From Bdellovibrionota bacterium (GTDB lineage: Bacteria > Bdellovibrionota_C > UBA2361 > JAAYZI01), in the NCBI GenBank assembly GCA_050950765.1, contig JBMNIF010000001.1, forward strand, positions 224,001 through 288,000: a DNA stretch of 64,000 nucleotides, in the 5' to 3' direction. The position numbers were made by a program, and so were the translations under genes. The notes below the pieces were generated by a model. The model was not told the DNA's origin, ran no database searches, and saw only the letters and a program-made list of their open reading frames with translations. Shown here one piece after another: positions 1 to 64,000 of the stretch. Position 1 is the stretch's first letter. Each line of letters begins with the position of its first letter.

Positions 1-1
1 T

Positions 2-937
2 TTTGATTTTGTTGGTGTAGATACTCTCACTGCTGATGCTGAAATAATAGAACTTATTATGGCGCAGATGCAGGGCTTAGGGTTAAGCGATTTTGTAGTT
101 AGAATTAATAACCGTAAAAGTATGAACGGGCTGGCGCACTCTTTAGGGATACAAGACAAAGCTTCTGATATGCTTAGAGTAATAGATAAGTATGATAAGA
201 TCGGAAGAGATGGTGTGAGATCAGAGTTGAAGAAAGAGCTTTTAATAGGTGATGATCTGATAGATGAGGTCCTTGCGTTTGTTGAAATTACAGCAGAGTC
301 AGACGCTACCGTTTTTGAAAGAGTGCAAGTTTACAAAGAGAAAAATGAACTTTTAAAAATAGGCTTGGAAGAGTTGGAACAGATCTCTGATATCCTCAAG
401 CAATCCGGATTGGGTGCATACTTTAAGATCGATTTCACCATAGCTAGAGGCTTGGGATATTATACGGGGATAGTTTATGAGACTAATTTAAAGTCGATGC
501 CTGAAATAGGTAGCGTGTGTTCCGGCGGACGATATGACGGATTAACGCAGAACTTTAGTAAAGAACGACTCCCTGGGGTTGGTGCTTCCATAGGGCTGGA
601 TCGTTTGATCGCTGCACTATTAAAATTAGAGATAATGGAGACGGCTAATACACCAGCTAAGTTACTTCTGACCTTGATGGATATTAAAGAGTGTGGTGCT
701 GTTCACAAATTAGCTGCACAGTTTAGATCGCTAGGAGTTGCTACGGAGGTTTATCCAGAACCAGCTAAGTTGAAAAAACAGTTTCAGTACGCCGATAGAA
801 AGGGGCATAAGTTCGTAGCAGTAATCGGTGCAGCAGAATTAGCTGCTGGAACAGTTTCACTGCGTAACGTAGAGAGCGGAGATCAACAAAGTTGTGCTTC
901 AGTACAGGAAGCTGTGAAAATTATCACTACTACTTAA
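2..937 (+). CDS. hisS: Histidyl-tRNA synthetase, 5'-truncated by the window edge
   Basis: Motifs ARGLGYYTG, GGRYD, GASIGLDRL and a C-terminal anticodon-binding domain (KLKKQFQYAD). The frame is open from base 2 (FDFVG...). Confidence 0.95.
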   Translation, partial: FDFVGVDTLTADAEIIELIMAQMQGLGLSDFVVRINNRKSMNGLAHSLGIQDKASDMLRVIDKYDKIGRDGVRSELKKELLIGDDLIDEVLAFVEITAESDATVFERVQVYKEKNELLKIGLEELEQISDILKQSGLGAYFKIDFTIARGLGYYTGIVYETNLKSMPEIGSVCSGGRYDGLTQNFSKERLPGVGASIGLDRLIAALLKLEIMETANTPAKLLLTLMDIKECGAVHKLAAQFRSLGVATEVYPEPAKLKKQFQYADRKGHKFVAVIGAAELAAGTVSLRNVESGDQQSCASVQEAVKIITTT

Positions 938-981
938 GAAAAAGCGTCCTTAAAAACTTCTTCTTATATTTCAATAGGTCA

Positions 982-2035
982 GTTTTTTAACCCCCGTGGA
1001 AATCTAGCCGATTCATTTTTTAGTTGCAGCCCGTCCTGCCGTCCTTGAAGGGTGGCACCAGTTTTTTAACCCCCGTGGAAATCTAGCCGATTCATTTTTT
1101 AGTTACAGCCTGTTCTATCATCCTTGAAGGGTGGCAGCAGATTTTTGACCTCCGTAGAGACCTAACCGATTCGGTTTTTAGTTGCAGCCCGTTCAACCGT
1201 CCTTGAAGGGTGCCGTTCTTGGTGGGTGGCACCAGTGACAGCCAGCTAAAAAGAAGGGTGGCACCAAAACTGCCGAATTTGAAACTTTTGTTAACATCTT
1301 GATATTATTAGAAGTTGTGATTTTGAAGTTTGGGTGTCCTATTTGCAAAGCGTCTGCGACGCTGAAGGGTGGCACCAGTGACAGCCAGCTAAAAAGAAGG
1401 GTGGCACCAAAACTGCCGCATCCTTGAAGGGTGGCACCAGATTTTTGACCTCCGTAGAGACCTAACTGATCCCGTTTTTTAGTTGCAGCCCGTCCCGTTA
1501 CTGGTGGGTAGTACCAAAACTGCCGAACCGATAAAGAAGGGTGGCACCAAAACTGCCGAATTTGAAACTTTTGTTAACATCTTGATATTATTAGAAATTG
1601 TGATTTTGAAGTTTGGGTGTCCTATTTGCAAAGCGTCTGCGACGCTGAAGGGTGGCACCAAATTTTTAACCTCCGTAGAGACCTAACCAATTTGTTTTTT
1701 AGTTGCAGCCCGTCCCGTTACTGGTGGGTGGCACCAAAACTGCCGAACCGATAAAGAAGGGTGGCACCAAAACTGCCGAATTTTGGGTTTCTACTAACGT
1801 CTTAATATTATTAGAAGTTGTGATTTTGAAGTTTGAGTGTCCTATTTGCAAAGCGTCTGCGACGCTGAAGGGTGGCACCAGTGACAGCCAGCTAAAAAGA
1901 AGGGTGGCACCAAAACTGCCGAATTTGAAACTTTTGTTAACATCTTGATATTATTAGATGTTGTGATTTTAGAGTCTTTTAGCTCTAATGGGTGGCACCA
2001 AATTTTTCAGTTCCTAATGGGTGGCACCAAATTTT
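982..2035. repeat. Modular intergenic repeat cluster 1 (core GGGTGGCACCA, + orientation)
   Basis: About 15 copies of the core separated by reused modules of ~32, ~77 and ~110 bp. Lies between the convergent hisS and nth stops. Confidence 0.95.
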
Positions 2036-2668
2036 TTAGTTGTTAATGTTGCAAGAGGGGCAGATCTTACATAGCTTACACTCATCACAGAGCGGATTTC
2101 TTGCTTTGCAGACACGACGACCGTGATAGATCAGTTGATGATGAAGATCGCGCCAACTGTCAGCAGGAAATTGTTTTGTTAAATCACCCTCAACCCCCTC
2201 TGGCGTTTTGGCGGAAGATAACCCTAAACGGTTTGAAACTCTAAGTACGTGCGTATCAACCGGCATTGCTGGTCTAATCCCTTTTTCACACTGTATAACA
2301 TTAGCAGTTTTTCTCCCTACCCCGTGAAGACTTATCAGATCGTCATGCTCCGTAGGTAAAGTGCCATTAAAATTTTCCATAATGCGTTTGGCAAGTTGTA
2401 CAATATTTTTTGACTTCGTCTTGTAGTAATTAACTTCACGGATTATCTCCTCAACATCTTTCTCTTTAGCAAGACTGAGCTCTTTAAAGTTACGATACCT
2501 CTTAAATAAAGAGGGTGTAACTTGATTAACTTTTTTGTCCGTACATTGAGCAGATAAGACTACTGCGATAATTAATTGATAATCGTTTTTAAAGTGTAGC
2601 TCCGAAGAAGGGTTCGGATAAAGTTCTGATAAAAGAGTTAATAACCGTTTTCGCTTTTGAGGTGTCAT
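2036..2668 (-). CDS. nth: Endonuclease III
   Basis: LSAQCTD, HhH GVGRKTAN, VDTHV and the Fe-S motif C-x6-C-x2-C-x5-C. Confidence 0.95.
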   Translation of the reverse strand: MTPQKRKRLLTLLSELYPNPSSELHFKNDYQLIIAVVLSAQCTDKKVNQVTPSLFKRYRNFKELSLAKEKDVEEIIREVNYYKTKSKNIVQLAKRIMENFNGTLPTEHDDLISLHGVGRKTANVIQCEKGIRPAMPVDTHVLRVSNRLGLSSAKTPEGVEGDLTKQFPADSWRDLHHQLIYHGRRVCKARNPLCDECKLCKICPSCNINN

Positions 2669-2714
2669 AATAGCATCTATACCGTTATTTCAACTTTTAT
2701 TAAATTAAGTAAAT

Positions 2715-2876
2715 ATATAAAAAATTATTTAAGAATATTAGAAGTATCAAAAGATATCACCTCCCCCTTTTTTATCTCTGGGATTGTGCTTAAGGTTTTA
2801 GCTAACGGTGCAAAATGCGGTACTAACGGGAGGGAACGTCCGGTCCGTTTAAGTTCTAGCCGTAGATAATATTGAA
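2715..2876 (-). pseudogene. Degenerate copy of the 3' end of the phosphotransferase gene (4958-5093 plus 5162-5182)
   Basis: Direct alignment by eye, e.g. agctaacggtgcaaaatgcggtactaacgg is identical in both copies. The copy has an internal deletion of ~68 bp. Confidence 0.85.
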
Positions 2877-2997
2877 ATAGATCCCCCCCCTTACGTATGT
2901 TAAGAGGTAGTATCTTCCATTAATAAGACGTAATTCCTTTCTTTTATCTCGATATTTTATTGCCTAATTAGGAGGGGGATTTTTGTTTTCTTTTTAT

Positions 2998-4825
2998 CCT
3001 AAATTCCGCAATTTTTATCTTTTCTCCATTCCAGAAATAAGCCACCGTATTTTTTATTGATATTTTAGTTAGTTATATATTTTTCTATATTGACATTTCC
3101 TGTTTGTATGGTATGATTGCCCTATACATATTAGGGAGGTTTTTTATGAAAAAAATAACTAAAAAAGTTGACTTACCAGATAGGCAAATTGCTCGTAAGA
3201 AAAACAAAAATGGGACTACTTATATCTATTACAGGATGAACTTTCGTCGTGAAAATGGAGAGCCTACGTTTGATGAAATAGGTATAGGGAAGCTAGATGA
3301 AAGCGGTAAGAAATTAATTCCTAATAGAAATTACTATGATTTGTTTCCAGATGATTCTAATAGATATGTTATTAGCAATAAATCTTTTGGTCTTACTTAT
3401 GTTTTAAATAAGATTGTAAAAGATTTAAGGTTAGACAAGACATTGCTTTCAATTTTTGGAAATGACACATACGAGATTTTAACTTTAGCGTTTTATATTC
3501 TAGCAAATGGAAATGTAGTATCACATGCTTCAAGTTGGATAGATGATAGTGTCTTACCATATGAAATTTCTGAATTAACAAGTCAAAAAATAAGTCGTCT
3601 TTTTGAACGTATTGACTACGAGAAAAGACTTAATTTTTTTAAGAAATGGACGAAGCGATATTTAGCTCAAGAATGTTGGTATTATGACGTAACTTCCATA
3701 TCTTCTTATAGTAAAAAAATAAGCATATTGGAGTTTGGCTATAATAGGGATATGGATAAATTGCCGCAAATAAATATAGGTATGTGCTACGGCTCTACAA
3801 CGAAGCTTCCTTTATTCTATCAAGTTTATAATGGCAGCATTACAGATAAGACATATTTTAGTTTTCTTTTAAGAGACTTTCCATTTATTAGTCTTAATAA
3901 TCGTATTAACCTTGTTACGGATCAAGGTTTTGTGACGCAAGATAATTTAGCGGAAGTAGCAAATGAAGAAGGGCAAAAGTTTGGACTACTTTGTCCTTTG
4001 CCACTATATTGGAATGACGCTAAAAGAATATTAGAAAATCACACTGCACTTATTAAGCAAGATGCTAATTATATAAAAGGAACCTCTACTTTTGGTTGTT
4101 CTGTAATAGATACTGTTATGGGACAACCTGTAAAGATTTATGTTTATTACAATATGGGAAAGGCGCCATATGAGATAGTTCAATTTTACGAGAAAATTTC
4201 TAGAATGGAAGAAGAGTTAGAAGAACTGAAAAAATTAAAATACTCTTTGCTGGATCGTAAAAAATATAGGAAATATTTTGATATTAAAATAAATGAAGAT
4301 GGTTTCACTTATGAAAAAAAATCAGAAGCTATAGATGAATACTTGAGAAATTGTGGCTTCTTAATTTTGATTGGTATTGGTTGTGATTCAAATCCGAGTG
4401 AAGCACTTTTTCGTTATCGTCAAAAAGATGTAATTGAAAAACAATTTTTCCAGCTAAAAAATGAAATTGATTTTAGAAGACTTAAAACACATAATCTTCA
4501 AACCACAGAAGGAAAACTTTTTGTTGGATTTTTAGCTCTTATACTTAGAAGTTATATTCTTAATTTACTTAAAAATGATACAAGGCAAAAAAAGTTTAAT
4601 ATACCTGATGTCATTAAAGAGCTTCAAAAAATTAAAGTTATAGAAACTAAAAATGGCAGTAAATTAATGGTTCCGTTAACAAAAAAACAAAAGGATATTT
4701 TGAAAATTTTCAATATTGAAGAAGATGACTTTCTAAAAAGTATTTTTAAGAAAAAGTAAGATTATACCGCTCGAAAGCTACCTTTAAAAACACGTTTGTA
4801 TGGTATAATTTCGCGGGAATTCAGG
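2998..4825 (+). mobile_element. IS1634-family insertion sequence, copy 1 (1828 bp)
   Basis: Ends are CCTAAATTCC and GGAATTCAGG (imperfect IR), defined by identity with copy 2. AT-rich. Only a 4-bp TTAT flanking duplication is visible. Confidence 0.9.
3146..4759 (+). CDS. IS1634-family DDE transposase
   Basis: YYDVTSISSY, GYNRD..LPQ, TDQGF and YRQKDVIEKQFFQLK motifs. ATG at 3146 follows the SD GGGAGG. Confidence 0.88.
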   Translation: MKKITKKVDLPDRQIARKKNKNGTTYIYYRMNFRRENGEPTFDEIGIGKLDESGKKLIPNRNYYDLFPDDSNRYVISNKSFGLTYVLNKIVKDLRLDKTLLSIFGNDTYEILTLAFYILANGNVVSHASSWIDDSVLPYEISELTSQKISRLFERIDYEKRLNFFKKWTKRYLAQECWYYDVTSISSYSKKISILEFGYNRDMDKLPQINIGMCYGSTTKLPLFYQVYNGSITDKTYFSFLLRDFPFISLNNRINLVTDQGFVTQDNLAEVANEEGQKFGLLCPLPLYWNDAKRILENHTALIKQDANYIKGTSTFGCSVIDTVMGQPVKIYVYYNMGKAPYEIVQFYEKISRMEEELEELKKLKYSLLDRKKYRKYFDIKINEDGFTYEKKSEAIDEYLRNCGFLILIGIGCDSNPSEALFRYRQKDVIEKQFFQLKNEIDFRRLKTHNLQTTEGKLFVGFLALILRSYILNLLKNDTRQKKFNIPDVIKELQKIKVIETKNGSKLMVPLTKKQKDILKIFNIEEDDFLKSIFKKK

Positions 4826-4979
4826 TTATACCTAAATACGTATATCAAAACAGCAAAAAAGCTAACCCCTTTTATCGCTAATTTTTAAAAGATTTCTATC
4901 GGTTATAACAATATTGCTACTTCATAGTTACGTAAATTACAGAAAAGTTTGAGATAGATATAAAAAATTATTTAAGAGA

Positions 4980-6068
4980 TTAGAAGTGCCAAGGAGATGA
5001 CAGCCCCTTTTCTATCTCTGGGATTGCGCTTAAGACTTCAGCTAACGGTGCAAAATGCGGTACTAACGGAAGGGAACGTCCGATCCGTTTAAGACAACCT
5101 GGGATCCAGCTACGATAAATAGGATTTTGTACCTTCTCAGAGAGTAGATTAAATTGACCAGCTAGCCGTAGATAACGTTGAATCAGAGCTTCGTGGTAGC
5201 TGCGTCGATCTTGCAAAAGGGTAGTATTGTCAAAAAAATAGTTGGCAATTTGAGTGCAAAGATCATCTCCAAGCGCCTGATCCGCATCGCGATCATGAAT
5301 CAACGAAACGATATCGTAGGCAGCAGATCCGACTAACATATCTTGATAATCGATGGTGATAATCTCATTTTTTTGTGAAAGATGGATATTCCAAGGCATG
5401 AAATCTCGGTGCACGAGGGTGCGTGGATGCGCTGCAACACCTGCACAAAGTTCATCCAAAAGGGGCTCCAGCGAAGCGATCATGGAAGGAGGATATCTAT
5501 TTGGCTTTAAGTAGTGCTCAATAAAACGTCTACTTTCTATCTGATATTGATCAAACTCAAGGCTACGCTTGCAAGCGATACTATCTGCAGTAGTCGGGAT
5601 CTTTTGTAGTGTCAGGATAGCGTTAACGGCTTTTTTATATAGTTCGAAGGTAAAAAGAGGGGAGCTTTTTTTAGAGTCGTTGTTTTCGGTGGTGCTTAAT
5701 TTATTAAACGTAAAGTGCCAAAGGGGGAGGTCTCCTGCATCTTCTACAAGGAGAGCGTGTCTATCAGCACTTACTGCAAATATTTTCGGCACACGGTAGC
5801 CGTGACTATTTAAAAATGGGGAGAGCTCGATAAAAGCAAGGTTCGGATCGATAGGTGTTTCAGAGCAAACTACGGGACCTTTGATCTCTGTGGTGAGCAT
5901 TAAGATAACAGAAGCGATCTTTGAGTCAGTAAGAAGGACTCTTAAATAACGCCGCCCAGAGGCATCACCTGTCAGAGGTGTAATCTTAGAGATGCGTGCA
6001 GTTGAAGTAGTAACATTGCTGTTGAGTAGATCTCGTGTCAGACCATATAATTCATCGTCTATCTTCAT
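4980..6068 (-). CDS. APH-family phosphotransferase, probable MurNAc/GlcNAc kinase (AmgK-like)
   Basis: GDASGRRYLR N-terminal motif, Brenner motif HRDFMPWN, IDYQD and YDIVSL. Confidence 0.8.
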   Translation of the reverse strand: MKIDDELYGLTRDLLNSNVTTSTARISKITPLTGDASGRRYLRVLLTDSKIASVILMLTTEIKGPVVCSETPIDPNLAFIELSPFLNSHGYRVPKIFAVSADRHALLVEDAGDLPLWHFTFNKLSTTENNDSKKSSPLFTFELYKKAVNAILTLQKIPTTADSIACKRSLEFDQYQIESRRFIEHYLKPNRYPPSMIASLEPLLDELCAGVAAHPRTLVHRDFMPWNIHLSQKNEIITIDYQDMLVGSAAYDIVSLIHDRDADQALGDDLCTQIANYFFDNTTLLQDRRSYHEALIQRYLRLAGQFNLLSEKVQNPIYRSWIPGCLKRIGRSLPLVPHFAPLAEVLSAIPEIEKGLSSPWHF

Positions 6069-6098
6069 GCTTCTGATTTTACCATGTCAGATTAAACT

Positions 6099-6977
6099 TT
6101 AATATCTGTTATCAGGGGCTATTTCTTGAAAAATTTCATCAAGAACATCAAAAACCATTAAATGCCCCCCCTCTGGAATCGCTTTAAATTTAGAGTGTGG
6201 AATCTTTTCTGCATTGTAACGTCCCATAGCGATCGGAACATAGCAATCATCTTCTCCGTGCCAGATAGACACTGGTATCTCTATACTATCAAGTGCAAAA
6301 CCCCACTCTCGACAGAGGAGCTCAAAATCTTTTGCTGCACCACGCACTCCGTTTTTTAGACCTTCATTGATGGGGGTGGCAACAGAGGTGTCTTTCTTCA
6401 TTTTACTTTCAAGAAGGTCCTTATCACCTTTTGACATAAAAGTTTTTAACCAATAGAACATTAAGGTTGAACTGTTTTTCCATAAAGATGCAACGACGTA
6501 AACAATAGCCGTAGTGCATTTCGGGAAAATTCGACCTGCCTTTAAAAATAGTTTGTTGATAAAAATCATACCGTCAAAAACAGCAGCACCGTCTAAAGGA
6601 GATACTCCACTTACGATATAAACTTTATCAAGTCTGTTCGGAATAAATTTGGCGCAAGCTGCTGTATAAGATGCGCCGCCTGATACTCCAAGAATTGAGA
6701 ACGTTTTAATTTCGAGAGCGTCCGCAATTTCTGTGATAGTGGCGGGAAAATCTATAACTTTTCTATCTTTTATAAAGGTTGAATTGCCATAGCCAGCACG
6801 ATCAATGGCGATTAATCGTATGTGGTATTTTTGTGCAACTTTAAGCGCTGCAAACGCCTCTTTCCTACATCCCGGGAAACCGTGAATATAAAAAACCACA
6901 GTCTCTGATGCTAAGTCTCCTAATTCTAGGATGCCGATCTCAGTGCCGTTTTTTGATTTAAAAACCCAATCTTTCAT
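6099..6977 (-). CDS. Alpha/beta hydrolase
   Basis: HGFPG, nucleophile elbow GVSGG, WHGEDD and GGH. Confidence 0.9.
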   Translation of the reverse strand: MKDWVFKSKNGTEIGILELGDLASETVVFYIHGFPGCRKEAFAALKVAQKYHIRLIAIDRAGYGNSTFIKDRKVIDFPATITEIADALEIKTFSILGVSGGASYTAACAKFIPNRLDKVYIVSGVSPLDGAAVFDGMIFINKLFLKAGRIFPKCTTAIVYVVASLWKNSSTLMFYWLKTFMSKGDKDLLESKMKKDTSVATPINEGLKNGVRGAAKDFELLCREWGFALDSIEIPVSIWHGEDDCYVPIAMGRYNAEKIPHSKFKAIPEGGHLMVFDVLDEIFQEIAPDNRY

Positions 6978-7019
6978 AACTTATTTAACTCGATAAAGAT
7001 GCGCAGTAGGTGTTGCTAC

Positions 7020-7646
7020 TTAGAAATGGATCTGCTCCAGTGATAGGTTAGTCAAAGCAACCCCTTTTATGCAAGTGGCTATGGTGTAATTTGTTAAGTG
7101 ATTGATGATCTGAAAGGTGCACTCTTTAAAATCTTTTTGAGGTGTCTCCAAGAGTGAGATCTGTTCTGAAAGGTTTATACAAAAAGAAGCGGGCGCTAAG
7201 TGGAATCCAGTACCTATACACTTTAGATAGCTCTCTTTGAGAGTCCAAAATTTATAAAAAGTTTCAACACTTTTGTGGCTATTATAATATTCTAGCTCAA
7301 GAGGGTGTAAGATCTTGGCAGCGATACCGTCAAAATCTTTTATACCGTGTTTTTCAATATCACATCCGACCTCACTCTTAGCGCAGAGTAAAATAACGAA
7401 ATCGCCGCTATGAGAGAGATTGAAGTGAAGATCGCCTGAGATATACGGCTTGTTAAAATCGTTTTCTAAGATAGCGGCATCAGATCCGAAAAGGTGTTGT
7501 AAAAGTAAAGCTGCTGCCAGAGAACGTAATCTATCTTGCGGACGACGATAGCGCTGCATCTTTTGTAAACGTGCTGAAGATATTAAAGATGTATAAGACG
7601 CATCTTCAGAAAGGTCTCTTATATCAGTGTAATAAAGTGCAGGCAT
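7020..7646 (-). CDS. 4'-phosphopantetheinyl transferase (Sfp type)
   Basis: KP, FNLSHS, GCDIE and WTLKESYLK motifs. Confidence 0.92.
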   Translation of the reverse strand: MPALYYTDIRDLSEDASYTSLISSARLQKMQRYRRPQDRLRSLAAALLLQHLFGSDAAILENDFNKPYISGDLHFNLSHSGDFVILLCAKSEVGCDIEKHGIKDFDGIAAKILHPLELEYYNSHKSVETFYKFWTLKESYLKCIGTGFHLAPASFCINLSEQISLLETPQKDFKECTFQIINHLTNYTIATCIKGVALTNLSLEQIHF

Positions 7647-7781
7647 ATAGCGCTTAGGGAAAAATCTTTAAAATATAGAGTGCTTCCGTACTTTAAATTG
7701 AGACGGTGACCTTTGCAATATCAACAAAGTGCTGGGGCGCACTACACAGTGTAAATATCAGAGCGCTAAAGTGCCTAAAAG

Positions 7782-7988
7782 TTAGGCTAAAATATCAAGA
7801 ATCTCGTCTTCTGTCTCAGCTAACTTTTTTATAACAACTGCTTGAGCCTTGACGTTCGTTGTCTGAACTTTTACATCAACGATATTTTCTGCGCCTAGAT
7901 CTCCTTTTGAGACTTTTTCTGCTGCTGTCGCAAGACGTGCCTCTGCTACTTGTAAACCTTTTAAAGCATTAGATAACGGGTCAATCAT
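7782..7988 (-). CDS. Small protein resembling the fused N- and C-terminal helices of flagellar rod/hook proteins
   Basis: Starts LSNALKGLQ.A..RL..AA and ends ILDILA. Preceded by a sigma28-like promoter. Confidence 0.55.
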   Translation of the reverse strand: MIDPLSNALKGLQVAEARLATAAEKVSKGDLGAENIVDVKVQTTNVKAQAVVIKKLAETEDEILDILA

Positions 7989-7996
7989 GCTTGGGA

Positions 7997-8023
7997 TGAT
8001 CGGTCAACGCTGAAAAAAGTTTA
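7997..8023 (-). promoter_or_regulatory. Sigma28 (FliA)-like promoter
   Basis: TAAA-N15-ACCGATCA on the minus strand, 8 nt before the ATG at 7988. Confidence 0.6.
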
Positions 8024-8095
8024 GCTTTTAAGGCTATTTTTTATTTAGGTTAATAATAAAAATCAGCCTAGAAGTTAAAAGATTAAAGAGAGAGA

Positions 8096-8428
8096 TTATT
8101 TAAACTCCATACGGAACTCTTTGCCGTGATCTTCAAAGCCGAGCTTCAGGTATAGCTCATGAACTTTAGGGCGAGCATAACGACTTGTTGCGAGGAGTTT
8201 ATAGCAGTGACGCGCCTTTGCTTCTTCTATAATCTGTTTAACAAGGGTAGTTCCGATCCCTTGTCCTCGAAACTCTTCCTCTACAAAGACATCTTCAAGG
8301 AGTCCAAAAGGCTCAACGTGCAGGTCATTTGTCATTAAAAAGAGGGTGGCACGCCCCACCTCTTTCCCGTTTTCTAAGATAGCAATTCTGATCCCTTCTG
8401 CTTTAACAGGATCCTTTTTTATCTCCAT
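8096..8428 (-). CDS. GNAT family N-acetyltransferase
   Basis: Motif A VEEEFRGQGIGTTL and LYLKLGF. Confidence 0.92.
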   Translation of the reverse strand: MEIKKDPVKAEGIRIAILENGKEVGRATLFLMTNDLHVEPFGLLEDVFVEEEFRGQGIGTTLVKQIIEEAKARHCYKLLATSRYARPKVHELYLKLGFEDHGKEFRMEFK

Positions 8429-8643
8429 CGGAACACTCCTCCGCCTTTTAAAAACAATCCAAAAAAATAAAGGTATTAAATCTGCGTAGTTGTACTATAT
8501 TTAAGGAAGCAATAAAAGTAACACTTAGGTTTATAAAGAGTAAAAGGGATTTTCTTTGAATAACTTTCTTTAAATCTATATAATTGCTTTATCTTTGTAG
8601 AGTGGAAGAAGGTAAGGAATTGTATTTGTAAAGGAGTTTAGCG

Positions 8644-9240
8644 ATGTTAAAGCAAGGTTCGCATAAACCGGCTGAAGGGGTGTCTGCTGAAGTGCCAGTA
8701 CAACCGGCTGAAGGGGTGTCTTTAGAAAAAGCTAGTCTTTTTGTCGCGGAGGTCGAAGGATATAGAGATGGGGAAGAAGTGGTGAAGTACCCTTGTTTAA
8801 AAAATGAGGACTACTATCAGGCTAAAACTACATCTCGATATCGGGGTGACATACTTGTAAATTTAAATACACAACTTGAAAAAATATCTGGATTAAAGCC
8901 TACGGGAGAAGTGTATTATATCGATTGCACTCCTGTTAAGAGAGGAGATATCGACTTTCCTTCTTCTTGGGTACCAGTCCTTTCTTTAAATAAAATTGAC
9001 GGATATCAAATTAATATTCCAGATAATAACGATGAAATGATCAGTTATTCTATGATTATCCAAAATACGGATTCGAACCGTATTGAGGAGATTTATAAAA
9101 ATTTACTTAAAAAGTTAGCAGAAGGTAGCATTCTTGCAGATACTGTGAATGAGGTGGCGAAAGAGGTCTCGGAGACTGGAATCGAAACGGGAGTATCTGT
9201 TTATAATTCTAAATATGGAACTATTACTATCGTCAGATAA
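8644..9240 (+). CDS. Hypothetical protein
   Basis: 198-aa ORF with SD AAGGAG and a duplicated PAEGVS N-terminus. No recognisable family. Confidence 0.75.
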   Translation: MLKQGSHKPAEGVSAEVPVQPAEGVSLEKASLFVAEVEGYRDGEEVVKYPCLKNEDYYQAKTTSRYRGDILVNLNTQLEKISGLKPTGEVYYIDCTPVKRGDIDFPSSWVPVLSLNKIDGYQINIPDNNDEMISYSMIIQNTDSNRIEEIYKNLLKKLAEGSILADTVNEVAKEVSETGIETGVSVYNSKYGTITIVR

Positions 9241-9276
9241 AAAAGACACTTAACCATCCCTTATAAAGGTAAAAAA

Positions 9277-9822
9277 TTAAAGTCGTTTAATATATAAAAT
9301 CAAGGTATTGCCGTACCGTTTTTGTCTGGATTCTGCAAAATTAGAGCAGTTAAGTGGTTTGTATTCACGGGGATCGATCTGAATAACGAGCTCTCCGTCA
9401 GGATTAAGTAGGGTAGGCTTAGCATCGACCTCAGATAAAGCTTTAAGCCAGAGCTCTTTATATTGTGGCGGTGCAACGTAAATAATATCAAAAGTTTTTT
9501 CTGTGGTGCGTAAGTAACGAAAGGCATCAATACGGTGTATCTCCGCTTGTGCAATAAGCTTAGTAGTCTCAAGATTTTTTTTGATAATCTCGCAAGCTTT
9601 ATGGTTCATCTCTGTAAAGGTGCAATAGGCAGCACCTTGACTTAAAGCTTCGATACCGATCTGTCCTGTTCCTGCAAAAAGATCTAAAAAAATTGTATCT
9701 GCTAAGGTAGGGCGTAGCGTATCAAAGAGCGCCGTTTTTACACGATTTAAGATCGGTCTGGTGCCATCACCTGGAACTGCCAAGAGTTTTCTGCCTTTTG
9801 CTTTTCCGGCTATAACGTGCAT
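9277..9822 (-). CDS. rsmD: 16S rRNA (guanine966-N2)-methyltransferase
   Basis: VIAGKAKGRKL, TRP, LDLFAGTG, EALSQGA, and APPQY in place of the usual DPPY. Confidence 0.88.
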   Translation of the reverse strand: MHVIAGKAKGRKLLAVPGDGTRPILNRVKTALFDTLRPTLADTIFLDLFAGTGQIGIEALSQGAAYCTFTEMNHKACEIIKKNLETTKLIAQAEIHRIDAFRYLRTTEKTFDIIYVAPPQYKELWLKALSEVDAKPTLLNPDGELVIQIDPREYKPLNCSNFAESRQKRYGNTLILYIKRL

Positions 9823-10052
9823 AATAATTAAACTCCTTTCGAGGTTTAAGTAATGTAATATCAGTGCTTGCCTCTTTTATTTAACCTTGAACCGTTAACT
9901 ATAACTGAGATTTTAAACTCTTTAAAGCGGCTGATCCCGTTTGTGGTGCGTTGCCGCTATACTGTTTAAATAAATATATCTTAACCCTAAAGGAAAGGTT
10001 CAAAACTTGAGGTTGGAATAATTTTTATAAATATTAAGGTGTAAATAGAACG

Positions 10053-10823
10053 GTGCCTAAAGTCAGAACGCAGATTTTTGAAGAAAGTGTTGAAGATCCA
10101 GAAGTGGGGGGCTTGCTGAAAGTATCGGAAGAGAATCTGCACCATTTGCGGGATGTATTACGGGTAAAAAATGGGGATCTGTTAAAGATAGTTATTAATT
10201 CTAAAGAGGTGGCTTTAGCTGAGGTCATTCTTGAAAAAAAGCGGATCTATGCCAAAATTTCCGAAATAAAAGAGATTGAGCGTGTTATCAATCCGATTAC
10301 TACCCTCTGTTTTGCTGTGTGTAAATCTGCACAAAATGAGTTGGTTGCTGAAAAAGCTACTGAATTAGGGGTTGAAAACATTCTTTTTTGGAGATCTGAA
10401 CATACAGGGATTAAGGTTAACGAAAAAGAGTTCGCTGCAAAAACGGTGCGGCTTAAAAAAATAGCAGAGGGGGCAGCACGACAATCCAAGCAACTTTTTA
10501 TCCCGCAGATCTTTATGAAGAATAGTTTATCAGAGGCGCTCTCTTTTGTGCAAAGTTCTTATGGAGGGGTCTTAATTTATGCTGCTTTAGAGGATAACGC
10601 TCGTTACGTTCATCAAATAGAAGCTCTGAAAAATGGGTTAGATCAGCAGCTGCACATCTTTATCGGGCCGGAAGGCGGTTTCTCTGAGAGAGAAAGAGAT
10701 TTTTTGCAAAAAACGGCGTTGCCGCTCTCTTTAGGGAGTTCCGTTTTAAAAGCGGAGACTGCTGCTATTGTAGCGATCAGTCAGCTACAAGCTTTTTGTC
10801 GTATCTCTGAGACCTCTTTGTGA
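10053..10823 (+). CDS. rsmE: 16S rRNA (uracil1498-N3)-methyltransferase
   Basis: HHLRDVLR, KATELGV, AARQS, IGPEGGF and LKAETA. Confidence 0.93.
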   Translation: MPKVRTQIFEESVEDPEVGGLLKVSEENLHHLRDVLRVKNGDLLKIVINSKEVALAEVILEKKRIYAKISEIKEIERVINPITTLCFAVCKSAQNELVAEKATELGVENILFWRSEHTGIKVNEKEFAAKTVRLKKIAEGAARQSKQLFIPQIFMKNSLSEALSFVQSSYGGVLIYAALEDNARYVHQIEALKNGLDQQLHIFIGPEGGFSERERDFLQKTALPLSLGSSVLKAETAAIVAISQLQAFCRISETSL

Positions 10824-11477
10824 TGTGGTGTCAGGAGTAAAATTAAAAAGTGAGAGAAAGTTTTTAATGATAAGGTTTTCTACTTCAGAGAAATCTACCG
10901 CACGGTCTGTTTCTTCTGAGATTGAAGTCATCTGAATATCGTTAAAGCCGCACGGATTGATCAACTTAAATTTATCAGATGCTTTAACGTTTAAGGCAAA
11001 GCCGTGTAGGGTACACCACTTTGAGATGCGTACACCGATAGAAGATATTTTTTTACTCTCTGAAAGCCAGACCCCTGTGCGATCTTTTAAACGGATGCCG
11101 TTAATGTTGAAGGCAGCTAGCGTTCTTATTACTGTCTCTTCAAGGTTATAAATATAACGATGCACACCACGTTGCTGTAACTTTTCAAGGTTAATGATGG
11201 GGTAGCAAACGATCTGCTCCGGTGTGTGTAGTGTAATATCACCGCCACGTTCAATCTTTATAACCTCTATGCCGAGAGTTTTTAAGGTTTCGTTTGTGAC
11301 GAGGATGTTTTTTGTATCACCACGTCGTCCCAATGTTATGATAGGGTTGTGGCGGCATAAGATAAGGGTATTGAAATCTATGCCGCGCATTAAATCTGCT
11401 TGAAGGCGACGTTGAAGTTGTAAGACGGTAGTGTAATCTGTCAGCCCCAACTGTTTAATAACGAGATTATTTAACAA
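10785..11477 (-). CDS. lipB: Lipoyl(octanoyl) transferase
   Basis: H..TLGRR, RGGDITLH, KISSIG, HGFALN and INPCG. Confidence 0.93.
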   Translation of the reverse strand: MLNNLVIKQLGLTDYTTVLQLQRRLQADLMRGIDFNTLILCRHNPIITLGRRGDTKNILVTNETLKTLGIEVIKIERGGDITLHTPEQIVCYPIINLEKLQQRGVHRYIYNLEETVIRTLAAFNINGIRLKDRTGVWLSESKKISSIGVRISKWCTLHGFALNVKASDKFKLINPCGFNDIQMTSISEETDRAVDFSEVENLIIKNFLSLFNFTPDTTSQRGLRDTTKSL

Positions 11478-11487
11478 ACCTATCCCT

Positions 11488-12879
11488 TTATGAATTGATC
11501 GGTCGCTTTAAAGCTACGGCAGCAGCCTCCGAAAGAGCTTCAGAAAGGGTGGGGTGAGCATGAATACTGTTTAAGAGGTCTTGAGCCGTGCCGTTTGCCG
11601 TACGAACTTGACACGCTTCTGCGATTAACTCCGCTGCTTGCGGGTGTAAGATATGCACGCCTAAGATAGTATTATCTTTAGGAGACGTTAATAGCTTTAC
11701 GAACCCTTCTGTTTCTGCCGTAGCTTGAGCTTTACCGATGGCTAAGAAGGGGATCTTCGAGACGGTATATTCGAGACCGGCTTCTTGCAATTTACCCTCC
11801 GTTAAACCGACGGATGCCACCTGTGGTCTGCAATATGAGCACGCTGGAATATTGTCATAGTGCATCACTGCATCCATGCCAGAAGCGACTTCTGCAGCAA
11901 CTAGCCCTTCGTGAGCGGCTTTGTGTGCTAGTAGTGGCGGCTTCGTGATATCACCGATAGCATAACAGTGCGGAAGAGAGGTTTGCATCTTTTCATTTAC
12001 GGGGATGAAGCCGTTTGAGAGGGAAAGTCCGACCTCCTCCAATCCGATCTCTTCAGTGTTTGGAACAACGCCTATCGCTAAGAGACAACTATCACCTACC
12101 CAAGAGATGTCTTCAGTTGGAGTGGATATCATCGCTGTAACGGTATCTTTCGTGCGTTTTATAGCACTAACCTTTGAAGCTGTTTTGATAATCATACCAC
12201 GACGGGTAAGGATCTTTTGTAGCTCCGCAGCGATCTCGCTATCATCAAGGGGTAAGATCTGATCCAGCATTTCAACCAATGTAACTTTTACGCCGAGGGT
12301 ACTGAAAAAATAAGCGAGCTCAACACCGATCGCTCCCGAACCGATTACAAGAAGGCTTTCCGGCAACTTCTTTAAGGCTAGAATAGTGCGTGATGTGTGT
12401 AAGACCTCTCCGTCAGGTTCAAAGTTTGGCATAAGGCGAGGGCGTGCGCCCGTTGCAAGGATAACGTCGGTATAAGCCAGCTCAGTAAGGGAGGAGTCGG
12501 CGGAAGGTTGAAGTAAGACCTTATTTTGAGGGGCAAGTTTTGCAAAGCCTGTAATGACCTCGATATTATTCTTCTTCATTAAGAAATCGACACCACGTCC
12601 GATTGTTTGAGTAACTTGACGAGATCTTTCGATGATGCGTGGGAAGTCAACTTCAAAGCCTGAAACTTTAATCCCGAAACGGGAAGCGTTTTTTATCTCC
12701 GTTAAAAGTTCAGCTGATTTTAAAAGAGCTTTTGATGGGATGCAGCCCCAGTTAAGGCAGGTGCCACCTAAGAGGTCTTTTTCAATTAAGGTAACTTTAC
12801 GTCCGAGTTGAGAAGCACGAATGGCAGCAGTGTATCCAGCAGGACCAGCTCCGATAATAACTAAATCTTTAATCTCCAT
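11488..12879 (-). CDS. lpdA: Dihydrolipoyl dehydrogenase (E3)
   Basis: GAGPAG, GGTCLNWGCIPSK, GSGAIG and HAHPTLSE. The start could be 12879 or 12891. Confidence 0.95.
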   Translation of the reverse strand: MEIKDLVIIGAGPAGYTAAIRASQLGRKVTLIEKDLLGGTCLNWGCIPSKALLKSAELLTEIKNASRFGIKVSGFEVDFPRIIERSRQVTQTIGRGVDFLMKKNNIEVITGFAKLAPQNKVLLQPSADSSLTELAYTDVILATGARPRLMPNFEPDGEVLHTSRTILALKKLPESLLVIGSGAIGVELAYFFSTLGVKVTLVEMLDQILPLDDSEIAAELQKILTRRGMIIKTASKVSAIKRTKDTVTAMISTPTEDISWVGDSCLLAIGVVPNTEEIGLEEVGLSLSNGFIPVNEKMQTSLPHCYAIGDITKPPLLAHKAAHEGLVAAEVASGMDAVMHYDNIPACSYCRPQVASVGLTEGKLQEAGLEYTVSKIPFLAIGKAQATAETEGFVKLLTSPKDNTILGVHILHPQAAELIAEACQVRTANGTAQDLLNSIHAHPTLSEALSEAAAVALKRPINS

Positions 12880-13070
12880 AACCCACCCCATAATTAATAA
12901 AAATGATAAAATATAGAGTCACAGATAATATAGAATAAAATAAGAGGAAAGAACAAAAAAGAGATATTTAGTAGGTTAGATAGAATTTAAAGACTAGCTA
13001 ATTAACGGATTACCCTCCTTTACTTTAAAAAAACCTTAAACAGAAGCTTAAAGTGATCTTTACTTACAGG

Positions 13071-13112
13071 TAAAAACAACGGGGGAAAACGGTGCTCCCT
13101 TTTTCCCCCGTT
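13071..13112 (-). terminator. Rho-independent terminator
   Basis: 12-bp stem AACGGGGGAAAA/TTTTCCCCCGTT followed by a U-rich tract on the minus strand, downstream of the 871-aa gene. Confidence 0.7.
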
Positions 13113-13235
13113 AGTTTCAAGGATAGGTATACCTTTCTTTTACGCCCTTTTTAAGGGAAAGGCAGAGCTATATGACATACCTTTTTCCCCCGTTAGCTTC
13201 AAGGATAAGTATACCTTTCTTTTACGCCCCTTTTA
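13098..13235. repeat. Two ~55-bp direct repeats
   Basis: cctttttcccccgttag(t/c)ttcaaggata(g/a)gtatacctttcttttacgccc at 13098 and 13180. Confidence 0.9.
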
Positions 13236-13245
13236 GATCGATCGT

Positions 13246-15861
13246 TTAATTGCGGTTAGGGCGAGTTAGTTTTCTTTGTCCTTCAATCTTTTCAAGACCG
13301 TGTTCTACAGCGGTGCGTGCCGTCCTAGAGAAATTATTTTCATTAAATTTATCGACAATAAAGGGTTGAGCGTATATGTCGTTGCCAACTTTTAAGAAAG
13401 CCACTAGGCGTACCTCATCTCCGTTTGAATTAGGTATGTCTTTGACGACTTTATCGGTGAAAGCTATACTAGTTATCGTTATACTTCTTTCTTCTTCTAA
13501 TTTTTTGGCATAAGCCTCAAATTCTCTCGGAATAATAAAATCGTGAGGCGGTCTACCTTGCTGTTTATCCCATTCATTTGGAAATGGAATAAATTGGAGT
13601 TCATACTGCCTGCCATTGAATTTCTTTAACGGGTTGTCATTAGGGCGTTCCTTTAAATTTATAGGTCCAGCGCTACCTTCTGGTATAGCATTTCCACGAC
13701 CAATCACCTTTTCTACTTCGTGACAGAGAGAGCGATAACCTCCTGTTAATCGAATTCGCCCGACCCCGTCGAAAGAGATATAATCTTTAAGTTCTAGCGC
13801 GTACTCAACATTGGTACCATTGTCACCATTGGTACCGACCTCAAAGACGATAAGTGCTCCCCTACCATCTTCACTTACTCCAAAATCTGTAATATTAATA
13901 GAGGGAAGATTTTTTTCTTTTGCAAATCTATGTAATTCCTTATTTGCGTTTATAATATGATCCCTCAATGCAGGTGCATCTGCGTAGGAGTGAAAGTGTT
14001 CATTTACATACTTATAGCCATTTTCGTCATAACGAAATAGATTATCAACACCAGCCTTACCTGTAGCTAGAGTAAATGGTTTTTGAAGATTAGGATTGTT
14101 CGCAAGTCTATCTACTTTAGCGATTTTTTCTTTAAGCTTTTCTATTATTTCTGGATTAGGTATTTTACGACCAAGATGATCTTCTACCACTAAATTATTA
14201 ATAAGTTCTGTTTTATCTTGGGCGTTAAATTCAAGGGAGATCTTGTGAGAGTTGCGAGAGGTGTTAGAACTTGTGCAATAAAAGGTTATAGAAGAAAGTT
14301 CAGAAGGGCTTTCTGATACTGTTACCGAAGCAACACCAAATCTATCCCCCAAATCTTTTTGACCTCGTATAAAAGCATCGACTATATCACGCTCTGCTCT
14401 TGAAAGCTCGTCAACTGTAAATACTCCTGTTATTGCTCGGACTGAGCCATCTTTTTTCGGTTCAACTGGTACTCCGTTAAGTCCTTTTTGTGATGATGCT
14501 TCGATTAGCCTTCCTTCTTTTATGTGGCTCCTAAATTGATCTAGTGCATCGGGATAAGGGTTTTTGTTCGGATCTGCAATGATTCGTTCAGAATGGTATT
14601 GTTGTCTGTAAGGACCAGCTTCGCCCCTTGCAATAAAATCAAATGAGTGGGCAGTTGCTGATTCATCGGTGACGGATCTAACGCGTTTAATATCAAAAGT
14701 AATTTCTTTGCCATCGGCGTTTTGTGTAGTGAAATTTTTAATTTGTTGTTCTTTGGGGATGTTATCCATCTCTTCAAAGTTTGATGGAAGTTGACATTCT
14801 TTTAATTCCCCTTTCCCCATAGCTGTAATAAATTCTTGTTGAATTTTGGTAATATCAGTTTCAAATGTTTTAAATTCATAACAGTGAGTAGGTGCTTTTC
14901 GAGTTTCATATTTGACTTTTCCTCCTGACCTAGCGGCTGCTTGATTCTTCCTAAAATTGTCTAACCCAACACTTCTTTTTTCTTCTTTGGTAGGACCAAC
15001 TTCTACATAATAAGTGGTCATAGGCATAGTAACTTCTTTTTCGTTGCATAGAAGTTCGACAATTTGATGATTTTCGTAGGTTTTAAAGTTAAGCTCTTCT
15101 AAACGGTCTGTAGAATCATGTCGTGTTATTTCTGATTCCCCGACATTGACATTATTTCCAGCAACAGCGCTACTTGGGGCGGGTTTAGCGCTAGTGACGA
15201 CTTCTGTATCTTTTGGAAGTCCTCCTTTTTCTGCTACCTTCCATCTCCCTGTGCTTATATTCTTCTGAAACTCCTCAAATGCAGCAGCAAGACCTTCTTT
15301 GCCTGGTTTGCCAGAAACTGTGCGGATGGTGTGGTATAGTTTCCCATCAGATCCCATCTTTTCAATAGAGAAGGTATATTCACGAGATTCTTCATTCCAT
15401 GTAACTGTAAAAGAAGTAAGCTTTGCCCTTGGGTCTCTCCTGTGAAGTATATCAGCAATTATTTTTGTCTGTTCTTTTGTTGCTAAATTTGGGGAGGTGT
15501 TTGTAACAGAGGCAGAGGCATCTTGTGCAGCCGTTGAAGTAGGATGAATAAGAGGATCCACATCAGAAGGAAGGTTGGGAATGTTTGCAAAACGATTTAG
15601 ATCTTTTTTTAATGCCATGCTAGTAGCCGCAGGCTGATCTTGGTTCCTAGACGTAATAGGTTGATTAAGTGCAGCCATTACTGAAGAAGGGAAAAAAGAG
15701 CTGGCAATGACAACTCCGTTTGCAAAATGGTGGAGAGACCCATTATCAGGATCGAGACGTTCTTGATCAAGTTTGATTCCTTCCTGAGCTATTTGTTGAA
15801 CATTTTTACCAGCTGCCGAACTTTTTGTTGTTCCAACTCCGTTGTCCCTGTTTGCAAACAT
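13246..15861 (-). CDS. Large hypothetical protein
   Basis: 871-aa ORF with SD GGAG, a polar low-complexity N-terminus, no signal peptide and no recognised domain. Confidence 0.8.
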   Translation of the reverse strand: MFANRDNGVGTTKSSAAGKNVQQIAQEGIKLDQERLDPDNGSLHHFANGVVIASSFFPSSVMAALNQPITSRNQDQPAATSMALKKDLNRFANIPNLPSDVDPLIHPTSTAAQDASASVTNTSPNLATKEQTKIIADILHRRDPRAKLTSFTVTWNEESREYTFSIEKMGSDGKLYHTIRTVSGKPGKEGLAAAFEEFQKNISTGRWKVAEKGGLPKDTEVVTSAKPAPSSAVAGNNVNVGESEITRHDSTDRLEELNFKTYENHQIVELLCNEKEVTMPMTTYYVEVGPTKEEKRSVGLDNFRKNQAAARSGGKVKYETRKAPTHCYEFKTFETDITKIQQEFITAMGKGELKECQLPSNFEEMDNIPKEQQIKNFTTQNADGKEITFDIKRVRSVTDESATAHSFDFIARGEAGPYRQQYHSERIIADPNKNPYPDALDQFRSHIKEGRLIEASSQKGLNGVPVEPKKDGSVRAITGVFTVDELSRAERDIVDAFIRGQKDLGDRFGVASVTVSESPSELSSITFYCTSSNTSRNSHKISLEFNAQDKTELINNLVVEDHLGRKIPNPEIIEKLKEKIAKVDRLANNPNLQKPFTLATGKAGVDNLFRYDENGYKYVNEHFHSYADAPALRDHIINANKELHRFAKEKNLPSINITDFGVSEDGRGALIVFEVGTNGDNGTNVEYALELKDYISFDGVGRIRLTGGYRSLCHEVEKVIGRGNAIPEGSAGPINLKERPNDNPLKKFNGRQYELQFIPFPNEWDKQQGRPPHDFIIPREFEAYAKKLEEERSITITSIAFTDKVVKDIPNSNGDEVRLVAFLKVGNDIYAQPFIVDKFNENNFSRTARTAVEHGLEKIEGQRKLTRPNRN

Positions 15862-16188
15862 AACTAAAAATCTCCAATAAAACTTCTTACTCCTCTAAAA
15901 GTTTTTTTAGAATTAAGTCTGCACCTTAAAAACTTATAAAGGGCTTAGAGATCTGTATTTTATAAAAAACTTTGCTTAAGAGGTTTTAGGTAGTAGAAGT
16001 ATTAAAATTAAGTAAAGGGCTTCTTAGGCACCGCTGTTACCCTTCCAACCTAAAAACCATAAAAAAAATATGAGGCTCCCTCTTAAAAATAAAATATCCA
16101 AGTACATATCAAAGTTAAGAAGAGAAATGCTGCTGTTTTTCTGATACCTAATTTAATGATAAGTTAGGGGCGCATAAATTATCTTTAA

Positions 16189-16255
16189 TATTCAAAGGGT
16201 TATGTAAAAAATTAAAAGCTGTTTTGTAAAAAATAAAATTGGTCTGAACCTTGCA
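16189..16255 (+). promoter_or_regulatory. Sigma54-like promoter with an upstream IHF-like site
   Basis: TTGGTCTGAACCTTGCA (GG-N10-GC) at 16239-16255, and ATTCAAAGGGTTA at ~16190 resembling WATCAANNNNTTR. Confidence 0.55.
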
Positions 16256-16338
16256 TAGCTAAGAAGAGAGTCAAAACTTTAGGACACTTAAGAGAGAAGA
16301 AGTTGTATTAACGAAGATAGTGCTAAACGAGTTGTTTT

Positions 16339-19300
16339 ATGAATGATTATAGCTATTTACTTATATATACCAACGCTCCAATTGATGAGTTAGAGGGTGC
16401 TGCCGAGCGTAGTGCAGGTGTCGAAATAGTGACATGGCAGGCGCTTGTCCATTCGTTGCTAAAACAGGGGGGGAGGCGTGTCTTTGTAGCAGGAGATGTA
16501 GTAGGTGGAGATCGTACAAAAGATGGGGTTGAGTACCTTGATATCGGACTAGAGAAAGATATCACCTTAGCTATAAATAGAGTTCGTAAAGAATCTCAAG
16601 CTTATCACGTGATCGTTATCGGACGTGGCGCAGATCTATCAAGTATAGTTAGTGACGAAAGGTGTTTAAGTTGCTTTGTTATTAATCATGAAAGTCAAAC
16701 AGCCACTACTTTAAGCTCTGAAGAGGTAGGGGCTGCCTTAGATTGTATGGCACGACTTTCAGAACCTCAAAAAAGAGTTACAAAACCGGTTTTAATACCC
16801 CTTTCTGAAGTTATGATAGCTTCAGAAGAAGATTTCAAAATAGATTTTCAAGGTGAAGTTGAGGAAGATCTCGAAGAAGACCTTGAAGAAAAAACTTTCC
16901 TACAAGACGGCGGAATTTTACTTAAAGAGAGTTTTGAGGATGACGCTGAAACGTTCTTTAAAGGGGTGCCTGTAATAGAGGAAGCGACAGAGGGTGCGTC
17001 GCTTGAGACTAATATTATCGAAAGTGGTGCTACGAGAGGTCTTGAAGATAACGGGGAAGATAAAGAGGATAAGATTAGTGTGAGTCAAATTTCTGACACT
17101 TCTGACGGAGAGAAAAAACTTAAGATCTTAATGCAAAATAGAGGTGGGACTTTTACGCAGCGCGGTGGGGATACTATTGTTATTGAAAAGTTAAGTGAAG
17201 GTCTTACAAAAAGAGGGCACGAAGTGGTGATTGATCTCGATGGTAGTGCAGACCCTGCTAAGTTTGATATCGTGCACCTTTTTAACTTTGTTCTACCTGA
17301 TTTTATTGAAGAGCGTGCTAAGGCAGCCTTAGCAGCAGGAACTCCGTTTGTTGTTACAACTTTAAATGAAGACCTGCCGAGCTTTCACAATCAATCAATT
17401 ACGTACGCCAACTTTTTGATACACTATGTACAGTACGGGCAGGATCGTGCTTGGTACAGTAAAAATGAGCCGGATTTATATGAAATAACGCCGTGCTCAG
17501 GAAATGATAACACCTTTGCTGTTAAAAACGCAGCGTTGCTCTTTACCACAGGTCAGGCAGAAAACCTTATTTTGCAACGCTCTTACGGGGACCTTTCAAA
17601 TCTTTGCGAAATAAAGCTAGGGCATGAGATCGGAGAAGATGTATCTCCCGAACTCTTTCAGGAGGCGTATAAGTTACAAGATTTTATCTTATGCGTCGGA
17701 CGTTTGGAATCTCGCAAAAATCAACTAATGCTCCTTAAAGCGTTAGAAGATAGTAATCTGCCCCTTGTTCTCGTTGCCGGAAATGTTTGTTATCAACCGG
17801 CTTACGCCAACGCCGTCAGGTCTTTTAGACGACGTGGGCAAACACTAATCTTGGACTACCTTTCTTCAGAGATGTTGGCATCTGCTTATGCGGCTGCCAA
17901 AGTGCATGTTTTACCGAGTTGGTATGAACTACCTGGCTTAGTCTCGCTAGAAGCGGGTGCTAGAGGATGCCAAGTGGTTGTAAGTGATTCCGGAACAACG
18001 CGGGATTATCTGGGAGATAACGCCTTTTACTGTGACCCCGATGATGAGAGGTCAATCCGTGTTGCGGTTATGTCTGCTTACCACGCCTCTGCTAATGAAA
18101 AAATAAGAGATCTGTGTCGTTCTTATAATTGGGAGGATGCTGTTCTTAAAACGGAGGCAGCTTATAAAAAAGTGTGCAGGGGCGAAGGTGCTCTTGTAGA
18201 CGAAGTTGTTGTTGAAAATAAGGAGAAAAATGAGATGAGTACATTAGGATTTGATGATAATACCGCTGGGACTGTTCCACCACCTGTCACTGCCGGTAGT
18301 TATGATTGCGCCCTTGGTGCTGTCGAATTCCAAGAAGTGCTGGAACGGGGAGAGATGGCGGCACGCAATAAGGAGTACAATATTGCTCATGCCTGTCTTG
18401 AAAGAGCAGAGAAGTTAAACCCCCTTTCTGCACGCGTTTTTAGAGCTAGAGGCGCTGTTTTCTTAGCAGAGAATAATGTCACTCATGCCTTTGAATGCTT
18501 TAATAAAGCGCTTGAAATTGATGCAAATGATGCGCGTTCTTGGAGCGGCTTAGGGATGTGCGAGCTGCATGAAGGAGACCTATCTGAGGCGTATGATCAT
18601 TTTGTAAAAGCGTTGACCTTAGAAGGTGATCAACTTGTTTCTATCTTACAGTTGGTGGAATGCTCTTATAAACTTAACAGATTCGACGATCTGATCACGA
18701 TTCTGCGAAAGTATATCGCAGAGCATCCTGATAATCTGGATATGCGCTACTGTTATGCAGGAGCATTATATAAGAGTGGCGATTTTGATAACGCAAGTAG
18801 CGTGGTTGATGAGATCTTGAATGAGGATCCGACTAATCTCGGCGCAAAGCAGTTACGCTCTGCCATAGATGAGGCGCAGCAAGATCTTGCGCAGCCGACT
18901 CCTGTATCTATGAGTGCCATCGAGAAAAAAATAGCAGAGAGTGTGCCTGAAGTAGATGGCATTTCAAAGCATCTGCGCAAACTTGTTGCTCTGGAAGAGT
19001 TAAAGCGGAGCCATGATTATGAAAAAGTGCTTGCTGGATGTGATGATATTTTGAGAGTTAACGGATTATCTCCGCAGGAGCGAGAGTGGAGCACCCTTCT
19101 GAAGGGAGAGGTTTTTGTTCTAACAGGACAATCCGATACGGCAGCGCAGATATTTGCTGATGTCTTAAAAGATAATCCGAACTCTGCTCGTGCACTGAAT
19201 GGTCAAGGAGCTTTGGCGATAGCTGCTGGAGATTGGAATAAAGCTAGGGAGAGCTTTCAAGAGGCTTTTGAAATAGAGCCTAGCAACGATGTGGCGCTAG

Positions 19301-19644
19301 CGGGGCTGGGCACTTGCGCTGTGCAGCAAGGAGATACGGAGATGGCGTGGCGATATTACAGTAAGGCGCTTTCGAAGAATCATGAAAACGTACGGGCCTT
19401 ACTCGGCTCCATAGAGTTAGGATATCAACTAGGTAAAATGGATGAGGTTGAAAAGGTTATTAAGAATTATCTTGAACTGCATCCAGCTAGTGTTGATTTT
19501 ATCTATTCCTTAGCGGGGTGTTACTTCGTTCAAAATAGATTGCAGGACGCTACGGATCAGTTGGAGAAGATCGCATTACTTGATCCTGAGAACGCACGTG
19601 CCTTAGAGTTACGTGGTTTAATTCAGGAGCGTTTAATGCAGTAG
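16339..19644 (+). CDS. GT4 glycosyltransferase fused to multiple TPR repeats
   Basis: GT-B motifs GGD, VGRLESRKNQ and ELPGLVSLEA, followed by ~34-aa TPR-like repeats over the C-terminal ~440 aa. Acidic N-terminal extension. Confidence 0.85.
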   Translation: MNDYSYLLIYTNAPIDELEGAAERSAGVEIVTWQALVHSLLKQGGRRVFVAGDVVGGDRTKDGVEYLDIGLEKDITLAINRVRKESQAYHVIVIGRGADLSSIVSDERCLSCFVINHESQTATTLSSEEVGAALDCMARLSEPQKRVTKPVLIPLSEVMIASEEDFKIDFQGEVEEDLEEDLEEKTFLQDGGILLKESFEDDAETFFKGVPVIEEATEGASLETNIIESGATRGLEDNGEDKEDKISVSQISDTSDGEKKLKILMQNRGGTFTQRGGDTIVIEKLSEGLTKRGHEVVIDLDGSADPAKFDIVHLFNFVLPDFIEERAKAALAAGTPFVVTTLNEDLPSFHNQSITYANFLIHYVQYGQDRAWYSKNEPDLYEITPCSGNDNTFAVKNAALLFTTGQAENLILQRSYGDLSNLCEIKLGHEIGEDVSPELFQEAYKLQDFILCVGRLESRKNQLMLLKALEDSNLPLVLVAGNVCYQPAYANAVRSFRRRGQTLILDYLSSEMLASAYAAAKVHVLPSWYELPGLVSLEAGARGCQVVVSDSGTTRDYLGDNAFYCDPDDERSIRVAVMSAYHASANEKIRDLCRSYNWEDAVLKTEAAYKKVCRGEGALVDEVVVENKEKNEMSTLGFDDNTAGTVPPPVTAGSYDCALGAVEFQEVLERGEMAARNKEYNIAHACLERAEKLNPLSARVFRARGAVFLAENNVTHAFECFNKALEIDANDARSWSGLGMCELHEGDLSEAYDHFVKALTLEGDQLVSILQLVECSYKLNRFDDLITILRKYIAEHPDNLDMRYCYAGALYKSGDFDNASSVVDEILNEDPTNLGAKQLRSAIDEAQQDLAQPTPVSMSAIEKKIAESVPEVDGISKHLRKLVALEELKRSHDYEKVLAGCDDILRVNGLSPQEREWSTLLKGEVFVLTGQSDTAAQIFADVLKDNPNSARALNGQGALAIAAGDWNKARESFQEAFEIEPSNDVALAGLGTCAVQQGDTEMAWRYYSKALSKNHENVRALLGSIELGYQLGKMDEVEKVIKNYLELHPASVDFIYSLAGCYFVQNRLQDATDQLEKIALLDPENARALELRGLIQERLMQ

Positions 19645-19689
19645 CACCTTTCGTGCATAGGAGAGCTTTATATTCTAATTGGGAACGAT

Positions 19690-21006
19690 GTGAAGATCTT
19701 ATTACTGAATCAGGATTGGTTTGCGGATGATTTCAGAGCATGTGGACATGAAGTAGTTACAGCTGGTACAAGAACACACCTCGATCTTCTATTAGAGTTT
19801 CCGATAGAGGATATCCATTCTCTGTTGGCACGTTTACCGAACGGATTTTATCCTGATAGGATCGTCGTTTACGATGAAAGCGCTGCTATTTTTGTTTCCG
19901 GATTGGAAGATATCGATATTCCGCTATTATTTTACTCTGTAGATACTCATCACCATAAAGAAATTCATAAACACCTAGCAGCTATCTTTGATTTAAACTA
20001 TGTTGCTCATAAAGATTATGTAGAAGTATTAAAAGAAAGTACAAGTAGAGTGGAGTGGTTGCCGCTCTGGGCTTCTTGTAATATGACCCCCTCAGATCAA
20101 AAAGAGTACGGCGCAGTTTTTGTCGGAAGCCTTAATGCCAAGCTTAATCCAGAAAGGGTACATTTTTTTACGGAGTTACAAAAAGTGGCTCCTGTCCTCG
20201 TTAAAAGTGGCGATTTTTCCACTATTTTTCCAAAAAGTGAAATCGTTATCAATCAAACTGTCAAGGGAGACCTGAACTTTAGAGTTTTTGAAGCGATGAT
20301 GTCGGGAGCGATGCTTCTGACTGAAGATTCTGAAAACGGTCTGCATGATTTATTTGAAAGCGGGACTCATCTTGTGACGTATAAAAAAAATGATGTGCAG
20401 GATGCTGCTGAAAAAATAAAATACTATCTTGAACATAAAGAGGAAGCGAAGAGGATCGCCAACGCTGGACGATCTGAAATCTTACGACTACACTCCTCTA
20501 AACAACGTGCTGAACGAATTTTAAACGACCTCGAAAAACTGGAACGGACGTTCAATAAAAATAGGCATTATGCGATAATTCCAAACTATATCTGGGGAAC
20601 AAGCATTTTAGAAAAAAGATCGGAAGTGGCAAGAGCTCAAGTCTTGGAGTGTGCCTTGAAAAGTATAAATCAAGCGCTGGAGAATAATGAAGAGGCTAGT
20701 GCAGAGATCGCTCCTTTTGTTATTAGTGCCTGCTTAAAATTCGATAAGATCTTGCAGTCAGATATGGGGCAACGCCTTTTGGAGGTAGTTTGTCAGAAGC
20801 ATTCAGAGATGCTTATTTTTCAATTGGCATACTTTTGGATGTTACAGGAGCACGGGCAGAGAGATGAGGTTATTGCGACAATCAATCAGATAGATGCCTC
20901 AATAGATGTGCAGTATATCTTAGACCAAGCGACGGAGCTGATAAATACAATTATGCAACAGAGCCGGACTCAATATCCATCAGATGAAATTTTACAATGC
21001 CGTTAG
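19690..21006 (+). CDS. CgeB-like glycosyltransferase (Glyco_trans_1_2)
   Basis: FVGS, LNFRVFEAMMSG and ..IANAGR motifs. Confidence 0.8.
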   Translation: MKILLLNQDWFADDFRACGHEVVTAGTRTHLDLLLEFPIEDIHSLLARLPNGFYPDRIVVYDESAAIFVSGLEDIDIPLLFYSVDTHHHKEIHKHLAAIFDLNYVAHKDYVEVLKESTSRVEWLPLWASCNMTPSDQKEYGAVFVGSLNAKLNPERVHFFTELQKVAPVLVKSGDFSTIFPKSEIVINQTVKGDLNFRVFEAMMSGAMLLTEDSENGLHDLFESGTHLVTYKKNDVQDAAEKIKYYLEHKEEAKRIANAGRSEILRLHSSKQRAERILNDLEKLERTFNKNRHYAIIPNYIWGTSILEKRSEVARAQVLECALKSINQALENNEEASAEIAPFVISACLKFDKILQSDMGQRLLEVVCQKHSEMLIFQLAYFWMLQEHGQRDEVIATINQIDASIDVQYILDQATELINTIMQQSRTQYPSDEILQCR

Positions 21007-21155
21007 TTTCTAACGTTTTTTAAAATAATACCTAAGAGATCTTTTTCTTACGTTATAACGTTACTTTTATTCTAAATTTCTTCCGTATTTGATTAAGTAC
21101 AAGATAAAAATTACTATTCCAGCTGGAAGAACACCTAAAAACTATCTTTTTATTT

Positions 21156-22250
21156 ATGGTGTTGCAAAGAAAGATGGGAGAGGAATTAATGCTTGGAGTA
21201 GGTAGGGATTCAGAGATAAATGGGGGCTCAAAGATAAGATTTGAAGACGCTGTAATGCCAAGTATAAGATTTGAAGAAGTTGTAATGAAGCTTGGAAATC
21301 TTAGAGAGGGCTTTGCTAATATTGAAAGATCTATGCATGAAATTTTTAAAGAGGGAGGGCTATTAAGGGAGAATAAGGCTATTCCGGAAGGCTCTGTTGC
21401 AGTGAAGAAGATAGCAGCTTCTGCCGCAATTCTTTCAAATCAAATTGAGGAGCAGATCAACACACCAGGTGCGATAGAGATTGGTGTGCAGATTGCAAAA
21501 ATTGGAAAAGTTGGAGAAGAGAAATTTAGGTTCTGTTTCCCTGGAGGGGGTGTCCTTTCTGATCAGGAGTTAGCGTGGATAAAAGCAAATCCTAATAGAG
21601 AAGCACCACAAAATCTTTTTTATATCTTAGCTCAAGAGCAATTGAAGAATATGGGTAAGTTATGTTTTACCTATAATAATATGGAAGGGGAGGGGTGTTC
21701 TGCCTTTTTAAAAAAGTTGCAAGAAAATTTAGAACGAGAGCTTTCTGAGGAGATGGGGAAAGATGTTGAGAAACTTGTTCGTATCAAGAAATTTCTTTCT
21801 GAAGAGAGGGAAACAGTTTTAACTGCAATGGGTCTTCCTGATTCTGTTATTGCTAGAGAGATTGCGGAGAAATTGCAAGATAGAGGGGTAACGCAAGATG
21901 AAAAAGGGACTCTTCATGGTATCTATACTACAGTTATTGAACGCATAGCAGTGGCAGAGTCGGATCAGCTGTGGCGTATAGCTGCAAGATCTGGAAGTAA
22001 TGAAGAGCAGAGAGGTATGACGGTTAAAACACTTAAAGAACTTTTGGAGATAGGTGAAAGAAGTGCTGAAAACTTAAAAGCGTATCTTAATTATGATATT
22101 GTGCATTGTGATCAATATGAGAAAGACGGAGGAGTTTCTGGATTTCGTAATCCGAGTTTTGCATGGGGCTTGAAACAGGTTGTCGCATATCTTGAAAATA
22201 GTGTAAAAGAAGCCGACCCTTACAAAGAAGGAGCAAGACGGCAGAGGTAG
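21156..22250 (+). CDS. Hypothetical protein
   Basis: 364-aa ORF with no recognised family. The start may be the ATG at 21189 after SD GAGAGGA. Confidence 0.75.
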   Translation: MVLQRKMGEELMLGVGRDSEINGGSKIRFEDAVMPSIRFEEVVMKLGNLREGFANIERSMHEIFKEGGLLRENKAIPEGSVAVKKIAASAAILSNQIEEQINTPGAIEIGVQIAKIGKVGEEKFRFCFPGGGVLSDQELAWIKANPNREAPQNLFYILAQEQLKNMGKLCFTYNNMEGEGCSAFLKKLQENLERELSEEMGKDVEKLVRIKKFLSEERETVLTAMGLPDSVIAREIAEKLQDRGVTQDEKGTLHGIYTTVIERIAVAESDQLWRIAARSGSNEEQRGMTVKTLKELLEIGERSAENLKAYLNYDIVHCDQYEKDGGVSGFRNPSFAWGLKQVVAYLENSVKEADPYKEGARRQR

Positions 22251-22302
22251 TTGTTTGGGCTAAGTAGATAGAATAATCGAAAAACTAAAAAGGGAGAGTG
22301 GT

Positions 22303-23073
22303 GTGATATTAGATAAAACCGTTATCGGGATGTTGCATGTAGAAGCTTTACCTGGAACGCCGTATCATAAACTACCCATCTCGCAGATAATACAACATAC
22401 AATTGAAGAAGCTGAAGTTTATCTTAAGCACGGTATCGATACTCTACTTATTGAAAATATGCACGATCTCCCGTATCTAAAACGCACCGTCGGTCCCGAA
22501 ATAACTGCGGCGTTGGCAGTTATCGCCTATGAAGTAAAAAAACGCTTTGATGTAACTTTAGGGATTCAAGTTTTAGCTGGTGCTAATAAAGAGGCGTTAG
22601 CGTGCGCCTTAACTGCGGGTGCTGATTTTATTAGAGTGGAGGGGTTTGTTTTTGCGCATGTTGCCGACGAAGGTTTTATGGACGGCTGTGCTGGAGAGTT
22701 GCTTCGTTATCGGAAATACCTTGCAGCGGAAAATGTAAAGATTTTTGCTGATATCAAAAAGAAACATTCAGCACACGCTATTACGGCAGATCTCTCTATT
22801 GTAGAGGCGGCTAAAGCTGCCGAGTTCTTTGGAGCTGATGGTGTTATTGTAACGGGTAATTCAACTGCTGCCCCTGCAGATCTGATGCAGTTAAAAGATG
22901 TGAAGGAAAATGTATCGATACCTGTTTTAGTCGGGTCTGGGATTACATCTGATAATATTAAGGAATATCAACTATATTCAGATGGTGTAATTGTTGGATC
23001 ATATTTTAAAGAGGGTGGTAAGTGGCAAAATCCTCTATCTAATGAGAGGATTAAGAAGTTGCTTAGTGCATAA
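22303..23073 (+). CDS. BtpA/SgcQ family protein
   Basis: IGMLH..ALPG.P, IENMHDLPY, FADIKKKHS, IVTG..T and VLVGSG. Confidence 0.92.
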   Translation: MILDKTVIGMLHVEALPGTPYHKLPISQIIQHTIEEAEVYLKHGIDTLLIENMHDLPYLKRTVGPEITAALAVIAYEVKKRFDVTLGIQVLAGANKEALACALTAGADFIRVEGFVFAHVADEGFMDGCAGELLRYRKYLAAENVKIFADIKKKHSAHAITADLSIVEAAKAAEFFGADGVIVTGNSTAAPADLMQLKDVKENVSIPVLVGSGITSDNIKEYQLYSDGVIVGSYFKEGGKWQNPLSNERIKKLLSA

Positions 23074-23369
23074 GAGATAAAAGAGAAGTTAGAAGGTGGA
23101 TGAAGGGGTGCTTGGCGTGTAAAGGGTGTTATTAGAAGGTTAGTGCATAAGAGATAAAAGAGGGGTTAGAAGGGGGGTAAGGGGTGTTTGGCGCGTAAAA
23201 GGTGTTATTAGAAGGTTAGTGCATAAAAGATAAAAAGAGAAGTTAGAAGGTGGACAAAAGGTGTTTAGCGCATAAAGAGGTGTTGAAGGAGGTTAGGTGC
23301 TTAAAAGATAAAAGAGAAGTTAGAAGGTGGACAAGAGGTGTTTAGCGCATAAAAGGAATTATTAGAAGG
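23063..23369 (+). repeat. Four tandem ~77-bp purine-rich repeats
   Basis: Unit ttagtgcataagagataaaagagaagttagaaggtgg...ggtgttattagaagg. The first unit includes the stop codon of the BtpA-family gene. Confidence 0.92.
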
Positions 23370-23473
23370 TCAAAATTTTGTAAAATTTGATTAGCAAAAT
23401 TATGAATGGCATAATCTCGGGCGGTAACGCAGGCTACCTTAATCTTGGAACAATTGTGTGTAATGGAGTTGTT

Positions 23474-25012
23474 ATGAGTAATTTTGGCGTTGGGACGGGC
23501 GGGGGAGAATCATTATTGGCTAATGGATTACCACGAGGAATAGGTCTTACTAATTTTAGTGGTCTTGGAAGTGGCGAAGCTATCGTTAACTATGCAGAAG
23601 AATTGGCTGAGAGTGGTGATTGCCAGAGAGCAATGGAGGTACTGTCTAAAAACTATGGAACATTTGAGCCAGAAGTAAGAAGAGATGATGAAGGTAAGAT
23701 AAAACATATCGCACGATGTTATGTACAGTTCGTGCGAGAGACAGCTAAAGAGTTAGCCGAAGCAGGAGAAAATAATAAGGTAGAAGCGTTTAAAAGGTCG
23801 CTAAATGAGAGATTAAAAACCATAGGTAATGCCTTAACTGACGAGGAGATAGGAGAATTTAAATCTTTGGAAAAACATGCACTAGATCAAGCTGAAAAAA
23901 TCGCTTGGAATTCTATTAAAGAATTTGTTGAGACTGGGGAAGTTAGGCGTGTTAAATTCCAGATTATATCTTATGAAGATAGGTTTGGTAAAATTGATGA
24001 AAGTTCTCCTCTTACTATTAAATCTGCTCTTATTAAAGAAGCAAAAGAAAACGCCTTGCAAAGAGCGTTAGGTGAAATAAGTTATTTTAATAACGAGGGG
24101 AATGTAGAGGCTGCTTTAAAAACCTTAGAGGAAGTTAAAGAGGAAGTGGGGGAGAGGTTTCCTGAAGGGAACTTTTTTTCTATTGCAAAAAATAATATTT
24201 ATAAAAATGCGGTTAAAAAAGCATTGGAACAGGGCAGAGATGCTACTGCTGCTGGGAACGTAGAAGAAGCTATTAAATTGCTTAACTTAGCAGGGAAATA
24301 TGCTGAATACTGTGATACGAGATATGATTATACACATTTCAAATGCGAATTTTATCAAATCAAATGCAAAATTTATCAAAATGGAATAGACCAAGGTTTA
24401 ATTGAAATATCTTCAATCCTTGAAGAGGGTGATATTAATAAAGCTGACAGAAATTTACAAAAGGTTTTGGAATATCAAAGAGGAATAGAAGGTCTGGGAG
24501 GATTTTTCAGTAAAGACGCTTTAAAGAAAATTGAAAACGTTAAAATTGCTATAGCTAAAAAGAGGGTGGTTGAGGACTTCTCTCCGCTTGAGCGTAATTT
24601 GGAAAAATTAGAAGAGCTTTGTGGGGGAAAGACCCCTTATAAGGATGCTCAGCATGTTACACTACTTCTTGATAAAGTTTTCGAGAGGATTCAAACGATG
24701 GAGGAAGCTTTAAAACTTCTTCAAGATAGCTCTTTAGTTGGTTCAATGCAGGCTGATGAAATAAGAGATAAATTAAAAAATGTAAGAGATACTGCTTGCC
24801 ACTATGGAATTAAAAACGAGCTTCGACTTGTTTCCATCTATGCTGCTAATGGAGATGAGAGAACCATTGGAGCTTCTGAAAAAGCCATTCGTAAATACCA
24901 TAAGATGCTTGGTAGTGAGGTGCCAGATGAAATTGAGAATTTTCTAGATGATGCAAGAGCATTATGCGACAAACGCATAGAGGAGAAACAATCAGAGTGG
25001 GATGATTTATGA
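23474..25012 (+). CDS. Hypothetical alpha-helical (TPR-like) repeat protein
   Basis: Recurrent A..G..E.A...L motifs and a Gly-rich N-terminus. ATG at 23474 follows SD GGAG. Confidence 0.75.
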   Translation: MSNFGVGTGGGESLLANGLPRGIGLTNFSGLGSGEAIVNYAEELAESGDCQRAMEVLSKNYGTFEPEVRRDDEGKIKHIARCYVQFVRETAKELAEAGENNKVEAFKRSLNERLKTIGNALTDEEIGEFKSLEKHALDQAEKIAWNSIKEFVETGEVRRVKFQIISYEDRFGKIDESSPLTIKSALIKEAKENALQRALGEISYFNNEGNVEAALKTLEEVKEEVGERFPEGNFFSIAKNNIYKNAVKKALEQGRDATAAGNVEEAIKLLNLAGKYAEYCDTRYDYTHFKCEFYQIKCKIYQNGIDQGLIEISSILEEGDINKADRNLQKVLEYQRGIEGLGGFFSKDALKKIENVKIAIAKKRVVEDFSPLERNLEKLEELCGGKTPYKDAQHVTLLLDKVFERIQTMEEALKLLQDSSLVGSMQADEIRDKLKNVRDTACHYGIKNELRLVSIYAANGDERTIGASEKAIRKYHKMLGSEVPDEIENFLDDARALCDKRIEEKQSEWDDL

Positions 25013-25049
25013 ATAGCTGAAGTCTTAGCAAAAACGGTATAATTGCGAA

Positions 25050-25100
25050 AAAAAGAAAGGCTGGGAAATAAAAAAAATCCGTAGCCTTCCTTTTTTATTT
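25050..25100. terminator. Possible bidirectional terminator
   Basis: AAGGCTG...TAGCCTT stem flanked by A and T tracts, between convergent genes. Confidence 0.45.
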
Positions 25101-25113
25101 TGTATTCACCTCT

Positions 25114-25455
25114 CTACCACGGCAATAAAGGTAGGTGTCGCCTATGCGGTGGTGGTGGCGGTGGGGGTGGTAGATGCCTGTGAGGTGGTGGCATGTGCCG
25201 ATATCTATGATGTGGCGGTATGTGCCTATATCTCGCTGGTGGTGGCGGCATATGTCCGTGATGCGGCGGTGGGGGTGGTAAGCGTCTATATTCCGCTGCT
25301 GGTGGTGGCGGTGGGGGTGGAGGTCTATGACCATACCTATGCGGTGGAGGTGGTGGCGGAGGGGGAGCCCAACCTTGTGCGTTGGCGATAGAAGGCGCTG
25401 TTGTAGATGCACAAAGTGCAACTACGAAAGCGACTAATACTAAGTAACGTTTCAT
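25114..25455 (-). CDS. Secreted Pro/His/Arg-rich small protein
   Basis: Signal peptide MKRYLVLVAFVVALCA...ANA, SD GGAG and poly-Pro repeats. Confidence 0.75.
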   Translation of the reverse strand: MKRYLVLVAFVVALCASTTAPSIANAQGWAPPPPPPPPHRYGHRPPPPPPPPAAEYRRLPPPPPHHGHMPPPPARYRHIPPHHRYRHMPPPHRHLPPPPPPPPHRRHLPLLPW

Positions 25456-25738
25456 AAGTTCTCCAATAAATAATAAATAAAAAGGTTGTTCAATTTTTAC
25501 TTGCACTGTGTATGATAAAGCGCTTCATACCTTAATTTATTCTAAATAGAATCTCTTGTATGACGAGTACTTTAAAACGGTATTAAGTGTAAGCACTGCT
25601 ACGTTAACACCTTGAGCAGAACTGCAACAGTAAGAGAGGAATAATTCTTTTTTTTATTTTTTAATGAAAAATACTTTAAAGAGGGTAAAAAGAAAGGAAG
25701 CGCCGCTAAAAAGTGTGATAAAGAAGGGAAAAGAAGCG

Positions 25739-26971
25739 TTATTTTACCGTTATAAGGATGCCTCCTAAGACCTTTTTGTCACCTTCGTTAAAGTATAAGG
25801 TGTTTTTTTGTGCGGTACCTTTTTTTGAAAAAAAGATTTTCAAAACACCTTCATTAGAAAACTTATCCAAAGAAGCTTGCAGGGTTACCTTTTGTAAAAG
25901 ACGTGTCCTTCGTTTTGAAATATCAAGGTAGACCTTAGCAGGAAGAACTCCCTTGAATTTAGTTGGTGCATCTTTTATCGGTGTGATGTCGCCTGCTATC
26001 TTTATCTTAATTATCCACGGTTTGGGAGGAACCTCTTCTGCCACTTCTAGAGGGGTTAATTCAGGTGGTCTTGGAGTGCTGATCGTTACGGTAGTTTCAA
26101 GCGTGTTCGCATCTGTAAGGTTTAGATCAGCTTGTGCTGAAAAAGTAGTGTTTGAAACTTCTCCGTGAAAAAAATGAGGAGCTTCTTCTATTACGGACTC
26201 GGTGTCGGGGATAATGGAGGTTTGAAGTGGTTTGTTTTTTAAGTCACTTTGAGTTTGATCGATCTCCTGCGGTTTAAAGAGAAGAGCTATTGCAAAAACA
26301 GGGATAACTAAGATTAACGAAGCTAGCGATGTTTTAAATTTTTCATTTTGTAGTAACGTCTGTAAAAACTTTTTAATACGGTTGTAATGAGCATTTGAAG
26401 GTAGGGAAAGCTTTTTAGGAGGAGTGAAGCTTGAGGGAGAGGGTAGAGAAAGTTTTTTAGGAAAAGTGAAGATTGAGGAAAGGGACAGAAAAAACTTTTT
26501 AGGAAAAGTGAAGATATAGGAAAGGGATAGAAAAAACTTTTTAGGAAAAGTGAAGATTGAGGAAAAGAGTTTAAATTGTTTTAGCTTTTCAGGTTGTCGT
26601 GGTTGTTTTGAGGCTTGAGGTTCTAAGAGAGAGGGAGAGGGTTTTGGGGTAGCGATAGTGCTTGCTGCACGTTTGTCTCTATCTATTAAGCGCATAATGG
26701 AGTCTTCTGCAGTAGTGGTATCTTTTTGCAGGATAGGTTTATTGAGACCTTCTAAGAGGTCTTTTAATTCGGCATCTTCGTCAAAGGAGGAGTCTGCATC
26801 ATCTTGCGGAGTCAGAGTATACACCCGTGGTTCCTTACTCCTTTGAGGAGTGGAAGAAACTTCTAACTCAGAAAGATCCAACTCGATCTCAAAAGAATCA
26901 TCCAAGAACTCTTCAGATTCAGGGTTGGTGCCTTTTAGACCTGATTGTGACGAGAAAGTATCATCACTCAT
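25739..26971 (-). CDS. Hypothetical bitopic membrane protein with short internal repeats
   Basis: Acidic N-terminus, (S/Y)IFTFPKK(F/L) repeats and one TM helix (LASLILVIPVFAIALLF). Confidence 0.8.
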   Translation of the reverse strand: MSDDTFSSQSGLKGTNPESEEFLDDSFEIELDLSELEVSSTPQRSKEPRVYTLTPQDDADSSFDEDAELKDLLEGLNKPILQKDTTTAEDSIMRLIDRDKRAASTIATPKPSPSLLEPQASKQPRQPEKLKQFKLFSSIFTFPKKFFLSLSYIFTFPKKFFLSLSSIFTFPKKLSLPSPSSFTPPKKLSLPSNAHYNRIKKFLQTLLQNEKFKTSLASLILVIPVFAIALLFKPQEIDQTQSDLKNKPLQTSIIPDTESVIEEAPHFFHGEVSNTTFSAQADLNLTDANTLETTVTISTPRPPELTPLEVAEEVPPKPWIIKIKIAGDITPIKDAPTKFKGVLPAKVYLDISKRRTRLLQKVTLQASLDKFSNEGVLKIFFSKKGTAQKNTLYFNEGDKKVLGGILITVK

Positions 26972-26994
26972 AAAACCTAATCTCCATACTTGTC

Positions 26995-27021
26995 AGATCG
27001 GTATTTGCGTTAATATCCTAA
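26995..27021 (-). promoter_or_regulatory. Sigma28-like promoter
   Basis: TTAG-N15-ACCGATCT upstream of the ATG at 26971. Confidence 0.4.
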
Positions 27022-27082
27022 AGTGCAATTATCAAAGGGAGATGGAAAACGTGTTGTTGAATCTCCTTTCCCTTTAAGCTTC

Positions 27083-27242
27083 CGAGTGTTTTGGAGATTT
27101 TTCCCCTCTTTTTGTTTAATTTTTGAGTTTTTTTTTGAGGTGTTTTTTTCACTCTCTGTATAATTTTTAAGTTTTTTTGAGGTGTTTTTTCCCTCTCTCT
27201 GTTTAATTTTGAGTGTTTTTTGAGTGTTTTTTCCTCTTTTTG
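27083..27242. repeat. T-rich degenerate tandem repeats
   Basis: Three to four ~45-bp units of tttttgaggtgttttttcc/actctct...taatttt upstream of menA. Confidence 0.75.
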
Positions 27243-27250
27243 GAGAAGCG

Positions 27251-28141
27251 ATGAGTTTTTTTAATGCAATAAAAATTTGGTTTTGTGCGTGTCGTCCTAA
27301 AACGTTGGTTGCTTCTGCTATGCCAGTTTGTGTTGCTTTTGTTATGGCGGCTGAAAAAGAGGGTGCTAAGCCGCTAGTATTTTTTATAACACTGTTTTGC
27401 GCTATTGTGATACAGATTGCGACTAATCTGATTAACGATTACTTCGATTATTTAAAAGGTGCTGATACGGAGAATCGTTATGGACCAACACGGATGGTGA
27501 CGGCAGGGCTTGTTTCGGTACGATCAATACGTATTGCGATAGCGATCTGTTTAATTGTAGCTCTGCTACTTGGTGGTTATCTGGTGCTACTTGGTGGGTA
27601 TCCGATCGCTATAATCGGTATTATCTCTTTAATTTGTGCTTTTGCATACACGGCAGGACCTTCTCCATTGGCGTATAACGGCTGGGCGGATCTCTTTGTT
27701 TGGATATTTTTCGGGCCGGTGGCGGTGGGTGGAACGTATTATCTTTTAACAGGTGGTGTTACGTTTAGTAGTTTGCTTGTAGGCGCTGCTTTAGGTTCTC
27801 TTATAACATCGATCTTGGTGGTGAATAATTTGCGTGATGTGGATGGAGATCGGAGGGTAAATAAAAGAACTTTGACGGTCAGATTTGGCGAGAAGTTTTC
27901 AAAGGCGCAATATCTGATCTTAATGTCACTTGGTGCTATCATTCCGATAGTGTTGCTCTCTTTTTTGGAAAAGCGGTATGGGGGGTTGCTTTCTCTGTTG
28001 TATCTTATTTTAGCACTCTCGTTGATGAAAAAAGTTGTCACACAAAAGAAAGAGAAGTTAAATCGAGTCTTGGAATTGACAGGTGCGACAGTGTTTCTGT
28101 TTTCCCTATTTTTTTCTATCGGCTGGTGTTTGCATATTTAA
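27251..28141 (+). CDS. menA: 1,4-dihydroxy-2-naphthoate prenyltransferase
   Basis: RPKTL, NLINDYFDYLKGAD, YTAGP.P.AY.G and NNLRD..GD....KRTL. Polytopic. Confidence 0.95.
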   Translation: MSFFNAIKIWFCACRPKTLVASAMPVCVAFVMAAEKEGAKPLVFFITLFCAIVIQIATNLINDYFDYLKGADTENRYGPTRMVTAGLVSVRSIRIAIAICLIVALLLGGYLVLLGGYPIAIIGIISLICAFAYTAGPSPLAYNGWADLFVWIFFGPVAVGGTYYLLTGGVTFSSLLVGAALGSLITSILVVNNLRDVDGDRRVNKRTLTVRFGEKFSKAQYLILMSLGAIIPIVLLSFLEKRYGGLLSLLYLILALSLMKKVVTQKKEKLNRVLELTGATVFLFSLFFSIGWCLHI

Positions 28142-28248
28142 TGTTTTATGGGGTACACAAAAAAAAAATCTTTTGATACAATCAACCTCAACGCAAGGAG
28201 GTCTCAGTTTTTATAAGTGTAACTTACCGTGTTTTTTGATGTGTTAAT

Positions 28249-29667
28249 ATGCAAGAAAAAGAAAACCTTGAAGTAGCTGCTCTTCGTAAATTATTGGAAC
28301 AAGATGGGATATCGACGATCTCTGTAAATAATGCGGTAAAAAATTATGCGCGTTTTTTGGCGGGGGAAACAGGCTATGTGCCTGCCTCTGAAATCAAATC
28401 TGTTGATGATGTGGTTCATTATGAAGAGTTGATTAATTATGCAGGTTTCGGAGAAAAAGCTCTCTCAAAGGTGGCTATCATTAATTTAAATGGTGGTCTT
28501 GGAACTAGCATGGGGTTGTCATCGGCGAAATCTCTTTTGAATATTAAGGATGGTTTCTCCTTTCTCGATATTACGGTGGCGCAGGTCGAATACATGAGAA
28601 AAAAGTATGAGATAGATCTACCGTTATTATTTATGAACAGCTTTAGTACTGATGCAGATACAAAAGCGGAGCTGAAAGATTTTGAAAATAAAGGGGATTT
28701 ACCAGTCTCTTTTTTACAAAGCAAAGTTAGGAAGATAGATCTTAAGACGTTGCGTCCTGTTAGTCATGAGGAAGACAGGAGTTTAGAGTGGTGCCCTCCA
28801 GGGCATGGGGATGTTTATGCAGCGATGTATCAAAATGGGATCCTTGATCTTCTACTTGAACACGGGTTTGAATATATTTTCATATCTAATGTAGATAATC
28901 TTGGAGCAACATTAGATCTCAATATCTTAGGATATCTAGCAAAGACTGCAGCTCCGTTCATTATGGAAGTGGCAGATCGGACAGAGGCTGATAAAAAGGG
29001 TGGGCACCTAGCGCGTAGGAAAAGAGATAATCGCTTAATTTTGCGCGAGTTGGCGCAGTGTCCTGAAAATGAGCAGCAAGAGGGTGGAGATTTTCAAAAT
29101 ATCCGTAAATATAAATACTTCAACACTAATTCTTTATGGTTAAACATAAGATCTTTAAAAGACCTTATGGATAAGACAGGCGGCGTGATGGAGTTGCCTT
29201 TGATTGTAAATCGGAAAACTGTAGATCCGAGGGATGAAACGACTACGGCAGTGGTACAACTTGAAACGGCAATGGGGGCAGCTATCTCTTCTTTTGATGA
29301 GGCTGTGGCTGTGCGTGTGCCGCGTACTAGATTTGCACCCGTAAAGTCCACTGACGATCTGATTGTGTTAAGGAGTGATCGTTATAGACTTACTCCGGAA
29401 AAGGAGATCGTTTTAGATGTTGGATGTGTTGGTTCTGCTGGTATCTCTATTAAGTTAGATAAGTGTTTTAACAAAATTGACGATTTTGAAGCACGCTTCA
29501 GTGAGGGAGTTCCTTCAATGATCGCTTGTGAAAGTCTACTTATAGAGGGAGATTTCTCTTTCGGATCTGGTGTTAAATTAATAGGCAATGTTAAGTTGTG
29601 TAACAAAACAGGAGCGCAGGTGCAGATCCCCGCTGGCGCAGAGCTAAAAGGTAAAATAAGTTTTTAA
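28249..29667 (+). CDS. UTP--glucose-1-phosphate uridylyltransferase of the UDPGP (eukaryote-type) family
   Basis: LNGGLGTSMG, PPGHGD, SNVDNLGA, FNTN, QLETAMGAAI and RFAPVK. Confidence 0.92.
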   Translation: MQEKENLEVAALRKLLEQDGISTISVNNAVKNYARFLAGETGYVPASEIKSVDDVVHYEELINYAGFGEKALSKVAIINLNGGLGTSMGLSSAKSLLNIKDGFSFLDITVAQVEYMRKKYEIDLPLLFMNSFSTDADTKAELKDFENKGDLPVSFLQSKVRKIDLKTLRPVSHEEDRSLEWCPPGHGDVYAAMYQNGILDLLLEHGFEYIFISNVDNLGATLDLNILGYLAKTAAPFIMEVADRTEADKKGGHLARRKRDNRLILRELAQCPENEQQEGGDFQNIRKYKYFNTNSLWLNIRSLKDLMDKTGGVMELPLIVNRKTVDPRDETTTAVVQLETAMGAAISSFDEAVAVRVPRTRFAPVKSTDDLIVLRSDRYRLTPEKEIVLDVGCVGSAGISIKLDKCFNKIDDFEARFSEGVPSMIACESLLIEGDFSFGSGVKLIGNVKLCNKTGAQVQIPAGAELKGKISF

Positions 29668-29682
29668 AGGAATTCGCTGAAG

Positions 29683-30655
29683 GCGAATTTGGTGCCACCC
29701 TTCTTTTTTGCTGCTTTGACGGCTTAGGCGACTGGATGGATTTGGTGCCACCCACTAGGGACGCAGACGCTTCGTATCGTATCGTAAATAGGACATCCAA
29801 ACTTCAAAATTACAACATCTAATAATATCAAGATGTTGGCAAAAACCCAAAATCGGGCAGTTTTGGTGCCACCCACCAGTAAAAAGTGGGTGTCCTAATT
29901 AGCATCTACTAAAAACGAATCGGTTAGGTTTTCACGGGGGTAAAAATTTGGTGCCACCCTTCAGCTAAAAGTGGGTGTCCTAATTAGGATCTAATAATAT
30001 TAAGACGTTAGCAAAATCTTAGGGGTTGGCGAATTTGGTGCCACCCTTCTTTTTTGCTGCTTTGACGGCTTAGGCGACTGGATGGATTTGGTGCCACCCA
30101 CTAGGGACGGTAGAACGGGCTGTAACTGCAAGACGGGGCAAAAATTTGGTGCCACCCACTAGTAAAAAGTGGGTGTCCTAATTAGCATCCCACCCACCAG
30201 TAAGACGGGATCTGGCAGATTTGGCTGGGCTTGGATCTGGTGCCACCCACTAGGGACGGTAGAACGGGCTGATACTGAAAAACGAGTCAGCTAGGTCTGA
30301 ACGGGGGTTAAAAATTTGGTGCCACCCTTCAGGGACAACAGGACGGGCTGCAACTTGTAGTGGATCTGGTGCCACCCACCAGTAAAAAGTGGGTGTCCCA
30401 ATTAGCATCTAATAATATCAAGATATTAGCAAAAGCTTAGGGTTCAGCGAATTTGGTGCCACCCACCAGTAACGGGACGGGCTGCAACTAAAAAAACAAA
30501 TTGGTTAGGTCTCTACGGAGGTTAAAAAACTGGTGCCACCCTTCAGGATACTCCCTTCAGGGACAACTGAACGGGCTGTAACTGAAAAGCGGGGTCGGCT
30601 AGATCTGGACGGGGGTAAAAAGTGGGTGTCCTAATTGACACCCTTCAGCTTTGGA
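29683..30655. repeat. Modular intergenic repeat cluster 2 (inverted, TGGTGCCACCC)
   Basis: Same core and modules as cluster 1 on the opposite strand. An ~80-bp block is duplicated at 29683 and 30028. Lies between convergent genes. Confidence 0.95.
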
Positions 30656-30669
30656 TCCTCTGCAAAAAA

Positions 30670-32058
30670 TTACATATAACCTAAACTTTGCAACTGTTTA
30701 ACTTCTTCTGGGGTGATAATTACATTCTTTTGAAGAGTTTGTGGGGTGGTGCGTTCATATTGTAAGATTAGGTCGAGCATATTCTTTAACTGCTCTGGAT
30801 TCTGTTTTGAAATATCTTTCTTCTCAAGAGGATCAACCGAGATATCAAACAGCTCAAAGGTTTCTTTCATTTTATCATGAATAAGTTTGTATCTACCTTT
30901 TATGACTGCTGTTATATTTGCGTCCTTATTATGTGTTGAAGAGACAAAATCAACCTCAGAAAAAATGTTTTGATCCGGTCTTTTTTGAGCGTTCCCGAAA
31001 AGTAGGGGGATAAGAGAGAGCCCTTCGATCTCCGATGTGGCTTTTTTACGAATGAAATCAAGTAGTGTTGGAAAGATATCAACTTGCGATACGGGATTAT
31101 TTATTACCTGTGGTTTTATTATATCAGGCAGAGATATGATTAATGGAATATTAATTAATTCGTTGTACAGAGTGCGCGTATGACCGAACCAGCCACGCTC
31201 CATTAACTCTTCCCCGTGGTCTGCTACAAATACTATCAGGGTATTTTTTGAAAGTCCTGCTTGTTCTAGGTATTCAAAGAGTCGTCCCAGCTCTTTGTCT
31301 GTGAATAAGACCTCTTCTGTGAAGAGTCCACGAACATATTTTATATCATTCGGATTCAACTCGTTTGCATAAGATCTAAGCTCGCGAACATCCATGCCAG
31401 AAGTGAGTTTACCACGATACCACGATGTTTGGTCGAATTGCGCATGATGGATGTAATTATAGTGCGGATCAAAGTAGTGCAAAAATAGGAAAAAGTTCTG
31501 TGAGGAGTTTCTTTTTTTTAGCCAGCCAATAGCTGTATCGGTTACTTCTGTGCCTACTATGGCTTGATGCGGATCTGGTGATGTATTTACATTTTTGAAA
31601 GCATCAAACCCTCTGCTAAAGCCGTGTTTCGGCGTTAAGATCGTATGACTGATGACGGCAGCTGTTTGACGTCCGGAAGCCTTCATGATTTCAGCAACCA
31701 TAGGTATGGAGTCGGGGAACTTGCTATTCATACGTTTAACTCCATGTGTGCGCGGCATGACACCCGATAAAATCGTAGCAATCGATGGTTTTGTCCAAGG
31801 GGCTGCTGCGTAGGTGTGTGCAAATCTAGCGCCCCCTGCAGCAAACTTGTCAATGTTGGGGGTTTTTACAGGAGCACCGTAGGCGGAAAGGGCTCGTTCA
31901 GGGAGGGTGTCAACGATAATTAACAAAACATTTAGATCTTCAGGGATCTCGGATATGCGCTTATCGTAAGGTTTGTTACATGATGATGTAAGAACTAAAA
32001 GCGTGACGCAGCATAAAACGTTAAAAATCTTTTTATAAAGGAGACGGTATTCGTGCAT
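30670..32058 (-). CDS. Sulfatase-like (alkaline phosphatase superfamily) lipoprotein
   Basis: IVDTL, APWTKPS, HYFDPH, ADHGE and LQSLGY, with a lipobox-like TSSC. Confidence 0.88.
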   Translation of the reverse strand: MHEYRLLYKKIFNVLCCVTLLVLTSSCNKPYDKRISEIPEDLNVLLIIVDTLPERALSAYGAPVKTPNIDKFAAGGARFAHTYAAAPWTKPSIATILSGVMPRTHGVKRMNSKFPDSIPMVAEIMKASGRQTAAVISHTILTPKHGFSRGFDAFKNVNTSPDPHQAIVGTEVTDTAIGWLKKRNSSQNFFLFLHYFDPHYNYIHHAQFDQTSWYRGKLTSGMDVRELRSYANELNPNDIKYVRGLFTEEVLFTDKELGRLFEYLEQAGLSKNTLIVFVADHGEELMERGWFGHTRTLYNELINIPLIISLPDIIKPQVINNPVSQVDIFPTLLDFIRKKATSEIEGLSLIPLLFGNAQKRPDQNIFSEVDFVSSTHNKDANITAVIKGRYKLIHDKMKETFELFDISVDPLEKKDISKQNPEQLKNMLDLILQYERTTPQTLQKNVIITPEEVKQLQSLGYM

Positions 32059-32314
32059 AATTTAATCCTCGCTATAATAATTTATATTGCTTTCCTTCTG
32101 TACTTCAAATTTAATAAGGTGGTAAGGAGAGCCACTGACTTTTATAATTCTATGTTAGTCGTAAAAAGTGATCTTTTACCGTAGGGGAGCGTTTATTTCA
32201 AGGGATGGACGTTTTGGAGGGGCTAAAGAAAAATTCTAGTTGATTTAACTCACTAAAATTTAGTTTCTTTTATAAAAAATGATTCTGTCTCGTAAAGTTA
32301 TAACATGTTAGTCT

Positions 32315-32341
32315 TTAGTTTTTAAGGGAATCTGCCGAGGA
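32315..32341 (+). promoter_or_regulatory. Sigma28-like promoter
   Basis: TTAG-N15-GCCGAGGA just upstream of the ATG at 32349, overlapping the SD. Confidence 0.35.
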
Positions 32342-32348
32342 GAATAGT

Positions 32349-33122
32349 ATGAAGAAATACCTCAAAATAAATATCTTATTCATTGTTATCAGTAGTGTTT
32401 TTTTCATCATGCCTTCTTCGGTTGTTGCAGATGATAATATTCATGCACGAATTATTAATGGAGATACAGTTCCTGCTCGAGATATCGCCGTTGCTAAGAT
32501 TACGTGGAAGAGTGGACGCTATGCCAGAAGCCTTTGCTCCGGAGTTTTAATAACGCCGAGATACGTCTTAATGTCAGCGCATTGCGCTACTAGTACTCCT
32601 GATAAATATACGGTGAGGATTGCGAGGAGGAAATTTTTGGTGCGCGCTATTCGGGTGCATCCGAGGGCACAAAGAGTAACAAGGCGATTTAAAAACGATG
32701 TAGCGATATTGACTTTAAGAAATAGGACGAAATCTAAGATTTCGCCGTTACCGTTATTAGTTAGGAATAGGGTGCAGGTCGCTGACACGTTAGCTATTTA
32801 CGGATATGGCATAGATGAGGAGCTTCGCTCTGGGGTGCTTAAAAGCGGTATCGCTAAAGTTACGAATGTAAATAGATTTTTTATTGAGACGACCTTTTCT
32901 GAGGATGGTCTTAGTGCTTCATGTGCAGGAGATTCTGGTGGACCAGCGCTACTCACTTATATCAATTCTAGGGGGAGAGTTGTCACTGGGGTGGTAGGAA
33001 TAACTTCTTGGGGGACGACGAAAGATTGCGTCCTCGGGACAAAGACGTATTACGTTAATCTTCAAAGGAAAAAAAGTCTGAATTTCATTAAAAAAGTAGC
33101 TCCACACGTTAGGACACTATAA
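32349..33122 (+). CDS. Secreted trypsin-like (S1) serine protease
   Basis: Signal peptide, R-IING activation site, and the triad SAHC / NDVA / GDSGGP. Confidence 0.93.
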   Translation: MKKYLKINILFIVISSVFFIMPSSVVADDNIHARIINGDTVPARDIAVAKITWKSGRYARSLCSGVLITPRYVLMSAHCATSTPDKYTVRIARRKFLVRAIRVHPRAQRVTRRFKNDVAILTLRNRTKSKISPLPLLVRNRVQVADTLAIYGYGIDEELRSGVLKSGIAKVTNVNRFFIETTFSEDGLSASCAGDSGGPALLTYINSRGRVVTGVVGITSWGTTKDCVLGTKTYYVNLQRKKSLNFIKKVAPHVRTL

Positions 33123-33123
33123 A

Positions 33124-34475
33124 AAGGACACCCACCTTTTACCTTCGTAAAAATCTAGCTGATCTGTTCTGCAAGTTGCAGCCCGTTCAATCATTGGTGG
33201 GTGGCACTAGATCCAAGCCCGTCGCTACCAATTAGGACACCCACCTTTTACCCCCGTCAAGATCTAGCTGATCCCCTTTTCAGTTGCAGCCCGTCCGATC
33301 ATCCTTGAAGCCTTCCAATTAGGACACCCACCTTTAGCTGTTGGGTAGAAAGAAGCGGCAAAGCTGAAGAGCGCTGCCGTCCCTGAAGGGTGGCACCAAA
33401 ACTGCCCGATTTTGGGTTTTTGCTAATGTCTTGATATTATTAGATGTTGTAATTTTGAAGTTTGGATGTCCTATTTGTAAAGCGTCCCGTTACTGGTGGG
33501 TGGCACCAACGACAGCCAGCTACAAAGAAGGGTGGCACCAGATTTTTAACCCCGTAGAGACCTAACCAATTTGTTTTTTAGTTGCAGCCCGTCCTATCGT
33601 CCCTGAAGGGTGGCACCAAATTTTTCCAAATTTTGACCTCTGGGGTGGTAGGAAAAGCCTTCCAATTAGGACACCCACCTTTAGCTGTTGGGTAGAAAGA
33701 AGCGGCAAAGCTGAAGAGCGCTGCCGTCCCTGAAGGGTGGCACCAAATTTTTAACTTCCGTAGAGACCTAACCAATTTGTTTTTTAGTTACAGCCCGTCC
33801 GATCGTCCCTGAAGGGTGGCACCAAAACTGCCCGATTTTGGGTTTTTGCTAATGTCTTGATATTATTAGATGTTGTAATTTTGAAGTTTGGATGTCCTAT
33901 TTGCAAAAAGCGTCCCGTTAGTGGTGGGTGGCACCAACGACAGCCAGCTACAAAGAAGGGTGGCACCAGATTTTTAACCCCGTAGAGACCTAACCAATTT
34001 GTTTTTTAGTTGCAGCCCGTCCTATCGTCCCTGAAGGGTGGCACCAAATTTTTCCAAATTTTGACCTCTGGGGTGGTAGGAATAAGCCTTCCAATTAGGA
34101 CACCCACCTTTAGCTGTTGGGTAGAAAGAAGCGGCAAAGCTGAAGAGCGCTGCCGTCCCTGAAGGGTGGCACCAAATTTTTAACTTCCGTAGAGACCTAA
34201 CCAATTTGTTTTTTAGTTACAGCCCGTCCGATCGTCCCTGAAGGGTGGCACCAAAACTGCCCGATTTTGGGTTTTTGCTAATGTCTTGATATTATTAGGG
34301 TGCAATTAGGACACCCACTTTTACTGGTGGGTGGCACCAAAACTACCATTTTTAGTTAGGTGCTAACATATTGATTTTAAAGACTTCATCCTTTTAAGCT
34401 AAGACTCTGCTCTGAAGGGTGGCACCAGATTTTACTGCAAGTTTCAGCCCATTCAATCGCCCCTGAAGGGTGGAG
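33124..34475. repeat. Modular intergenic repeat cluster 3, with a ~428-bp higher-order tandem unit
   Basis: The unit starts at 33378, 33804 and 34233 (third copy partial). Lies between the convergent protease and clpX genes. Confidence 0.95.
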
Positions 34476-34539
34476 GATCGTCCTTGAAGGGGCAAAATTA
34501 CCACCTCGTTTTAATAAGAGATAGGTACCGTTCTTAAAT

Positions 34540-35796
34540 CTAAGATGCCATAGCCTTTGAGTGTAGTACGATGATCGGTTCCTGTTGTTCACAGATAACT
34601 TCTTTCGTGATGACTACTTCTTTAATGGATGGTGTGCTCGGTATGTCATACATAATATTCAACATGGCTTTTTCTAAGACGGAGCGTAGCCCGCGAGCCC
34701 CTGTTTTTCTAGCGAGTGCCTCTTTTGCAATCTCTTCGAGGGCATCGTCGCTGAAGGAAAGTGAAACGTCATTAAGTTGAAATAGCTGCTTAAATTGTTT
34801 CACTAAAGCGTTCTTCGGTTCTGTTAAGATAGTGATTAATGCTGCTTCATCAAGTGGCTTGAGTGGTGCAAAGACCGGAATCCTTCCTATAAATTCCGGA
34901 ATCAGACCGAATTTTAGGAGGTCTTCACCTTCAAGCTTCTCTAAGACTTTGTCGTCACACTCTTGAGCAGATTCGTGTTTTGCTCCAAATCCGAGATTCT
35001 TTTTCCCAGTGCGGTTCTTAATGATCTTATCAATCCCATCAAAGGCACCGCCGATAATGAAAAGGATGTTGGAAGTATCTACTTGAATAAAATCTTGTTG
35101 CGGATGTTTTCTGCCTCCTTTAGGGGGCACGTTCGCAATCGTCCCCTCAAGGATCTTTAATAATGCTTGCTGAACACCTTCACCAGAAACATCACGAGTG
35201 ACTGAAGGGGTGTCGCTTTTACGTGCAATCTTATCAATCTCATCGATATAAACGATACCCTGTTGCGCTTTTTCAACGTCATAATCAGCAGCTTGCAAAA
35301 GATTGACGATGATATTTTCTACATCCTCTCCAACATATCCCGCTTCTGTCAGACTGGTAGCATCTACAATCGTAAACGGCACCTCAAGAACACGAGCTAA
35401 GGTTTGTGCTAAAAGTGTTTTTCCACTACCGGTCGGCCCCACCAATAAGATATTGGATTTGTGAATCTCAACATCATTACGCGAATTGGAGTTGTTTTGT
35501 AGCCTCTTGTAGTGGTTGTGCACGGCAACGGCTAAAACTTTCTTAGCGTACTCTTGACCTATTACATAATCATCAAGCGCCGCCATTAAATCTTTCGGAG
35601 TTGGAACGTGCAATCCAAAAGCAGCTGCCGCTGATTCTTCAGCGTCTTCCGCTAAAATATCATTGCATAAATCAATACATTCATCACAAATATAAACCCC
35701 TGGTCCAGCAACGAGCTTCTTAACCTCTTCTTGCGTCTTTCCACAAAATGAGCAGATATAATTAATGCTGTTACTTTTTTTGTTGTCTTTCGACAT
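34540..35796 (-). CDS. clpX: ATP-dependent Clp protease ATP-binding subunit
   Basis: Zn finger CSFCGK...[21 protein letters not shown] and GGRKHP. Confidence 0.98.
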
Positions 35797-35842
35797 TTTT
35801 TACACCTCTTAAAAAACGCTATTAGCTACTAAAACCTGTGTT

Positions 35843-35960
35843 GGGTGTGGCGGGTTCATTGAGTATCTGAACTGCTGTATAGAGGCGGGTCCTTTTGATT
35901 CTTCCCCCCTCTTAACCACTACCTATTCAGATGCTCGAATTGCGCCTTTCGTATCTCACC
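35843..35960. ncRNA. Candidate rod-shaped structured RNA upstream of clpX
   Basis: Nested complementary pairs GGCG/CGCC, GAGTATCTGAA/TTCAGATGCTC and AGAGG-GGG/CCC-CCTCT around a central bubble. Confidence 0.3.
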
Positions 35961-36227
35961 TTTAAAAAATCGGAGTCCTAATCTTTATGCTTAAAGTTAT
36001 GGTGTAATAGTTTGAAATAGTTAGGTATTTCTTGTGATATCCCTTAGAAAAAGATTTTTATTTTCTTCTTTTTTACATATCTTTTACAAAAAAATAGCGT
36101 CGTTCTTAAATAATAATAGCTGCCATGCGGCATTTCTCTTCATCATAAAGGCTGCTTGCGTATTATTGTAAAAACTTTCACAATGTTTTTTAGGTGCCAA
36201 CGAAGGTTTAAAATGAAGGGCTAGGTT

Positions 36228-36428
36228 ATGGATGAAAATAAAGTTCCAAAAGTAAATGATCGTGTAAAAAGAAAAAACAATCTTGGTTGTTTGGGAGTTG
36301 TAAAAGAGGTTCGTGAAGAGATAGTCGGTTCTGCCGGAGATACTAGAGAAAAAGCGCTTATCGTAAAAGTCTTGTGGGATAACGGGACAGTCTCTTACTT
36401 CGATCCCGAATCAATAGAGAACGTTTAA
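36228..36428 (+). CDS. Small SH3/KOW-like beta protein
   Basis: Pattern KV.DRV.R.....G.V........V.V.WDNG. 66 aa. Confidence 0.7.
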   Translation: MDENKVPKVNDRVKRKNNLGCLGVVKEVREEIVGSAGDTREKALIVKVLWDNGTVSYFDPESIENV

Positions 36429-36537
36429 TAAATAACAAAATTTAAAATGCTTCTTAACCTCCTCGCTTTTTACCCTTTAGCTAGAAGCTTTCTTTTCCTT
36501 TTTCTAACCTCTGAGCTTTTTTAAAAGAGTGTCTAGG

Positions 36538-37883
36538 CTAGGAGCTTAGGGCAATGAATCCACGGAAGTTTTTGTCGAGACGCATTAAACGCATTAAAAT
36601 TTTTACTGCTTCCATCTCTGCCCATTCGTTGTTGAAATGAGTTCCTGTTTCTTCAGCAATTTTAAATGCATATAACAGGCTGAGTACAGCGTCAGTTGAT
36701 TTACCAATATCAGCATTTCTCGATGCGTGTACTAGTTCGTATTGGATATAATCTAACGCAATATTTTCTATCACCTCTTTCTGTTCTTCGGTGAGATCAG
36801 TTTTTGTTTTTTCAGCAAATTTAAGTACACGACGCACATTGTCCAAAGGTAGCTTGGTAAAACCCTCTCTCAGCCACCTCAGTGCTTCTTCTAGATAGGC
36901 TTGGATAATCTTCGGTGCAAAATCTTCTATCATTTTTTTCTGTTCTTCGGTGAGATCAGTTTTTGTTTCTTCAGCAATTTTAAGTGCACGACGCGCATAG
37001 TCCAAAGATTCCCTGGCACAACCCTTCCCCAGCAACCCCAGTGCCCTTTCTAGACGGTCTTGGATCATATCCGGTGCAATTTCTTTTATCATTGTGTTCT
37101 CTTCGTTGGTGAGAGAAATTCCTGTTCTTTTAACAAGTTCTAGTACAAGTAACATGGAGTATGCAGCGGAGTTGTAATCTTTACGAGCAGCCCATTTTTG
37201 TACTTCTGCTAGTTCGGTTCGGATTATATACTTCGCAATTTCTTCTATTCTTTCGTTCTGTTTGTTGGTGGGATCAATTCCTGTTTTTTCAGAAATTTCA
37301 AGTACAGATAATATGCGGTTCTTAAGATAACCGATATTGTGAAAATTATGAGTCATTTTTTCCGATGCTTCGTTTAGTTCGCATTTAATCGCACGCCTCG
37401 CAGTGTCTCCTAGCATATCGTTAAGTTTTTTGGGGAGCTTAATCCCTGTTTCTTTAACAATTTCAGATACAGGTAAGAAGTTTTCATTAAGCGCAATGCG
37501 ATGATTATCATCCATCGATCCCGATACCTCTACTAGATTGTATTCGATCGCTTTCTTCAGAATTCTTGCCATCTTTTTTCTTGTTTTTTGGTGGAAGGAA
37601 CTCCCGTTTCTTCAGAAAATTTACGTGCAAATAACACGGAGTCTATAGCGTCAGCGCCACGAAAATCAGTGCCAATAAGACGGTGACCATAACGACAAAC
37701 AACTTCTGTCCATGCTTCTGCTAGTTGAACTTTGGCCACATTCGCTAAGGGGAATTTTTCTCTAGCATTATTTACGATTGAAGCGGCTAAAGAACCAATT
37801 TCCTCCTCGGATAGTTTTACTGGTGAATCAGAACCTTTAGTTGGTGGGTTCCCCACCTCGTGGTTAAGACTAGAATCGATCAT
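36538..37883 (-). pseudogene. Helical-repeat paralog 1, split by a 1-bp homopolymer deletion
   Basis: T6 at 37574-37579 versus T7 at 39277-39283 in paralog 2. The ORFs 37557..37883 and 36538..37572 together align with paralog 2. Confidence 0.85.
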
Positions 37884-38240
37884 AATATTACCTTATACAA
37901 ATACAACAATACTTCTTACTTAAAAGCATTACTTAAAAGCATTTTTTAAGGATTATAATGTTTTTTAAAAACCTAAGAAACGTTTCCAAAAAAAAAATGA
38001 TTATTTAATTCTTTTTCCTGACTTATGAGCTTTTTTTGGAGTTTTTTTGCTAAGTTTGTTCATTATAAAAAAACTAACTTATTGAACTTGTTGAAATATG
38101 AGAAGAAGTTTTTTAAGAACGGTGAAAATATCAACCGTGCCATCCTTTAGCTGGAAACTTTCTTTTTTTCTTATTCTTAACCTCCTCGCTTTTTGCCCTT
38201 TAGCTAGAAGCTTTCGAGCTTTTTTAAAAGAGTGTCTAGG

Positions 38241-39599
38241 CTAGGAGCTTAGGGCAATGAATCCACGGAAGTTTTTGTCGAGACGCATTAAACGCATTAA
38301 AATTTTTACTGCTTCCATCTCTGCCCATTTGTTGTTGAGATGAGTTCCTGTTTCTTCAGCAATTTTAAATGCATATAACAGGCTGAGTACAGCGTCAGTT
38401 GATTTACCAATATCAGCATTTCTCGATGCGTGTACTAGTTCGTATTGGATATAATCTAACGCAATATTTTCTATCACCTCTTTCTGTTCTTCGGTGAGAT
38501 CAGTTTTTGTTTTTTCAGCAAATTTAAGTACACGACGCACATTGTCCAAAGGTAGCTTGGTAAAACCCTCTCTCAGCCACCTCAGTGCTTCTTCTAGATA
38601 GGCTTGGATAATCTTCGGTGCAAAATCTTCTATCATTTTTTTCTGTTCTTTGGTGAGTTCAGTTTTTGTTTCTTCAGCAATTTTAAGTGCACTACGCATA
38701 TCGTCCAAAGATTGCTCGGCATAACCCTTCCTCAGCAACCTCAGTGCCCTTTCTAGACGGGCTTGGATCATATCCGGTGCAATTTCTTTTATCATTGTGT
38801 TCTCTTCGTTGGTGAGAGAAATTCCTGTTCTTTTAACAATTTCTAGTACAGGTAACACGTAGTATACAGCGTAGTTGTAATCTTTACGAGCAGCCCATTT
38901 TTGTACTTTTGCTAGTTCGGTTTGGATTATATACTTTGCAATTTCTTCTATTCTTTCGTTCTGTTTGTTGGTGGGATCAATTCCTGTTTTTTCAGCAATT
39001 TCAAGTGCAGATAATATGCGGTTCTTAAGATAAAAGATATGGTGAAAATCATGAGTCATTTCTTCCGATGCTTCGTTTAGTTCGCATGTAATCGCACGCC
39101 TCGCAGTGTCTCCTAGCATACCATTAAGTTTTTTGGGGAGCTTAATCCCTGTTTCTTTAACAATTTCAGATACAGGTAAGAAGTCTTCATAAAGTGCAAT
39201 GCGACGATTATTATCCATCAATCTCGATACCTTTACTAGATTGTATTCGATCGCTTTCTTCAGAATTCTTGCCATCTTTTTTTCTTGTTTTTTGGGGAGC
39301 TTAATCCCTGTTTCTTCAGAAAATTTACGTGCAAATAACACGGAGTCTATAGCGTCAGCGCCAAGAAAATCAGTGCCAATAAGATAGTGACCATAACGAC
39401 AAACAACTTCTGTCCATGCTTCTGCTAGTTGAACTTTGGTCACATTCGCTGAGGGGAATTTTTTTCTAGCATTATTTACGATTGAAGCAGCTGGTGAATC
39501 ATTTACAGGACGAGAAGGAAGGTTATGTCCAGCTAGTGGGTTCTCCCCCCCCTCGTTGTGATCCACTTCGTGATTGGACTTAAAACTAGGATTGATCAT
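38241..39599 (-). CDS. Helical-repeat paralog 2 (intact), ~48-aa repeats
   Basis: Recurrent L(K/E)IAE(E/K)T(G/K)..LT..Q...I...A...IQ..L..A. Confidence 0.88.
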   Translation of the reverse strand: MINPSFKSNHEVDHNEGGENPLAGHNLPSRPVNDSPAASIVNNARKKFPSANVTKVQLAEAWTEVVCRYGHYLIGTDFLGADAIDSVLFARKFSEETGIKLPKKQEKKMARILKKAIEYNLVKVSRLMDNNRRIALYEDFLPVSEIVKETGIKLPKKLNGMLGDTARRAITCELNEASEEMTHDFHHIFYLKNRILSALEIAEKTGIDPTNKQNERIEEIAKYIIQTELAKVQKWAARKDYNYAVYYVLPVLEIVKRTGISLTNEENTMIKEIAPDMIQARLERALRLLRKGYAEQSLDDMRSALKIAEETKTELTKEQKKMIEDFAPKIIQAYLEEALRWLREGFTKLPLDNVRRVLKFAEKTKTDLTEEQKEVIENIALDYIQYELVHASRNADIGKSTDAVLSLLYAFKIAEETGTHLNNKWAEMEAVKILMRLMRLDKNFRGFIALSS

Positions 39600-40433
39600 A
39601 ATATTACCTTATACAAATACAACAATACTTCTTACTTAAAAGCATTACTTAAAAGCATTTTTTAAGGATTATAATGTTTTTTAAAAACCTAAGAAACGTT
39701 TCCAACAGAAAATAATTATTTAATTTTTCCTCCTGACTTCCGAGTTTTTTTTGAGTTTTTTGTCTTAAATTACCTATCAATAGCGGCTCTGGGAGCGGCT
39801 CTGGGGTAGCTCTAGTGTCACCTACTAGCTAATCCTTTTCAATAAACCCAAAGTTAAGATCGGCGAGGCTCCGCGGGTCTTCTTCACCTCAGCGAAGTTA
39901 TTAAAGGTACAAAGCAACCGTTCCACAGCCATTAGGGATATGGTTAGTTGCTTCTGCGCTGCTTCAGATTAAGAGAAATCGCTTGCGGCTAAGACGCTTC
40001 ATGATTCCTACTGCCATCTCTGCCTGTTTTTCGGTGAAATGAGTTCCTGTTTCTTCAGCAATTTTTAATGCATATAACAGGCTGAGTACAGCGTCAGCTC
40101 TAAGGGATTCGTCACTATTAGCATATTCCGATGCTTTTGCTAGTTCGTATTGGATCGTATCTGACGCAATACTTTCTATCATCTCTTTCTGTTTTTTGGT
40201 GAGATCAGTTTTTGTTTCTTCAGCAATTTTAAGTGCATCCAACACGTTGCGTATGGCACAAGTGGCGGAGAGTTTGCCACTATCAGCATATTCCGATGCT
40301 TTTGCTAGTTCGTATTGGATCGTATTTGACGCAACACTTTTTACTATCTCTTTCTGTTCTTCGGTGAGATCAGTTTTTGTTTCTTCAGCAATTTTAAGTG
40401 CACTACGCACATTGTCCAAAGATCCCTTGGCAT

Positions 40434-42262
40434 CCTGAATTCCCGCGAAATTATACCATACAAACGTGTTTTTAAAGGTAGCTTTCGAGCGGTATAATCT
40501 TACTTTTTCTTAAAAATACTTTTTAGAAAGTCATCTTCTTCAATATTGAAAATTTTCAAAATATCCTTTTGTTTTTTTGTTAACGGAACCATTAATTTAC
40601 TGCCATTTTTAGTTTCTATAACTTTAATTTTTTGAAGCTCTTTAATGACATCAGGTATATTAAACTTTTTTTGCCTTGTATCATTTTTAAGTAAATTAAG
40701 AATATAACTTCTAAGTATAAGAGCTAAAAATCCAACAAAAAGTTTTCCTTCTGTGGTTTGAAGATTATGTGTTTTAAGTCTTCTAAAATCAATTTCATTT
40801 TTTAGCTGGAAAAATTGTTTTTCAATTACATCTTTTTGACGATAACGAAAAAGTGCTTCACTCGGATTTGAATCACAACCAATACCAATCAAAATTAAGA
40901 AGCCACAATTTCTCAAGTATTCATCTATAGCTTCTGATTTTTTTTCATAAGTAAAACCATCTTCATTTATTTTAATATCAAAATATTTCCTATATTTTTT
41001 ACGATCCAGCAAAGAGTATTTTAATTTTTTCAGTTCTTCTAACTCTTCTTCCATTCTAGAAATTTTCTCGTAAAATTGAACTATCTCATATGGCGCCTTT
41101 CCCATATTGTAATAAACATAAATCTTTACAGGTTGTCCCATAACAGTATCTATTACAGAACAACCAAAAGTAGAGGTTCCTTTTATATAATTAGCATCTT
41201 GCTTAATAAGTGCAGTGTGATTTTCTAATATTCTTTTAGCGTCATTCCAATATAGTGGCAAAGGACAAAGTAGTCCAAACTTTTGCCCTTCTTCATTTGC
41301 TACTTCCGCTAAATTATCTTGCGTCACAAAACCTTGATCCGTAACAAGGTTAATACGATTATTAAGACTAATAAATGGAAAGTCTCTTAAAAGAAAACTA
41401 AAATATGTCTTATCTGTAATGCTGCCATTATAAACTTGATAGAATAAAGGAAGCTTCGTTGTAGAGCCGTAGCACATACCTATATTTATTTGCGGCAATT
41501 TATCCATATCCCTATTATAGCCAAACTCCAATATGCTTATTTTTTTACTATAAGAAGATATGGAAGTTACGTCATAATACCAACATTCTTGAGCTAAATA
41601 TCGCTTCGTCCATTTCTTAAAAAAATTAAGTCTTTTCTCGTAGTCAATACGTTCAAAAAGACGACTTATTTTTTGACTTGTTAATTCAGAAATTTCATAT
41701 GGTAAGACACTATCATCTATCCAACTTGAAGCATGTGATACTACATTTCCATTTGCTAGAATATAAAACGCTAAAGTTAAAATCTCGTATGTGTCATTTC
41801 CAAAAATTGAAAGCAATGTCTTGTCTAACCTTAAATCTTTTACAATCTTATTTAAAACATAAGTAAGACCAAAAGATTTATTGCTAATAACATATCTATT
41901 AGAATCATCTGGAAACAAATCATAGTAATTTCTATTAGGAATTAATTTCTTACCGCTTTCATCTAGCTTCCCTATACCTATTTCATCAAACGTAGGCTCT
42001 CCGTTTTCACGACGAAAGTTCATCCTGTAATAGATATAAGTAGTCCCATTTTTGTTTTTCTTACGAGCAATTTGCCTATCTGGTAAGTCAACTTTTTTAG
42101 TTATTTTTTTTCATAAAAAACCTCCCTAATATGTATAGGGCAATCATACCATACAAACAGGAAATGTCAATATAGAAAAATATATAACTAACTAAAATAT
42201 CAATAAAAAATACGGTGGCTTATTTCTGGAATGGAGAAAAGATAAAAATTGCGGAATTTAGG
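40434..42262 (-). mobile_element. IS1634-family insertion sequence, copy 2 (1829 bp), with a 7-bp TSD
   Basis: Near-identical inverted copy of 2998-4825. TTGGCAT is duplicated at 40427-40433 and 42263-42269. Confidence 0.95.
40500..42114 (-). pseudogene. IS1634 transposase with a +1 frameshift right after the start codon
   Basis: A8 instead of A7 after the ATG (T run at 42104-42111). The remaining 507 aa match copy 1. Confidence 0.8.
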
Positions 42263-43419
42263 TTGGCATAACCCTCCCCTAGCAACCACAGTGCCCTTTT
42301 TAGACTGGCTTGGATCATATCCGGTGCATTTTCTGTTATCTTTTTTTTCTGTTCTGTGGTGAGCTCACGTTTTGTTTCTTTAACAATTTCTAGTACAGGT
42401 AATACGGAGTTTGCAGCGTTCAGGTAAATTTTACGAGCAGTCGATTCTGACATTTCTGCTAGTCCGCCTTGGATTATATAGTTCGCAAATCTTTCTATTA
42501 TTGCGTTCTGTTTGTTGGTGGGATCAATTCCTGTTTTTTTAGCAATTTCAAGAGCAGATAGTATGCACGTCTTAACGTCACTGATACTGGTAAAGCGAGT
42601 ACGAAAAATTCCTTCCAATGCGTTGTTTAGTTCGCATTTAATCGCACGCCTCGCAGTGTCTCCTAGCATATCGTTAAGTTTTTTGGGGAGCTTAATCCCT
42701 GTTTCTTCAGAAAATTTACGCGCAAGTAACACAGAGTCTATAGCGTCAGCGCTATTAAGAGCGGAACCATAACGACAAACAACTTTTGTCCATGCTTCTG
42801 CTAGTTGAACTTTGGTCACATTCGCTGAGGGGAATTTTTTTCTAGCATTATTTACGATTGAAGCAGCTGGTGAATCATTTACAGGACGAGAAGGAAGGTT
42901 ATGTCCAGCTAGTGGGTTCTCCCCCCCCTCGTTGTGATCCACTTCGTGATTGGACTTAAAACTAGGATTGATCATAATATTACCTTATACAAATACAACA
43001 ATACTTCTTACTTAAAAGCATTACTTAAAAACAATTTTTAAGGATTATAATGTTTTTTAAAAACCTAAGAAACGTTTCCAACAAAAAATAATATTTAATT
43101 TTTTTCCTGACTTATGAGCTTTTTTTGAGTTTTTAGCTAAGTTTGTTCATTATAAAAAACTAACTTATTGAACTTGTTGAAATATGAGAAGAAGTTTTTT
43201 AAGAACGGTGAAAATATCCAACGGTGAAAATATCAACCGTTCCATCCTTTAGCTAGAAGCTTTCTTTTCCTTTTTCTAACCTCTGAGCTTTTTTAAAAGA
43301 GTGTCTAGGCTAGGAGTGTTTAGGACAGGTAGAGTGAGGAACTTAGACAATATAAAGAGCTCGAATCTAGCGCTTATTTTGTAGGCATGTCTGGCGGATA
43401 GTTTTTTGAGAAAAAGACC

Positions 43420-44019
43420 TTAAGGGCGTTTCACTTTAAATTTCTCTTCTTTGCCATTAATAAATCTGTTGATGTTATCTTTGTGTCGATAAAAAATTAG
43501 TGTAGCAGCAGCAACAGCAAGAAGGATAATGGGGTTTTCTTCTTTCCTAAGCATGATAATGATAGGAAGAGCCAACGCAGCAGAGACCGAAGCTAGAGAA
43601 ACTATCTTTTGCCAAACCATGATCGCCGCAAAAATTATAGTTGCAATTACGACAGAAAGTGGTGAAAGGTAAAGAAAAACTCCCGCTGTTGTGGCGACTC
43701 CTTTTCCGTGAGGAAGTTTTTTCGGAATTGAAAAACAGTGCCCCGCAATAGCAGCCGCTGAAGCGGCTACTGCAAAGTTAGTATTGCCGGAAATCGCGGT
43801 GGCGATAAGAGGTGCTAAAAATCCCTTTAAAATATCTAATAATAGAGTCAATACACCTGCTCTTGAACCAAGCACCCGTGCTACATTAGTTGCTCCGACG
43901 TTACCACTTCCGCACTTCTCGATCTCTACCGAGTGTAGTTTTGCGATAATATATCCGCTGGGAAATACACCTAAAAAATAAAAGGGAATTAACGCTAATA
44001 CAAATAAGATCTCTGCCAT
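43420..44019 (-). CDS. plsY: Glycerol-3-phosphate acyltransferase
   Basis: GSGNVGATN..R, DILKG, GKGVAT and H..NI.R...G.E. The start is uncertain (44019-44049). Confidence 0.93.
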   Translation of the reverse strand: MAEILFVLALIPFYFLGVFPSGYIIAKLHSVEIEKCGSGNVGATNVARVLGSRAGVLTLLLDILKGFLAPLIATAISGNTNFAVAASAAAIAGHCFSIPKKLPHGKGVATTAGVFLYLSPLSVVIATIIFAAIMVWQKIVSLASVSAALALPIIIMLRKEENPIILLAVAAATLIFYRHKDNINRFINGKEEKFKVKRP

Positions 44020-44107
44020 CACTATCGCCATAAGAGTGTGCAGCTGCAAGATCAGCGTGCATATTAAATATTTTTAATGCCGCCCACATTTAAGAGCGGT
44101 ACTCTAA

Positions 44108-46114
44108 TTACGCAAAAATCACCTTGCCATCCATCTCTTTAGGCGCCTTTAATCCGAAAGCGTTAATAATGGATGGTGCTAAATCCCAAATATTCGGAGA
44201 GAGATCTCCGATCGTTCTATTACTTAAAATCACACCTGGAACCGTTGAGCTATCCATACAGTGATCGGCAGACCAGAGGTCTTTTCTATCGTTTAAGATC
44301 TGCGCCGGAAACTTACCTAAAACAGCATCATCAGAGATGCGATAGCCGCGGTTGTAGCCAAGCACAATATCCGGTGCAAGCGCCAAGTAAGGACCAGAAT
44401 AGATCTTACGTGAATCATAAACATTCTTTAAAACTTTTTCTCCTGTCTTCGGATCGCGCACCTCTTTCAATTTATTAATCAGATCGTTGATAATATTGTT
44501 TGCATCTTTTGGATTTACGGAGCCGTATATCTCTCGTCCTTCCAAATTTAAGTAGATGCCGTTTAACCCCATAACGTAAGCTTTTGTCTTTGACCAATCT
44601 AGACAACTGTAAAAATTGCACTGACTCATCAATGAAGGATCGGTTAGTGCCGCAAAGCCATTTTCTACCAGCCAAGTGCTAACGTTAAATTCACGTGTAA
44701 ACGGTGCGAATCCGTGGTCTGACATCACCATCAAGGTGGTGCTTTGATCTACCTTTGACATAACCTGCCCAAGAACTTTATCCATAGCACGATAAAAGTA
44801 ATAGACGGCATTTTTTGTTTCAGGACTTGCCTTCGGATCATAAAGTGGATGTCGCGGATCCATCAGGCGCCACAACATATGGCTGTTTTGATCAACACTT
44901 GAAAAATAGAAAAAGAAGAGCCCTTCCTGAAATTGCGAAAACTGATAGTCAAAAACGCGTAACGTTTCTTGCAAAACTCCTTTGGCGTGGGTGAAAAACT
45001 CGTCATTCGTAAAGATACCGTGTGAAAGAGCTTTGTTATCTTCTGGAAAGCCTTTTGTATAAAAGCGCCCCACAACTTCAGAGAGCTCGCGAGAAAATCC
45101 GGAAGGGTTGCAGATAGGAAGGGTCGGATCCATCGGATCAATATTGATCGGTGAAATGTAAAGCCGCATTTTCGGATGTACTTCTTGCAGGTAGATTCTA
45201 ACCATACCGCTAACACTGGCGAACATCGGCATGAACTCGAACTTCAGCGGCAGCCATTCCGACCACTCGCCCTCTTTCATGACTAATTCATGGTCTTGAA
45301 TCTTGATCTTTGCAACACTTTCCCACGGGTCGCGAGCAATAGAGATATCAACAGCAGCATCTTCGCCAGTTGTGCGGAATGAATTCTTAGGTCCTTTCAG
45401 TTGTGTTTTTACACTGTGATTTTTTAACGTAATCGGCACCACGCGACCGCCTGTAAATTTATCAGCTCCTGGAACTTCTGCATCAGTAAAGTAGGTGAAG
45501 GTGCCGTAAGTGCCCAGTAGATCCGGCGTGCCCATGCCGCTGATCTGTTTTGATGTGCCTTCCTGAATAATAGGGAAATCCGCCGGAATGGCAAACATAG
45601 TGGAAGGGATGTTATGATTTTCAAGGGTTGTCCAAAAAGCAGGGCCACGTCTTAAGTTTTCAACTTTACCGCTACTAATCGGGAATGAGTATTTGCCGAT
45701 ATCGATACTCTCCGAAGAGCTTGTTGTTCTTGAAGTCGATAAGTATGGCGAAAACTTAGCGGGATCACGGTGGATGAAATCAAAGATGCCGTGTCCGCCA
45801 GGGTTGCAGCCTGAGATAAAACTCGCCCATGCCACAGGACTTTGCGGCGGCATAGTTGTTCCCAGTTGAGAATAGTGTCCTGATGTCATCAGTTTTTTAA
45901 AGTTAGGCATTTCACCCCGTGCAACGAAGAGCTTTAAAAGCTCAGGATCCATACCGTCTATGCCGAGGACGATAACTTTTTTTGAAAGAGCGGTGTTGCT
46001 GAGATACGGAGATTTGAATAAATTTTTAGTGGGGAGAGTAGAAGCTCCCATCAGAGCTAAACATCCGGCGGCTTTGCCTAAGAACTCACGACGTGAAATA
46101 TTTTTTTCTGACAT
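44108..46114 (-). CDS. Tat-exported alkaline phosphatase superfamily protein (nucleotide pyrophosphatase/phosphodiesterase-like)
   Basis: SRREFL Tat motif, LGIDGMD, PPQSPVAW...G.NPG.HGIFDF and SDHGF. Confidence 0.88.
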   Translation of the reverse strand: MSEKNISRREFLGKAAGCLALMGASTLPTKNLFKSPYLSNTALSKKVIVLGIDGMDPELLKLFVARGEMPNFKKLMTSGHYSQLGTTMPPQSPVAWASFISGCNPGGHGIFDFIHRDPAKFSPYLSTSRTTSSSESIDIGKYSFPISSGKVENLRRGPAFWTTLENHNIPSTMFAIPADFPIIQEGTSKQISGMGTPDLLGTYGTFTYFTDAEVPGADKFTGGRVVPITLKNHSVKTQLKGPKNSFRTTGEDAAVDISIARDPWESVAKIKIQDHELVMKEGEWSEWLPLKFEFMPMFASVSGMVRIYLQEVHPKMRLYISPINIDPMDPTLPICNPSGFSRELSEVVGRFYTKGFPEDNKALSHGIFTNDEFFTHAKGVLQETLRVFDYQFSQFQEGLFFFYFSSVDQNSHMLWRLMDPRHPLYDPKASPETKNAVYYFYRAMDKVLGQVMSKVDQSTTLMVMSDHGFAPFTREFNVSTWLVENGFAALTDPSLMSQCNFYSCLDWSKTKAYVMGLNGIYLNLEGREIYGSVNPKDANNIINDLINKLKEVRDPKTGEKVLKNVYDSRKIYSGPYLALAPDIVLGYNRGYRISDDAVLGKFPAQILNDRKDLWSADHCMDSSTVPGVILSNRTIGDLSPNIWDLAPSIINAFGLKAPKEMDGKVIFA

Positions 46115-46334
46115 TATTGTAGTACCTTTAAACTTAAGAGAAGGTCTAAATTTCTAGCACAAAGTGGGAAAATGAACAATTTTAGATAGCAAGCGCTTTT
46201 GTCGAAGTGGCTATTGCCTCAAAAATAGATAGTACTGAAAAATTGTAGCTGGCTAGGTTTTTGCTGAGGTAGGAGTTATTGAGGAAATAAAAAAAACGTG
46301 CTAGGGTGGTGCGAATAGTTAATCATCTTGATTA

Positions 46335-46410
46335 GCCAACTTAGCTCAGTTGGTAGAGCAACGGTTTTGTAAACCGTAGGTCCTGGGTTCGAGCCCCTGA
46401 GTTGGCTCCA
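46335..46410 (+). tRNA. tRNA-Thr(TGT)
   Basis: 76-nt cloverleaf GCCAACT...AGTTGGC-TCCA, anticodon arm ACGGT-TT-TGT-AA-ACCGT and GGTTCGAG T-loop. Confidence 0.97.
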
Positions 46411-46614
46411 TTTAATTTGTCACTAAAGACGACTCACTTGTGCAAGCTATTTGGCAGCAAGTTAAATTGGCTGCAAGTCAAAGTTACACTGACTTAAAGC
46501 GCTGCTAAGCGACCTCCTCGAACAAACATCCTGAAAAGATATCTTAAGCGAACACACCTTAAGGGAGCATCTCTTCCACAGCAACTCTCTGCTTTGTGTT
46601 AGCTTTGAAGGTGG

Positions 46615-46920
46615 AGGGTTTTTTGTACCACCCTTCAGCAAGAAGTGGGTTCATATATCCACGTTTTTCTAGAAGATGCGGCTTTTCTACTTGGAAAAGT
46701 TGGCACTACTAAAAGTCGCTAGTGCCAAAATGTGGCTATATTGGCACTAGTGGGGATTAAAAAGCAGGTGCCACCCACCAGTACTATCAATAATATCAGG
46801 ACGTTAACAAAGGCTTAGGGCTTGGTAAATTTGGTACCACCCACCAGTGACAACAGGACGGGCGGCGACTTGCAGAACAAATCAGCTAGATCTCTACGGA
46901 GGTAAAAAGTGGGTGTCCTA
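46615..46920. repeat. Modular repeat cluster 4 (degenerate, inverted)
   Basis: GGTGCCACCC and GGTACCACCC cores with AAAAGTGGGTGTCCTA and TCTCTACGGAGGTAAAA modules. Confidence 0.85.
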
Positions 46921-47070
46921 CTTGAAGTGTTTTTTGAGTAGCTATTACTACTCCATTAGAAAGACCTTTCTAAAAATAAAAATCTTTTCCCCTTAATGTG
47001 GTGCCTTTGCGTGCTGCATGGTACAAAAACTTGCTTTAGTAATCTTAATTATTGGGTCTTAATGAAGAAG

Positions 47071-47180
47071 GAGTCTGGGGGGGAGATATTAAAAAACAGG
47101 TTATTTCAAAAGAGAGGGAAAAGTATTGATTCCTCTAAATATGAGAGTCTGGTGAAAAGATATTAAAAAACAGGTTATTT
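47071..47180. repeat. Two ~36-bp direct repeats upstream of the E1-FabH fusion gene
   Basis: gagtctgg-N7-atattaaaaaacaggttattt occurs twice. Confidence 0.8.
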
Positions 47181-47241
47181 TGAGCCGTTGGGGAAATTAC
47201 CCTCCAACGGACGGTGAACGCCATTTAAAGAGGAAAAGATA

Positions 47242-50200
47242 TTGGGAAAACAGATTGTTTCAAGAGAAGGTGCGGATGATGGTTGCGATCAAGTAGAGAT
47301 GCTGCCACTTATGCGGGAGATTTATGATTTTTGTGTTAAAGCGCGTGAGATTGATGCCTTAGAGCTGGATTTCGTCCGTCGGGGAGAAGCTTTTTTTCAT
47401 GTTTCGTGTAGCGGTCATGAAAATCTGGCGTTTCTCGGTCCTCACTTAATCGCAGATGATTATCTGCACTGCCATTATCGCGACAAAGCTTTGATGCTCT
47501 ATCGTGGGGTAACACCTAAACAATTTTTCTTAAGTTTATTTTGTAAAGATGAAAGCCATAGTCACGGCAGGCAGATGTCGGCACACATCTCAGACCGCAC
47601 TTTAAATATCCTCAGTATCGTTGGACCTGTCGGTAATAACGCTTTGCAATCCGTCGGAATCGCCTCAAAGATAAAAGATAGCCCCACCAATCCGATCGTT
47701 TATTGCGCCATAGGTGACGGCACAAGTCAGCAAGGAGAAGTGCTGGAGGGTGTCGCGCAGGCGGTGCGTTGTGAATTGCCTGTGCTGTTTGTCGTTGAAA
47801 ATAACGGTTTGGCGATATCATCTCATACGAAAGGACGAACCTTTTTTTCGAGACCAGATGGTAAGGCGGAGGAGTTCTACGGTCTTCCGATCAACTATAT
47901 TAATGGTTGCAATCCACTCGAAGTTTATAAAAAATTCGGTGCTATTGTGCAGCAGATGCGGCGAGATCGTAAACCAGCTATCGTGGTAATCGAGGTTGAG
48001 AGGTTGACTAATCACACTAATGTTGATGATCAGGAAGTTTACAGAACTTCGGATGAGATCGCGCATAACTGGGAAACATCAGACCCCATTGTGATCCTTG
48101 AAAAATGGTTGCTGGATAACGGAGTTTCGCAAGTTGAGCTAAGTGAAAATAGGGAAAAGATCAGGAGTGCACTTAAGGAAGAGGCAGAAAATGCTAGAAG
48201 TGCTAAGGAGCCGCAACCTGAGTTTACTGCTAAGGCTCCTTTGTCGGAAAAATTATTAAATTGTAAAGATTATTGTGGAGGCTCTCCTGCCAAAGGTGGC
48301 GAGGGAGAATCCCTTACCATGATCGAAGCGATTAGAGAAGTTTTGCGGTATCACTTAAAAAACGATCCCGCCGTAACACTTTACGGCGAAGATATTGAGG
48401 ATCCTAAAGGGGATGTTTTTGGTGTAACGCGGGGACTCACAGAGGAGTTCGCGGGGAGAGTTAGGAACTCTCCACTTTGCGAATCAACGATAGTAGGGTT
48501 CTCTGTCGGGGAAGCGTTGGCTGGTGGGAGACCCGTAGCGTTTTTGCAGTTCGCAGATTTTATACCGATCGCTTTTAATCAGATCAGTACTGAAATGGCG
48601 TCTATGTATTGGCGGACAGGCGGAAAATGGCAAGCTCCCGTTATTTTGATGGTTTCAATGGGTGGTTTTAAACCTGGGCTTGGGCCGTTTCACGCCGCCT
48701 CTATGGAATCAACGGTGGCACATATTCCAGGGCTAGATGTTTTCCTACCTTCAACTGCTGGTGATGCAGCAGCACTTTTAAATGCCGCTTTTGAATCAAA
48801 ACGTCCGACGGTGTTTTTCTATCCGAAAAGCCTTTTAAACAGCCGCTCTTATACCACCACCCCCGATATTGAAAAACAGATAGCGAAGATCGGCACAGCT
48901 GTGCTACGAGCTGAAGGGAGTGATCTAACGTTTGTGGGGTGGGGCAATGTTTTGCCGATCCTTGAGAAGGTTGCTGCAACGTTAGCGAAATATGATGTAA
49001 CGAGTGATGTTATAGACCTGCGCTCGATCTCTCCGTGGGATGAGTCGTTAGTGTTGGAGTCTGCACGAAAAACGGCGCGAGTTGTTATTGTATCTGAAGA
49101 AAATGGAACGGCTTCAATGGCTGCTGAAATAGCAGCAACTATCGCTGAGAAAGTAGAAGACAAGGTGCAGATAAAACGGGTCACGCGACCTGATACATTC
49201 ATCCCGTGTAATTTTGCTAATCAACTTGAGGTGCTGCCGAGTTATAAATCAACTTTAGAAGCAGCGCTTGAGCTACTTGGCGGGACAGTTGAGTGGGAAT
49301 GCGTCGATAAGGAAGGGGGCGACTATATTATTAATGCTTTAGGTGCGAGCCCTTCGGATGAATCTGTTACTATCGTTGAATGGTTTGTTAAAGCTGGTGA
49401 TGTGATAGGTCCAGGCGCGGTGCTAGCTGATGCTGAAGCGGAGAAGGCTTCCTTTTCGGTTTCTTCACCTGTTGCCGGTATGGTGCAGGCTTTACTTGTT
49501 GCGGAGGGGGAGAGCACCCATGTAGGTTCCCCATTGTTAAAAGTTTCAACTGAGAACGTTAACAAAACATATAGACCGATCACAAAAGAGGACGCAGGTT
49601 TGGCACGTATCACGCTACCTGAAAAGAGTTTGAAGAAGAGTTCAAAGCAAGAAGATCGCGCTGCACAAAAACAGGAGGTCTTGTCGACTACTGCGGGGGA
49701 TGATTTTATTGCTGGCATTGTTGCTGTAAGTGCGGTTACAGGTAGTAGAAAAGTAACGAATGAAGAGATCTCAACGAATTGTCCGACTTGGACGGCTGCA
49801 GATATCTTTAGAAGGACGGGAATTAAAAATCGTTATTGGGTAAATGATGATGAAGATGCTTTGACACTAGCGTTGCAGGCAGCGAAAGACGTGCTTAAGA
49901 AAGGTGCTATTACACTTGAAGATCTTGATATGTTGATCGTTTCAACAGGTTCTCCTATTGAGATTACGCCGTCTATGGCGTGCAGTGTTTTAAGTGGACT
50001 ATCAGATCCTGCGCGGTCTGCTGCTATTCCGACTTATGATATCAATGCTGCTTGTTCGGGCTACCTCTACGGCTTACTTATTGCGTATGACTTTTTAAGG
50101 TCTGTGCCGACGGGGCGAGTCCTCTTGATCACGACGGAGGTTAGTTCGGATATAGTAGATCCTGCGGATCCTGATACTGCTGCGATCTTTGGAGATGGTG

Positions 50201-50667
50201 CTACGGCAACACTCTTAGTCGGTGCTGAAATGCGATCACAGGCGAAACTAAAGGTGGAGCGCCCTGTGCTTGGTGCTAAAGGCGATCTTGCTAGAGTTCT
50301 GCAGATTCCAAGAGACTTAACGCACCGCATGTATATGGATGGAGTAAAAGTTTTTCCGGAAGCTGTTCGAAATATGGTGTTGTTCTTAAATAAAGCTTGC
50401 GCAGCAGCTGGGGTTAAAATTTCAGACCTTGATCGTGTTATCTCTCATCAAGCTAATCAGCGCATCCTTAATTCAATTAGTCAGAAGGCGCATCTAGCAG
50501 AAGGTGTGATGTATTCTATGATTGCAGAGTATGGAAATACATCCTCATCCTCTATCCCGTTTTGTATAGATAAATTATGGGACGATATTCAACCTGCTAA
50601 AACTTGGGGGCTATGCGCTTTTGGTGGTGGATTTACCTTCGGCGGCGCTGTGCTTAAAACGTTATAG
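47242..50667 (+). CDS. Fusion of 2-oxoacid dehydrogenase E1alpha, E1beta, a lipoyl domain and 3-oxoacyl-ACP synthase III (FabH-like)
   Basis: E1alpha HYRD and GDG..VENN; E1beta GED and SPLCE..IVG; lipoyl EAEKA; KAS III AACSGY, HQAN, GNTSSSS and FGGG. Confidence 0.92.
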   Translation: MGKQIVSREGADDGCDQVEMLPLMREIYDFCVKAREIDALELDFVRRGEAFFHVSCSGHENLAFLGPHLIADDYLHCHYRDKALMLYRGVTPKQFFLSLFCKDESHSHGRQMSAHISDRTLNILSIVGPVGNNALQSVGIASKIKDSPTNPIVYCAIGDGTSQQGEVLEGVAQAVRCELPVLFVVENNGLAISSHTKGRTFFSRPDGKAEEFYGLPINYINGCNPLEVYKKFGAIVQQMRRDRKPAIVVIEVERLTNHTNVDDQEVYRTSDEIAHNWETSDPIVILEKWLLDNGVSQVELSENREKIRSALKEEAENARSAKEPQPEFTAKAPLSEKLLNCKDYCGGSPAKGGEGESLTMIEAIREVLRYHLKNDPAVTLYGEDIEDPKGDVFGVTRGLTEEFAGRVRNSPLCESTIVGFSVGEALAGGRPVAFLQFADFIPIAFNQISTEMASMYWRTGGKWQAPVILMVSMGGFKPGLGPFHAASMESTVAHIPGLDVFLPSTAGDAAALLNAAFESKRPTVFFYPKSLLNSRSYTTTPDIEKQIAKIGTAVLRAEGSDLTFVGWGNVLPILEKVAATLAKYDVTSDVIDLRSISPWDESLVLESARKTARVVIVSEENGTASMAAEIAATIAEKVEDKVQIKRVTRPDTFIPCNFANQLEVLPSYKSTLEAALELLGGTVEWECVDKEGGDYIINALGASPSDESVTIVEWFVKAGDVIGPGAVLADAEAEKASFSVSSPVAGMVQALLVAEGESTHVGSPLLKVSTENVNKTYRPITKEDAGLARITLPEKSLKKSSKQEDRAAQKQEVLSTTAGDDFIAGIVAVSAVTGSRKVTNEEISTNCPTWTAADIFRRTGIKNRYWVNDDEDALTLALQAAKDVLKKGAITLEDLDMLIVSTGSPIEITPSMACSVLSGLSDPARSAAIPTYDINAACSGYLYGLLIAYDFLRSVPTGRVLLITTEVSSDIVDPADPDTAAIFGDGATATLLVGAEMRSQAKLKVERPVLGAKGDLARVLQIPRDLTHRMYMDGVKVFPEAVRNMVLFLNKACAAAGVKISDLDRVISHQANQRILNSISQKAHLAEGVMYSMIAEYGNTSSSSIPFCIDKLWDDIQPAKTWGLCAFGGGFTFGGAVLKTL

Positions 50668-50951
50668 AGTGGAGGTGTAATAGAGTAGAGGTGTAAGTAA
50701 GAGGTGCAATCGACTTCTTTATTTATTTTATTATGACCTTTTAGTCAGATGGGGGCGTTTTTTTTGGAGGTAAGAGTTTTTAAAAACTGTTTTTGTTAAT
50801 GGAGGTTGAAGAAGATGTTTTTTTAAAAGCGAACTCGGTGCCATCCTTTAGCTGGAAGCTTTAAAAAAAACTATCTAAGCTAGGGGAAGTTAGACTATAA
50901 TTTTGTTATTTGAAAAAAATTATCCGTGCTTGAAAAGTAGAAGTAATCAAC

Positions 50952-53900
50952 TTAGCCAGGAACGTCTTCTTCCCTCATTTTGAATACGAGTATTTCATCA
51001 TCATCATCTTGATTTATTTCATCAGGATCTCTAAATCTAAGATTGTTTCGTTTAACTTTAATTAATCTTCTTATAGTAAGATCTCCTTTAGGTTCCTCCA
51101 TAGTTTCTGTCTCGCGCACTTGAGCGGCTAGCAACTCCTCATCCTCTTTATTTTTTTCTATAATTTTTTTAACTAAATCGCCAGCGCCCCCAGATCTCAA
51201 GCGTGGATGGACTCTTGCTTTTACCGTTGTTTCTACTTTAGCTTTAGCTGGCTGTCTAACTACATTTTTTGTTTCTGTTTTTGCTACTGCTTCAGTTTCT
51301 GTTTGTTGCTTTACCTTTACTGCAGTTTCTGTTGCTGTTTGTTTTGCAGGTTGTGTTTCTTTTGCTGTTTGATGCTCTGTTTCTTCTGCAGGTTGTGGCT
51401 TTGTTTGTTCTAGAGGTTTTGTCTCTGTTATGGGGGCTGTTTGCTCTGGTATTTCTTCATAAATTGGTTTTGTCTCTATTGGCTTTTGTTCTGGTATTTC
51501 TATTTCATAAATTGGTTTTGTTTCTGTTGTCGTTTCTTCTGCTCTGTTCTCTACGATCTTTGTTTGTTCTGCAACATTATTAGTCGTCGCAATGCGTGAG
51601 CCAGCGCGTGCTGCAGCGGCAGCGGTCGCCTCTCGTATTGAATTAAAAGAAGCTGGTTGTGTTAAGTCTATTTTCCCGAGTAAATGCTCTATATTTCCAA
51701 AAGAATTAGAGGTTTCTTCGCTAACCAATTTTACGACACCGGCGGGAGTTGGCTCTGGTGGTGGCGGTAGATCCATTGCATTATTGATACGATCTGCAGG
51801 TCTCTTTTTAAATTCTGCAACTGCTTTGTTTTGTCTAAAACTATCAAGCCAATTATTTACATCAAATTTCTGTTTTGGTACTTGAGACACTTTGGTTTCA
51901 GTTAAGGAATTAAATTTTTCATTGAATGCGGCACTATTTTTTTCAGCAGAAAAAGTCTGCTTTATATTTTTGAAACCGAGTTCAGAAGAGAAATTATTCT
52001 CTGTGGTAGCCTTTATTTTGTTAATCTGTCCAGATGATGGTGATGAAGAAGTACCATCGCCTAATTTAGGTAATCCTTCTGAACGTGGCTCTGACCTTAC
52101 AGAGGGACGTTGTGCATTACCTTTTGGAGCCTTTAATGGGGTAGATCTTTGTTGTGGAGTTACGGGTTTAACATTTTTTAAAAATTTTGTGATTTCTAGA
52201 TAGTCACTTTTAGAAAGAAAACCATCGTTTGCCATGTCCTTTAAAATAGTTTCGACTTCTTGAAAAGTTTTAGCACTTGATAATTCAAACCGCCGAGTTT
52301 TAAGACGAGTATCTTTGAGAATTTCTCTTGCTTTTGGAGTTAGTTGTGGAGAACTATCTCCTTTATTTGATGAGTTAAATGTTTTAGTATCTGTGTTTCC
52401 TCCTTTTTTAAACTCGGTTTCCGTAGTAGGTGTTGTGTTCTTTGGAGGAGTTTTAGGCTTTGGTTGAGCGGAGTTAACTGTTGTAGCCCTTCCTCCTGTT
52501 TGAGAAGATCCGCCTTGTGAAGCAGATGCGGTGTTTTTAGGAGGTTGTTGCTTTGAAGATACGTTACTATTTCCTTGTGGTGGGGTGGTTTTAGTTGTTG
52601 CAGAGTTTGTTCTTGTTTGAGGAGATCCGCCTTGTGAAGCAGATGCAGAGTTTGTTCCCATTATAAATCCGTCTAAATCGAAAGAAGATAGGGATTCTTT
52701 CAACCAATAGCGAACCTCACCTATTGTTAACAGTTCGTCCAGTTTTTGCGCCTTCCGAAGTTCTATTTTTAGCTTATTAGGAACTTCAGGATGCTTAAGA
52801 AGGATGTTTGTTTGGCGAGGGGTTAATTTTTGCTGGTTTAAACTCTGTAAAAATATTGTTGTCTTCTCTGTTGGTGCAGAAACAGTTGAAGGATTTGGAG
52901 CTTTTCCTGCTTGTTTGAAAAAGTTGTCCAAGCTGTGATTTTGTGGCTTAGCAGAGGGAACTGGAGATGATTCTCCAGTTGAAAGAGAGTTGCTATTAAC
53001 TCTCAGACTTCTAGCAGAAGAGGAATTCTGCCCTTTTGCTGAATTAAGATTAGAAAAAAACTCTTCTCCCGTCTGAGTTCTACTGTTCCCTCTTCTGCTT
53101 GAGGGAGTTTGTTTAGCTTTTGAACTTGCAGGAGTTGCAGTAGTACCTCTAGCTGCTGCAGATCCTTGTTGAGGTGAAGATGGTGGTGTAGAGCTTCTCG
53201 TAACTGTTGTAGAAGTTATACTTCCGCCGCTTTTTTGTAATCTAGCTTGAAGTTTGTTGATATAATCTGGATTAACCGTTACTCCCTGCTCTTTGAAAGC
53301 TTTGCTCATTTTTTTTATTACTCCACGAGAGGGCTTTCTTGATATATCTGAAGCATTACGAAGTGTGCCTCGTGTAAGAGGTTGCCCAGTGCGGTCACTT
53401 TTAGAAAGAAAACCATCGTTTGCCATGTCCTTTAAAATAGTTTCGACTTCTTGAAAAGTTTTAGCACTTGATAATTCAAACCGCCGAGTTTTAAGACGAG
53501 TATCTTTGAGAATTTCTCTTGCTTTTGGAGTTAGTTGTGGAGAACTATCTCCTTTATTTGATGAGTTAAATGTTTTAGTATCTGTGTTTCCTCCTTTTTT
53601 AAACTCGGTTTCCGTAGTAGGTGTTGTGTTCTTTGGAGGAGTTTTAGGCTTTGGTTGAGCGGAGTTAACTGTTGTAGCCCTTCCTCCTGTTTGAGAAGAT
53701 CCGCCTTGTGAAGCAGATGCGGTGTTTTTAGGAGGTTGTTGCTTTGAAGATACGTTACTATTTCCTTGTGGTGGGGTGGTTTTAGTTGTTGCAGAGTTTG
53801 TTCTTGTTTGAGGAGATCCGCCTTGTGAAGCAGATGCAGAGTTTGTTCCCATTATAAATCCGTCTAAATCGAAAGAAGATAGGGATTCTTTCAACCAATA

Positions 53901-56900
53901 GCGAACCTCACCTATTGTTAACAGTTCGTCCAGTTTTTGCGCCTTCCGAAGTTCTATTTTTAGCTTATTAGGAACTTCAGGATGCTTAAGAAGGATGTTT
54001 GTTTGGCGAGGGGTTAATTTTTGCTGGTTTAAACTCTGTAAAAATATTGTTGTCTTCTCTGTTGGTGCAGAAACAGTTGAAGGATTTGGAGCTTTTCCTG
54101 CTTGTTTGAAAAAGTTGTCCAAGCTGTGATTTTGTGGCTTAGCAGAGGGAACTGGAGATGATTCTCCAGTTGAAAGAGAGTTGCTATTAACTCTCAGACT
54201 TCTAGCAGAAGAGGAATTCTGCCCTTTTGCTGAATTAAGATTAGAAAAAAACTCTTCTCCCGTCTGAGTTCTACTGTTCCCTCTTCTGCTTGAGGGAGTT
54301 TGTTTAGCTTTTGAACTTGCAGGAGTTGCAGTAGTACCTCTAGCTGCTGCAGATCCTTGTTGAGGTGAAGATGGTGGTGTAGAGCTTCTCGTAACTGTTG
54401 TAGAAGTTATACTTCCGCCGCTTTTTTGTAATCTAGCTTGAAGTTTGTTGATATAATCTGGATTAACCGTTACTCCCTGCTCTTTGAAAGCTTTGCTCAT
54501 TTTTTTTATTACTCCACGAGAGGGCTTTCTTGATATATCTGAAGCATTACGAAGTGTGCCTCGTGTAAGAGGTTGCCCAGTGCGGTCACTTTTTTCAATT
54601 GCAGCTCGTAAAAAATTTGTACCTTCTTCATTTAGCGATATCCTTTTTCCAAAGGCGGAGTTTTTTACTTTTCCTTTGTTTAAAGCATTAATGGCCTTTT
54701 CTCGTGATATTGGCTTGCCGTCTACTACAGAACGTGGAGTGCGCAAGGAAAAGATAGGAGCAAGAAACATGGATAACCCTGCTGCCCGTCCAGCTGAAAG
54801 GAGGGAATTTGTGCCGACAACCCAGAAGCCGTTTCCGATACCGTTTTCCCAAGTTGCTTCCTGTGTTGCCGCACCTAAACCACCAAAGGTTGCTCCTGAT
54901 ACAAAACCGTCAGTAGCTGCTATGAATGTATTGTTAGCTATTCTGCGAAATATTTTTTCCTGAATATATTGTTGTGCTACGGCATAAGGATGAGCGACAA
55001 CTTGTTCTACTGTTTCACTAATAAAGACTTCTCCAGCCTCCTTTCCTGCTTTTTTTGCACCTTCTGCTGCTACTTTTGCTGCTGTTTTTTTTGCACTTTC
55101 TGCTGTTACTTTTGCTGCTGTTTTTTTTGCCGCAGCTTCTCCTAAACTTTCCGCAAATTCTTTTCCTGTGTTTTTTGTAACAATTTCTGCAACATTTTGT
55201 ACCCCCTCTTTTGCGGATTCTTTAATGACAGTTTTTCCCAAGTTTTCTGCGCCTTCTTGTATTGCTTCTGTTGCAATGACTCTCCCAACGCTTTTTGCGC
55301 CTTCTTCTACTGCTTCACCACCTACCTTGTAGATCGTATTGGAAACGACTGTGGTTACGCCGCTGAAACCTTTTTTCTCTAAGTATTTGGCAACTTGCCC
55401 TATGACTACTTCCTGAGTTTTTTTTGCAGCACCTAAACCAACACTAAATCCAGCACCATCAATTGCTGAGTTTATAAGTATCTCATCGATCTCTCCTGTG
55501 ATACTCATACCTCGTCCGACACCGATAATAGCTGTGCGAGTAACAAGACCTGAAGCGGTTGTCCAAAATGCGACAACAAGGGGTGTTGCACTACCACCTG
55601 AGCCGCAGATTATGCCGACAGAAAATGCTGTGGCAACACCTGTTCCGACAGCATTAGCAGCTGCTTTGGTTACCTCCGCTTTTACTTCGCGATAAAATAC
55701 AGCCTGTGTTTCTAGGCTATCCATCATTGTTAAAAATTGAATGTACTCTTCTTGAGAGATCTCTCCTGAGCCGATCTTTTGATGTAACGTCTTTGCCTCA
55801 TTATAGACTTTTGTAATGTGTTCTGAAAATTGAGGCACGAGCCATTCGACGCAACCACCCGTTGCATTTTTATAACGGGTTTCAATCTTTGACATCATCA
55901 AGTCAATGTTTTTGCGATTCTCTTCGGGATCTACACTAAAGTTGCGAGAAACAATCTTTGTTTGTAGCAGAGCATCAACTTGATCATCGCCGGACATCTC
56001 TTTTTTAATTCTTTTAACAATGTGACAGCCAGTCTCTTTATAAAAAGCTGCATCCAGCTCTAAAAACTCCTGTTCGGAGGTGATGCCGCTTAACGCTTCA
56101 CGAACCATGGCTTCATTTGTGCCGTCAAACCATCCACGAAAACCGAGCTTCAATTTTTGTAAACGTGAAAGGTCTCCCGTGTTGAAGACATCTTGAAAAG
56201 CATCAAATTGTCTACTTGAAAGCTCTGAGTGGGCGTCATTTACAAGTTCAGATTTATAAGTAGCGCTATATGCGGCATTGACCTTTTCTCTATACGTTGC
56301 ATGGCGTTTAATAGCTTCCTCTCTCTCTCCTTCTGGAAGGTATCTAATCTCTTGAGATATTAAGAAAGTATCACGTAGCTGCTCCTCAGCCGTGCCCCAG
56401 ACACCCTTCATAGCAAAACGTGCTTCCACAGCTCCAGCTTGTACAGCATCGCCATTAAGAAGTGCTTTTAACCAATCACGTCCGAGTGTTCTACTTTTTG
56501 AAGAGCCGGACATTAGGGTATCAATTTTTTTAAGGAGAGCTTCTTTCCCCCCTGAAGCATCGAGTAAGCCCTGTAAACGCTCTTGATTGATCTCCATTTT
56601 TACGGGGTCTACTAAATAGTTTTGCATTTCAAGACAGGTGCCGTGGATATCAATACTTGAACAGCCGAGCCAGTTTTCTTTTGAAAGACGTTCCACTAAG
56701 TAAGCTGCCTTTTGTGTATTTTCATCTCCTGAAAGTATAGCATTACAACGAGCGATCTCTGCGCCTGTGAAGTTGGCTTCTAGTAAAGCAGCATCCAGAG
56801 ATTTGCCATGGTGTGTTTTAAAATTTTCTTTAAATTCGGTGGCGATACGCGCTCTCTCTTCAGGTGTGGCTGCTGGATCTTGAAGGTAAGTTAAGGCTTG

Positions 56901-59612
56901 AAAAACCTTTTCTTTTGATGCCCAGAAAGTATAATCAAGGCTGGAATTAAGTTTTGCCAAAGCTATTTTTTGTGTGTCGCCCGTTGTTAGCGCTGTCGCT
57001 AGTGCTAGATCCGTTCCTGAAAAATCATTATGCATATCATCTTCAAGACGTGCACCGTATTTTTCAAAATAGATAGATTTAATTAGCTCTATCTCTTCTT
57101 TACTTTTGCCGTCTAAGGCTGCATACCATTTCTTCTCATCAGTTCCGGCGGATGATATAAAAGAAATTATACCAGATCTCCCTTTATCTTGGTATATCAT
57201 CGCCCCCATAGTGGCGTTACGCAGAGCATCTGCAGCAGCGGCGCAATTTATATAATGGTCAGAACCGCGCGTTTGAAGGGCATATGCTTCTCCTTTGAGG
57301 GTGTCAATGATATTCTCTTCGTTTAAAATTTCTTCTTTTTGTGTTGCCAAAAAGGTTGCTTTAGCAACATCTTCTTCAATCCCCGTAGAACGAAGATTTT
57401 CAATTTCAGAGTCTATAATTTGTGAAAGTCTGGCACGACGTGCTTCCTCTAGTGGCGCTAGTGATTGAAGAAGCTCTTCTCTATTTTTGCTTAAGGTTTC
57501 AGCTGTTTTTTGCTTTATTTTGATATTAGTAGTTGAAGCTTGAAGTTCTCCAATCTTTATGCTCATTTGGCGTGAAAGTTTTGAGGCTGCACTTAATTGA
57601 GCTTCATCCTGCAATTGTTGTAAGAATAGGGTTCTACTCGTGGCATAATTTGGATCATTTAAATCAAAACCATTTTCTTTAAAAAGAGCTTCATAAGTTT
57701 TACGTTTTTCATCGAGTGCTGTTATCTCTGACTGATAATCTTTTCTTTCTGTTGATTGAAGACTAAAGCCTGCTTCCCCTAAAATAGTGCCTCTTTCTTT
57801 GGCGTAAAGGTAATCCTTCTTTTCTAATAGATTTACGATCTGCTCATATGAAAGCGCACCGTTCTTTAAAATTTCAGAGGCGAAGTAATTATCAGAATTA
57901 AAAGTTAGAGAAACAGAGCCGTCACTTTCTGTAACTTCTGTATATGTACCTGAAAAATTTTCAAGTTGACTTTCAAGAGTTGTTCCATAAATCGTTTCAT
58001 AATCTTTCTGAATGGCGATTCTTTCATCTTCTGTTTTATCTGCAAAAAAAGTATGAAAGCGTAAAACTCCATTTTCACGATCTGTTACGGTGGTGTGTAG
58101 TTGCGTTATAAGCTCCCGCCGTTCTGGGGAGATCGTTATAAGAGTTTTTTGAGCGGTTGCGAGACTTTCTCGTTCCTGTTTAAAAGTTGTAGAGACATCC
58201 ACTGCTGGGAAAGATTCAGTGTTAGGAGTTTTAGAAAGAGCTTTTACCTGTTCTAGCGCTTTATCTTTAGCACCCGTCCAAGTTCTAAAAAAACCGGTGG
58301 TATTATTAAGGTTTCTTTCAATCCATTGTTCCGGATTTAGGCGCAATACCGAAGACCCTGCTTGAGCATCAAGAAAGGCTAGCCTAAAAAATTTATATTC
58401 TCCCTGCTTTATCTCTGAAAGGATGGCAGGATCTTTTGTTTTTAAAAATTCCTGCGCCTTAGCAGTCATCCGTATCTGACTCTCTTTTTGATATTTTATT
58501 GTTCGGTCTGCAACGGCTTCGATTTTAGTTGCTAAATCATACTTTTCTAAAAAAGCGGTGTTCTTTTTAAGATATGCGTTATAGGCATCCTCCCTTAATT
58601 TTGCTGCTGATTGCATACTTGAAGGGGTTTCTCCGATCAGTTTCGCCAGCCTCTGAGCATTATTTGCTATCTCTTGTGCACGAGCTTCATCTGCTGCTAC
58701 TCGTTGCACACTCTTTAAATATTCGACAAGGTCAGGACGACCCTTTAAAATCTCATTATTCTCCACCGTTTCTTGAAAACTCTTCTCAAGTTGTGCAACT
58801 TCTTTTTCTAGTAAGGTTGAATCTTGTGCATATTTTTCAGAGTTTCCAATGATAATTTCATTATCCAGACGTTGAACGCCAGTGTTATACACACCTTGTA
58901 TAGTACCGATAGACTTTCCGCTTTCTTGTGCAAATGTTGCAAGTTTTTCAAGCTCTTTAGAAAGTGCTTCCGTAGTAATCACTTTAGCAGAGTGTTCCGT
59001 AGCTACTTCTGTTGTTTTTGTTGCAAAAGAGAGTTGTTCTTCTAAAACTTCTTTGACGATAGTTGTGACTATCTCTTCAAGAGGCTCTTCATCCTCACCA
59101 CGGTTTGCGTTTTTTAATTCAGCAACTCTATCTCCATTAAGCTCTTTTAAAGCTTTTTCTAAAACTGATTGAAGATTAGTGCTATCCAAATTATTTTTTG
59201 CTTTATTAACCAGAGCTTTAAATGCAGCTTCTATAATCTGTTGCCGTTGTTCGAGAGAAAGCCCCTGCAAAAGTCTTAGCAACTCTTCACGTTCTAGCTC
59301 TTCTTTGTTTTTTAACCCACCAATCTGTTCATATATTTCAAAGAGTACAGCTTGCGAAATCTCTTCTGCTGGAGGGAGTGTTGGAATCGGTGAAAGCTCC
59401 TTCCTGAGGTCGTTAAGCTTTTCCTCCATTATCGGATTAAATAGGCTTGCAGAAAGGGAACCAGTGTGAGTATTGCTAACTTGCGCGGTTGGTGTTTGGG
59501 TTTTTAATGAGTTTGCAGAAAGGTCAGCAGGGGGGGGGTTGCTAACTTGTGCAGCTGGTCTCTCTGTTGTGTTTACTTGTGGCGTTGCTCCTCGGTTCGA
59601 CATCTCCAACAA
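50952..59612 (-). CDS. Giant protein with annexin-like repeats, hydrophobic Gly/Ala segments and a duplicated Ser/Thr/Pro-rich region
   Basis: AGTDEKKW...IKSIYFEKYGARLEDDMHNDFSG, GVWGTAE and DGTNEA...IKKEMSG. Confidence 0.85.
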   Translation of the reverse strand: MLEMSNRGATPQVNTTERPAAQVSNPPPADLSANSLKTQTPTAQVSNTHTGSLSASLFNPIMEEKLNDLRKELSPIPTLPPAEEISQAVLFEIYEQIGGLKNKEELEREELLRLLQGLSLEQRQQIIEAAFKALVNKAKNNLDSTNLQSVLEKALKELNGDRVAELKNANRGEDEEPLEEIVTTIVKEVLEEQLSFATKTTEVATEHSAKVITTEALSKELEKLATFAQESGKSIGTIQGVYNTGVQRLDNEIIIGNSEKYAQDSTLLEKEVAQLEKSFQETVENNEILKGRPDLVEYLKSVQRVAADEARAQEIANNAQRLAKLIGETPSSMQSAAKLREDAYNAYLKKNTAFLEKYDLATKIEAVADRTIKYQKESQIRMTAKAQEFLKTKDPAILSEIKQGEYKFFRLAFLDAQAGSSVLRLNPEQWIERNLNNTTGFFRTWTGAKDKALEQVKALSKTPNTESFPAVDVSTTFKQERESLATAQKTLITISPERRELITQLHTTVTDRENGVLRFHTFFADKTEDERIAIQKDYETIYGTTLESQLENFSGTYTEVTESDGSVSLTFNSDNYFASEILKNGALSYEQIVNLLEKKDYLYAKERGTILGEAGFSLQSTERKDYQSEITALDEKRKTYEALFKENGFDLNDPNYATSRTLFLQQLQDEAQLSAASKLSRQMSIKIGELQASTTNIKIKQKTAETLSKNREELLQSLAPLEEARRARLSQIIDSEIENLRSTGIEEDVAKATFLATQKEEILNEENIIDTLKGEAYALQTRGSDHYINCAAAADALRNATMGAMIYQDKGRSGIISFISSAGTDEKKWYAALDGKSKEEIELIKSIYFEKYGARLEDDMHNDFSGTDLALATALTTGDTQKIALAKLNSSLDYTFWASKEKVFQALTYLQDPAATPEERARIATEFKENFKTHHGKSLDAALLEANFTGAEIARCNAILSGDENTQKAAYLVERLSKENWLGCSSIDIHGTCLEMQNYLVDPVKMEINQERLQGLLDASGGKEALLKKIDTLMSGSSKSRTLGRDWLKALLNGDAVQAGAVEARFAMKGVWGTAEEQLRDTFLISQEIRYLPEGEREEAIKRHATYREKVNAAYSATYKSELVNDAHSELSSRQFDAFQDVFNTGDLSRLQKLKLGFRGWFDGTNEAMVREALSGITSEQEFLELDAAFYKETGCHIVKRIKKEMSGDDQVDALLQTKIVSRNFSVDPEENRKNIDLMMSKIETRYKNATGGCVEWLVPQFSEHITKVYNEAKTLHQKIGSGEISQEEYIQFLTMMDSLETQAVFYREVKAEVTKAAANAVGTGVATAFSVGIICGSGGSATPLVVAFWTTASGLVTRTAIIGVGRGMSITGEIDEILINSAIDGAGFSVGLGAAKKTQEVVIGQVAKYLEKKGFSGVTTVVSNTIYKVGGEAVEEGAKSVGRVIATEAIQEGAENLGKTVIKESAKEGVQNVAEIVTKNTGKEFAESLGEAAAKKTAAKVTAESAKKTAAKVAAEGAKKAGKEAGEVFISETVEQVVAHPYAVAQQYIQEKIFRRIANNTFIAATDGFVSGATFGGLGAATQEATWENGIGNGFWVVGTNSLLSAGRAAGLSMFLAPIFSLRTPRSVVDGKPISREKAINALNKGKVKNSAFGKRISLNEEGTNFLRAAIEKSDRTGQPLTRGTLRNASDISRKPSRGVIKKMSKAFKEQGVTVNPDYINKLQARLQKSGGSITSTTVTRSSTPPSSPQQGSAAARGTTATPASSKAKQTPSSRRGNSRTQTGEEFFSNLNSAKGQNSSSARSLRVNSNSLSTGESSPVPSAKPQNHSLDNFFKQAGKAPNPSTVSAPTEKTTIFLQSLNQQKLTPRQTNILLKHPEVPNKLKIELRKAQKLDELLTIGEVRYWLKESLSSFDLDGFIMGTNSASASQGGSPQTRTNSATTKTTPPQGNSNVSSKQQPPKNTASASQGGSSQTGGRATTVNSAQPKPKTPPKNTTPTTETEFKKGGNTDTKTFNSSNKGDSSPQLTPKAREILKDTRLKTRRFELSSAKTFQEVETILKDMANDGFLSKSDRTGQPLTRGTLRNASDISRKPSRGVIKKMSKAFKEQGVTVNPDYINKLQARLQKSGGSITSTTVTRSSTPPSSPQQGSAAARGTTATPASSKAKQTPSSRRGNSRTQTGEEFFSNLNSAKGQNSSSARSLRVNSNSLSTGESSPVPSAKPQNHSLDNFFKQAGKAPNPSTVSAPTEKTTIFLQSLNQQKLTPRQTNILLKHPEVPNKLKIELRKAQKLDELLTIGEVRYWLKESLSSFDLDGFIMGTNSASASQGGSPQTRTNSATTKTTPPQGNSNVSSKQQPPKNTASASQGGSSQTGGRATTVNSAQPKPKTPPKNTTPTTETEFKKGGNTDTKTFNSSNKGDSSPQLTPKAREILKDTRLKTRRFELSSAKTFQEVETILKDMANDGFLSKSDYLEITKFLKNVKPVTPQQRSTPLKAPKGNAQRPSVRSEPRSEGLPKLGDGTSSSPSSGQINKIKATTENNFSSELGFKNIKQTFSAEKNSAAFNEKFNSLTETKVSQVPKQKFDVNNWLDSFRQNKAVAEFKKRPADRINNAMDLPPPPEPTPAGVVKLVSEETSNSFGNIEHLLGKIDLTQPASFNSIREATAAAAARAGSRIATTNNVAEQTKIVENRAEETTTETKPIYEIEIPEQKPIETKPIYEEIPEQTAPITETKPLEQTKPQPAEETEHQTAKETQPAKQTATETAVKVKQQTETEAVAKTETKNVVRQPAKAKVETTVKARVHPRLRSGGAGDLVKKIIEKNKEDEELLAAQVRETETMEEPKGDLTIRRLIKVKRNNLRFRDPDEINQDDDDEILVFKMREEDVPG
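52203..54593. repeat. In-frame 1191-bp tandem duplication
   Basis: 52203-53393 is repeated at 53394-54584, with GTCACTTTT at 52203, 53394 and 54585. Confidence 0.95.
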
Positions 59613-59711
59613 TATCCCGTGTTATTAATAAAACTCCTAAGAACGATCCGCAGAAGCACGCCCTTTGATCCTTATATATTATCAAAAACAGAAGATTTTA
59701 ATAAGAAAAAC

Positions 59712-60130
59712 CGTCCCTAAAGGTAAAGGGTGGCACTTTTTACCTCCGTAGAGACCTAACCAATTCATTTTTAGTTGCAGCCCGTCCAATTGTCCCTGAA
59801 GGGTGGCACCAAAACTGCCGAATCCCAACTTTTGCTAACATCCTGATATCATTAGATGCTAATTAGGACACCCACTTTTTACCTCCGTAAAGACCTAACC
59901 AATTTGTTTTTAGTTGCACCCCGTTCGGTCGTCCCTAGTGGGTTCAACCGTCCCTAAAGGGTGGGTGGCACCAAATTTTTGCCCCCGTCCAGATCTAGCC
60001 GATCCCGTCTTGCAGTTACAGCCCGTCCTGCTGTCCTTGAAGGGTGGCACCAAATTTTTGACCTCCGTAGAGACCTAACCAATTCATTTTTACTTGCAGC
60101 CCGTTCAATTGTCCTTGAAGGGTGACACCA
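59712..60130. repeat. Modular intergenic repeat cluster 5
   Basis: Same GGGTGGCACCA core and modules. Abuts the marC stop codon. Confidence 0.93.
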
Positions 60131-60131
60131 T

Positions 60132-60743
60132 CTATTTTACGAAAAAGTTGTCGCGCAGACCCTGCATAATCATCTGCGAGGCTAGAGCAGCCAGATAAAT
60201 TCCAGTGATTTTGCTAAGAATAACGATCCTTTTTTTACCGAGATATTTTTCCATCGCAACTGATAGGTACAACATCGCCCAAATTACAAAGAGAGCTATA
60301 AGAAGAGCAATAATATTAAATAACTTAGCGTTTAAACTGGGCGCTTCTATGCCTAAAACAAGCATTGTTCCCATTACGGCAGGACCTATCAAAATCGGTA
60401 TCGTCATCGGAACAATCACTATCTCTTCTGTGTCGCTGTCTGATTGCGGGGGCACAATCCTCCCCTTTACTAAAGAGATGGCATCTAAAAGCAAAATAGT
60501 GCCAACGCCAGTTCTAAAGGCATCAAGGGTTATGCCTAAAACGGAAAAAATAGTTTCCCCAAAGAAGATAATGATAACACAACAAATAAAAGTTGTGATG
60601 GCGATCTTGGTAGCATCGCTTTTCCTACGTTTGTCAGAAAAGTTTTTGGTTAAATACAAAAACATCGATAACGCAAAAAACGGCGTAAGCAAAAAATAAA
60701 AGCGGAGGGAAATTTTAAATAGTGTCGAAAAAGTGTAATCCAT
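60132..60743 (-). CDS. marC: MarC family membrane protein
   Basis: PF..L..F, FG..I...LGITLDAFR, VP.TIP.LIGP and KITGI.LA. The likely start is the ATG at 60743. Confidence 0.9.
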   Translation of the reverse strand: MDYTFSTLFKISLRFYFLLTPFFALSMFLYLTKNFSDKRRKSDATKIAITTFICCVIIIFFGETIFSVLGITLDAFRTGVGTILLLDAISLVKGRIVPPQSDSDTEEIVIVPMTIPILIGPAVMGTMLVLGIEAPSLNAKLFNIIALLIALFVIWAMLYLSVAMEKYLGKKRIVILSKITGIYLAALASQMIMQGLRDNFFVK

Positions 60744-60854
60744 AATGGCTGTGATGTTATACAAAGGTAATTTTTTTACAATTGATTTTGCTAAAATATT
60801 ACAGGTATCGGGGGAAAATTTTTTTCTGGATATATTTAGAAAAAACACCACCCT

Positions 60855-61150
60855 CAAGGTATAGAATCAAGTCATTGCTTATCTGTAATGGGAAAACTTT
60901 TTCTACTGAATACGCTAAATACGTTTAAAATGAACATACCAGGATCAACCTTCCGCACCCTTGACGCATTTATGCTTTAACTGTGGAGGAGGGGTGGATC
61001 TCATGGGAGCTGTGAAGAGCGGGAAGCGATATCTGCAGAGCAATCTAAACTAGGCGTAACACCACTCTCAAAGTGTGGAATTACAAGGTATAGAATCAAG
61101 TCATTACTCATCTTCAAGGGGAAAATTTTTTCTACTGAATACGCTAAATA
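60855..61150. repeat. Two ~66-bp direct repeats
   Basis: caaggtatagaatcaagtcatt...ttttctactgaatacgctaaatac at ~60855 and ~61084. Confidence 0.9.
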
Positions 61151-61182
61151 CATCCAGCAGGGAGTAGCACTTTAAACATTTT

Positions 61183-63783
61183 TTATTTACAAACAACATC
61201 TCCTAAATCAACTGAAAACTCAGAATCGGAAAATTCAGGCAGGTGTAAAAAACACTTATTCTTTTTTATCTCTATATAAAACTTCTCATCTCCCGTCATT
61301 TCAACTTGGAAGAAGCCGTCGTCTTCTGTCGTGGTATATGTATGTGTTCCTTTTATCCGCTTCCACTCAATCGGCTCCCCATTTACATCAACCGCGCGCC
61401 CGATTCCGATCACCATTTTATCAATCTTCCACTCTTCACGAGCGATGTTGCCAGGAAAAAGAGTTACCTTGCGTGGTGCGCTGTCATAAAGAACAAACTC
61501 ATTTTTTTCTACCGGCTTAATAGAGATCTTATACTCTCTGTAAGGGTGTAAGCCGATAATTGTTTTATCTCCCGCCGTAATAGTTTCATATAAACTTCCG
61601 TTGATAAGAATTTGCACCTTTTCATTAGACGTTTCACTATCTACTACCACTACAAGCGCCGCATCTGTTTTAAACGGAAAGGCGATCTGCGGCACTAAAC
61701 TCTTATCAACTATAAAAGAGCTGCTACCATTCACTCCATAACTGGAGCGATTATCATCAGACAAACGTTGATCTCTGATAAAGGCGTTGGTATCGAGATA
61801 ATTATTGGCATATTCAACACGAGCTTCATTAGCTACAAAAGAATCAGCTTGTTTACCCCGTTTGTTGTGAACTTCATTTTGTAACCTGATCTTTGTGCCC
61901 TTACCGGTACGGGTTCTATCCGTACGTTCATAAGCTGTGCGGACAACATCAAGTCCATCTCCGCCGTCGTTCTGAGAAGTTGCGTTGATCTGTATCGATT
62001 GTTGAGGTCCGCTCGTGCTGTTGCCAAGACTATAACGGTAGAAAAGCGCTGCTTGAAACTCATCACCATCATGATCTGTTTTTAAGTAAGCGGCGTTTAG
62101 ATAGATCATATGACGAAAGGTTTGAATAATGTTCCAACGTAAGTCAGGACCGTAGGCGTAAGTTTCTTCACCATTTAATTTATTTTTTGTGCCACGAAAT
62201 TGAAGTTGTACCGGACCAAGTGTGTATCCGATCGCTCCAGATGTATTAGAGCGTGCATCAGCTAAGGTATTAAAGATATCAAGCTCCTGATCACGCGAAC
62301 TAAGTGGAGTAAGGGCTGGGTCTGAAGTTTCGTCCACCGTATCAGCCGATGTCTCTGAATGAGTAATGTACCAATGGAAGTTGGAGATCGTTCCGTTAAG
62401 ATCTCCTACAACACCGTACTCACCTTTTGAAGAACAAGCTAAGGTAGCTCCGAGGTTGTAATTCAGATACATGGCGCGGAATCCCGCCGATCCGATAGTG
62501 ATATCATCCGTACCATTTACGGCACCGTTTAACTCAAGAAAGCTTAAGGCGCGCATTCTAGCAGAGGCTTGATAAATGGGGATATCAAAAACATCAAGGT
62601 TGTTACGCAAAGCACCAACGCGCAATGTTACAATAGGGTGTGAACGGATCGTTAGCATCCCTGATTTTGTGAAGAACTGACGATCGCGAATGATAGGGCC
62701 GTTATCTTGATGGATTACGATATCAACGTAGTAACTACCGTGCGGAAAAGATGAAGTGTTAATCTCTTGAAGACCAAAATCTAAAATCTGTGCAGAGATC
62801 AATCGATTGCCTTGAAAAAATTCAACACGGGATTTCGTCGGGATGTAAACAGTTAAGCGACTGCCGTGCAGATCATCTCGATTAAGAAAAAGATCTTCTG
62901 AAGTATCGAGATAAGCGCCGAGAAAATCAACGCTACCTGCAAAGGGACCGCCGTCTGTTTGTTGCGCACCAAAGCCGACCTGATACTCTCCAATGATCGT
63001 TCCTGTAACGGCTTCCGTTAAATTATAGTCATCATTATCCCCCGTATATTTATTTGCAAAGATCTGATTGGCCTCTTCAATCGGATCTAATGGCGTCTGA
63101 TATTTATCAGCGCTATCATCTCTACTTTGAAAGGTACCCTCCGCTCTGGCGAAGAACTTGCCGATGCTGGCTAACGTTTTATGTGTAAGCGCAACATCAT
63201 TATCTTCTCCGAACTCACCAGAAGCCGCCACATCAAACCGTTGTTGCAGGGAAAAATCGTTCTTCGGATCCGATAAAGCTAGCCCTTTGCTTTGATTGCC
63301 TATCGGTAAAAATTTGGGATCAGGGTGTATCATTAAAACAAAGGTCGAGGTATCTGCTTTAATTGTGCCGAGATCGGTTACAGTACGCTCTCCGTAGATC
63401 TTATCCTTAAGAAGGGGTAAGAGTTGATCGGTGTTGCTAATCGATGGCAACTGATCCAGTACGCCGTCCAAGTCCTCTATCTTAGCCCAATCATCAGTAA
63501 AACGAACTAAGACCAAGCCTTGCAGATCGTCACCAAGATAAAGGTCAAAGAGTGTAACATCACCCTCTTCAAGAGCACTTTCTTCATCCTCTTCGTTTGT
63601 TTCAAGCGCTACCTCTTCTTGTGTTTCTTCTGTTAACTCCTTAGGTGTTTCAACACTCATTGTCGCTTCCGAATCTTCCGAAGAAACGATGGTCGTTTCA
63701 CCTGTAAGTGGTGTTTGTAACTCCTCTGCCGTTAAGGGGTGGGCAGGATACAGGACGATTAACAACGCTAGCAGTAAGCGCAT
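61183..63783 (-). CDS. Alternate (alpha-class, CS1/TcfC/EcpC-like) chaperone-usher outer membrane protein
   Basis: Signal peptide, E-set segment RVEFFQGNRLISAQ...G...INT..FP.GSY.V.I, TLFPGN, and C-terminal GR.VD.NG.P....T..DGFF. Confidence 0.75.
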   Translation of the reverse strand: MRLLLALLIVLYPAHPLTAEELQTPLTGETTIVSSEDSEATMSVETPKELTEETQEEVALETNEEDEESALEEGDVTLFDLYLGDDLQGLVLVRFTDDWAKIEDLDGVLDQLPSISNTDQLLPLLKDKIYGERTVTDLGTIKADTSTFVLMIHPDPKFLPIGNQSKGLALSDPKNDFSLQQRFDVAASGEFGEDNDVALTHKTLASIGKFFARAEGTFQSRDDSADKYQTPLDPIEEANQIFANKYTGDNDDYNLTEAVTGTIIGEYQVGFGAQQTDGGPFAGSVDFLGAYLDTSEDLFLNRDDLHGSRLTVYIPTKSRVEFFQGNRLISAQILDFGLQEINTSSFPHGSYYVDIVIHQDNGPIIRDRQFFTKSGMLTIRSHPIVTLRVGALRNNLDVFDIPIYQASARMRALSFLELNGAVNGTDDITIGSAGFRAMYLNYNLGATLACSSKGEYGVVGDLNGTISNFHWYITHSETSADTVDETSDPALTPLSSRDQELDIFNTLADARSNTSGAIGYTLGPVQLQFRGTKNKLNGEETYAYGPDLRWNIIQTFRHMIYLNAAYLKTDHDGDEFQAALFYRYSLGNSTSGPQQSIQINATSQNDGGDGLDVVRTAYERTDRTRTGKGTKIRLQNEVHNKRGKQADSFVANEARVEYANNYLDTNAFIRDQRLSDDNRSSYGVNGSSSFIVDKSLVPQIAFPFKTDAALVVVVDSETSNEKVQILINGSLYETITAGDKTIIGLHPYREYKISIKPVEKNEFVLYDSAPRKVTLFPGNIAREEWKIDKMVIGIGRAVDVNGEPIEWKRIKGTHTYTTTEDDGFFQVEMTGDEKFYIEIKKNKCFLHLPEFSDSEFSVDLGDVVCK

Positions 63784-64000
63784 GTCCTTTTTTTTATGTT
63801 GTTGTATCCTGTTCTCCATCTAAATCGTTACCGTTATATTAAAATCGCTTAATCTTTCAGCAAAGCTCCTTCTGGTTTTATAGTTATATTTTTATACTCC
63901 CCAGCACTCTTCTTTATCAGTTGCAAAGTGCTATCAGTAGGAAGAGGCAGCGCTTTTGTTGCTCCTGCATAAATGCGTAGATCTGGCATCACTTGGCAGT

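Follow-up and report, generated by a model that had tools for sequence, protein, structure and literature searches.

A single uninterrupted reading frame in a Bdellovibrionota bacterium joins both E1 subunits of a 2-oxoacid dehydrogenase, a lipoyl domain and a β-ketoacyl-ACP synthase III (KAS III). Its likeliest function, in our judgement, is one in which acyl-lipoamide acylates the KAS III cysteine directly and condensation with malonyl-ACP follows, with dihydrolipoyl dehydrogenase (E3) acting in trans. The KAS III domain retains its catalytic residues and lacks the usual CoA contact residues, so chains are probably started directly from the keto acid.

One chain from E1 to KAS III

The gene lies in a 64,000-nt stretch of genomic DNA (the window). 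The protein contains six Pfam domains, E1_dh, Transket_pyr, Transketolase_C, Biotin_lipoyl, ACP_syn_III and ACP_syn_III_C (Table 1). Pfam found neither the E2 catalytic domain (PF00198) nor an E3-binding domain in the protein, and a motif check found neither DHR nor H...DG, in agreement with the first-pass annotation, which had described one open frame devoid of an E2 catalytic domain. It is uncertain where translation begins: GAGGA lies 7 nt upstream of TTG 47242, ATG 47299 is a possible alternative, and residues 1-4 and 6-12 have pLDDT below 50 in an AlphaFold2 model with a mean pLDDT of 91.2.

Table 1. Features of the fusion gene and of candidate partner genes in the window
Feature	Position	Strand	Basis
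Fusion ORF, E1α-E1β-lipoyl-KAS III	47242..50667	+	1141 aa, uninterrupted
E1α (E1_dh, aa 32-327)	47335..48222	+	Pfam, motifs, structure match
E1β (Transket_pyr, aa 357-533; Transketolase_C, aa 551-661)	48310..49281	+	Pfam, conserved residues
Lipoyl domain, ~aa 693-772	49318..49557	+	Biotin_lipoyl (PF00364), aa 707-767
KPxTxExPGxPxI segment (aa 778-790), then disordered linker	49573..49698	+	Conservation, pLDDT
KAS III, aa 820-1141 (ACP_syn_III, aa 932-997; ACP_syn_III_C, aa 1053-1139)	49699..50667	+	Pfam, alignment to FabH, Foldseek
LipB octanoyltransferase	10788..11507	-	TIGR00214 and PRK14345, over cut-off; frame given without stop
Dihydrolipoyl dehydrogenase (E3)	11491..12918	-	TIGR01350, 534 bits (cut-off 408.8); frame given without stop

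Contigs from three runs, belonging to different studies and none of them marked as a potential source, bridge the α/β (X7, X8, X9), β/lipoyl (X7, X9) and lipoyl/KAS (X7, X8) junctions with neither a differing letter nor a gap, though none of the contigs spans the whole gene. The frame is genuine, not an assembly artefact. Its GC content of 45.9%, in the top 3% of the genome's 1066 long ORFs, and an IS1634 element ~5 kb upstream might have suggested that the fusion is artefactual, or a chance joining now in decay, but this explanation, to which we leave next to no probability, is refuted by the indel-free independent contigs and by the architecture of the homologues: the best 119, at 49-60% identity, all have the same six domains in one chain. 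None of 19 plasmid-record matches covers 80% of the protein. Three short contigs of one RNA-labelled run lie on the gene, too weak a signal for a claim of transcription.

No solved structure among the matches listed, by sequence or by fold, has this architecture, and a literature search judged from titles and abstract openings, with most subscription journals outside its coverage, found no published description. A search for fatty-acid profiles of the hosts likewise yielded nothing on that subject. Databases label family proteins ‘transketolase’, ‘2-oxoisovalerate dehydrogenase E1’ or ‘beta-ketoacyl-ACP synthase 3’.

The E1 and lipoyl modules retain their key residues

The ThDP-dependent E1 signature, comprising the GDG...N motif, the activating Glu and two His, is complete in the fusion. 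E1α has YRD (79-81), GRQM (109-112), His258 and the motif G158-D159-G160...N188 (47713-47805), whose GDG and VENN elements are in frame at 47713 and 47794, as first reported. E1β, previously placed from about 48310, indeed begins there (residue 357) and has Glu414 (48481), QFADF (436-440) and His484 (48691). Glu414, His258 and His484 are invariant in 120 of 120 close fusions. Among solved structures the E1 is closer to branched-chain than to pyruvate dehydrogenases (best matches 1um9 and 1dtw), and for E1α the best match is the T. thermophilus branched-chain E1α (1um9_A, E 3e-33).

A branched-chain 2-oxoacid appears the most likely substrate, carrying about half of the weight, and the presence of a class IV aminotransferase was counted toward it; aryl-pyruvates, 2-oxobutyrate and pyruvate jointly share the rest. 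The closest annotated E1 among the matches listed (36% identity) adjoins genes of the p-aminophenylpyruvate pathway, so the substrate may instead be aromatic. The fusion also has E1 pocket motifs in common with E1s that load polyketide synthases (PKS).

The lipoyl domain is acidic (3 K/R, 11 D/E). Its predicted attachment site, Lys735 (49444-49446), sits in frame within EAEKA, where the first reading had put it; EADKA is the family motif, and the lysine is invariant in 120/120 close fusions. The description of the following linker as basic did not hold up: residues 792-821 contain 6 K/R and 6 D/E, making it charge-neutral with one short Lys-rich patch. Its pLDDT falls below 50 at aa 798-819, and it has no E3-binding domain.

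KAS III keeps its triad and lacks the CoA-adenine pair

The KAS III domain has the thiolase fold and resembles FabH structures in Foldseek (TM ~0.92-0.94 by target length) and shares with stand-alone FabH (TIGR00747) the Cys-His-Asn triad, Arg249 and the Phe304-Gly motif. The triad codons, Cys938 (50053), His1069 (50446) and Asn1099 (50536), are all in frame at the positions assigned initially. These residues are invariant across the 120 close fusions, and in 37 distant representatives they are kept in 37 (Cys), 36 (His) and 37 (Asn). Arg1074 (50461) occupies the position of FabH Arg249, which we take to be a basic ACP-docking residue; this column is Arg in 120/120 close fusions and in 33/37 distant ones, with 3 further Lys.

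The domain differs from stand-alone FabH in falling below the cut-offs of TIGR00747 (207.3 vs 292.1 bits) and PRK09352 (243.1 vs 249 bits), and in belonging to a separate clade of fused KAS III domains (support 0.986). It also differs at the CoA site. In FabH, according to an excerpt of PMC4606726, the CoA adenine is sandwiched by Trp32 and Arg151; here these positions are Asp854 (49801) and Pro977 (50170). Trp32 occurs in none of the 120 close fusions and 2 of the 37 distant ones, and Arg151 in none and 1, respectively. Both are present in 20/20 stand-alone FabH from carrier genomes, although these controls, chosen as the top TIGR00747 scorers, are canonical by selection. At the Asn210 column, 106 of the 120 close fusions have Pro. 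The two deepest-branching fusions, P0285 and P0287, retain Trp32.

A third replaced residue, Phe87, is Thr909 here (49966) and Thr in 117/120 close fusions; no Glu is found in this column in the 37 distant representatives. The genome's OleA has Glu there, presumably the catalytic base of that enzyme, and the absence of this Glu argues against head-to-head condensation. In the alignment OleA likewise lacks Trp32 and Arg151, and the OleA family uses acyl-CoA, so loss of the pair is no proof of CoA independence. In BioZ, a glutaryl-primed KAS III, the portion of PMC8024396 consulted has Arg147, Ser84 and Ser287 binding the distal carboxylate; the column inferred to match this Arg147 (E. coli Leu142, BioZ itself being outside the alignment) is Leu in 119/120. 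A complex prediction pairing the lipoyl domain with dimeric KAS III scored 0.00 in two runs and weighs neither way.

KAS III and E2-type acyltransferase occupy one slot among related proteins

The fusion family is large and extends across several phyla; on genome contigs, matches were found with a family-alignment query, and a single-protein query gave none. Within the host's order it is patchy, with 2/41 genomes in different subclades. Across 29 proteins scanned, related E1-lipoyl modules carry differing C-terminal ends: an E2 acyltransferase (P0274, P0290 and others), AT-ACP (P0319), AT-ACP-KS-MT-C-A (P0304), a thioesterase (P0272) or KAS III-KR-ACP (P0253, in which the ACP match is weak, E 3.6e-6). 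As P0274, P0290, P0304 and P0272 are nested in the KAS III clade of the E1 tree (support 1.0), E2-type acyltransferase and KAS III are interchangeable behind closely related E1-lipoyl modules.

That they share one slot might suggest that KAS III is only a transacylase, passing the acyl group from lipoyl via Cys to holo-ACP for extension by FabF, CoA-independently and with no condensation on the chain. The three KS-II-type genes of the host genome would suit such a scheme, as would QncL-type systems, which charge ACP from a lipoyl arm (PMC6335953, seen in part). We nevertheless consider it improbable, given the near-complete retention of His1069 and Asn1099 described above. FabH requires both residues for malonyl decarboxylation. 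Furthermore, the ketoreductase and ACP that P0253 carries on the same chain imply a 3-oxo product.

By analogy, the fusion is predicted to work like a pyruvate dehydrogenase (PDH)-like PKS/NRPS loading module; it has no acyltransferase, carrier protein or cluster of the kind found there. In the quinocarcin (QncN/QncL/QncM) and scleric acid (SclQ1-4) systems, as presented in the available part of PMC6335953, a ThDP enzyme, a lipoyl domain and an acyltransferase load ACP. Like the fusion, they deliver the acyl unit through a ThDP enzyme and lipoyl arm, in their case to a carrier protein, and they differ in using an E2-type acyltransferase, a ketose donor and several proteins within gene clusters, whereas the fusion is a lone gene whose acceptor is a condensing enzyme. 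In ripostatin biosynthesis, phenylpyruvate is decarboxylated and retained as an acyl-S-carrier starter with no free intermediate (Fu et al. 2017, PMID 28098952, as cited in a section of PMC5490192). Proteins of the ripostatin design (P0304, P0319 and L128) are kin of the fusion's E1, but that complex, as far as the cited section goes, loads a modular PKS for one natural product, and the relatives scanned have no KAS III.

Such kinship raises the alternative that the fusion starts a specialised lipid or small polyketide and not membrane fatty acids, by aryl-acetyl priming or by condensation with 3-oxoacyl-ACP as in pyrone/quinolone-type KAS III. P0304 and L128 load PKS/NRPS lines, the ripostatin PDH-like complex loads phenylacetyl onto a carrier (PMC5490192, in the same section), the distribution is patchy and most hosts already have FabH. 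The gene stands alone, however, with no biosynthetic neighbours common across phyla in 160 flanks (80 genome and 80 metagenome loci), and we regard this alternative as unlikely. The same flanks show no conserved acp/fab/lip/E3 linkage (E3 motif in 2, LipA motif in 0); within the genome set, the genes found repeatedly alongside are aconitase (41/80), a NeuB-family gene (31/80) and a downstream SDR.

Partners in the host and in other carriers

The fusion chain cannot be self-sufficient: it must be served in trans by E3, ACP, FabD and lipoylation enzymes. The E3 gene in the window, the genome's only such match and its single PF02852 match, is a candidate for the partner that reoxidises the lipoyl arm. 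LipB, directly after E3, is a candidate lipoylation route in combination with LipA and GcvH, both encoded elsewhere in the genome. The notion that these genes are retained solely to serve the fusion was dropped, since 3/3 control relatives without E2, GcvP and the fusion still keep LipA, E3 and GcvH, and their retention without E2 is therefore not diagnostic.

Pfam, a custom HMM and tblastn found no E2 in the host genome (94% complete, 5 contigs), and the only other KAS III is the OleA. The fusion is the only FabH-type KAS III found in this genome. FabH exceeds the cut-off in just 16/41 genomes of the order, so its absence is common there. Other carriers present a different picture. In 50 examined out of 80 loci, picked for longer contigs and taxon spread, E2 domains are present in 50/50 and canonical FabH in 46/50, which rules out mutual exclusion of the fusion with either and makes E2 in trans or redundancy possible in those genomes. 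The proposed role as a ‘primer factory’ accordingly does not stand as a general main route to fatty acids.

The E2 of these carriers could fit a CoA-dependent reaction. In one version, KAS III would hand the acyl group to CoA, replacing E2 in the manner of a thiolase; in the other, the arm would be unloaded by a separate E2 and KAS III would use acyl-CoA like FabH. Either way, the fusion would only co-localise the steps. The Trp32 of P0285 and P0287 and the OleA precedent point the same way. Yet the host has every catalytic residue intact with no E2 found, loss of the adenine pair runs through the family, and Pro predominates in the Asn210 column; we give this possibility little weight.

A predicted route from keto acid to 3-oxoacyl-ACP

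The proposal that KAS III substitutes for the E2 core, receiving its acyl group from lipoamide with no acyl-CoA, has gained support at the sequence level, from the missing adenine residues, the retained triad and Arg249, the interchangeable ends and the lack of a detected E2 in this host; for the chemistry itself we can only infer a course. E1 with ThDP would decarboxylate the 2-oxoacid and reductively acylate lipoyl-Lys735, a reaction known from the family whose residues are present. The arm would then swing across ~50 residues to KAS III, where Cys938 would accept the acyl group from S-acyl-dihydrolipoamide, the new step; in the textbook route E2 plus CoA takes it off lipoamide. Malonyl-ACP, docked at Arg1074, would be decarboxylated by His1069 and Asn1099, and the resulting 3-oxoacyl-ACP would enter type II fatty-acid synthesis. 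Free E3, whose gene is present, would reoxidise the dihydrolipoamide as the presumed partner. Because E1 α2β2 and KAS III are both two-fold, the fusion is probably a homodimer. A branched-chain 2-oxoacid, the most likely primer, would yield iso/anteiso fatty acids, and in most hosts the fusion would be an accessory starter beside FabH.

In Bacillus and Staphylococcus, a branched-chain 2-oxoacid dehydrogenase complex (E1 α2β2, E2, E3) feeds FabH via acyl-CoA. The fusion resembles this pairing in E1 class, lipoyl arm, FabH fold and triad, and predicted overall product; it differs in being one chain, in lacking the E2 core, the E3-binding domain and Trp32/Arg151, and in having no predicted acyl-CoA intermediate.

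We would put at about even odds the broader proposal that one homodimer converts 2-oxoacid and malonyl-ACP to 3-oxoacyl-ACP, its KAS III now taking primers from a tethered lipoyl domain and no longer from CoA. This would be a widespread, undescribed route, and its enzyme would belong to a modular ‘E1-lipoyl-acceptor’ superfamily whose acyltransferase, KAS III and thioesterase ends can be exchanged; it would also be the only FabH-type initiator in this anaerobic-digester organism. Fatty-acid initiation is taught as the reaction of acyl-CoA with malonyl-ACP on FabH. If the proposal is true, the KAS III class would gain acyl-lipoamide as a new donor, and primer supply would be uncoupled from the acyl-CoA pool, so that branched or special lipids would be possible without a catabolic dehydrogenase complex. 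One portable gene could then provide such primers in engineered hosts or serve as a PKS loading device, and many database proteins would need re-annotation.

Integrity and spread of the fusion

The fusion is real, intact and widespread. Its ORF is open throughout, and every codon named in the first-pass annotation proved correct on checking, as did the reported lack of DHRxxDG: the DHR motif is absent, and a Pfam scan of the protein found no E2 catalytic or E3-binding domain. The linker described there as basic is not so overall: residues 792-821 contain six K/R and six D/E. The lipoyl domain has an acidic composition. The claim of an uninterrupted chain was borne out by contigs from three sequencing runs, each of a different study, which bridge every junction without mismatch or gap; these contigs are partial, none covering the entire gene, and we consider an artefact highly improbable. 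According to their labels, the runs in which the fusion is best represented are metagenomes of anaerobic digesters or bioreactors. AlphaFold2 (120-row alignment) gave a mean pLDDT of 91.2, with predicted disorder confined to the N-terminus and residues 798-819. Foldseek matched parts of the fusion to branched-chain E1beta and FabH structures, and none of the matches listed spans the whole architecture.

The same six domains recur in all 119 best homologues, which are 49-60% identical to the fusion at 94-99% coverage, and at least 658 of 726 pattern-matched GTDB stretches (a count of stretches, not genomes) encode a relative. Spirochaetota predominate among the 80 retained GTDB loci, which also include Armatimonadota, Planctomycetota, Sumerlaeota, Syntrophobacteraceae and Accumulibacter; further relatives occur in Lentisphaeraceae, KSB3 and additional Planctomycetota. 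One relative's record is titled 'Branched-chain ketoacyl-acyl carrier protein synthase III', an annotation rather than a test. Judged from listings, a literature search whose coverage leaves out most subscription journals found no paper describing the fusion, and the family is apparently uncharacterised.

Only 2/41 genomes of the source genome's order carry the full fusion. Because these two copies fall in separate E1-tree subclades and the gene's GC content (45.9%) is in the top 3% of 1066 long ORFs in the genome, the distribution suggests that the fusion may have been gained horizontally. The gene stands alone in the source genome. Across 160 other flanks there is no conserved acp, fab or lip neighbour, and an E3 motif lies nearby in two (L087, directly downstream, and L168). 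At a subset of spirochaete loci, including L065, a short-chain dehydrogenase lies 3′ of the fusion, a possible ketoreductase for its product. Upstream of the source gene are a REP-like 16-nt motif (162 exact genome copies) and a 36-nt direct repeat with 74-nt spacing, possibly regulatory.

Locations of the fusion, its domains and other features (G000, source genome; C1-C3, its contigs; L numbers, other loci)
Feature	Location	Strand
Fusion ORF, 1141 residues	window 47242-50667	+
E1_dh (Pfam)	residues 32-327	
Transket_pyr (Pfam)	residues 357-533	
Transketolase_C (Pfam)	residues 551-661	
Biotin_lipoyl (Pfam)	residues 707-767	
KAS III domains, two (Pfam)	residues 932-997, 1053-1139	
16-nt motif and 36-nt repeat	window 46767-46848 and 47071-47180	
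E3	window 11491-12918	-
LipB	window 10788-11507	-
LipA, GcvH	G000:C3:376465-377349 and 416285-416698	
Olefin cluster (L007)	G000:C1:370679-375642	
PDH E1 pair (L144)	G000:C2:467432-469503	
KS/ACP-like region	G000:C3:151778-165201	
2886-aa ORF	window 50952-59612	-
Helical ORF region	window 38241-42975	-
Helical ORFs	window 38241-39599 and 42220-42975	-
IS1634 transposase	window 40500-42023	
Short-chain dehydrogenase	L065:6314-7090	same as fusion
P0272, thioesterase-ended	L158:6001-9276	
E1 gene and megasynthase	L128:8944-20211	

Catalytic residues and the CoA site

E414, H258, H484, K735, C938, H1069, N1099 and R1074 are invariant in 120/120 fusions. R1074 corresponds to FabH Arg249, which we take to be the ACP-docking residue and which is kept in 33/37 distant representatives, with Lys in three more.

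In FabH, Trp32 and Arg151 sandwich the CoA adenine by stacking (PMC4606726). By alignment to E. coli FabH, the first column holds Trp in 0/120 close fusions and 2/37 distant representatives, and the second holds Arg in 0/120 and 1/37; both residues are present in 20/20 stand-alone FabH from carrier genomes, chosen as top TIGR00747 scorers. The two Trp-keeping fusions (P0285, P0287) form the deepest branch in both trees, which fits loss of the Trp after the fusion event. The Phe87 column is Thr in 117/120 fusions and Glu in the source genome's OleA. OleA, presumably a CoA user, likewise lacks Trp32 and Arg151 in the same alignment; a CoA-dependent fusion enzyme, on which both this and the missing pair bear, strikes us as unlikely.

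An exchangeable slot behind the E1-lipoyl module

A profile search of 50%-representatives and a scan of 29 chosen proteins against Pfam found 11 in which the E1alpha-beta-lipoyl module ends in an E2-type acyltransferase. Elsewhere the module is followed by AT-ACP (P0319), AT-ACP-KS-MT-C-A of a PKS/NRPS line (P0304) or KAS III-KR-ACP with a weak ACP match (P0253); P0272 ends in a thioesterase and P0270 in a domain without assignment. A midpoint-rooted FastTree phylogeny of 102 E1 sequences nests P0274, P0290, P0304, P0272 and P0270 in the KAS III clade, which has a support of 1.0, with other acyltransferase fusions outside it. This nesting of swapped ends is the strongest support for a KAS III that may stand where E2 stood. 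The P0272 gene adjoins PhyH dioxygenase and P450 genes.

QncN/L/M and SclQ1-4 (PMC6335953) and the ripostatin system (as cited in PMC5490192) are PDH-like loading devices, to which kinship of the E1-lipoyl modules ties the fusion. The fusion shares E1 pocket motifs with PKS-loading E1s, one of which adjoins p-aminophenylpyruvate-pathway genes; even with this kinship, we think it improbable that the fusion makes a starter for a specialised metabolite. On a Streptomyces xanthii plasmid (L128), an E1alpha/beta gene precedes a megasynthase starting lipoyl-AT-ACP-KS, likely an arylacetyl loading module; genes for pabB, chorismate mutase and prephenate dehydrogenase lie alongside.

Source genome inventory

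In the source genome (94% complete, 5 contigs), PF00198 (control 10/14), a custom HMM of 17 E2-type domains and tblastn found no E2; 37/40 relatives have one. E3 and LipB are encoded in the window, and LipA and GcvH on another contig. By this inventory, the genome has what lipoylation and reoxidation of the fusion require, and no E2 to unload it. GcvT and GcvP were not found in the genome, nor was a match to YiiD. Retention of lipoate genes for the fusion's sake gained no support from a control: G008, G026 and G037 (3/3 of family f8) keep LipA, E3 and GcvH, with E2, GcvP and the fusion all absent.

The sole other KAS III lies within an olefin-biosynthesis cluster (oleA, fused oleB-oleC, oleD). 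The absence of FabH is not special, because only 16/41 genomes of the order score above the cut-off. The genome also encodes PFOR-type enzymes, three KS-II-type genes and a class IV aminotransferase. A PDH E1alpha/E1beta pair looks catalytically dead, its alpha lacking GDG and its beta the GED and Glu motifs normally present; as noted, searches of the genome yielded no E2. Another region holds two KS genes, two ACP-like ORFs, a FabG-like ORF and transfer/export genes, and we take it to resemble aryl-polyene-type clusters.

Within the window, a 2886-aa ORF repeats 398 residues exactly and in tandem (period 397), an internal duplication that is either recent or an assembly artefact. Two paralogous helical ORFs with near-identical N-termini and no Pfam match flank an IS1634 transposase.

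Proposed mechanism and role

On balance we favour direct priming of the KAS III Cys by acyl-lipoamide; the residues and genes are present, and from them we infer the chemistry. E1 would convert a 2-oxoacid, leaving the acyl group on lipoyl-Lys735; this would move straight to Cys938 and be condensed decarboxylatively with malonyl-ACP, a separate E3 acting in trans. That the KAS III only passes the acyl group to ACP, as a transacylase, seems doubtful to us. Against solved structures, E1alpha gave E values of 3e-33 (1um9), 5e-22 (1w85) and 1e-15 (human PDH). Because the branched-chain dehydrogenases among these structures match the fusion E1 better than the pyruvate dehydrogenases do, branched-chain primers are our leading guess.

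E2 is present in 50/50 and canonical FabH in 46/50 other carrier genomes tested (from 80 loci); the fusion is therefore usually accessory in its carriers. The first-pass proposal that KAS III replaces the E2 core gains sequence support from the slot swapped among kin and the lost CoA pair, whereas its chemistry stays conjectural and its role usually accessory. Unlike 2-oxoacid dehydrogenase complexes, the fusion has no E2; unlike canonical FabH, its KAS III lacks the CoA pair and scores below the cut-off; and unlike a QncL-type loader, it has neither acyltransferase nor carrier protein. By analogy, it would work like a dehydrogenase complex and a FabH joined in QncL fashion, while being a member of none of these systems.
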